DNA from: Dimorphilus gyrociliatus
Lineage: Eukaryota; Animalia; Annelida
DNA length: 46,331 nt
Direction of reading: 5' to 3'
Assembly (NCBI GenBank): GCA_904063045.1
Contig: CAJFCJ010000141.1
Span: forward strand, 25,961-72,291
Both the position numbers and the translations under genes were made by a program. Of the stretch, positions 1-46,331 are shown piece by piece. Within the stretch, counting starts at the first letter, position 1, and every line of letters begins with the position of its first letter. The notes beneath the pieces are model-generated. The model was given only the letters and a program-made list of their open reading frames with translations, was not told the origin of the DNA and ran no database searches.

Positions 1-1025
1 AAATTAAAAAGTCATTTAACTTTAATTGAAATTGAATTCTTTTTTTATTTATTCCAGTAAAATCTTCTAGATTTCTAGTCATTTTGCAGTTTTTCTTTTG
101 CAATGTTTGTATTCATTGCAATGGTATTTTTTTCAATAATTCTAAAATCATTTAGTGTGGAAAATACTTGTCTAAATCAAGAACATTCCATCAAGATAAC
201 AAAAAATGATAGTTTAACAGTAACTGGAATAATAGAGATAAGATTTAATGATAGAGGATTATTATCAATTTCTCATTTATCTTTTAAAGCCATTAATACT
301 GATGATTTATGTAAGAAATTGAACTACTCTTCATTCGAAAGTAAATTTCAAATGACTGAAGAAGAAAATTCAATAAATGAAAAAGTTGAATTATTTAAAA
401 GAGAAGATGGAGAATGTATTATGTAATGGAGTTGTTTTCATTTTAAAAGTATTTACTTAGATATAAGTAATTATTATGGACAGATCATTATCGAACACAA
501 ATAGAAAATTGTCATTAATCTGTTACAAGAAAGACAGTAAATGTAAGAATATCGTTATTAATCCAGTCTAAAAATATTAATAATTCCTGTTCTATAAATA
601 GTTCTTATAGCTTTGGAAAATAGAAATGATAGTCATTACTCATTAATTTATTATACTATGAATATTTTTTACTATATTATACATTTGAAAAAAATCATTC
701 TCTTTGTCAACAAACTGAAGTAACAATCTCTTATAATCATTTTTATTCTATAAATAATACATTTTATGCTTTATACAATGAACATTTTTTTAATATTTCT
801 ATCTTTCACCGGTTACTTTGAAAAATCAACGTGTAATCTGTTTTCTTCTATTTCTATTGCTATTAGTATTGTCAATATTGCCAAACATTGTCTAAAGTGT
901 AAGTAGCATACATTTAAAAAAAATCTATTTTTAACGCCATCTACCGGGAGGAGAGAGGGATAGAGAACAAATTTATTCATCATTCTCTCTCTCTTTCTCT
1001 CTCTATCTTTCTGTTTTTTTTATAG

Positions 1026-1506
1026 AATTTTCATTCTAAAACCAAAATATGTTATAATATTAATGTCTGGAATAACGACAGCGAAGGTTGGACTTTTTCA
1101 ATGATAACCTTTGGTCTCCTCTTCCTATTCAATATAATTGTAATCATTTGCTATACAAGAATTCATTTATTTATAAAAATTTCTCATAAATCATTAAAAA
1201 GAATGGGATTTCAAAATGTTGAAAAATCAAAACTTTCAACAGCAATTATAATTGTTTTAATAACAAATACAATTTGTTTCACACCATTTTCTATACTTTG
1301 TTTTTTATCTTCATTTATAAAATTTAATTTAAAAGACTCAATCTATACAACTTTCATAATTACACTTCTACCAATAAATTCAATTATTAATCCAACAATT
1401 TTCCTATCAAATAGATATCTACAATATAGAATTGATAAGAAGGATAGAGAGAAGAAAGACAGAATGAGGCATTTTGATGAAATTTTGATGAAGAAAGAAG
1501 CAACAA
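1026..1506 (+). CDS. Gene A exon: ECL2-TM5-TM6-TM7 of a GRL101/LGR-like rhodopsin GPCR
   Basis: After AG at 1024-1025 it reads NFHSKTKIC...GWTFSMITFG...ITNTICFTPF...LLPINSIINP. The homologous phase-0 acceptor is present in B and C. Confidence 0.8.
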
Positions 1507-1662
1507 GTAAATTCTTTCCTTTCTCTTTTTAACTGATTTTCTCCTAGTTTTATGTTTAAATCTTCTGTTCAAAATGGAAAAACTAGAATAAAATCTTTAG
1601 ATAGACTGGTTCCATTATTAGTTTTATTATTATAATAATGTGTTTTTCTTTTTATTGAAAAG

Positions 1663-2079
1663 TATTGGAATATTTTAGAGAAAATGAAGAAAATCAAATT
1701 CTACATCAAAATAGAAACTATAATTTAAGTTGTTTGAAAATTGATAATGAATTTTATACAAAAAATTTTTATTTCAATATTATAAAAATGGTGATAAAAT
1801 CATTAATTTTTTTGCATAGTCATTCATTGTGTCTTAATAAAGAAATCCATTTGAATAATATTGTTTTTGATGCAAGTTTTTAGATTTCTTATTCTTTGTT
1901 TAATCAGTGTTTTTTTTTATCTTTTGCAATCTTTCTTTTAGTCTATAAGTCAAAAATATTTTCTGCTGATAAATCGTATAAAAGGATACAGAGTGGAATG
2001 CCATCACAATGATATTAAACAATATGGACATCTTGTTAGAAAAACACTACAAAAACTTTTATTGTTCATAATAAATTAA
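1663..2079 (+). CDS. Gene A pseudokinase C-lobe exons (1663-1871, 1942-2079)
   Basis: ILEYF...IIKMVIKSLIFLHSHSLCLNKEIHLNNIVFD | ...HNDIKQYGHLV. Phase-1 intron 1507-1662 and phase-0 intron 1872-1941 keep the frame with the TM7 exon. Confidence 0.65.
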
Positions 2080-2367
2080 TTTAGCGTTCATATGACTATA
2101 AAGTTAACTTTTTCACTTTAAAGTAACGACTATTTATTAAATTTCATATAATATCTTGTAAGGTCACGTGATATCCATTATAAAACGTCTACACTTTTTG
2201 TAATTTTTACCCTAACCCTAGTCTACCTGTTGACAAAATATTCTTTATACAATAACTATAAGTTCCTAGTGGAATAAATAACCTTGACCTTAGAAAAACA
2301 CTTAACCTTAGTTATAAAAAATTCCTTTCACTAGTTTTTGAATTATTTTGAAAAAGTTTACAAAAAT

Positions 2368-2800
2368 TTAAAAAGATAACCATAATTTATTTGAAAGAGT
2401 CTTCTTTTGTAGAATTCTTTTTACAATTATCCCGAGACATTCAATGTCACGTGGTTCATTCTTCTCATTTAATATAAATAGAAAATTTCTTTTTAATATG
2501 AAATTTTTCATAGAATTCTAACAAATTGTTTAATAAAGAAAAACAATTAGAGATAATTAGAGTAATGAGTATTGAATATTTGAAAATCAATGATACTTAC
2601 ATCATAATAAATGCTCTCTATTGATATCTTACCATTTAAGGAGAAACCACAAGAATGAGTAAAGATAATTGTTTGACATATATCCTTTAAACATTTTACA
2701 TAATTCATATTTTTAAAAAATTGGTGTGTTATAACAAGTTTTTCGGCTTTTTGAGGAAAAGTAGAATATAAATCATCAAATTCTTCAAAAAAATTTAAAA
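2368..2800 (-). CDS. Gene B pseudokinase C-lobe exons (2800-2601, 2517-~2368)
   Basis: LNFF...VKCLKDICQTIIFTHSCGFSLNGKISIESIYYD | gtaagt ... EPRDIECLGIIVKRIL. Intron 2859-2801 is phase 1 and intron 2600-2518 is phase 0. Confidence 0.7.
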
Positions 2801-5800
2801 CTGTACAAAAAATGAAAAATTAATGAAAAAGAAAATTCAAATTTCCTGTTTTTTTTTACATTTTTCTCTTTCACTTTTTTTAACTTTTGCTATCAATTCA
2901 ACCTTTTCTTTCATTTTGAACATTTTTCTATTTTTCAAATTCTCTTGAATTTGTCCAAATGTTGATATAATTGGATTTAACAAAGAATTTAGAGGAATTA
3001 CAACAATTACTATTAAATTATATAAAACATCTGTCAATTCAATTTTTAGTTTAAGTGATAAAATTCCTTAAAAGAAGACATTGATAATGAAATGAATATA
3101 AAAAAGGGCAAAATGCAAAAAATTAAACCTAAAATTGAAAATGGCAGCCATAAAATAATATTTGAAAATGTTAATACAAAGATTGCTATTCTTATATTTC
3201 CTGTTTTCTTATTATTTGTATTTGCTGAATTAGAAGACATGACCTTCTTTTGCCTTCTTACAATATAAAATAAATGAAAATATAGAATTGCTATTATCAA
3301 ACTAACAAATGGTATGAAAATTGAAAATAGAAAAAATGGAAATATCCAACCAGATATTTTTTCACTAGTAATATGAATATAAAAACAAATTGAAGATATT
3401 GTATACAATTTCTGTGTTCAAAACAATTTTTATTTATGTCTAAAATTTATTGACCTTTTTTTTCTTGTTTTATTTACGTGGCCAAAGAAGAGAGGGAAGC
3501 ACGATAATAGGACAATAACACCAAAGACTACTATGTTTATATAGACTGAATATTTTGTTAAATATTGAATACCCATTGGTCTTGTTATTACTTGATGTCT
3601 TTCAATTGCCAATAACAACATACTTATTACTGATAACAAAATGGAAAATGTCATTATCGTTCCCAAGAATTGACATAGGCTACTTTCTTTCCAAAATATT
3701 GAATTATCCAAATAATTGCCACTGTAATATACATTGGCACAGGCTAGTATTAAAATATATAAAGATATTGAGCCATTTCCAAATGACAACATTATATTAC
3801 AAATTTTAGATTTTCCTATTTTCTTCAAAGTATAAATAATTGACGAAATGTTGGCCAATAAACCAAAAATTCCATAAAACCAACAAAGTAAACTTGCCAA
3901 GTTCGAACCAATTAAACGGCTACAAGTTTGAAAAATTGACGTTGATGGTTCGCAAGCCTTATCACTTCCTCTATATTTCCAAAATAGACAGCAAAAATGA
4001 AAATTATTTCCAGATATATAATTCAAATTCTTTAAAGAGTTTAATATATTGTGAAATATATTGGTTGGTATGTCAGTTTTGTCAAATGATAACTTTTCTA
4101 ACGAGGTCAAAGGTTGAAAAGTGTCAATTTGAATAGAATTAATAGGACAGTAATTAATTTGAAGTGATTTTAAATGAGTACAAAATTGAAAATGTAAATG
4201 ATTAAGTGAGAAAATGTTTGTGTGCGAAATATCTAAAGTTTGTAGATGTTTACAAGACAATTGATTTAAGAACATTAAATTTGAAATTGGATTAAAAGAC
4301 AGTTGAAGATGTTGAAGTATTAATAGAGGTTTTTGTAAAATGTTTGCATCTTCATTCATTTCACATTTCACGATTGTCAAATTCACTAAATTTGCAAAAT
4401 AGCCCAACGAATATTTCACATAATTTTCATTCTTCTCCAAATAGAGCAACGCCAATCTCGTTGAATTTTTCAACACATTTTCATCTGTATTTCCGGTTAT
4501 TGAGATTTTCCTGAATCCTTCTTCAACCGTCAAACTTTCAGATTCACCTTTTTCTTTGAAATTGCATTGCAGTTGCAGATGATTCACAACTCTGCAATTG
4601 GGGTTAGAGACGCGGGGCAATTTGCAGTATATCTCATCGCTGCCCTTTTGGCAATGAATCACTGTATCGCATACTTTGCTGATCAGCAAGTGTCTATTCT
4701 CGCCTCTGCACTTGAAATATCCTTTCATTGCTATCTTTTCTGCAACGAACGAAATGATTTAGACAGGTGAATCGTTTGCCCGCAAAATGTACCGCAATGG
4801 AATTCGTCATCTCCCAGTAGACAATGATCCACTCCGTCACAAACTAATTCAATAGATATACAGTAATTTCTCCTATAGCAGAGGTAGAAACCCCGAGGAC
4901 AAGATTCTCTGTTGCAGTCATTTTGCGACATTAGAATTGTGTTTTTAATAATTCCAGTACTGAACACTTCGACAAAACATTCCTTAGGTTGTTTAATATG
5001 ACGGTGACCTTTGTAGAAATTAGTCAAATTGAATCTTGAATAGAAATTGTAATTTTCAGATTCATCATTTTTGGCGATACAGTCGTATTTGAAATCATCG
5101 ACAAACTCTTTTGGAATACAATAACTTCCACAATCTGCTTGATATTGCTCATTGCAGTCTAAAAAATGGAAAGTATTTTAATGATATCATGAAAAACCAA
5201 ACATTCGTTTATACTTTCTCTATATTCATTCGATATTGCATCAACATTTTGGCATTTTTCATCACTTTCATCGATGCAGTGTCTTTCATTATCACAAATA
5301 TTTTCTCTCTTAACGCATTCTCCATTTTTACATTTTCTGCAAGAAATATAAAACAAGAATTATAAGTTTTGTAAGAATTGAGAGAACTGTTTTTCGAATG
5401 TGATAGATAGACGAAAAAGAGAGAGAGAGAGGGGAAAGAGGGAGGAAAGCATCGAGTGACTAATTAATTATGGTCATCATCTTCCTAGACGTTTTCTATC
5501 AACTGCGAATTTTTTTAAAACTAACATTTCATGATCAGCACATGAGCTTGTCTCTTGTAAAAACAAAAACAAAAGAAAGCAATGAGAATTAAGTTGATAA
5601 AATTACTATTAGTTTTATTTAGGTTATACCGCAAAAAGTTTCGTCCAATTTATCTTCACAATCATTTACAAAATCGCAAACTTTAAAAGAGTGAATCTTC
5701 TCTCCGGATGATACACATGAAAATTGATTATTAATTATTTGAATTGAGCAATTTTCTTCATCTTCCCCGCTGTAACAATCTTTGAAATTATCGCAAAGAT

Positions 5801-8800
5801 AATAAAAATTTATGTAGAATCCATCTTTTGAACAATAGAAAAGGTTTTCTTTAATTGTAGAAATCAATGAGACAATGTCAGAATGGAAAAATTGTATTGG
5901 ATTGTTGAATTGAAATTCATGAATTGATATTAATGGTATTTTTTGGCAAATTATAAATTTGCTGATTGGTAAATGGCATGATATTTCGTTAAAATGATAT
6001 CTAACTGCACTAAAATCATTTTTATATCTCTATAGAATATTTTTGAAATTATTAAATACATTTTTGCAAAAACAATAAAGAAATTATACAACATTCTCAC
6101 AACGATAACCATACGCATAATAGTCTAATTGATCTATAAATTCCTTTCAGAATTTAATAAACAAAAATTTGAATTTGAATTTTGTAAAAAAGAAAATATT
6201 TAAAAAAAATTTTTACATATGTTAGGATGTAATCTTTAAATGCTTTTTCATACAACTGTCTATAATTCTATAATATTTTGATTATAATTCATTTTTAGTT
6301 TTTATTAAATATCTCAAAGAGAAAAATGAATAATTTACCGGAAATACGTCACAAATATCTTCATCACTAAATCCATTCTTTTTTGTAGATTTTGAAAAAA
6401 AAATTGATTTTGAAATTATGGAATTTTTTTAAATATTAATAATTACAGTCATAAAAACATTCAATTGCCAATCTCTAAAATTCTGTCAAAAAGAATTAAA
6501 ACTTAGAACTAACTATATTAAAACAATTATTGTATATTTCTTATACTTGTATAGTGTTTAATTTTTTTAGTTTTTGTGAAAAACATGTCATTGAATCATT
6601 CAAATTTGAAGAACTTTCCAACAATTTTACTATGTTGAAATTTTTCAATTTTTTTTTTAACTATCATCAGTTTTTTGTTGTTGTAGTTGTTTTAAATTTG
6701 AATTTATTTGAATAATGAAAAAAATTTTTTTTTTACTTGTTTATTATAAGATATTGGCAGAGACATTGATAAATTTCTTTCACTAAGATTTGTATATTTT
6801 CCTTTAACAGTTAATTTTGTTGTGAAATCTGCAAAAGAGAGATTTTTTTTGTTATGTAAAAAACATGAAAAATGTAGAAATATTTTACATGAAACAATTT
6901 TAAATTCTAAATTTAACTCAAGAAAATTTGATAGAAAATATATTAGAAAAGTTTTATCAAATGTTGGAAAATCAGATAATGTTAAATTTTTATTTAAACA
7001 AAATTCCTTCATTTTGTAAATTGATGTTAATTTGCTACTATTATAGATAATATAACAAACATTATCTATATTGATAACATTCTTTCCACTACATTCTGAG
7101 AAAAAAAACAGAAATTTGAATTGAAAATCTAATATTTTGAGTAGCATATATTCTACTTGTTGTAACTTTATTTGAGCATTGAACATAGTATGGCAGCCAA
7201 TATGTTAATCTGTTTGGGTTTTTAACCATTTTGTACCAATTCTACCTAGCTCCCTCTAGTGTTGAAATATTATAAATTACCTTGTTTGACTTATTGTACA
7301 ATTGTTGAAATTAATTTCATCATTTTTACAATAAACAGTTTGAAATGTAAAATATCCTTTTCTGTCTAGATTTCTTTGCATTATATGACTTTTTTTGACG
7401 ATAGTTCCATAATTAAAACGGAACGTCGAACATAAAAATTGCAATTCGAAATATTTTAAATAAACAACATTACGCCAAGTAATGTTATCAAAGTATTGAA
7501 AAATTCCTTCAATATCGTTCTTCTTCACTACTTGATAAGGATAAAAAGTTTTACCATTTTCTTCAATAATTCTATAATTAGATGTTTCTTAAAACATGAA
7601 CAAATCTAGAATTTTAGTGTTTTATCAATAGAAAAAAATAGGTCAAACTTTTTTTATCTTTTTCAAAACAAGTAAATTTATATAATGTTGAAAATTGACG
7701 TTTAGTCTTTCCATAATAAAATTTACATTGTAATTTTTTAACATTTTGACCTTGACATTTTGTAATATATACTACATCCTTTTTTTTATAAAAAAAACAA
7801 AACATATGTAAATATAAAATACAGAAAATAGTAAAAAATTTTCTCTATACAAAATTCCAAGTGTTTGTAGAATATTCATTACAAAAATCAGAATTAGGTA
7901 ATTTATTTATTTTTTCACACCAAAAGCTACATGTTTCAAATGTTTTGCTATTTTTATTCTTATAAAAAGTTGGCAATTGTAAACCAAGTGTTTTTGATTT
8001 TAAAACAATTTCTGAATTAGTGATATATTCAGTATCATAAAATAGTAATTTTGAATTTTCACTAATTTGAAGTTGATGAATTTGTGTATCTTTTCGTTTT
8101 TTTTTTAAAAAAAAAAGACAAAAATAATAGAATTATGAAAAACTAAAAAAAAATAGAGTACAAACCATTTAATTCAGAAAATGTACATTCAACTTTTAAA
8201 TGAAATTTTCTATCTTCAAGTTGATTGGACGCATTGAAAAATTTAGGATTTGAATCATTTGTTTGATACAATAGAATTATTTGGCTTATATTGTAATTTG
8301 TAAATTTTTGGTTTGAGATAAAAAATTCACTTTTACTGCATAAATTAATTTTTTTTGTAAAATTCTTTTCCATAAAAATTTTGTGAATTGTTTGATTTTT
8401 TTTAAAGAATAATTGAAAAACATTCCATTTATGAAGAGCGGCAAAAATATCTGTTTTTTTTTTTTAAATCTAATTTATTTTATTTTAAATTCAAATGTAA
8501 ATTTAAATTCATACATGTTGATTCATTTTTATAACATTTTAAAATTAAACCATAGTTCTGTTTAATACGTTTGGGAATTCTATTTTGAGAAGAAAACATT
8601 TTAAATACAATAAGAACACAAAAGTATCAGGTGGATGGGAGAAAACTGGTAAGAATTTTTTGGATTTAAAAAATAAAAGAAGAAATGGAATGTTTTCTCC
8701 CATGCACTATATGTTTAGTACATTAAGCAGCAAACGCCATTGTTATGACTCAATCTGACCATTTTAGTTTTAGATAATTGTTTTGGATAAGGACTTGTAG

Positions 8801-10316
8801 ATGAAGATATACCATCAAATCCCAAGGATTTGCATATAGAATTTGTAACTACTCTATGAATTTGTCTATATTCAAGAAAATAGTAAGAATCACTGAAAAC
8901 ATGCTGAACAAGTGGAATTCCAGTAACAAATAATCGACTTTCGTTCGTAACGTTGATAAATTTAAGTGAAACATTCCTTAAATTCTTGTAAACTAATTTT
9001 GATGGTTTGTTTGTAAATTAAATCAAAAAGTAAAAAATTAGGTCTTACATCTATTGTCTTTAAAAAGGCATTTTGCATTGACAATTCTAAATGAATGATT
9101 TCTAGTTGGATTTTCATTTAATGTACAATGAGGAAATGACATTTTAATAAGAGAACAATTTTGAAAAAATGCATATTTCATCTAAGATAGAAATGGAATT
9201 AGAAAATGAAAATAATTTTGAAAAACATTATGATTATTTACTTTACCAACAGCATTATTTAAATTTTCTGATTTGCATTCCCTTACACTATATAATGCAT
9301 TGTTTAAATTACAGATAAATTGGCAATTGTCTTCTAATGTTGATGTTCTCTTATCAAATATTGGATAGGTAATTTTTAAATCTTTTCTCAATAGAATATA
9401 GTCAATGTTTCGAAAAATTGACTTGTCAAAACTTTTTCTCCAAATTGCAGCATAATTTAAAGTATCGTATATTAAATCTGCAATAAATTTACATCTGTTT
9501 CTTTTCTTTTTTGACATTTGTTTTTTTTTCATATCTTACACTTCATTTCCATAAATTTACAATAAATTTTTTCAAGAGTATCATTAGATATAATCTCCTC
9601 ATCATTACTTTCATTAAAGGATAATGAGATTGTCTCAATAACTGATGAATTCATGATATTTGTAATATAATATTCACTTTTATTACAGATTTTTAATTTG
9701 TGTTTTGAATTTGAAGTAATTTCATAAAATTTATCCGCCATTTTATAATAGGGTTGAAAAATATTTCTTCCAACTTTTAATGTGAAGATATCTTAAAATT
9801 TTAATTAGTATATTTTTAAAAGAAAAAAAAAATTATTTTCTGCCAATCTATATTTACAATTGGTGTTTTTTTTGAAACATTTCACCCTTGTTCTCTTATA
9901 AAATATACTTGAATCTTTTACTTTACTTCTCCAAAGTTTCTGACTGGAAAAAAAGTTAATTATAGCTATTTTTAATATCAAAAAAAAATAAAAGAAACTG
10001 ACTATGAACAACATTTCTCTGTATTTTTCAAAATTATACACTTATTATCGTAAATGTAACTATAAATAGGACTATGAAAAGATATATGAGAACTATAACC
10101 AAAATTTTTACATAGATTGTTGATAAGTGAATTATTTATTGGTTGATGATAGCATAATGATAAATTAACAGTTTTTGTACGAAATTTTAAAAATCCATAA
10201 TCATAGTGTTGAGTCCTATTCCTAATATCAAAAAATATTTGATGATTAACAGAAAAATTATTATTTTGAAATGAAATTATAATATTTGAAAAAATGAGAA
10301 ACAATTCTTTAATCAT
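2368..10316 (-). CDS. Receptor paralog B: SP, 3x SRCR-like, CTLD-like, ~6x LDLa, ~6-7x LRR, 7TM, pseudokinase C-lobe (GRL101/LGR type C-like, multi-exon)
   Basis: Colinear minus-strand exons: SP/SRCR-like 10316-10003; SRCR-like ~8940-8760 (LFVTGIPLV...SICKSLG) and 7528-7290; CTLD-like ~7100-6740 (DNVCYII...KEFC); LDLa pair 5867-5630 (CDNFKDC..GEDEENC); LDLa exons 5336-4793; LDLa-LRR-hinge(FCC)-TM1-4 exon 4739-3478; TM5-7 exons; kinase-like exons. GT-AG introns in consistent phase where checked. The 3' end is approximate. Confidence 0.8.
3478..4739 (-). CDS. Gene B large exon: last LDLa, LRRs, hinge, TM1-TM4
   Basis: FKCRG...CDTVIHCQKGSDEIYC, LQHLQLSFNPI-type LRRs, FHFCC hinge, four hydrophobic segments, TM3 AIERH. 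Exon length 1262 nt fits phase 1 to phase 0. Confidence 0.85.
4103..5339 (-). repeat. Copy 1 of a near-identical inverted 1.24-kb tract (partner 16004-17237)
   Basis: Reverse complement matches 16004-17237, including two introns. Only a 3-bp intronic indel was found in the segments compared, and the translations are identical. Confidence 0.95.
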
Positions 10317-10526
10317 TTAGAACAATTCTTTTTCTTAATGTAATTTAAAGTTGTTTTTCTTTTTTATAAAGGACTTTTTTTTTTTCTTTTTTTTGTCATC
10401 CTTTTTCAATTGTAATAATTGGTTATTTTATAGGCTTCTATTAAAAATTTGAACTCTACAATTACAATTTATTTAGTCATTTTTACAAAATAATTAATTA
10501 CTAAATGGAATATTTGTCTTCATTTT

Positions 10527-10561
<35 letters not shown>

Positions 10562-10618
10562 CTCCCTTTAATATTATTACTTCTTTTTATCAATTAAATC
10601 AATGAATGACACCAACTA
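10317..10618. promoter_or_regulatory. Short intergenic region between divergent start codons of B and C (candidate bidirectional promoter)
   Basis: 302 nt separate the two ATG-initiated signal-peptide exons on opposite strands. Function is inferred from geometry only. Confidence 0.5.
10530..10558. repeat. (TA)n microsatellite, about 14 units
   Basis: Directly visible. Confidence 0.95.
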
Positions 10619-13600
10619 ATGAAAATAATGAATTTTTTTAAACTTTCAACAATTTTTCTTTTCTATTTACAACAATCTTTTCATCTTGATAATCAATTAT
10701 TTGATAGTAAAATTCAAATTGATGTTATTGAAAGTACAATATACTTTGATTATGGATATGTAAAAGTAAAATTAGAGAATGTAACTGAACATTTGTATTT
10801 TGAACATTTGAATGATACATATGTTGCGAAAGTTTGCGGAATTATGGGATATAGCTCTTATATATCATTTCATGGACCGAGACAGGCACAACTTGCTAAA
10901 ATCACAGGTTGTTATGTTTTTAATGTTACAGATGATGAATGCTGTCAAATGTAAGTCTACGCAAATTATTCGATATTTTTAGTATACATTTTTTCTTTTA
11001 TTTCTAATCTAGTAAAAAGATTAATGAGTCTTTAACTTGTAAAAATAAACTGGTACTGAAATGCTTTAAAAAGAATATTTCTTGTAAATTTAACAATTAA
11101 AGATGTGGAATAGAGGTAAAGTGGGCTCATTAATGTTTTGAATCCACTTGACCTAATTCCATTGAAAAGATTATTTCAAAATAACATATACATTCGTTTT
11201 TTTCTTCATAATAGATATTTTTACATTGAAAATTGATAAAAATAGATTTCAGCCATATTATAAAACGGAAGAAAGCATATACGAAATTACTGGAGATGTA
11301 AATGAAAAATTAGACATATGTAGTAGAGTACAATATTATAGGCCTAGATTGAAAAGAAACAGTAGTAGTATTGATAAAATATTTTTAACATTTAAAAATA
11401 ACACTATTATATCATATAACACTGAAAATCTTGGTAATGAAATTCATTGTACATTTATGGAAATGAATTGTAAGAATTAAAAAAAAAAAAAAGAAATATA
11501 AAAGAATTTTTCTAAACTTTTTCTCTTAAATAAATGCAGATATAAAAGTTTTAAATATAAAACCTCCTGTAATATATAGCTATTATCAAAGAGATGAAAT
11601 TCCTCATTTACAAATGTATTTCTTTACAAAAGACTTGAAACTTTTACTACCAGTTTTTGACAATTCAACTACTTTAGAAAACAAATGTTTGATTGTTTGC
11701 AGTCATTTTACTGATTTATTTACAGTAACATCTTGTAAATCTAGAAATGTTCAACAAGTTGAAAAATTATTATCTATACTTTTTTTTTTAATAGGATATT
11801 TCTAACTGAAAGTCTGTTTTTTTTCTTTTTGTAATTTAGATAAATACTCCTTTCTTTTCAAATTGCAATATGATGAATGACTCATTTCCCAATTGTACAC
11901 TTATTTCTGAACATAATGAAACAAATATACTGAATACAATTGTAGTTGATGTAAATTGCCTTCCAAAAGGAAAAAGATGTTGGTATTATCGATTTGAAAA
12001 TGATTCTTTTTCATTAAAAACATTCTTTACTCAAAAGTTTATAAAAATTTAAATAGAATATCTATAAAATTGAATAGAACTGAGGAGAGTTTAATAACAG
12101 TTACAGGAATTCCTCTGATTCGAAATTTCTCTTATAAAAATACTTTTCAATTTATTGAATATACTAATTTTAGTAGGAAAATAAGTAATCTAATTTGTTC
12201 AAGATTAGGCTTTGATGATTTATTTTCACTGGCAAATCCTCATTTCAAATCAATACAAAAGGATAAAATTCAAAGATTATCTCTTTTCAAAAAGAGATAT
12301 TGCTGTGTATTGTAAAAAAAACTTTATTATTATTTTTAAATATTAGAGATTACATAATATAGAAATAGTTAATTTTTTCTAGACAAAATTACCTTAAACC
12401 TTTTGCATCAACTGTAAAATGTTATAAAAGATATTCTCAATGTCTGAGGCAAAAAGAAAAAAGCAAAATAAATTATATTATTGAAGACAAAATCTTTTTT
12501 TTTTCAGTTATATTTGCAAAGAAAATTGGAGAAAATATCTACAAATTGTTTTTAAAAAAAAATCTTACAATATTTAAATTATATATTTCAATGAATAATT
12601 TTTCAAAAAAGCAAGAATTATGTGAAAAAAGTGAATATTTTATTACTTCAGAATTTAATTACAACACTACACATTATGCCCTTATTCAAAATAATGCTTA
12701 TCTTGATACAATGGATAATACTGTTTATATCTTCAGTTCTTCTTATAGTGAAAATCTTAGCCATGTAACATGCACTTTCAGTGAATTAAAAGGTACATTT
12801 GCCTATTTTAGAGAGATAGTTCATTGATTGATTGATTGATTAAATAAATAGTTTCAAACATAATTTTTTGAATTATATTAGGCCTAAATAATCTATATTT
12901 TCCTTTTTTCATATTCAAGATACTCGTGTATACGAAATAAAAAAAAATGGAACTTGGATCTTAAATCTATTCAAATCTTATTATTTAACATTTCCAATTT
13001 TATATAAATCTAAAACTTTTGGTTTTAAACCACCAATAATCTATACATCTGATGTTGGTGTAAAAGATGCACAAAAATGCTTATTCCTTTGCAAACAGTT
13101 GAACAAGACGTATTTATATAAAAATTGTAAAGAATATTTATCAGGCATTGATCGGAATCTTGAAAATGTTGTATATCTTTCAAGTTGTCAAATTAAGGAT
13201 AAAATATTGGAAAATTGTCAATTTTCTTTTATTGAAGATATTAAATATTGGAAAAAAGATAAGAGACACTTTCATTACATAACAGAGCAATCTTGCGAAG
13301 AGTTTACAGTAAATTACGGTTGAGTATTGAGAAATAGATTAACGAGTTAGAAAAACTTGAAATTAATTTTAATTAGCCTATAGAATAGTTGAAAATGCTA
13401 CTATCTTTCAACCTTTTAAAGGGACTAATAAAAAGTGTATTAAAGGAATTTTACAATATTCAAATGAGACTATTTGGTATCTATTTAAATATATTAAATA
13501 TTATGAATTGCAATTATTATGCTCAGCGTTTGGTTTTAATTATGGAACTATTTTAAAATCAAATATATATTTAAAGAGTGAAGTGTATAGCTACGAAAGT

Positions 13601-16600
13601 CTTGAATGTAGAAAAGGAGGAGAAAAAGACATCTCTCTTTGTAAACCAATGATAAATACAAAGTTAAAGCATTTTCATTTTAGTATGGGATAAAAACAGA
13701 AAACATTGAATGATTTTACAATATTAAAACTTTAACTGTTATTTCTATGTTTTCTATTAATATCCCCCATCCTCCCTATTCCTTATTTAAACACATTAGT
13801 ATATTAATGTAAATATAAATAGACAAATTACTGAGTGGTTTCCATATGAAATTGAATGTTCAAATCAAATTACTGAAGGTATTTAATCAATCAAAATTTA
13901 AACAAATATAACCTTAATTAAATCATATTACAATTGCAATAAACATTAGACTGCAATGGAGAATTTGTTGTTATAATTGATGACATTTGTTATTATATTT
14001 ATGATAGAAAAAAAACAATGACAATTTATGAAATGAAAATTCAATGTTCAAAGAGAAATTTAATAATACCCGATTATCCTACTTTATCAAAACCATTTAC
14101 ATTACATCTCCTTTCAATTGTTCAAAATAATTTATTAAATAAATCAATATCTTCAATGTATTCATGTAAAAAATATATATATATATATTTTACAATTTAT
14201 TCAAATTTTAAATATCTATTTCTTCTTTTAAAAGATATGGTTAAAGTTAACAATTATTATCTAAGTGAAAGAAATTTATCAATGTCTTTACCAATGTTTT
14301 ATAGTAGACAAGTTTGTAGATTATTTCTTTCAAAAAATATGTTTTTATTTATAAATTAATGTTTTAAAAGATAGATGAATATTTTCCTAAATTCAACACA
14401 TTACAATTTCTTCCAAATACTTTAGAAGAGTCAAAGAAATGCTATCAAATTAAATTTATTAATAATACTATATTTGTAGATAATTTTTTTCTTTTCACTT
14501 TTTCAAGTTTTTCTGTTTTTTTTGTTTGTTTTTTTTTTTAAACAGAATTTTCTAGAATGGACTAAATTATTGAAAAGTCAAACTTATAAAGTAAAATTCT
14601 CTGGGTGTTTTTCTTTTTTTAAATATTTTTAACCCTTTTTCATTCCATACAATAGAACATAAGCGAAACGGAAAAAGACAATCTTATTTTAAAATTTTGC
14701 CAATTATTTCCAGTAAAATTTCTTTTTTTTTTTTATTTAAAAAAGTTATAAAAAAATATCTCGTTTTTTTCTTTTTACAGAATTATCATAATCTTATAGA
14801 AAAAGAAAATCGCTTGCCATTTAGAACTATGGTGAATATGAAAACCATGCCATGATCTTTTATTGAATATAAAATCATTATCTTTTTTAATAGGAAAAAC
14901 ATCTTCTTTTCTCATTTGCTAATAATCTACCTTGCCCAAAATCTAAGGTATTTTTATAACAGATTCACTAATGAATTTTATAAGGCTTATTGATAAATTT
15001 AAATCAATAATCTCTTTCTGTCATACCAATTGTAATATATTTCAATTATAGATTTCACTTTTAGACAAAATTAATAGTCAAAGATTAGAATTTGATGATG
15101 AAAACTGCCACTATACAGTTAGTAATTTATTGTTATGTCAAAAACTTCCAATTAAAACTTATTCACTAAGTATTTTAATATTTACTTTCTCCATTCAATC
15201 TCATTTTCTTATCAATTGACAGGAAACAATTTCAATTTAAATGTTTTCAACCTTAATTTTACTATCCATCAAGAAAATATTTTCTACTGTACCAAAGATG
15301 GAATATACATCAATTTTTATTATCTTTGTGATGGTATTTTTGATTGTCTAAATGGAGAAGATGAGGAAAATTGCCATGGAGAAAATATCAATGAAGTTTC
15401 TTGTATATCATCAACAGAAAAAATAAGCCTACTCCATTTTTGTGATTATATAAATGATTGCAAAAATAATTTTGATGAGATATTATGTAGTAAGGCGGAT
15501 AGGTTTTTTACTTTTAAGGAGTTTTTGAAAATGTCCCAATTACGTACAATTGTATCTTAGATTTTTAATTAAGAGAAATAGCTAAAGAAATTGGAAAAGA
15601 AAAAAAAATCATAAACATTTTCACTGGCATCCTTAATCTTTAAAATTCAATTTTTACTAAATTAAAATTTTTCCCTTTTTTTTTCTAGTTAGAGACGACT
15701 GCCCAATAAATTTTATGTAATTTTCTAAAATCCTAAATCTTCTTATCACTAAAAATAAAGGGGCCAATAGAAAACGTCTCCAAGTGAGATCTTTGAAAGC
15801 AATATTTCGGATTGAAAAATGGTTAAGAGGAGTAAAGTAGCTTTTGATTTGAGGTTAGGGGGTTCCATCTAACAGTTACGGGTAATCAAAAAGGTTAGAG
15901 AGAGACAAGGCCTAAGTTAGGGTTAGGATTAAACCATGCATTTCGGGACGTTTTCTGTCGTATCCAAAATTAAAATAATATTAACCATTTTAAAACCGTC
16001 TTACAGAAAATGTAAAAATGGAGAATGCGTTAAGAGAGAAAATATTTGTGATAATGAAAGACACTGCATCGATGAAAGTGATGAAAAATGCCAAAATGTT
16101 GATGCAATATCGAATGAATATAGAGAAAGTATAAACGAATGTTTGGTTTTTCATATCATTAAAATACTTTCCATTTTTTAGACTGCAATGAGCAATATCA
16201 AGCAGATTGTGGAAGTTATTGTATTCCAAAAGAGTTTGTCGATGATTTCAAATACGACTGTATCGCCAAAAATGATGAATCTGAAAATTACAATTTCTAT
16301 TCAAGATTCAATTTGACTAATTTCTACAAAGGTCACCGTCATATTAAACAACCTAAGGAATGTTTTGTCGAAGTGTTCAGTACTGGAATTATTAAAAACA
16401 CAATTCTAATGTCGCAAAATGACTGCAACAGAGAATCTTGTCCTCGGGGTTTCTACCTCTGCTATAGGAGAAATTACTGTATATCTATTGAATTAGTTTG
16501 TGACGGAGTGGATCATTGTCTACTGGGAGATGACGAATTCCATTGCGGTACATTTTGCGGGCAAACGATTCACCTGTCTAAATCATTTCGTTCGTTGCAG

Positions 16601-19024
16601 AAAAGATAGCAATGAAAGGATATTTCAAGTGCAGAGGCGAGAATAGACACTTGCTGATCAGCAAAGTATGCGATACAGTGATTCATTGCCAAAAGGGCAG
16701 CGATGAGATATACTGCAAATTGCCCCGCGTCTCTAACCCCAATTGCAGAGTTGTGAATCATCTGCAACTGCAATGCAATTTCAAAGAAAAAGGTGAATCT
16801 GAAAGTTTGACGGTTGAAGAAGGATTCAGGAAAATCTCAATAACCGGAAATACAGATGAAAATGTGTTGAAAAATTCAACGAGATTGGCGTTGCTCTATT
16901 TGGAGAAGAATGAAAATTATGTGAAATATTCGTTGGGCTATTTTGCAAATTTAGTGAATTTGACAATCGTGAAATGTGAAATGAATGAAGATGCAAACAT
17001 TTTACAAAAACCTCTATTAATACTTCAACATCTTCAACTGTCTTTTAATCCAATTTCAAATTTAATGTTCTTAAATCAATTGTCTTGTAAACATCTACAA
17101 ACTTTAGATATTTCGCACACAAACATTTTCTCACTTAATCATTTACATTTTCAATTTTGTACTCATTTAAAATCACTTCAAATTAATTACTGTCCTATTA
17201 ATTCTATTCAAATTGACACTTTTCAACCTTTGACCTCATTGGAAAAGTTATATTTAGATTTTAAGAATTTTTCATTAAATGATCAATATTATATATTTAA
17301 ATCATTGAAAAATTTAAAATATGTTAGAGGGAATAGTTTCTATTTTTGTTGTCTTTTAAAAACATCTGAAAGAGAGAAGATATTTTGTGAGGCATCATCA
17401 TCAATATTTGAATCATGTACACAAATCATAGGATCTCAAATACTTCATATTTTTTGTTGGATATTCGGAATAATTGGTTTTTTGATGAATATTTTAGCAG
17501 GTTTTTTGGTTTTAACAAGGGTAGAAAATAATAAGATTTATCATTTAATGCTGTGTTTCGGGAATATTTTAATACCTGTCTTTCTTTTAACACTTGGTTT
17601 TGTGAATGTGTATTATAGTGGCAATATTTTGGAAACTTTAATAACATGGAGAGAAAGTAGAATTTGCCAACTAATGGAAATGATAACAACATTTTCCATT
17701 TTATTATCATTTACAATTATTCTTGTATTGAATATTAAAAGATATCAAAGAATATTATGGCCATTGAGTATAGATCATTGTTTAAAACATAAACATATCA
17801 ATTTCATTTCTTTAAGTATCTTTGGAATATTGGTTTTAGTATCTTGCATTCCATTTTTCCAGGAAAAGGTATTAAACAAAGCTATATGGGTTTGGTAAAA
17901 GTCTTGTATTATAAGGCAATTTCAACAGCAAGATGATGACATACTTTTATCCAAAACCCTATTGATTTATGATTAGAGAATGAATACCATAAATTTTGTT
18001 TTTTAACCCTGAACAGAATCCTAATGATAAATCATATTTATGTATAAATATATTAATTTCAAATAAGGAAACTACTCATTGGATATTTACATTCTTCCTT
18101 TTCTCTATCTTCATACCATTACCTCTTTTAATAATAATATTTTTATATATTCATTTGATATGTTTTGCAAAAAATCCAGTAAAAATTTTAACTATTGGAG
18201 ATCGACTTTTTATTCTAACTTTATTAAATGCAATAATATGGCTACCAGTTTCTATTATAAGTATATTGTTATAGATTTCCTCTTATATAGTATGTCTATT
18301 AGTATAATAAACATTTGCAAAAATACAAAATAGGCCTATTATCAATAACAATGAATTTTCAATTAACAAATATGCCATATAATCTTATTATAATATTTCA
18401 AATTCCAATGGGATCCTTAATGAATCCTCTTGTTTTCACATTTCGAGAAATTCATCATTTGTATAAAAGGAAAAAATTACTAGAAATTGAAAATAAAGCT
18501 AAATTAATTTCTGAAACTGGTTTGTTTGAAAGGAAAACATGTATGAAAAATCAATCTTTTTTTTATCTCTCTCTCTCTCTCAGTATTTAACCTTCAATTT
18601 AAGCCTATTTTCTCATCTCTTTTTATTTTTTTACAGTTTTAAAATTTATAAAAAAAGAAAAAAAATTCTTTTTATTGAAAAATGAAAATTTGAAGAAGTT
18701 AAAAATAACAAAAAGTTTTATTGAAAATTTTCAATTTTTGAAATGTTTAAAAGATATTTGTAGATTATTGGTTTTGACACATTTTAGCCAATTATCACTC
18801 AATGGTGTGATTAACTTTGATAATATATACTTTATAGTTAATTTTAATTTTTTTCATGATTTCTCTTCTTAGCATAACTTTAATTTTTTTTTCTTAATTA
18901 GCCCTACAAAGAGAAATATGTTCTAAAGAGAGACAATCTTTATCTTAAGGATATTGAAAATGAAAAATGTGATATAAATTCCTTTGGTCTATTAGTTAAA
19001 ATGTGTCTTCAATATAAAATTTAG
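10619..19024 (+). CDS. Receptor paralog C: same architecture as B (SP, SRCR-like x3, CTLD-like, LDLa x6, LRR, 7TM, pseudokinase C-lobe)
   Basis: Exons colinear with B: 10619-10950 SP/SRCR-like; ~12070-12310 and ~13450-13660 SRCR-like; ~13950-14160 CTLD-like (CNGEFVVIIDDICYYI...KIQC); ~15250-15490 two LDLa; 16007-16128; 16182-16547; 16601-17868 (LDLa-LRR-TM1-4); 18017 onward TM5-6; TM7 exon ending 18540; kinase-like exons. The 3' end is approximate. Confidence 0.8.
16004..17237 (+). repeat. Copy 2 of the near-identical inverted 1.24-kb tract
   Basis: See 4103-5339. First mismatch at 17238 versus 4102. Homology starts at the CAG splice acceptor 16004-16006. Confidence 0.95.
18637..19024 (+). 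CDS. Gene C pseudokinase C-lobe exons (18637-18836, 18902-19024)
   Basis: FLKF...LKCLKDICRLLVLTHFSQLSLNGVINFDNIYFI | ...EKCDINSFGLLVKMCL (subdomain IX D-x-x-S-F-G). Intron 18541-18636 is phase 1 and intron 18837-18901 is phase 0 (weak GTTAAT donor). Confidence 0.7.
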
Positions 19025-19439
19025 AAATGGATCAATGAAGAATTTTTTTAAAATAAAGAAACAGTAAACAGTTAAAAAATTGGTTTTTTTATTACATTAA
19101 AGTTTAAAGACTGTTCATGACTCATATTCTGATTATTGATTAATAAAAGTATTTTAAAAATATTGTTGTTAACTTGTAGTCTATATTTTATTCATTTTTT
19201 TAACATATTAAAATGACAAATGTCTTTGCTCATTATGTTTAAGAATGTCGAAATGCCATTTAAAAATTGTACTATAGGACACAGATGATCAACAACAGGA
19301 TAATAAAATTGCAGATAAATGTCACTGAAAGCAATAAGTCACATAATTATCTTATATCATTTCATTATGATTTGTATGATGAACGGAAGATGGATACTGA
19401 TAATTAAATGAATTACAAATTCAAGTTTTGGGAGTGATC

Positions 19440-20890
19440 CTAATTTTAAAGTTAGTGATGTTGAATAAGGCTCATTTAAAAAAGAATTTGCCGATTCTCC
19501 TAAATTTGAATTTATAGAAAATGGTAGCCAACAAGGAAAGGGTTTATTCATTCCTAATGACTTTTCTTCTAATAAAAATTCAACTTGTTTCCTCAACTAA
19601 AACATAGTTTCTTAATGGTACTTTTAAATATGCTCATAATACTTTCTCTGTAAATGGATGTCTGAAAAAAACTGATGAATTAAAGCAAGTAATTGCAAAT
19701 GTGTTTATACAGCCTTGATAGTATGAGTTTTAATGTAATAGTTAAGCATGGTAAGCATTTTCAACAACCTGTCAATCATCTTATTCCTGGGAAAGCTTAT
19801 CTGCAAACAACTTCAATTGGAACAAGTCTTCTACTATTCAAAAATGGATGCTATTTTCGTAATTTGGTACATCAAAGCCATGTACCACCACCAGGACCCT
19901 ATGAACCTTGAAAGACCCTATGAACAGTTTTTTGATTATTGTACTCACCCAGGAAGTCAAAAAACTGATAGGAATCTGGTGGAATACAAAATGACAAGAC
20001 ATGTATTCGAGGTAAAGAACAACCTGTATGTGGTTTCAGCAACATTGAGAATGGTGCTGAAAGCATCCAGCTTGAACATGGAAGAAAGGGAAGAGGCAGA
20101 AAGATGCTTCTACATTGATGACCTCATTTTAGTGTCTGACAACGAAGACTATCTGGACAAGGTATTGATACAAGCATTAAGCCTTGGCCCTTTGTAACTA
20201 CTTCACTTTGACTTTAAATAATGTCAAATTCTGAGGAATTGATCAAATAAATCCCGCTTGAAACAAAGCCCAGTGAGTACCCTAGAATTGTATGGGGAAT
20301 CCAGTAAACAGAACAACAGAATCAGCTGCAACCTGGATAACTTGGCATTAGGCCCAAAGGCAACATGGAGAGAAATCCTGAGGGTAATAGCAAAGATCTG
20401 TGATCCTTTAGGCTTAGCGAACATTGTGGTGGCAAAACTTTGAGTGATGTTCTCGATGTTAAGCAAGGATGACCAGCAGTATTCCTGACGGATTCAGAAG
20501 TAGTCCTAAAGTACAATAGAGGTGCAGATGAAGAAATATGCAAGAGCAGGAATAACTGAAATAAGACAGTACGCAAGCCCCAATCAATAGTATCATGTAA
20601 AGAAACAGAAGAACCCTGTAGACTGGTTAATGAAACTGCCAGCGAAATTCAACAAAGAAAGGTATGATGAATGGAAAGAGAGAATAATGACAACGTCATA
20701 GTCTCAAAGGGCGTGCAAAATTCTGTTGTTAATAAACCAGCTAGTAAAGAGTATGACTTATAAGTTCCAAAGAACAGGCAGGAAACTGACTGAGGACAGC
20801 TCAATGCAACAAGAGATAGAAACATTGAAATGCTCCAAACAGGGTCAAGGGCTGGGTCAGGGTTGAAGTAAAACCACAAAACTGATCATT
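19440..20890 (+). mobile_element. Decayed BEL/Pao LTR retrotransposon pol fragment
   Basis: IKAMYH, EYKMTRHVF and FYIDDL match BEL/Pao-type RT; TWREILRVIAKICDPLG matches the Pao peptidase A17/RNase H region. Many stops and frameshifts. Boundaries approximate. Confidence 0.75.
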
Positions 20891-21230
20891 TTCAACAACA
20901 TTCTACTAAAAATTACCTACTCTGCTATTGAACTTTGAAATCGTACCCAATGAGAGTGAATCCCTCTTTAGGTATATCCAAGTATCATTGAGGTTGTTGA
21001 TACTTATGGCAATAATAAAAAAATGATGTATTATGATTATTTGAATATTGTTAAGAAATGACAAGACACAGTTGAAGTGTATAAAAACTAAAGAAAGAAT
21101 AGAAAAGAATAACTATGGAGTGTGAATATATGATGTTTGGATTAATAATTCATCAGCCAATATCTTTCCAAGTGTATAATTATCCCAAATTTCTAATATT
21201 TTCCTCTCTATATCACTATTTTTGTTTCTC

Positions 21231-23809
21231 TCATACTTTATGATCCTCCTCAATGGGTACAATCTCACAATTTTCAAAAAAATGTCTGCCTACTTCTGTT
21301 CCAAGTGAATTATTATACAGATGCAATGTGGTAAGGTTGGTTTGTCGTCCAATTGCATCTCCAATAACGCAACCAATGTTTGATTCTAGTTCACAAGAAG
21401 CAAGACTGATTGCACTTAAATCTGAGCAATTCAACTTAATATTTTCAAAGATACTCTTTCCAACTTCTGATCCCAATTTATTACCTTCAAGATTCAACCA
21501 TTTAAGTCCTTTTTGTTTTCCAATTGCATCTCCAATGACAAAACCAATGTTTGATTCTAGTTCACAAAAAGAAAGATTAATTAAAGTTAATTGTGTGCAA
21601 TTCAACTTAATATTTTCAAAAATACTCATCGCAACTACTGATCCCAATATATTATTATAAAGGTACAATCTTGTAAGTTTCTTTTGTTTCCCAACTGCAT
21701 CTCCTATACCACAACCAATATTTGGTGCAAACTCACATGAAACAAAACAAATTGTTGTTAATTCTGTGCAATTCAACTTTATATTTTCAAAAATATGTCT
21801 GCCCACTTCTGTTCCAAGTTGATTATTTTGAAGATACAATGTAGTGAGTTTAGTTTGTTTTCCAATTGCCTCTCCTATAACGCAACCAATATCTGAATTA
21901 AATCCACAATTACCAAGCTCCAACTGTGTCAATTTTATACAAGAATTTTTGATATTTTCAAAAATACTTTTCCCAGCTTCATATCCAAACTGATTATCAT
22001 TCAGATTCAGGTAGATAAGTTCTTTAAGCTTCCCAATAGCTTTTCCTATAATGCTACCAATGTTTGGCTCAAATGCACAATTGGCTAAAGACAAAATAGT
22101 TAATTGTCTGCAATTCTTTTCAATATTTTCAAAAATAAGTTTTCCAACTTCTGAGCCAAAATGGTTGTGACCTAGATATAACTTAGACAACCTTTCTTGC
22201 TCTCCAATTGCTTCACCAACAACTGAACCTACATTTGAGTCAAAACCACAATTCTCAAAATCAATTCCAAAAAATTGTCTACAATTTGCTTTAATATTTT
22301 CAAAAATATTTTTTCCAATGTCTGATCCAAGTAAATTACCTTGAAGTGTCAATATTTTGAGTCCTTTGAGTTTACCTATTGCTTCAGCAATAGTACATCC
22401 AATATTTGAATCAAATCTACAGTTGTTTAGATATATTTCTGATAATCTGGTGCAATTTGTTTTGATATTTTCAAATAAATTTTTTCCCACTTCGGTCCCA
22501 AGTGGATTGTCTGAAAGATTCAGTTGAGAGAGCTGTTTTTGCTTTCCAATTGCTTCAACAATAGCTTCACCAATATTTGATTCAAGATCACATTTTATTA
22601 GATTTATTTTAATTAATTTGCTTACAATTATCTTTAATGTTTTCAAATATATTTCTTCCAACTACAGATCCCACTGCATTGTTTCCAATGTCAAGGACAC
22701 TTAATTGTTTTTGCTTGCCTATTGCTTCACCAATAGCGGGTCCAATATTTGAATCAAATCCACAGTTGTTTAGATATATTTCTGATAATCTTGTGCAATT
22801 TGCTTTAAGATTTTCAATTAAATTTTTTCCCACTTCTGTTCCAAGTGGATTGTTTGACAGATCCAGTGCAGTGAGATGTTTTTGCTTGCCTATTGCTTCA
22901 CCAATTACCAGGCCAATTTGTGATTCTATTCCACAGTTATTTAAGCAAATACTTGATAATTTTGTGCAATTTCTTTTAATGTTTTCAAAGATTCCAATGC
23001 CAACTTCTGTTCCAATTGGATTTTTTGTCAAAGATATTCCAGTAAGCTCTGTTTGCTTACCAATTACTTCACCAACTATTGGACCAATTTCTGATTGTAA
23101 TCCACAATTATTCAGACAAATTGTTGACAAATGTGTACAGTTAAATTTAATATTTTCAAAAATATGCTTTCCAACTATAGTTCCAAATTTATTATCTTGC
23201 AGAAAAAGTTCTGTTAGTTGAGTTTGTTTACCTATTGCTTCCCCAACTATTGGACCAATTGCAGAATCAAATCCACAGTTGTCAAAAGCAATTTTGCTCA
23301 ATTTTGTGCAGTTAAATTTAATATTTTCAAAAATATACTTTCCGACTATAGTTCCAATTTCATTATGTTGCAAATACAGGAGTGATAGTTGAGTTTGTTT
23401 ACCTATTGCTTCACCAACAATTGAGCCAATTTCAGACCCAAATCCACAGTTGTCAAAAGCAATCTGGATTAATTTTGTGCAAGTTCCTTTAATATTTTCA
23501 AATATATTTTTTCCTACTTCAGTTCCCAGAGGATTATTTGAGAGTTGTAACACAGTAAGGTCACTTAGCTTTCCAATTGCTTTACCAGCAGTATTACCAA
23601 TATCTGATCCCAACCCACAGTTAGATAGGTCAATGCATGCTAATTTTGTGCAAGTTCCTTTAATATTTTCAAATATATTTTTTCCTACTTCAGTTCCCAG
23701 AGGATTATTTGAGAGTTGTAACACAGTAAGGTCACTTAGCTTTCCAATTGCTTTACCAGCAGTATTACCAATATCTGATCCCAACCCACAGTTAGATAGG
23801 TCAATGCAT
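21231..23809 (-). CDS. Ribonuclease-inhibitor-type LRR array (about 15 units of 57 aa, about 30 LRRs); 5' end cut by an LTR; one +1 frameshift near 22620
   Basis: Alternating LxxLxLxxNxLG and LxxIxLxxCG(F/L) repeats in ORFs 22609-23784 and 21231-22661. An extra A in CAAATTAATT shifts the frame. No NACHT or other N-terminal domain is visible. Confidence 0.85.
23470..23809. repeat. Perfect tandem duplication of one 171-bp (57-aa) LRR unit
   Basis: 23470-23640 is repeated at 23641-23809, with the second copy truncated by 2 nt at the LTR. Confidence 0.95.
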
Positions 23810-24444
23810 TGTACAACTTTGGTTATATTTTACATGCTTGAACTCTATTATTTTATGCAACATATACATGTACATCTTAAAACCTACGCAAGAAAATGCT
23901 ATAACATTGGCCAAACATAAGTCTGATTAGTCAGCTTGAAGGCTCATCTTTAATTACCAATAAAGGTTTGGCCAAGTTATAATTTAATTAACTTGCCTAA
24001 AGTGTGGCCAAGTTATAATTCAATTAACCTTCCTAAATGTTGAACCTTGTAACATCCTGTTACTAAAGATAAATATGAACTACACATTTCGGCAACTGTA
24101 AAGTGATGATTGGATGTCAGAGACAAACCTCAAAGTATATAAATCCTCATTATTCTCATTTGGCATGCAGCTTCCATCTGGACCCAAGGACCTGGGAAAG
24201 TCATCTGGAAACAACCTCCACTGGAACCATCCATCTACTCCTCAACATTAGAAGACAGTTTGGTAATTTGGCAACCTGCTTTTACAAACTATCTACTCTG
24301 CTATCGAACTCTCATATCATTACTTGCTTAAGTATTATTATTGCGAATAAACCGTTTTAATTTAAACATTTGTTTAAAGGTTCGAGTAGAACCAGTATTG
24401 TTATAACTTGCAAACGCATAGATTTTGCCAGCAAGAGCAGTACA
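23810..24444 (+). repeat. 5' LTR (635 bp, TGTAC...GTACA)
   Basis: Terminal inverted repeats, TATATAAA at 24136-24143, AATAAA at 24346-24351, a duplicated TGGCCAAGTTATAATT motif in U3; matches 30244-30873 and 42395-43029. Confidence 0.95.
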
Positions 24445-24448
24445 AATT

Positions 24449-24466
24449 TGGTGCAGTCGACAGGAT
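24449..24466 (+). promoter_or_regulatory. Primer-binding site, tRNA-Ser-like
   Basis: TGGTGCAGTCGACAGGAT lies 4 nt after the LTR. The related copy at 33353 reads TGGCGCAGTCGACAGGAT, resembling the complement of eukaryotic tRNA-Ser 3' ends. Confidence 0.75.
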
Positions 24467-24504
24467 ATTCTTTTGGTTTATTCAAAAGTTTTGAGAAAGT
24501 AAAT

Positions 24505-27500
24505 ATGGCAGAAGGAGGAAATGGAAACGCCACTGGGGCAGTTACAGACTCTAACCCTTCAACCCCAGCAACTCCAACAATTACAATTCAGCCAGCAGGA
24601 ATGTCAGAAAGGCAACAAAGACTAATTGAAGACTATGATAGATTGGTGAGTGAAATGAAAAGAAATCGAATCACAATTCCAACAGATCATGGAGATGGAA
24701 CACATCACCCAGCACAGAACCCAAATGTTGATATCACAACAGTAATTCAAGCATTAAGGGCTGCTTGGGACCGCCCTCAAAGAACTATTCTCAAGTTGTA
24801 TGATGGAAGCAAGGAGTGTTCAAAATTCAAAGAAGACTTTAATCAGGCATGTTATGCTTATGGTTGGATAGGAGAAGATGTTGTGAAAGCAAATCTTTTA
24901 GATTATTTAACTGGTCCTGCAAAGGATTTGGTGTTGGCTCTGGATGGAGAGCCTACTGTGGAGGAAATATGGAAAGCCCTCCATGACGAATTTGATCTAG
25001 ATCCTTTGAAGTATCAGGAGAAATTGCTTAACTTAAAGCAAATGAATGGCGAAAGTGTGGTTCAGTTTGTTAATAGAGCAAAGAAATTGATAAAGAGGTT
25101 TTCTCCACCTAGACCAATGGAACCACAATTGCTTGCAACTATGAAAGAAATAAAACTGATGGAAGTTTTACAAAGAGGATTACAACAGGATATTCTACAT
25201 TTAGTGTACACCTTACATCCTAAATGTCAAACATTGGCAGAACTATATGAGGCTGCTAAGCAAGCAGAAACTTCATTAAAACTAACTCAAAGAAAACCGA
25301 TCACAATGGTGTCAAAATTGGAAACTCAACAAAGAAAAGAGACCAAAAAGACCCAGGTAATCAGAAAAGATGCTTCTACAGAAACCCCAAATTTTTGGAA
25401 TAGAAAGCATGTACCTGACAACAAAAATGCTACTAAAGAAAAGTTTTCAAGCCAAAAAGTCCAAAAGTATGCACCAACTACAACAAATAGGTATTATAAG
25501 AAAAATCAACCAGCAAAGACAATACTGAAAGAGGAACCTAAGCTACAAAAATTAGAAACATTAGACAATGAAAGCATGTCAGAAAACGACGAAGTTCAAG
25601 ATATTCTCTGTTTTTCAGATAGTGACGAATCCACTTGTCAGCTGTTACAAAGCAAACAATCTGAGCGAAATGCTTCAACATTTATTGGACAATTTGAAAC
25701 TAATACTGGTTTTAAGTTTGATGCCTTGATAGACTCTGGTAGTGACAGATCTTTCATTTCAAAAAAGGTATTAAGACAAGTTCAAGGAAAAGCATCCTTC
25801 CCAGAACAAACTGTGAAAAATGCTAGAGATGCTTCAGGAAATAGCATCGAGATATGTGGAGAAATCATTCTCAGACTTTATTTTAATGGAAAGATTATTA
25901 AACAACGCTTTCTGATCAACAAAATCATTACACAACAATGTATTATTGAGTGTGACTTTCTACAACAAAATGGAGCTACCCTTGACTTTGGCAAGAGACA
26001 GATTATACTCCAGCCAGGTACAGAAAAGAATTACCCTGTTGGAACACAACACTTATCTTTCAAAGGATTTTACCCAGTTCCTCTTATTACGAAAAAGAAC
26101 AAGAGTCAAATACATACCCTTCAGACAACAATTGAACAAGAAAATCCCGAGATGAAGAACAAAGTTACCCAAATTCTGGCAAAATATAAAGAAACTATTG
26201 CAGAAGACAGATTTGATATTGGCAATCCAGAGGTACCACCCTTGGAAATAACTCTTGAACCAGGTTCAACACCATATAGACAAAGGCCATATAGAATGCC
26301 TCCTCAAAAACAAGAAGAATGTAAGCAACAGATAGCTGAATTGGTAAAAAGCAAAGTTATTCAACCAAGCAAGAGCAATTGGGCTTCACCAATTGTTTTC
26401 GTAAGAAAGAAGGAAGGTAGTCTACAAATGTGTGTAGATTATAGAAAACTAAACAAAATGACAGTTAAAAACAAGTATCCACTGCCAAATCAAGATGATC
26501 TTTTTGACCATTTGGGAGGAGGAAATAAATTCTTTTCTACAATGGATTTGACAAGTGCATACCACCACATTAACATCAAGAAAGAAGATAGGTCTAAAAC
26601 AGCATTTATTACACCTTTTGGCTTGTTTGAATTTATTAAGATGCCTTTTGGATTAACCAATGCCCCTCCTCATTTTAGTTATGTAATGAATTCATTTGTG
26701 CTAAAGGATGTAAAGCATTTGTGCCTAAACTACCTTGATGACATAATAATATTTACCAAGTCGCTGGACCAACATTGGGAAGCATTGGAGACCATTCTTC
26801 AACAGATTCAAAAGTACAATTTTAAGATTAAACTAAGTAAATGTGTGTTTTTGAAAGAACAAGTTCAATTCTTGGGACACATTGTATCAGAAAAGGGGAT
26901 TGAAACAGATAAGTCCAAGACAGATAAATTATATAATTTACAGCCACCAGTGTTTGCAAATTCACTACTAAGCTTTGTTGCATTTTGTGGCTATTACAGA
27001 AAATTTATACAAGATTTTGCAAGAGTAGCTAAACCTCTGTATATGTTAATGAAACTACATGGGAAAAAGGATAAATTGCAATGGACTGAGGAAGCCAAGC
27101 AATCATTTTTCAAGTTGAGAGATGCAGTAGTTAACCCTCCTGTATTACAACTACCTGATTTTGCTAAAGATTTTCACTTAACAACAGATGCATTGAATGT
27201 AGCTGTAGGAGGAGTTCTTGAACAAGTTTATGTAGATGAGAATGGGAAGAAAACAATGAAACCCATTGCCTACGCTTCAAAACAATTCAACAATAATCAA
27301 ATGAAATATGCAGCCTATCAAAAGGAAGCATTTGGGGTTTACTGGGTTGTAAAGAAATTTTTACATTACCTTCAAGACAAGCCATTCTTTTTATATACTG
27401 ACCATCAGAGTCTAGTACAAACATTTAAGCAAAACAAATTGAATGTCAGCACAGCAAAATGGGTCATGGCTTTAATGGATTTAAAATTTACAATTAACTA

Positions 27501-29399
27501 TGTGACAGGACGAAAAAATAGAGCAGATGCATTAACAAGATTAGAAGAATATACACCCCCAAGGAAAGTAACATTTGAAGAGCTAATTCATGGAAAGATC
27601 AAAAAGGAGAATTCTCCCTCTATTTCAGTTAAAATGGAACAGTATGAACATACACCAGAGTTAACTTTTGTAGCTACCAGTGATAACAGTGAAGAGAAAA
27701 TTGATTTGTCTTCTGTTGACTTACAGTCAGAGCAAGAAAAAGATGTGAATTTAAAATCAATTAAAGAATATTTAACACTGGATGGTCAGCTACCTATTCC
27801 TTATTTTGGAACTTTTACACCTTTCATAATGGAGATGTTTGTTCACAAGGAAATGATCTGGATTATCCTTGAAGAAAGAAACATTCTGGTTTTACCTGAC
27901 CATTTGATGCTAACTCTGCTCCCTAAATTCCATAAAAATAAAATTCACAATCACCATGGACCCAGAATGACATTACAAATAATTACAAAGACCTTTTGGC
28001 ACCCAAAATTAAAGATTATGATTGAGAATTCAATAAAGGATTGCACTTTGTGTGAACAAATGAATGGTAGGAGTAGAGTATACCCTTTGGTAGAAACCTT
28101 TCACCCTGCATCACCAATGGAGTTGGTGGCCATGGATATAATGGGACCCTTACCCATGGTTAAGTCATACAGATTCATACTTGTGATAGTGGATCATTTC
28201 AGTAGATACACAGTTTTATATGCACTCAAACAGCAAACCAGTAAAGAAATTGCAAACCTTCTTTCAACAGATTTTTTCCCATTTTTGGAATTCCAAAACA
28301 AATGTTGACAGATCAAGGAAGAAACTTTGTTGGTAAAGCTTTTAAAGAGTTTATGAAGGTATTAGGTATTGAGAAAATCCAAACAACAGCTTATAGAAGC
28401 TAGAGCAATGGACTAGTTGAACGAAGAAATAGAGAAGTGAGGAAGGAAATCAATAAATTAGTGGTGGAAGAAAATCAGCATAACTGGGTTGCAAACCTAC
28501 CCTTGATTCAAGCATTTTTGAATCAATACACTCACGTTAGGAAGTACAAGACTACCACCCCAGGAACTTCTTTTGGCACCACCAAGAACACTGATTGATG
28601 TGTAACAATGCATACTACCTCTCCTGAAACAAATGTACTATTTGTATTCAATCACCAGCAGCAATTAGTACAGTTAAGAGCTACAGCCTTCTGTAAATCC
28701 ATCATGGCAAAAGAACAATATAGGAAAGAAAGAATAGAAATCTCAATCTTCCAAAATATTTTGAGGTTGATGATGAAGTATTCTTAAGAAATGATGCTGC
28801 AAGAATTGCAATAACAAAAATCCCTTCTTTAAAATGGTTAGGCCCATACCGAATAACAAAAGTCAATCATCAAAAGTGGATATATGAAATACAAATGGAT
28901 GATAATACATGCAAGTTGGTACATGGTAGCAGATTAAGACTAGCCAATGAATCTAATAAGTTGGAAACAGGGAAAGAAGCAACAACAATCTTTCACCTTG
29001 TGGAGAAGGAAATAACACACCTCCAATATCTTTCTCAGGTAGAAGGAAGAAATGACTTCCAATTCCGTTTGAAGAATCAAAAAGGCCAAGAAGTCATTGC
29101 CTTGTGTGACACAGGAGCATTGAGATCCTTTATTACTGAAAAAGAAATCAAGTTAATGATGTTACAATTATGGATAAAAGAAACAATTGGCCTTACCAAT
29201 ATATAACTTCAGCTGATGGGAAAGCTTTAAACGCAAAAAGCCATAAAGCTGAATATCCAATTTGCTGGAGAAAGTATGGCAACAAGAATTATAGTTATGA
29301 AAATCTAGACATAGCAATAATACTTGGTTGTGATTTCCTACAAACTGTGGGAGCAAACCTCTCAATTTTGAACGACCTAAACAGTGTTCTCTCAAATTT
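24505..29399 (+). CDS. gag-pol polyprotein (capsid, protease DSG, RT, RNase H, integrase, second protease); frameshifts and a stop after ~28275
   Basis: Likely start MAEGGNG at 24505. Retrotransposon gag (LKQMNGESVVQF); ALIDSGSDRSFI; YRKLN and YLDDII; TTDAL..GGVL, TDHQSL, RADAL; HHCC, MDIMGP, LTDQG, NGLVERRN (DD35E); KWLGPY and an SH3-like tail. Open to 28308, then a homopolymer frameshift and TAG at ~28401. Confidence 0.9.
29041..29399 (+). CDS. Second retropepsin-like aspartic protease domain, C-terminal to integrase
   Basis: EVIALCDTGALRSFI is in frame with KWLGPY...VHGSRLRL; SADGKAL and IAIILGCDFLQ follow after indels. The C-terminal half also occurs at 46119-46331 (-). Confidence 0.8.
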
Positions 29400-29403
29400 N
29401 NNN
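29400..29403. other. Assembly gap (4 N), standing for about 2.24 kb if colinear with the right-hand element copy
   Basis: The left flank CTCAAATTT maps to 46119-46127 (rc) and the right flank GGGAGAA maps to 43871-43877 (rc). Confidence 0.85.
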
Positions 29404-30212
29404 GGGAGAATTAGCTATAATTAAACAATGTTCACCAATAGCCTCAACAGAAGTAGTTTGTGACTTAAGCATGATAAAAAAGAATAACAAATGTTCTCAA
29501 TTTTTACTTGTCACCATGAACAACCTGCTTTTCCAAGTAGAACCAGTTACTCATGTTTTACAGCAAGTCAATCCTGAAGAGATTACCTATAATGAGTGTA
29601 AGTCTAACAAGTTATTCTACAAAACAACTCACAACCCATTAAATCCTATAAGAAACCAACCAATGAAAGACAAAACGTATGTGTATTATTCAGAAAGAGG
29701 ATGCAGATTTCACACTGTGTCTGCAAAATCCATGCAGTTACATATCACAATCACCTTTCTGAACCAAAAATTGAAATTGCCAGATTAGCTGATCTACTCC
29801 ACCATGGGGTAAAGAAGGATATTGCATACAGCACTCAAAAATTAAGCAAGTTATCAGTTCACTGGAACAGAAGCAGGCAAGGTATGATAACATGGTCACT
29901 GTTGCAGAGAAAAATGGCATTGTACCCAATTTATCTGGAATTAAAAGTTTTTCCATAGTTGGTACTATAAACTGGGAAAACACTTTATGTTATCATACGA
30001 AATATTTGTTTGAGTATTGTAGTGTCAATGGTATGTATCATCATTTTCAACTATATTATTGGAAGAAGAAAACAAGAGAAGAAATTGCTACCCCAAGTGA
30101 GAGCACAGATAACTTCCTGAAAACCCAAAACTAATGAAAAAGTTGTAGCTTTAGTCAACATCAAACTAATGAAGAAGAACAACCACCTGTAATTCTCATT
30201 AAATCAAGATGA
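29404..30212 (+). pseudogene. Frameshifted mirror copy of the 3' third of env
   Basis: GELAIIKQCS...IKSR with several single-base indels relative to 43061-43877. Confidence 0.9.
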
Positions 30213-30228
30213 AGGGACTCATCTTCAC

Positions 30229-30242
30229 AAAGAAGGGGGAAG
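30229..30242 (+). promoter_or_regulatory. Polypurine tract
   Basis: AAAGAAGGGGGAAG immediately before the 3' LTR; mirror at 43031-43044 (-). Confidence 0.85.
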
Positions 30243-30243
30243 T

Positions 30244-30873
30244 TGTACAACTTTGGTTATATTTTACATGCTTGAACTCTATTATTTTATGCAACATATA
30301 CATGTACATCTTAAACCTACGCAAGAAAATGCTATAACATTGGCCAAACATAAGTCTGATTAGTCAGCTTGAAGGTTCATCTTTAATTACAATAAAGGTT
30401 TGGCCAAGTTATAATTTAATTAACTTGCCTAGGGTGTGGCCAAGTTATAATTCAATTAACCTTCCTAAATGTTGAACCTTGTAACATCCTGTTACTAAAG
30501 ATAAATATGAACTACACATTTCGGCAACTGTAAAGTGATGATTGGATGTCAGAGACAAACCTCAAAGTATATAAATCCTCATTATTCTCATTTGGCATGC
30601 AGCTTCCATCTGGACCCAAGGACCTGGGAAAATCATCTGGAAACAACCTCCACTGGAACCATCCATCTACTCCTCAACATTGGAAGACAGTTTGGTAATT
30701 TGGCAACCTGCTATTACAAACTATCTACTCTGCTATTGAACTCTCATATTGTTACTTGCTTAAGTATTATTATTGCGAATAAACCGTTTTAATTTAAACA
30801 TTTGTTTAAAGGTTCGAGTAGAACCAGTATTGTTATAACTTGAAACGCATAGATTTTGCAGCAGAGCAGTACA
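30244..30873 (+). repeat. 3' LTR, left-arm copy (630 bp)
   Basis: TGTAC...GTACA; same substitution pattern as 42395-43029. Confidence 0.95.
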
Positions 30874-31172
30874 ATAGAATGGTAATTTTATTGCGTAACA
30901 ATAAGCATAAGTGAAGACTGAATAAAATTTACAATAAGCCAAAAATCCAATATTTCAAAGACATTTAAGAATTTAATATGAAGAGTTTGAAATTTATCCA
31001 GAAACCTGGTAAAATACAAAATACGTTTTTGGAAAAAGAGGGATGAAATGCTCAGGATGAAATGTCCAATTCCTTATGAAACTATTTTTGAAAAAACCAT
31101 ATTATTTATAACATCCACTTCTATTGGAGATTTTCATGTGGTTCACTCTAATTACGAAGCCTGAATAAACAA

Positions 31173-31822
31173 CTGAAAACATTATTAGAATTATTCTTAT
31201 TGGTCATCTGCTATCTGCGATCTTTAGTTTTGATTTGGAATCAACGTTTTGTAATAGACAGTGTTCAGCAAGTTTTGTCTTAGAAGAAGAAACTGTTCAT
31301 AAGCGTTAGAAGTGCGGAAGATTGCATAAAACTAATAACAAAAAGCGCGAGTGGTCAAATTGACATTTCTGGAGAGCAAACTGAGCAGTTTGCATGGTTT
31401 TAATGAAATGGATAGAAAATAATTTGTTATGTTTCACACCTGTCCTTCAGAAATGACACAAGTTAATTCGTATTTCTGATATATTAAATGATAAGTCATT
31501 GAAGTGATGACTCAGATATATTACTCTCATTTCAGGAATCTGAAATAGATGTTAATACAGAGTCATTTCTAAGCATTTTTTTGAACATGCAGAAGTTTAA
31601 ATACCCACCATCCTCACCATGGTCTCTGACGAAAAAATTTTAGTACACGGAAACATCGATGATTGGATATTGACTTCTGGAGAACCTTGTCTACAACTAG
31701 TAAACCTTCGACAAAGCCATTTGCCCTTCATCAGACTCATTCGATTGCAGATGTGCCACTGAAAACCAACTTTCTTGGGAAATTATGATTGTTACAATGG
31801 TTATACCTCAAGAGGGACTTGA
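31173..31822 (+). pseudogene. Indel-broken mirror copy of the 221-aa ORF at 41420-42085
   Basis: Reverse complement of 41420-42085 with the ATG lost and several frameshifts. Confidence 0.8.
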
Positions 31823-33335
31823 TCTTCATTAATATAAAGGAAGGAGGGAAGGGTCAGGTTATATTAGTGAGTCAAACATTATAAATATTAGGCTTCTTTC
31901 AATATAATGGTTTATTCATTAAGTTTATGGTGGAATTTTCTACTTCTAAATTTAATTTCCATAACCAAGAAGATTTGTAAACCATATTTTTTGTGACTGC
32001 TGAATTTGAAAAAAAAATGATGATGAAAATAAACATCAATGATTTTAAATGCACTTTTGTTTTATTAGAGATTGATAAACCTCAACACTTTTGGATGGAA
32101 AATCTTAATCTAATTTAAAAAAAAAAAGATTCTCCTAGCTCTATACACTAAACTTGTTTTTGCCCTTTAGGGGATAATTCATTTTGATCATACTAGAAAA
32201 ACAATATGGAACAAAATGCTTTATTTAAAGCTTCCAGTGAATAAGTATAATTAAAAGTTCACTTTTTCACATCTCTTTCTAGAAATGACTCTAAACAAAT
32301 GGAACACTCCAGTATTTTGTCATTATACAGACATTTCTTGTATTTTTTAAAATGTTCCAAAATTTACTGCAGAAGGTTGAGAGGTGAGGTGAATTCAATG
32401 TGTTGTCTACAAGAAAGGTTACAATCCAGCTGTAATCACAAACTCAAGCCATTCAAAATTGTGCTTTTGGTTGTGTTTTGTTTAGCATTTAGTTGGATAT
32501 TAGCCATTGGAACACCTGATTCCAAGAGATGTCTGGTTTCTCTCTCATTGTCAAAGATTAGGGACAAAAAAGGAGAAATAGCATAATCCACTTTTGGATT
32601 CAGGTTAGGATCAAAATGCAAAATAGGGGACCATCATCCACAGTATAAAGTCAGAATAAATAACAAAGCTTATATTTAGAAAGATGTCTGACTAAGTTTC
32701 AATTAGATAATCCAAACCCAATTTCAAGATAAACTTTAACCCCAAAGTTTTCTAAGCATGAATGTCTCTGTTGACCCAGAGATTTATACAATAAATATTT
32801 ATCATTAGACAGATTAATTCTTTAGGCTCTTATCTTAACAATATATTATCAAATACAAAATGCATATGTGCCTATCTCTTACCTTGCTAGATATCTGAAA
32901 AAAAGATTTAGCGAGTCATATTTAATAGCTGAAGAAGATGTGGAATGTCCCTAATTAATAAATGGGATCAATTTTTATTTAGAATTTTTCATCTTATAAA
33001 GGTGAAACAAAAACAAAGTTAATGATGTCAACTTCCAATCTTCATGGTAAAGATAATGACTTGTCTCAATTGATACAATATCACTTGTTGCAGTTTTAAC
33101 AACCTCCTCTACTCATACTCTCATAGCCGGAGCAAACTTGTAATCTGTGCTTACCTAACCTTTGTTGATTATTTACCATAATAAAAATGGCACATTGCTT
33201 AATATACAGTACAGGTAATCTATTTTTGAACGCCCAGCTTTTTTCCATATTAGTTAAAATATTTTAACGAAAATTTATGTCAAGAATCAAAGTAGGATAA
33301 CAATTTTAAAAGGGCATAAAAGTGGATAAAAGTTT

Positions 33336-33496
33336 AGCAAGCAGTACAAATTTGGCGCAGTCGACAGGATATTAACTTGGTTTATTCAAAAGTTTGGAGA
33401 AAGTCAATATGGCAGAAGGAGGAAATGGAAATGCCACTGGGGCAATTACAGACTCTAATCCTTCAACCCTGCAAAACCCAACAATTACAATTCAAC
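33336..33496 (+). mobile_element. Fragment of a related Gypsy copy: LTR tip, PBS and gag start (mirror 39731-39895, -)
   Basis: GCAGTACA-AATT-TGGCGCAGTCGACAGGAT...MAEGGNGNATGAITDSNPST, similar but not identical to 24430-24590. Confidence 0.85.
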
Positions 33497-33923
33497 CATG
33501 AACCATTGACTAAATGGGCTCTTTAGAGTATCATACAAAGTTTTCTCACCACCAAAAAAGGTTAAGACAGGTAAGTCTGCAGACAAATTGATGGCATGTG
33601 TGTTTTAGGACAGGGAAAGGCCTATTCACCTAGAAATCAGACTATTATTTGTTCTGGAAATTAAAGGACCATCTTTGGGGTGAAATATATGAGAATGATG
33701 AGGAATTACAAAATGCAGTAAGGGCATTTTTCAGGTCCAAACCACCCTTATACTTCGCCCAAGGAATTGATATGCTTCCCGCCAGGTGGCATTGACAATA
33801 ATGGGGAATTCGAAGTTATATAGACATACAGAAGACATTAGTTAATTTTTATGACTAAACATATTATGTAATTTTTTTTTAGTTGTAAGACACAAATGGG
33901 TAAAACTTTCAGGGTGATCCTAA
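33497..33923 (+). mobile_element. Mariner 3' fragment with right TIR (mirror 39302-39730, -)
   Basis: HEPLTK...KVKTGKSADKLMACVF, DYY.FWKLKDHL, ending GGGTGATCCTAA followed by TA. Same family as 34586-35468. Confidence 0.85.
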
Positions 33924-34239
33924 TATAAACATGGATTCTGTTAACCCAGGAGTTGATCTATGTAGGATTTTCAAGTTCAAATTTCGATTAAAAAAATAAT
34001 GTTCTTTCTTTGTTAAAAAAAATGAAATGAATGTTTTGTTTTAAATTATCCTAATCTATTCATAACCAAAATGTTTGTACATAGACTTGTGGAATTCTAC
34101 ATGAAAATCGATTATTCCAAATACAAACATATTTTAATTGTTTTTGACAAACAATAGCATCATAAACAATATTTCCAATTTTGGAGGTAAATCTACCATT
34201 GTTGCATTGAATTTCACAAATATTTTAAAACAGATATTT

Positions 34240-35700
34240 TCAAACATAATTTCCAAATTGATTTTTCAAATCTCCCATTTCATTATGCCAAAAATATAAG
34301 TTTTTCAGGTTAGTTTGTTGACCAATTGCGCCAGCTACAACTTTATCACTTTTAGATGTAAATCTACATTTACCAAAACCAAATTTTGTAATTTTTGAAC
34401 AATTCCATTCAATATTAGTAAATATTAATTTTCCAATAACATCTCCAAGATAATTTTCAGACATATCAATCAAATGAAGGTTTGCTTGTTTACCTATAGC
34501 ATTACCAATGATGCTACCAATTTGATGTGTAAATCCACAATTAAAATTTTTTATGAATTTAATAATTTCACAATTATTGTTTATATTATAAAGAACTCTC
34601 GCCGTATTGCTGTATTTTTTAAAATGGTACTGTAGGCCTATATTATTATCATTGATAGAAAGTGAATTGATTAATGCACTGTCACTAAAAACTTTCTCAA
34701 CTTACAAGCCCTGGTTGAAAAGTTATTGAGACTTCAGTGGTGGCATGGTATGGATGATTATATAAAGCAGAGAGTAAAAATTCAATTTCTTGTATCACAA
34801 CAAGTTATTGCAATCAATATTCATAAGCAATTGAAAGAAGCAATTGAGGATTTTTTGTCAAAAAATGTTACAAGAGATGAAACATGGGTATTCTATCATG
34901 AACCATTAACTAAAAGAGTTTCTTTAAAATGCCATACAAAACTATCACCACCATCAAAAAAGGTTAAGGTAGGTAAGTCGGCAGACAAACTAATGGCATG
35001 TTGTTTTTGGGATAGGGAAGGTCTTATTCACCTGGAATTTCTAAATTCACATATTCAAATAAATTCAGAAATTTACATCAATATTCTAAAGCAATTAATA
35101 CAAGAATAAATAGAATCAGGCCTAATAGAGAGGTGATTTTTTGGCCTCATCCAGCCTACAGACCAGATCTTGCTCCATCAGACTATTATCTTTTCTGGAA
35201 ATTAAAGGACCATCTTCATGGACAAATATTTGAAAATGATGATGAATTAAAAACAGCAGTAAGGGCATTTTTAGGTCCAAGCCACTTTATACTTTGCAAA
35301 AGGAATTGATATGCTTCCACCAGGTGGCAAACATGCGTTGACAATAATGGGAATTTGAAGCTAAATAGACATACCTAGGACATTAATTAACACTTTTGAA
35401 TAAGCATATATGGTAATTTTTTTTAGCTGTTAGATAAAAACGGGCAAGAATTTTTCGGGTGACCCTAATATATATTTGCCAACTTTATCTTCAAATTGAT
35501 TATTTCCTATATGCAATTCAGTAAGATATCTTTTACATCCAGTTACATTACCAATATCTGAAGAAATTCGACGGTTAGTTTAAATCCCAAAGTTGAAAAT
35601 TGCCAGGCAATTTTTTTTCAAATTTATTAAAACAGATTTCCAACCTTCATTACCTGATTGATTATCCCATAGATAAAATTCTTTTATTCTATCTTGTTTT
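34240..35700 (-). pseudogene. Degenerate RI-type LRR gene interrupted by a mariner at a TA (mirror ~37530-38990, +)
   Basis: KEFYLWDNQSGNEGWKSVLINLKKNC and TELHIGNNQFEDKVGKYI lie on one side of the insertion; NNNCEIIKF..FNCGF..IGNAIGKQ and DMSENYLGDVIGKLIFTNIEWNC lie on the other. Stops and frameshifts are present. Confidence 0.8.
34586..35468 (+). mobile_element. Internally deleted Tc1/mariner element (mariner-type DD34D), left-arm copy
   Basis: VTRDETWV, KLMACCFWD and WPHPAYRPDLAPSDYYLF motifs; TIR ...CGGGTGACCCTAA followed by TA; degenerate 5' TIR near 34586; HDNA motif missing. Confidence 0.9.
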
Positions 35701-37758
35701 TTAATATTATCAATGTTCACAAGTGACATATCTCAAGTGTAGATTTTGGGTTGAAAACTGGCTAGCAAGATTAAGACAACTGCTGATTTATACTTGAGAG
35801 GGTCTAGAAGGTCTCAATCAGTTCATCTGAATCTACATGTATGTGTAGTAGGCTCTTGTTATTCAATCACATTGATATTTTAGGTTCAACTAAGGCCAAA
35901 TTAGCCTTATATTAGCTGATATAGAAAAGTAGTGAATAAATATTTATCTTAGGTGAAGGTTATATATTTCTACATATACAAAAGACGATTAGAACATTTA
36001 AATAGAGCTTTAAGTCTCAGTTGGAGGACAAAGGTTCTCAAGGGCAACATGACATGATCGAATTTTTTTTTTATTGTTTATTTCTCAAGAGTTCTGTTGT
36101 GAATAATAAAATAAAGAATCACGAGATATAAACAAACATTTAACAGTAGTGAAAATTTACTAATTTTCAATAGCACTGAAGAGTATGATACGTGATGAAA
36201 TTTTTTTATTGAACTAAAATATTCTCTTAACACTAAATTCTAATCATATAACTTTCAATCTTCCTTGGAATTGGGAATCTTGGTTAGTCTGTCTGTTGTA
36301 AGCATTTTCTCCATTTTGTAATAGCCCTTTGAGAAGTAGAATAAGATATTTGAAATAATATTACATTGTATAGTTGGAATTCTGGAGAAAATATTTTCAT
36401 ACTTTTGCATATTCTATAATAAGTCCACCTACCTTCATCAGATGGTAAATAGTTATGCTTTTAAAGTCCCCTAACCCTCTAATTAGTCCCAATGAAGTGT
36501 AGAAGAAATGAAATTTGAATTTACCCTAACCCTAACATAGGCTTAAGCCTAACCTTTAACCAACATTTTCTCCTGCTTCTAATTTTTAATTTTACTTACT
36601 TCAGTACCAAATATAAAATTGGTACTGAAGTAAGTAAAATTAAAATTAGAAGCAGGAGAAAATGTTGGTTAAAGGTTAGGCTTAAGCCTATGTTAGGGTT
36701 AGGGTAAATTCAAATTTCATTTCTTCTACACTTCATTGGGACTAATTAGAGGTTAGGGACTTTAAAAGCATAACTATTTACCATCTGATGAAGGTAGGTG
36801 GACTTATTATAGAATATGCAAAAGTATGAAAATATTTTCTCCAGAATTCCAACTATACAATGTAATATTATTTCAAATATCTTATTCTACTTCTCAAAGG
36901 GCTATTACAAAATGGAGAAAATGCTTACAACAGACAGACTAACCAAGATTCCCAATTCCAAGGAAGATTGAAAGTTATATGATTAGAATTTAGTGTTAAG
37001 AGAATATTTTAGTTCAATAAAAAAATTTCATCACGTATCATACTCTTCAGTGCTATTGAAAATTAGTAAATTTTCACTACTGTTAAATGTTTGTTTATAT
37101 CTCGTGATTCTTTATTTTATTATTCACAACAGAACTCTTGAGAAATAAACAATAAAAAAAAAATTCGATCATGTCATGTTGCCCTTGAGAACCTTTGTCC
37201 TCCAACTGAGACCTTAAAGCTCTATTTAAATGTTCTAATCGTCTTTTGTATATGTAGAAATATATAACCTTCACCTAAGATAAATATTTATTCACTACTT
37301 TTCTATATCAGCTAATATAAGGCTAATTTGGCCTTAGTTGAACCTAAAATATCAATGTGATTGAATAACAAGAGCCTACTACACATACATGTAGATTCAG
37401 ATGAACTGATTGAGACCTTCTAGACCCTCTCAAGTATAAATCAGCAGTTGTCTTAATCTTGCTAGCCAGTTTTCAACCCAAAATCTACACTTGAGATATG
37501 TCACTTGTGAACATTGATAATATTAAAAAACAAGATAGAATAAAAGAATTTTATCTATGGGATAATCAATCAGGTAATGAAGGTTGGAAATCTGTTTTAA
37601 TAAATTTGAAAAAAAATTGCCCTGGCAATTTTCAACTTTGGATTTAACTAACCGTCGAATTTCTTCAGATATTGGTAATGTAACTGGATGTAAAAGATAT
37701 CTTTACTGAATTGCATATAGGAAATAATCAATTTGAAGATAAAGTTGGCAAATATATA

Positions 37759-38644
37759 TTAGGGTCACCCGAAAAATTCTTGCCCGTTTTTATCTAACAG
37801 CTAAAAAAAATTACCATATATGCTTATTCAAAAGTGTTAATTAATGTCCTAGGTATGTCTATTTAGCTTCAAATTCCCCATTATTGTCAACGCATGTTTG
37901 CCACCTGGTGGGAAGCATATCAATTCCTTTTGCAAAGTATAAAGGTGGCTTGGACCTAAAAAATGCCCTTACTGCTGTTTTTAATTCATCATCATTTTCA
38001 AATATTTGTCCCATGAAGATGGTCCTTTAATTTCCAGAAAAGATAATAGTCTGATGGAGCAAGATCTGGTCTGTAGGCTGGATGAGGCCAAAAAATCACC
38101 TCTCTATTAGGCCTGATTCTATTTATTCTTTGTATTAATTGCTTTAGAATATTGATGTAAATTTCTGAATTTATTTGAATATGTGAATTTAGAAATTCCA
38201 GGTGAATAAGACCTTCCCTATCCCAAAAACAACATGCCATTAGTTTGTCTGCCGACTTACCTACCTTAACCTTTTTTGATGGTGGTGATAGTTTTGTATG
38301 GCATTTTAAAGAAACTCTTTTAGTTAATGGTTCATGATAGAATACCCATGTTTCATCTCTTGTAACATTTTTTGACAAAAAATCCTCAATTGCTTCTTTC
38401 AATTGCTTATGAATATTGATTGCAATAACTTGTTGTGATACAAGAAATTGAATTTTTACTCTCTGCTTTATATAATCATCCATACCATGCCACCACTGAA
38501 GTCTCAATAACTTTCAACCAGGCTTGTAAGTTGAGAAAGTTTTTAGTGACAGTGCATTAATCAATTCACTTTCTATCAATGATAATAATATAGGCCTACA
38601 GTACCATTTTAAAAATACAGCAATACGGCGAGAGTTCTTTATAA
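37759..38644 (-). mobile_element. Mirror copy of the deleted mariner; 169-aa ORF at 37998-38507
   Basis: TA followed by TTAGGGTCACCCG TIR at 37759; same motifs as the left copy. Confidence 0.9.
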
Positions 38645-40914
38645 TATAAACAATAATTGTGAAATTATTAAATTCATAAAAAATTTTAATTGTGGATTTA
38701 CACATCAAATTGGTAGCATCATTGGTAATGCTATAGGTAAACAAGCAAACCTTCATTGATTGATATGTCTGAAAATTATCTTGGAGATGTTATTGGAAAA
38801 TTAATATTTACTAATATTGAATGGAATTGTTCAAAAATTACAAAATTTGGTTTTGGTAAATGTAGATTTACATCTAAAAGTGATAAAGTTGTAGCTGGCG
38901 CAATTGGTCAACAAACTAACCTGAAAAACTTATATTTTTGCATAATGAAATGGGAATTGAAAAATCAATTTGGAAATTATGTTTGAAAATATCTGTTTTA
39001 AAATATTTGTGAAATTCAATGCAACAATGGTAGATTTACCTCCAAAATTGGAAATATTGTTTATGATGCTATTGTTTGTCAAAAACAATTAAAATATGTT
39101 TGTATTTGGAATAATCGATTTTCATGTAGAATTCCACAAGTCTATGTACAAACATTTTGGTTATGAATAGATTAGGATAATTTAAAACAAAACATTCATT
39201 TCATTTTTTTTAACAAAGAAAGAACATTATTTTTTTAATCGAAATTTGAACTTGAAAATCCTACATAGATCACTCCTGGGTTAACAGAATCCATGTTTAT
39301 ATTAGGATCACCCTGAAAGTTTTACCCATTTGTGTCTTACAACTAAAAAAAAATTACATAATATGTTTAGTCATAAAAATTAACTAATGTCTTCTGTATG
39401 TCTATATAACTTCGAATTCCCCATTATTGTCAATGCCACCTGGCGGGAAGCATATCAATTCCTTGGGCGAAGTATAAGGGTGGTTTGGACCTGAAAAATG
39501 CCCTTACTGCATTTTGTAATTCCTCATCATTCTCATATATTTCACCCCAAAGATGGTCCTTTAATTTCCAGAACAAATAATAGTCTGATTTCTAGGTGAA
39601 TAGGCCTTTCCCTGTCCTAAAACACACATGCCATCAATTTGTCTGCAGACTTACCTGTCTTAACCTTTTTTGGTGGTGGAGAAAACTTTGTATGATACTC
39701 TAAAGAGGCCCATTTAGTCAATGGTTCATGGTTGAATTGTAATTGTTGGGGTTTTGCAGGGGTTGAAGGATTAGAGTCTGTAATTGCCCCAGTGGCATTT
39801 CCATTTCCTCCTTCTGCCATATTGACTTTCTCCAAACTTTTGAATAAACCAAGTTAATATCCTGTCGACTGCGCCAAATTTGTACTGCTCTTGCTAAACT
39901 TTTATCCACTTTTATGCCCTTTTAAAATTGTTATCCTACTTTGATTCTTGACATAAATTTTCGTTAAAATATTTTAACTAATATGGAAAAAAGCTGGGCG
40001 TTCAAAAATAGATTACCTGTACTGTATATTAAGGCAATGTGCCATTTTTATTATGGTAAATAATCAACAAAGGTTAGGTAAGCACAGATTACAAGTTTGC
40101 TCCGGCTATGAGAGTATGAGTAGAGGAGGTTGTTAAAACTGCAACAAGGTGATATTGTATCAATTGAGACAAGTCATTATCTTTACCATGAAGATTGGAA
40201 GTTGACATCATTAACTTTGTTTTTTGTTTCACCTTTATAAGATGAAAAATTCTAAATAAAAATTGATCCCATTTATTAATTAGGGACATTCCACATCTTC
40301 TTCAGCTATTAAATATGACTCGCTAAATCTTTTTTTCAGATATCTAGCAAGGTAAGAGATAGGCACATATGCATTTTGTATTTGATAATATATTGTTAAG
40401 ATAAGAGCCTAAAGAATTAATCTGTCTAATGATAAATATTTATTGTATAAATCTCTGGGTCAACAGAGACATTCATGCTTAGAAAACTTTGGGGTTAAAG
40501 TTTATCTTGAAATTGGGTTTGGATTATCTAATTGAAACTTAGTCAGACATCTTTCTAAATATAAGCTTTGTTATTTATTCTGACTTTATACTGTGGATGA
40601 TGGTCCCCTATTTTGCATTTTGATCCTAACCTGAATCCAAAAGTGGATTATGCTATTTCTCCTTTTTTTGTCCCTAATCTTTGACAATGAGAGAGAAACC
40701 AGACATCTCTTGGAATCAGGTGTTCCAATGGCTAATATCCAACTAAATGCTAAACAAAACACAACCAAAAGCACAATGTTTGAATGGCTTGAGTTTGTGA
40801 TTACAGCTGGATTGTAACCTTTCTTGTAGACAACACATTGAATTCACCTCACCTCTCAACCTTCTGCAGTAAATTTTGGAACATTTTAAAAAATACAAGA
40901 AATGTCTGTATAAT

Positions 40915-40977
40915 GACAAAATACTGGAGTGTTCCATTTGTTTAGAGTCATTTCTAGAAAGAGATGTGAAAAAGTGA
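40915..40977 (+). pseudogene. Possible remnant of a RING-finger N-terminus (mirror 32259-32321, -)
   Basis: DKILECSICLESFLERDVKK then a stop, resembling the first CxxC of TRIM-type RING domains. The remaining zinc ligands are not recognisable. Confidence 0.35.
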
Positions 40978-41419
40978 ACTTTTTAATTATACTTATTCAC
41001 TGGAAGCTTTAAATAAAGCATTTTGTTCCATATTGTTTTTCTAGTATGATCAAAATGAATTATCCCCTAAAGGGCAAAAACAAGTTTAGTGTATAGAGCT
41101 AGGAGAATCTTTTTTTTTTTAAATTAGATTTAAGATTTTCCATCCAAAAGTGTTTGAGGTTTATCAATCTCTAATAAAACAAAAGTGCATTTAAAATCAT
41201 TGATGTTTATTTTCATCATCATTTTTTTTTCAAATTCAGCAGTCACAAAAATATGGTTTTACAAATCTTCTTGGTTATGGAAATTAAATTTAGAAGTAGA
41301 AAATTCCACCATAAACTTAATGAATAAACCATTATATTTGAAAGAAGCCTAATATTTATAATGTTTGACTCACTAATATAACCTAGACCCTTCCCTCCTT
41401 CCTTTATATTTAATGAAGA

Positions 41420-42085
41420 TCAAGTCCCTCTTGAGGTATAACCATTGTAACAATCATAAATTTCCCAAGAAAGTTGGTTTTCAGTGGGCACATCTGCAAT
41501 CGAATGAGTCTGATGAAGGGCAAATGGCTTTTGTCGAAGGTTTACTAGTTGTAGACAAGGTTCTCCAGAAGTCAATATCCAATCATCGATGTTTCCGTGT
41601 ACTAAAATTTTTTTGCAGTCAGAGTACCATGGTGAGGATGGTGGGTATTTAAACTTTCTGCTATGTTCAAATAAAATGCTTAGAAATGACTCTGTATTAA
41701 CATCTATTTCAGATTCCTGAAATGAGAGTAATATATCTGAGTCATCACTTTCAATTGACTTATCATTTAATATATCAGAAATACGAATTAACGTTGTGTC
41801 ATTTCTGATAGGACAGGTGTGAAACATAACAAAATATTTTCTATCCATTTCATTAAAACCATGCAAACTGCTCAGTTTGCTCTCCAGAAATGTCAATTTG
41901 ACCACTCGGCGCTTTTTGTTTATTAGTTTTATGCAATCTTCCGCACTTCTAACGCTTAGAACAGTTTCTTCTTCTAAGACAAAACTTGCTGAACACTGTC
42001 TATTACAAAACGTTGATTCCAAATCAAAACTAAAGATCGCAGATAGCAGATGACCAATAAGAATAATTCTAAATAATGTTTTCAT
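41420..42085 (-). CDS. Single-exon 221-aa predicted secreted protein of unknown function
   Basis: ATG start, hydrophobic N-terminus (LFRIILIGHLLSAIFS), seven Cys, open frame. No family recognised. Confidence 0.55.
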   Translation of the reverse strand: MKTLFRIILIGHLLSAIFSFDLESTFCNRQCSASFVLEEETVLSVRSAEDCIKLINKKRRVVKLTFLESKLSSLHGFNEMDRKYFVMFHTCPIRNDTTLIRISDILNDKSIESDDSDILLSFQESEIDVNTESFLSILFEHSRKFKYPPSSPWYSDCKKILVHGNIDDWILTSGEPCLQLVNLRQKPFALHQTHSIADVPTENQLSWEIYDCYNGYTSRGT

Positions 42086-42394
42086 GTTGTTTATTCAGGC
42101 TTCGTAATTAGAGTGAACCACATGAAAAATCTCCAATAGAAGTGGATGGTTATAAATAATATGGTTATTTTTCAAAAATAGTTTCATAAGGAATTGGGAC
42201 ATTTCATTCCTGAGCATTTCATCCCTCTTTTTTCCAAAACGTATTTTTGTATTTTACCAGGTTTCTGGATAAATTTCAAACTCTTCATATTAAATTCTTA
42301 AATGTCTTTGAAATATTGGATTTTTGGCTTATTTGTAAATTTTATTCAGTCTTCACTTATGGCTTATTGTTACGCAATAAAATTACCATTCTAT

Positions 42395-43029
42395 TGTACT
42401 GCTCTTGCTGGCAAAATCTATGCGTTTGCAAGTTATAACAATACTGGTTCTACTCGAACCTTTAAACAAATGTTTAAATTAAAACGGTTTATTCGCAATA
42501 ATAATACTTAAGCAAGTAACAATATGAGAGTTCAATAGCAGAGTAGATAGTTTGTAATAGCAGGTTGCCAAATTACCAAACTGTCTTCCAATGTTGAGGA
42601 GTAGATGGATGGTTCCAGTGGAGGTTGTTTCCAGATGATTTTCCCAGGTCCTTGGGTCCAGATGGAAGCTGCATGCCAAATGAGAATAATGAGGATTTAT
42701 ATACTTTGAGGTTTGTCTCTGACATCCAATCATCACTTTACAGTTGCCGAAATGTGTAGTTCATATTTATCTTTAGTAACAGGATGTTACAAGGTTCAAC
42801 ATTTAGGAAGGTTAATTGAATTATAACTTGGCCACACCCTAGGCAAGTTAATTAAATTATAACTTGGCCAAACCTTTATTGGTAATTAAAGATGAACCTT
42901 CAAGCTGACTAATCAGACTTATGTTTGGCCAATGTTATAGCATTTTCTTGCGTAGGTTTTAAGATGTACATGTATATGTTGCATAAAATAATAGAGTTCA
43001 AGCATGTAAAATATAACCAAAGTTGTACA
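42395..43029 (-). repeat. 3' LTR, right-arm copy (635 bp)
   Basis: Reverse complement of the LTR with intact TGTAC...GTACA ends, adjacent to the PPT. Confidence 0.95.
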
Positions 43030-43060
43030 ACTTCCCCCTTCTTTGTGAAGATGAGTCCCT

Positions 43061-45481
43061 TCATCTTGATTTAATGAGAATTACAGGTGGTTGTTCTTCT
43101 TCATTAGTTTGATGTTGACTAAAGCTACAACTTTGTTTCATTAGTTTTGGGTTTTCAGGAGAGTTATCTGTGCTCTCACTTGGGGTAGCAATTTCTTCTC
43201 TTTGTTTTCTTCTTCCAATAATATAGTTGAAAATGATGATACATACCATTGACACTACAATACTCAAACAAATATTTCGTATGATAACATAAAGTGTTTT
43301 CCCAGGTTTATAGTACCAACTATGGAAAAACTGTTTAATTCCAGATAAATTGGGTACAATGCCATTTTTCTCTGCAACAGTGACCATGTTATCATACCTT
43401 GCCTGCTTCTGTTCCAGTGAACTGATAACTTGCTTAATTTTTGAGTGCTGATATGCAATATCCTTCTTTACCCCATGGTGGAGTAGATCAGCTAATCTGG
43501 CAATTTCAATTTTTGGTTCAGAAAGGTGATTGTGGATATGTAACTGCATGGATTTTGCAGACACAGTGTGAAATCTGCATCCTCTTTCTGAATAATACAC
43601 ATACGTTTTGTCTTTCATTGGTTGGTTTCTTATAGGATTTAATGGGTTGTGAGTTGTTTTGTAGAATAACTTGTTAGACTTACACTCATTATAGGTAATC
43701 TCTTCAGGATTGACTTGCTGTAAAACATGAGTAACTGGTTCTACTTGGAAAAGCAGGTTGTTCATGGTGACAAGTAAAAATTGAGAACATTTGTTATTCT
43801 TTTTTATCATGCTTAAGTCACAAACTACTTCTGTTGAGGCTATTGGTGAACATTGTTTAATTATAGCTAATTCTCCCATCTGACTACTGTGCATTCCCAA
43901 CTCATTTGTTAACACTGTGGTCAATTGAGGATCCAAATTTGCTAGTAATGCCATCATTCTGCTTCTTTGAACAAATTGATTGCAGAGAAGACTTGACAGC
44001 TGTTGGGTAAACTTTTTTAAATTCTTAAAATTTGAATCAATACCATGTAGTAAGGTAGATGTTTGGGCAGCTTCTCTCATTTCCAATGGGAATTTGTGGT
44101 ATGGGTTTTTACTTATCTTATGTTTCAGTTTTGCTTCCTTCTTCATCTGCTTTTTAGCCATTCTCATGTGTAGAGTAAAATAAATTCCTTCATAGGTAAT
44201 CTTAAATTCTCTGGCTGGTGGTCCTTTATACCATATGCCCAATGTTGGTAATACCTTCTTTTTGATTCTTTTCTCACTGTATACATATTTTGAAATCGTG
44301 ACAGATTGTCTTGTTGCCCTTGTCCAATTGACTGCTTGCAGCATTTCTTGGATATAATAGTTATCCAGCTCCCAGTAAGATGGACTAATGGGTTGTTGTA
44401 GATGATATATCACAACTTCCTTGAGTGTGCCTTTATTTCTCATTAGTTTATACTTTGTGTTTGTTTCTCTGTACCATTGGTTAAGACTTGGTAAGGGGTT
44501 GTTTCGCTTGTATAGTATAATTTGTTCTTTAACTTTATTGGGATAGTTTAATAGTCGTTTTTCTTCGTTTTTGCCAATCTTCTGATATTGTAGCAAATTG
44601 TATAGGTGTTCCTTGCTTGTTTCCTGTATTAAACTCTGTTCCTCCAGTGGTACTAGTACTTTTGTTCCAGGACCACCAATTCCATCAATAAACTTATCTT
44701 GATAAGGGATGTCCAGAATAGAATACCCTGGACAAGAATAGTGACCAGCAAATTTGATACAACTAATTCTGTTGCTAATTTTTATCCATGGTGATTGTTG
44801 CCCAAGTGTGTAATTATTCTTGAGGTTTCTAAAGACAATAATTGCCTCTTCTGTCTCACAATAGGACTGCCCTGGTAAACAATCTTCCAGGTAGTCCAGA
44901 TTAGTTGTAATTTTCATATTAGGAGGTTGCCAATATGCTTTGCCAAACTGGATAATTGTGGTGTATTCCAGCACCTTGGTAGTTGTTGGCCATGTGTAGG
45001 CAGCAGGAAACTGATCTTGGTGGATCCAAGTGTTTCTTTTCACCATTAAAGGTTTTCCTTGAAAAGATCGTTTGTCTTTTACCATCTGTCTGCATTGATC
45101 ATGAGTTACTTTGATAACTGAGTTAACAATTCTCCTCTTCTTTGCTCCAAAGAAATAGTAAGTGTAAAAATTAGTTCTTAGATACACTTGACATTTTACT
45201 GCTCTTGTTTCAATTTCTTCCAAGTTCAATTCATAGATATCAGCTGTAATTGTCTTGGTTTCTTGTGATTCTATATTACAAGTTGGCTCATCTGCTAGAT
45301 CAAATGCCTGGCTTGGTAGTTGGTTAGAACAAAAGTATAATGGTGGTTTAAATGTTAAGGTAATGTTTGCACTTGTAACATGTGCACCTTGGTAGGATGG
45401 TTTTGGGACTGTTATTGAGTGGATGCAGCCACAGATCACCATTACAGTCATCACTAGTGGAAGCCACAACATCTGTTTCAT
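43061..45481 (-). CDS. env: Envelope glycoprotein, 806 aa, class III fusogen-like (herpes gB / chuvirus G / rhabdovirus G pattern)
   Basis: Signal peptide MKQMLWLPLVMTVMVICGC; KC...YYFFG...DQCRQMV and YTWPT resemble bipartite fusion loops; LC...LANLDP...G...GELAIIKQC resembles the gB/chuvirus core-helix motif; C-terminal TM and basic tail; located between pol and the PPT. Confidence 0.8.
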   Translation of the reverse strand: MKQMLWLPLVMTVMVICGCIHSITVPKPSYQGAHVTSANITLTFKPPLYFCSNQLPSQAFDLADEPTCNIESQETKTITADIYELNLEEIETRAVKCQVYLRTNFYTYYFFGAKKRRIVNSVIKVTHDQCRQMVKDKRSFQGKPLMVKRNTWIHQDQFPAAYTWPTTTKVLEYTTIIQFGKAYWQPPNMKITTNLDYLEDCLPGQSYCETEEAIIVFRNLKNNYTLGQQSPWIKISNRISCIKFAGHYSCPGYSILDIPYQDKFIDGIGGPGTKVLVPLEEQSLIQETSKEHLYNLLQYQKIGKNEEKRLLNYPNKVKEQIILYKRNNPLPSLNQWYRETNTKYKLMRNKGTLKEVVIYHLQQPISPSYWELDNYYIQEMLQAVNWTRATRQSVTISKYVYSEKRIKKKVLPTLGIWYKGPPAREFKITYEGIYFTLHMRMAKKQMKKEAKLKHKISKNPYHKFPLEMREAAQTSTLLHGIDSNFKNLKKFTQQLSSLLCNQFVQRSRMMALLANLDPQLTTVLTNELGMHSSQMGELAIIKQCSPIASTEVVCDLSMIKKNNKCSQFLLVTMNNLLFQVEPVTHVLQQVNPEEITYNECKSNKLFYKTTHNPLNPIRNQPMKDKTYVYYSERGCRFHTVSAKSMQLHIHNHLSEPKIEIARLADLLHHGVKKDIAYQHSKIKQVISSLEQKQARYDNMVTVAEKNGIVPNLSGIKQFFHSWYYKPGKTLYVIIRNICLSIVVSMVCIIIFNYIIGRRKQREEIATPSESTDNSPENPKLMKQSCSFSQHQTNEEEQPPVILIKSR

Positions 45482-45705
45482 GTTAGCTCTTCCTGTGTTG
45501 GCTATAGTTGAATGGTTGAAAATTTTGTGTTGTTGTTCCACTCTGATAGTTATTCCATCTTCTAACTCTATATATGTGGTTCCACTTCTTGTTGGAATCT
45601 AATTGTTCAGAGATGATTTTAGTCTCATCTAAAAATATGACTGACTCATTGTCTGTTGCACTTGTATTTTCTTTCTCATCTTGGGATGAATCTACCACTA
45701 TGAGG

Positions 45706-45810
45706 GACTCATTATCTGAATGGGTTATGTCAATAATTTCACCTTCAATAATTATGACTCATTATCGAATGGTTATATCAATAATTTCCTTTCAATAATT
45801 ATTGACTCAT
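45706..45810. repeat. Tandem repeat of about 50 bp (2 units plus a partial) in the pol-env linker
   Basis: GACTCATTATC(T)GAATGG(G)TTAT.TCAATAATTTC... units start at 45706, 45756 and 45804; the minus strand reads roughly NESIIIEGEIIDITHSD. Confidence 0.85.
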
Positions 45811-46331
45811 GTCTGAACTAGTATTTCATCTTCTCTATCAGAGATAATGTTTGCCTCTGAATCTGTATTTTGATCCAGTTCATTATTTGTTTCTGTGTCA
45901 TCACTTTCAGATGAGCTTGAAGGTTCATTGAGACTGTAATTACTGTCTGTTTGAAAGTATTGCTGTGTCATAACCAGTATCAGAATTAGTAACTTCCATC
46001 TCTGAGTCATCACTATCTGAACTTTCTGATGAAGAGTCATGCTGTCCCATCATGGCTATAGTGACTTTGTTTAGTTGAGGTTCCTATTCTTTCAGCCAGG
46101 TTTCCCTTTCCTTCTATCAAATTTGAGAGAACACTGTTTAGCTTCAAAATTGAGGTTTGTCCACAGTTTGTAGAAATCACAACCAAGTATTATTGCTATG
46201 TCTAGATTTCCATAACTATAAATTCTTGTTCCATACTTTCTCCAGCAAATGGATATTCAGCTTTACCTTCCTTTTTGCTTTAAAGCTTTCCCATCAGCTG
46301 AATTATAATTGGTAACCAATTGTTTCTTTAT

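What the first reader, a model, noticed from the sequence alone, without database searches (positions are those of the whole stretch)
18315..19024. GPCR-pseudokinase fusion: a GRL101/LGR-like 7TM receptor spliced in frame to a dead kinase C-lobe (gene C)
Seen: the apparent stop after TM7 is bypassed by a phase-1 intron (GTATGA at 18541 to TTACAG at 18636). The next 200-nt exon reads ...LKDICRLLVLTHFSQLSLNGVINFDNIYF, and a phase-0 intron leads to KCDINSFGLLVKMCL. Established: this matches kinase subdomains VIa/VIb and IX, most closely the kinase-homology domain of receptor guanylyl cyclases (DIVKGMxFLH...HGNLKSSNC...DVYSFG). The HRD aspartate, DFG and the entire N-lobe are absent, and no cyclase domain is visible downstream. 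Inference: this is a rhodopsin-class receptor with a built-in pseudokinase scaffold, an architecture I do not know from animal GPCRs. It is invisible in a plain ORF track.
Basis: partly seen in the sequence, partly recalled or inferred. Interest (0 to 1): 0.9.

Follow-up and report, generated by a model that had tools for sequence, protein, structure and literature searches.

The report
Hormone-type receptor with dead half-kinase tail
Three neighbouring receptor genes of the GRL101/LGR type end in two extra small exons that encode the catalytically dead middle piece of a protein kinase, and the same tail sits unannotated on dozens of such receptors from molluscs, mites, echinoderms and amphioxus without appearing in any paper I could find.

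Summary
After TM7 of gene C, a 96-nt phase-1 GT-AG intron (18541-18636) removes the stop at 18588-18590. Two small exons follow, 18637-18836 and 18902-19024.

The same two exons, with the same intron phases, follow TM7 in paralogs B and A. They are conserved only in the claimed frame. A probably transcript-derived contig runs from the second exon's acceptor (18902) to 7 nt past an AATAAA. No read crosses the TM7-to-tail junction.

The window exons alone hit no kinase. They are, however, clearly homologous (hhalign P 1e-9; HMM 17-31 bits; 0 of 1000 shuffles) to a C-terminal domain I found on 60 of 146 GRL101-like receptors from other bilaterians.

That domain is kinase-derived:
- Its profile hits 695 PDB kinase sequences at E<=1e-3, led by the GCN2 pseudokinase domain (1.6e-11) and VRK3.
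- 8 of 30 members hit Pfam Pkinase.
- An AlphaFold model (pLDDT 88) matches only kinases.

The tail spans alpha-D/E to alpha-F. It lacks the N-lobe, the HRD Asp, DFG and the activation segment.

The claimed closeness to guanylyl-cyclase kinase-homology domains is not supported. Function is untested.

The scan has flagged this architecture before on another piece of this genome.

The parts
16601..17868 (+). Gene C exon: last LDLa repeat, LRR region, TM1-TM3
   Evidence: Pfam LRR_8, LRR_4, 7tm_1 and Ldl_recept_a on ORF 16612-17895. A transcript-like X1 contig joins 16546/16600. Donor GT at 17869.
18017..18260 (+). Gene C exon: TM4-TM5
   Evidence: 38% identical to paralog B by tblastn, E 3e-13. 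AG|18017 acceptor and 18260|GT donor.
18334..18540 (+). Gene C exon: TM6-TM7 (NPLVF) and about 34 residues after it, ending ...ERKT
   Evidence: tblastn to paralog B, E 4e-14. Splice sites.
18541..18636 (+). Phase-1 intron (GTATGA...TTACAG, 96 nt) holding the in-frame stop at 18588-18590
   Evidence: Sequence. Homologous phase-1 introns in paralog B (2859..2801) and paralog A (1507-1662). No read across it.
18637..18836 (+). Tail exon 1: alpha-D/alpha-E helix and degenerate catalytic loop (LTHFSQLSLNGVINFDNIYF)
   Evidence: Paralog conservation. hhalign against other animals' tails, P 2.1e-4. Family HMM alignment.
18837..18901 (+). Phase-0 intron (GTTAAT...TTAG, 65 nt)
   Evidence: Sequence. 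Same position and phase in paralogs B and A. An X3 contig starts exactly at 18902.
18902..19024 (+). Tail exon 2: beta-8-like strand, short linker, alpha-F motif DINSFGLLVKMCL, stop 19022-19024
   Evidence: hhalign P 2.4e-5 to the family's DI..FG.LV motif. That motif aligns to DIWSIG of STK33. X3 contig 18902-19064 with 0 mismatches.
19025..19064 (+). Short 3' UTR with AATAAA at 19052-19057; the contig ends at 19064
2601..2800 (-). Paralog B tail exon 1
   Evidence: tblastn E 7e-12, 44% identity to gene C. Splice sites; the donor coordinate for B was 2 nt off and was corrected by reading the sequence. Family HMM 16.7 bits.
2368..2517 (-). Paralog B tail exon 2, with stop at 2370-2368
   Evidence: tblastn E 9e-5; alignment A2.
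1663..1871 (+). Paralog A tail exon 1 (FLHSHSLCLNKEIHLNNIVFD), followed by a GC-AG intron at 1872-1941
   Evidence: Family HMM 31.2 bits.
1942..2079 (+). Paralog A tail exon 2 (DIKQYGHLVRKTLQK), with stop at 2077-2079

Best explanation
Genes A, B and C are paralogous LDLa-LRR-7TM receptors of the GRL101/LGR kind. In each, the coding sequence continues past the apparent stop after TM7, through a phase-1 intron into two small exons.

These exons encode the last ~106 residues of a ~140-residue cytoplasmic tail. They form a small folded module descended from the central core of a protein-kinase domain: alpha-D/alpha-E, the catalytic-loop hairpin, the beta-8 strand and alpha-F.

The module has no N-lobe, so no ATP site. 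Its HRD triplet reads LNG or LNK. It has no DFG. About 30 residues of activation segment including APE are missing. The protein ends about 15-25 residues after the subdomain-IX Asp-x-x-x-x-Gly. It therefore cannot phosphorylate anything.

It belongs to a widespread, so far undescribed C-terminal domain family of bilaterian GRL101-like receptors.

Inference only: the module serves as a rigid intracellular docking or regulatory surface about 35 residues after TM7. Receptor activation would change what binds it, as pseudokinase domains do in JAKs, KSR or receptor guanylyl cyclases. Here there is no enzyme domain attached in cis.
For: Exons and splicing:
- Canonical sites.
- Same exon order and intron phases in three paralogs, and frame-specific conservation.
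- A contig from the exon-2 acceptor to a poly(A) signal.

Membership in the tail family:
- hhalign of the spliced three-sequence alignment against 11 tails: P 2.7e-7, score 43.8, against 9.5 +/- 1.5 for 200 column shuffles.
- Against 34 tails: P 9.8e-10. HMM scores are 22.7, 16.7 and 31.2 bits for C, B and A, and 0 of 1000 shuffles reach them.
- Each exon separately hits the colinear part of the family profile.

Kinase origin of the family:
- Pkinase 43.9 bits on amphioxus P0120 and PK_Tyr_Ser-Thr 26.8 bits on Ptychodera P0083, both above the Pfam cut-offs.
- 8 of 30 tails hit Pkinase.
- The family profile hits 695 PDB sequences at E<=1e-3, and the best 60 are all kinases or pseudokinases.
- An AlphaFold2 model of the mite tail has pLDDT 87.6. 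Its top 50 PDB and top 30 Swiss-Prot Foldseek matches are all kinase-fold proteins.

Distribution:
- 60 of 146 fetched receptors carry the tail, always directly after TM7 and at the protein's end.

Nothing follows:
- No kinase remainder or cyclase downstream.
Against: - No read or contig crosses 18540/18637 or 18836/18902. X1 has zero depth over 17772-18849.
- X3 is labelled 'DNA?' by the tool, and its transcript nature is my inference.
- The window exons on their own have no significant similarity to any kinase. The kinase link is transitive.
- The window's own tail could not be modelled, because a spliced protein has no reference. The fold is shown only for a mite homologue.
- Foldseek E-values are modest (4e-3 at best), because the module is short.
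- Paralog A uses a GC donor and might be decaying.
- The proposed docking function has no direct evidence.
Confidence: 0.85

Rival explanations
1. The two exons are evolutionary relics. The ancestral tail exists in the genome, but in this species the mRNAs normally stop at the stop codon just after TM7, or the intron is retained, so the receptors lack the module.
For: No read spans the TM7-to-tail junction, and there is no coverage of exon 1 in X1. Paralog A has a non-canonical GC donor.
Against: All six tail exons keep open frames, and all but one of the splice sites are canonical. The family's key columns are kept across about 60% amino-acid divergence, the same divergence as the TM exons. 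Conservation is frame-specific. Exon 2 is present in a contig bounded by its acceptor and a poly(A) signal.
Confidence: 0.08
2. The tail is a real, conserved receptor domain, but it is not kinase-derived. The resemblance is convergence of a helix-hairpin-helix motif.
For: The window exons alone hit no kinase. Foldseek E-values are only about 1e-2, and TM-scores normalised to the query are 0.46-0.66.
Against: The family profile reaches E 1.6e-11 to 1e-8 against many unrelated kinase subfamilies, over 50-95 columns in the right order. Pfam kinase models pass their own cut-offs on amphioxus and hemichordate members. The amphioxus member extends N-terminally into alpha-C/beta-4/beta-5 (Pkinase positions 37-150). 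Every top structural match is a kinase fold.
Confidence: 0.04
3. It is chance open reading frame in AT-rich 3' flanking DNA. This was my starting guess.
For: Very AT-rich sequence (25% GC), lysine/asparagine-rich peptides, no Pfam hit.
Against: Three paralogous copies and a 34-member external family match it far beyond shuffles.
Confidence: 0.01

Closest known systems
Unannotated C-terminal domain of bilaterian 'GRL101-like' receptors. Examples: Dinothrombium tinctorium RWS13828.1, Mizuhopecten yessoensis 'GRL101' (P0255), Ptychodera flava XP_070539486.1, Branchiostoma XP_078576616.1.
   Same: Same position (starts about 30-60 residues after TM7 and ends the protein). Same length class (140-180 residues after TM7). 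Same motifs (LH..G...G.I...NV.V, then DI..FG.LV). Same ectodomain kit (LDLa, LRR, sometimes CUB or C-type lectin). hhalign P 1e-9.
   Different: The window copies are extremely AT-biased and among the most degenerate. The amphioxus copies keep part of the N-lobe (alpha-C, beta-4, beta-5) and a DFS in place of DFG. Many bivalve copies read HGN where the window reads LNG.
Pseudokinase domains: VRK3, the GCN2 pseudokinase domain, JAK/TYK2 JH2, KSR1, STK40
   Same: These are the best sequence and fold matches of the family profile. The catalytic loop is degenerate, with the HRD Asp lost. By analogy the role is presumably non-catalytic.
   Different: Those are complete bilobal kinase folds of about 260-300 residues that often still bind nucleotide. 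This is a piece of about 75-110 residues, without the N-lobe, the activation segment or alpha-G to alpha-I.
GPCR-kinase fusions: oomycete and amoebozoan GPCR-kinases, choanoflagellate GPCR-TKL/K and GPCR-TK, sponge GPCR-TK (bioRxiv 10.1101/2025.04.15.649019)
   Same: A 7TM receptor followed by a C-terminal kinase-type domain.
   Different: Those carry full, apparently active TK or TKL domains on unrelated 7TM families. That survey, which searched with tyrosine-kinase domains as queries, found GPCR-TKs in no metazoan other than sponges. Here the 7TM is a rhodopsin-class LGR type, the lineage is Bilateria, and the kinase part is truncated and dead.
Kinase-homology domain of receptor guanylyl cyclases
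   Same: A dead kinase-type domain directly behind a membrane receptor. Some family members share the HGN triplet.
   Different: No cyclase domain follows. No guanylyl cyclase is among the best 60 PDB or best 30 Swiss-Prot matches. The KHD is a full kinase fold.
Minimal kinase folds (Bud32/PRPK, Kdo kinase KdkA, Rio)
   Same: They appear among the Swiss-Prot fold matches. Their C-lobes also stop soon after alpha-F.
   Different: They retain the N-lobe and catalytic residues and are active enzymes.

Membership tests
GRL101/LGR-like receptor (LDLa + LRR + rhodopsin-class 7TM) | LDL-receptor class A repeats in the ectodomain | tested here: met
   Pfam Ldl_recept_a on 15216-15557 (32.8 bits) and 15990-16130 (27.9 bits), both above the 24.1-bit cut-off. 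On 16313-16606 it scores 22.9 bits, just under the cut-off.
GRL101/LGR-like receptor (LDLa + LRR + rhodopsin-class 7TM) | Leucine-rich repeats before TM1 | tested here: met
   LRR_8 33.8 bits (cut-off 27) on ORF 16612-17895.
GRL101/LGR-like receptor (LDLa + LRR + rhodopsin-class 7TM) | Rhodopsin-family 7TM related to named GRL101-like, RXFP-like or LGR proteins | tested here: met
   7tm_1 scores 23.1 bits on the TM1-3 piece alone, below the 30.5 cut-off because it is a fragment. phmmer finds 1498 relatives at E<=1e-3, and the named ones are GRL101-like or relaxin-receptor-like. TM7 reads NPLVF, and TM3 has KRY (gene C) or ERH (paralog B) at the DRY position.
Orthologue of Lymnaea GRL101 proper | Groups with GRL101 orthologues in a 7TM tree | tested here: inconclusive
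   In the 28-row tree the window genes sit on a very long, compositionally deviant branch, and the backbone is unresolved. Crayfish GRL101 and urchin 'GRL101-like' P0285 and P0286 lack the tail.
Tail family: C-terminal half-kinase domain of GRL101-like receptors | Significant profile match over alpha-E to alpha-F | tested here: met
   hhalign P 9.8e-10 over 75 columns. HMM scores 22.7, 16.7 and 31.2 bits for C, B and A, with 0 of 1000 shuffles reaching them.
Tail family: C-terminal half-kinase domain of GRL101-like receptors | Lies directly after TM7 and ends the protein; 140-180 residues after TM7 | tested here: met
   The spliced gene C tail is about 141 residues after NPLVF.
Protein kinase domain (ePK), active or pseudokinase | N-lobe: Gly-rich loop, beta-3 Lys, alpha-C Glu | tested here: not met
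   Only about 45 low-complexity residues lie between helix 8 and alpha-E in gene C. The family HMM alignment starts at the hinge/alpha-D at best. No Pfam hit.
Protein kinase domain (ePK), active or pseudokinase | Catalytic loop HRDxxxxN with catalytic Asp | tested here: not met
   Mapped through the family profile to GCN2 HRDLKPVN. Gene C has LN(G)VINFDN, paralog B LNGKISIES and paralog A LNKEIHLNN. The Asp is absent in all three. The Asn is kept in C and A.
Protein kinase domain (ePK), active or pseudokinase | DFG and activation segment/APE | tested here: not met
   There is no DFG at the beta-8 position (LKR in C and B; L-L-I in A). In the STK33 alignment about 30 residues of activation segment have no counterpart in the profile.
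Protein kinase domain (ePK), active or pseudokinase | Subdomain IX Asp-x-x-x-x-Gly at the start of alpha-F | tested here: met
   DINSFG, DIECLG and DIKQYG in the window. The profile's DIyqfG aligns to DIWSIG of STK33.
Protein kinase domain (ePK), active or pseudokinase | Kinase fold of the segment | tested here: inconclusive
   Shown for the mite homologue only: pLDDT 87.6, and all top Foldseek matches are kinases. The window's spliced tail has no reference and could not be modelled.
Receptor guanylyl cyclase kinase-homology domain | Followed by a dimerisation helix and a guanylate cyclase domain | tested here: not met
   Stop at 19022-19024, then a poly(A) signal. No Pfam domain in any ORF of 45 residues or more in 19025-21250.
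Receptor guanylyl cyclase kinase-homology domain | Nearest kinase relatives are guanylyl-cyclase KHDs | tested here: not met
   None among the best 60 PDB sequence matches or the best 30 Swiss-Prot fold matches.

The most novel reading that the evidence does not exclude
The bilaterian ancestor had an LGR-type receptor fused to a kinase domain. One old subfamily has kept a trimmed, dead core of it as an obligatory signalling part. On receptor activation the half-kinase would recruit or allosterically switch a cytosolic kinase or other partner. These receptors would then have a G-protein-independent output, a hybrid between GPCR and receptor-kinase signalling. That would bear on Veenstra's idea that GRL101-type receptors and the insulin receptor kinase share ligands (PMC8286064).
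Probability: 0.15. Interest if true: 0.85.

Novelty: new variant of a known kind. Interest (0 to 1): 0.65.

Why it matters
GPCR-kinase fusions have been reported from oomycetes, amoebozoans, choanoflagellates and sponges. [quoted passage not shown]

The tail described here is a conserved kinase-derived module on rhodopsin-class, LGR-type receptors, found in both protostomes and deuterostomes. It has been missed for three reasons:
- It is short and degenerate.
- It is usually below Pfam thresholds.
- In compact AT-rich genomes such as this one it is hidden behind an apparent stop codon.

The finding gives three things:
- A named, alignable domain for dozens of 'uncharacterized' or 'GRL101-like' predictions.
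- A concrete annotation fix for these three genes.
- A testable question: what does a half-kinase do on the tail of an orphan hormone-type receptor?

It is not unique to this genome, and its function is unknown, which limits the score.

Tried and rejected
- Pfam on each window tail exon (C, B, A) at E<=10: nothing.
- Profiles of the three window copies of exon 1 and of exon 2 against PDB sequences: no kinase at E<=10. There were only chance hits to PBP2 and the adenosine A3 receptor.
- ESM Atlas on exon 1: best score 0.67, uninformative.
- Word-indexed homologue search with the 428-aa ORF: a single Logan ORF fragment. Its contigs end just after TM7, so they hold no tail.
- First local HMM of whole post-TM7 tails from 12 homologues: only 3-9 bits for the window tails. 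Pairwise BLASTP was marginal (E 0.04-7). Significance came only with trimmed and deeper profiles.
- 7TM tree, to ask whether tail-bearing receptors form one clade: the backbone is unresolved and the window genes sit on a long, compositionally odd branch. The label is more clustered than chance (4 changes against 9.4 for shuffles), and a single origin is not excluded.
- AlphaFold of the amphioxus tail: mean pLDDT 59, confident only from about model residue 91 to the end. I did not use it for fold search.
- Structure prediction of the window's own spliced tail: not done. A spliced protein has no reference, and I did not type it in.
- Ka/Ks between paralogs: not computed, because synonymous sites are saturated at about 36% amino-acid identity.
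- Literature searches for GRL101 with kinase domain, pseudokinase or kinase-like, and for LGR with pseudokinase and 7TM: no description of such a tail.
Full report
**What is in the sequence**

The window is very AT-rich (21-37% GC) and holds three paralogous receptor genes.

Gene C lies on the + strand. It has LDLa exons, an LRR region and a 7TM region, confirmed by Pfam Ldl_recept_a, LRR_8 and 7tm_1.

Reading the DNA gives this 3' structure:
- LRR/TM1-3 exon, ending at 17868.
- Intron 17869-18016.
- TM4-5 exon, 18017-18260.
- Intron 18261-18333.
- TM6-7 exon, 18334-18540.
- Phase-1 intron 18541-18636 (GTATGA...TTACAG). It contains the in-frame stop at 18588-18590.
- Tail exon 1, 18637-18836.
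- Phase-0 intron 18837-18901 (GTTAAT...TTAG).
- Tail exon 2, 18902-19021, with the stop at 19022-19024 and AATAAA at 19052-19057.

The only slip is that exon 1 ends ...NIYFI rather than ...NIYF.

**Are the tail exons real?**

tblastn of the two exons against the window finds colinear copies directly after TM7 of paralog B (- strand). Exon 1 lies at 2800..2601 (E 7e-12, 44% identity) and exon 2 at 2517..2368 (E 9e-5, 41%). Weaker copies follow TM7 of paralog A (+ strand), at 1663-1871 and 1942-2079.

That divergence equals the divergence of the TM4-5 and TM6-7 exons between B and C (38%). The intron positions and phases (1, then 0) are the same in all three genes. Paralog A uses a GC donor at 1872.

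Conservation is confined to the claimed reading frame. The local BLOSUM score is 131, against at most 60 in the other eight frame pairs, for exon 1 of C against B. It is 70 against at most 31 for exon 2. The introns do not align.

**RNA evidence**

Only Logan contigs were available.
- An X1 contig matches 16007-16128, 16182-16546 and 16600-17158 without a mismatch. It lacks two 53-nt introns, so X1 behaves as a transcriptome.
- That stretch lies in the tract that is near-identical between B and C, so the contig cannot be assigned to one gene. X1 contig 17344-17667 is specific to gene C.
- An X3 contig of 163 nt covers exactly 18902-19064. It starts at the predicted acceptor of exon 2 and ends 7 nt after the AATAAA. 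X1 also has depth in the bin 18850-19003, which holds exon 2.
- Nothing covers 17772-18849, so neither tail junction is directly seen.

I take the exons as real on comparative grounds. RNA support covers the last exon only.

**Is it kinase-like? Direct tests fail**
- Each window exon (C, B, A) gives no Pfam hit even at E<=10.
- Profiles of the three copies of exon 1 (A1) and of exon 2 (A2) find no kinase among 177,635 PDB sequences at E<=10.
- The ESM Atlas is uninformative.

**Indirect tests succeed**

A full HMMER search of 1.84 billion representatives with the 428-aa LRR/TM1-3 ORF found 1498 relatives. Most of the closest are single-exon ORF fragments from unnamed assemblies.

The full-length, named relatives include proteins with a long tail after TM7 (names):
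- Amphioxus, P0120.
- The hemichordate Ptychodera, P0077 and P0083.
- Trombidiform mites, P0134, plus P0171 and P0172.
- The nemertean Lineus, P0103.
- A starfish, P0124.
- Sea urchins, P0142, P0146 and P0168.

Pfam places Pkinase on the amphioxus tail (43.9 bits, E 2.6e-11, model positions 37-150). It places PK_Tyr_Ser-Thr on P0083 (26.8 bits). Both are above the curated cut-offs.

A profile of 11 such tails (A3, no window sequence) hits 1292 PDB sequences at E<=10. The best 60 are all kinases, led by the pseudokinase VRK3 at 1.2e-6.

A third homologue search, from the 7TM plus tail of a Haliotis GRL101-like protein, brought in 120 more receptors. Of 146 fetched receptors with a recognisable TM7 motif, 60 carry the domain. 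It is always after TM7 and at the very end of the protein.
- With the tail: many bivalve paralogs, a sea cucumber, and the groups listed above.
- Without it, among those fetched: ticks, crayfish GRL101, horseshoe crab, corals and the relaxin-receptor-like clade.

The 30-sequence profile A5 hits 695 PDB sequences at E<=1e-3. The leaders are GCN2 (1.6e-11, including its pseudokinase domain), VRK3, TYK2, a JAK, STK33, KSR1, PKR and BRAF. Eight of the 30 members individually hit Pkinase and seven hit PK_Tyr_Ser-Thr.

An AlphaFold2 model of the mite tail has pLDDT 87.6 and pTM 0.79. It shows a short strand, alpha-D, a long alpha-E, a beta-hairpin region and a long alpha-F. Its 50 best PDB matches are all protein kinases: DAPK3, ULK1/2, STK40, Rad53, SYK, RET, JAK1 and others, with probability 1.00, E 4e-3 to 2e-2 and query-normalised TM 0.46-0.63. 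The 30 best Swiss-Prot models are all kinase-fold proteins, including the minimal kinases Bud32 and KdkA, and VRK3.

**Link from the window to that family**

- Exon 1 profile A1 against A3: hhalign P 2.1e-4, columns 29-64 onto 28-62.
- Exon 2 profile A2 against A3: P 2.4e-5, columns 22-39 onto 96-113. The two hits are independent and colinear.
- Spliced tails, built in a script from the window file, against A3: P 2.7e-7. The score is 43.8, against 9.5 +/- 1.5 (maximum 13.7) for 200 column shuffles and 13.3 for the reversed alignment.
- Against a 34-sequence family alignment without window sequences: hhalign P 9.8e-10 (96.5% probability, 75 columns). HMM scores are 22.7 (C), 16.7 (B) and 31.2 bits (A). 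None of 1000 shuffles of each exceeds 12.6.

**Anatomy of the window tail**

I mapped the tail through the family profile onto GCN2 and STK33.
- FLKCLKDICRLLVLTH corresponds to alpha-E, ending in the LH of the 'YLH' motif.
- SLNGVINFDNIYF corresponds to the catalytic loop and beta-7. HRD becomes LNG (LNK in A). The loop Lys becomes N, S or H. The loop Asn is kept in C and A.
- KYVLKR corresponds to beta-8, and there is no DFG.
- About 30 residues of activation segment, including APE, have no counterpart.
- DINSFGLLVKMCL corresponds to DIWSIGVVMYMLL, that is, subdomain IX and alpha-F.
- The protein ends 12 residues (C) to 21 residues (B) after the Gly of that motif.
- There is no N-lobe. Only about 45 low-complexity residues separate helix 8 from alpha-E.
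- Nothing kinase- or cyclase-like lies downstream.

The piece is therefore a dead half of a kinase C-lobe, not a complete pseudokinase domain. Amphioxus keeps more of it (alpha-C, beta-4, beta-5 and a DFS triplet). That suggests progressive trimming of an originally complete domain.

**What is not supported**

No cyclase KHD is among the best 60 sequence matches or the best 30 fold matches. Some bivalve members do read HGN at the HRD position, but so does VRK3. The donor kinase group remains open. Pkinase scores better on amphioxus, and PK_Tyr_Ser-Thr scores better on the hemichordate.

**How it probably works**

Shown:
- A receptor of the GRL101/LGR kind.
- A conserved tail that is predicted to fold (modelled for the mite homologue only) and is kinase-derived.
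- The tail lacks every catalytic element.

Inferred:
- Being rigid, conserved and placed about 35 residues after TM7, the module most likely acts as an intracellular binding or regulatory surface. It would be a docking site for a partner, or a brake on G-protein or arrestin access, in the manner of other pseudokinase modules.
- I give the structural and evolutionary statement about 0.85. I give the docking function perhaps 0.3.

**Comparison with the literature**
- A 2025 survey of GPCRs in choanoflagellates summarises 7TM-kinase fusions as known from oomycetes and amoebozoans. It adds choanoflagellate GPCR-TKL/K and GPCR-TK. [quoted passage not shown]
- Veenstra's treatment of GRL101 as a candidate IGF receptor describes LDLa, LRR and 7TM parts only (PMC8286064).
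- Searches for GRL101 with kinase domain, pseudokinase or kinase-like found nothing relevant. The library holds open-access papers only, so a description elsewhere cannot be excluded.
- Some public predictions (amphioxus, Ptychodera) pass Pfam's kinase thresholds. Automatic annotation may therefore already mark a kinase domain on them.

**Earlier scan notes**

The scan has noted the same architecture on other DNA of this genome. s1-080217 has a follow-up that also found no RNA support, and s1-081291 is a second note. On this window, s1-081432 notes the same exons in paralogs A and B, which I verified. These were leads. The evidence above is independent of them.

**Verdict**

The core interpretation is supported, with three caveats: the tail is a fragment rather than a full pseudokinase, it is not specifically cyclase-KHD-like, and its function is untested. 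It is a new variant of a known kind (7TM-kinase fusions, pseudokinase receptor modules). It is widespread in Bilateria but, as far as I could find, undescribed.

Noticed in passing
window 15770-15970: A stretch of about 200 nt inside an intron of gene C has word depth in the thousands to tens of thousands in all four runs (up to 37,000 in X2). Many diverged copies and loose ends flank it, so it is a very high-copy dispersed repeat (SINE- or MITE-like). Some loose ends at 15903 read GGTTAGGGTTAGGG, which is telomere-type TTAGGG.
   Followed up: no
window 16313-16606 and 5027-4734 (wider tract about 16004-17237): The LDLa/LRR part of gene C and of the inverted paralog B is 100% identical at the protein level over 98 residues. 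The flanking exons are only 38-72% identical. This looks like recent gene conversion between head-to-head paralogs, and it makes transcript contigs from this tract unassignable to B or C.
   Followed up: partly
window 1872-1941: The intron between the two tail exons of paralog A starts GCAAGT, where paralog B has GTAAGT. It is either a GC-AG intron or the first sign of decay of paralog A.
   Followed up: no
window 24370-28308 (+): A 1312-aa ORF with RVT_1, RNase H, integrase zinc-binding and rve domains: a Ty3/gypsy-type retrotransposon. A second long ORF without any Pfam hit lies at 43061-45541 (-).
   Followed up: no
window 21231-23784 (-): Two adjacent long ORFs (476 and 391 aa) made almost entirely of leucine-rich repeats, with many LRR_1, LRR_4 and LRR_8 hits. 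They belong to a separate LRR gene downstream of gene C, on the other strand.
   Followed up: no
run X4, laid on window 15000-19600: Contigs of X4 differ from the window almost only by C>T (198 places) and G>A (381 places). This is the signature of bisulfite-converted DNA, not of strain divergence.
   Followed up: no
window 15202/15203 and 15352/15353: X1 and X3 contigs share identical loose ends, of higher GC, just before 15203 and 15353. These look like splice junctions to upstream exons, and depth there is about ten times that of the rest of gene C. They may mark a separate, more highly expressed transcript or alternative first exons.
   Followed up: no
window 19378-19600 and beyond: A 1605-nt X1 contig runs unspliced through 19378-19600, about 300 nt downstream of the poly(A) signal of gene C. 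It is another transcribed unit. No Pfam domain was found in its ORFs.
   Followed up: partly
window 17740-17760 (gene C) and paralog B equivalent: At the TM3 'DRY' position gene C reads KRY and paralog B reads ERH. TM7 reads NPLVF (C) and NPIIS (B) instead of NPxxY. The G-protein-coupling motifs are degenerate in these paralogs.
   Followed up: no
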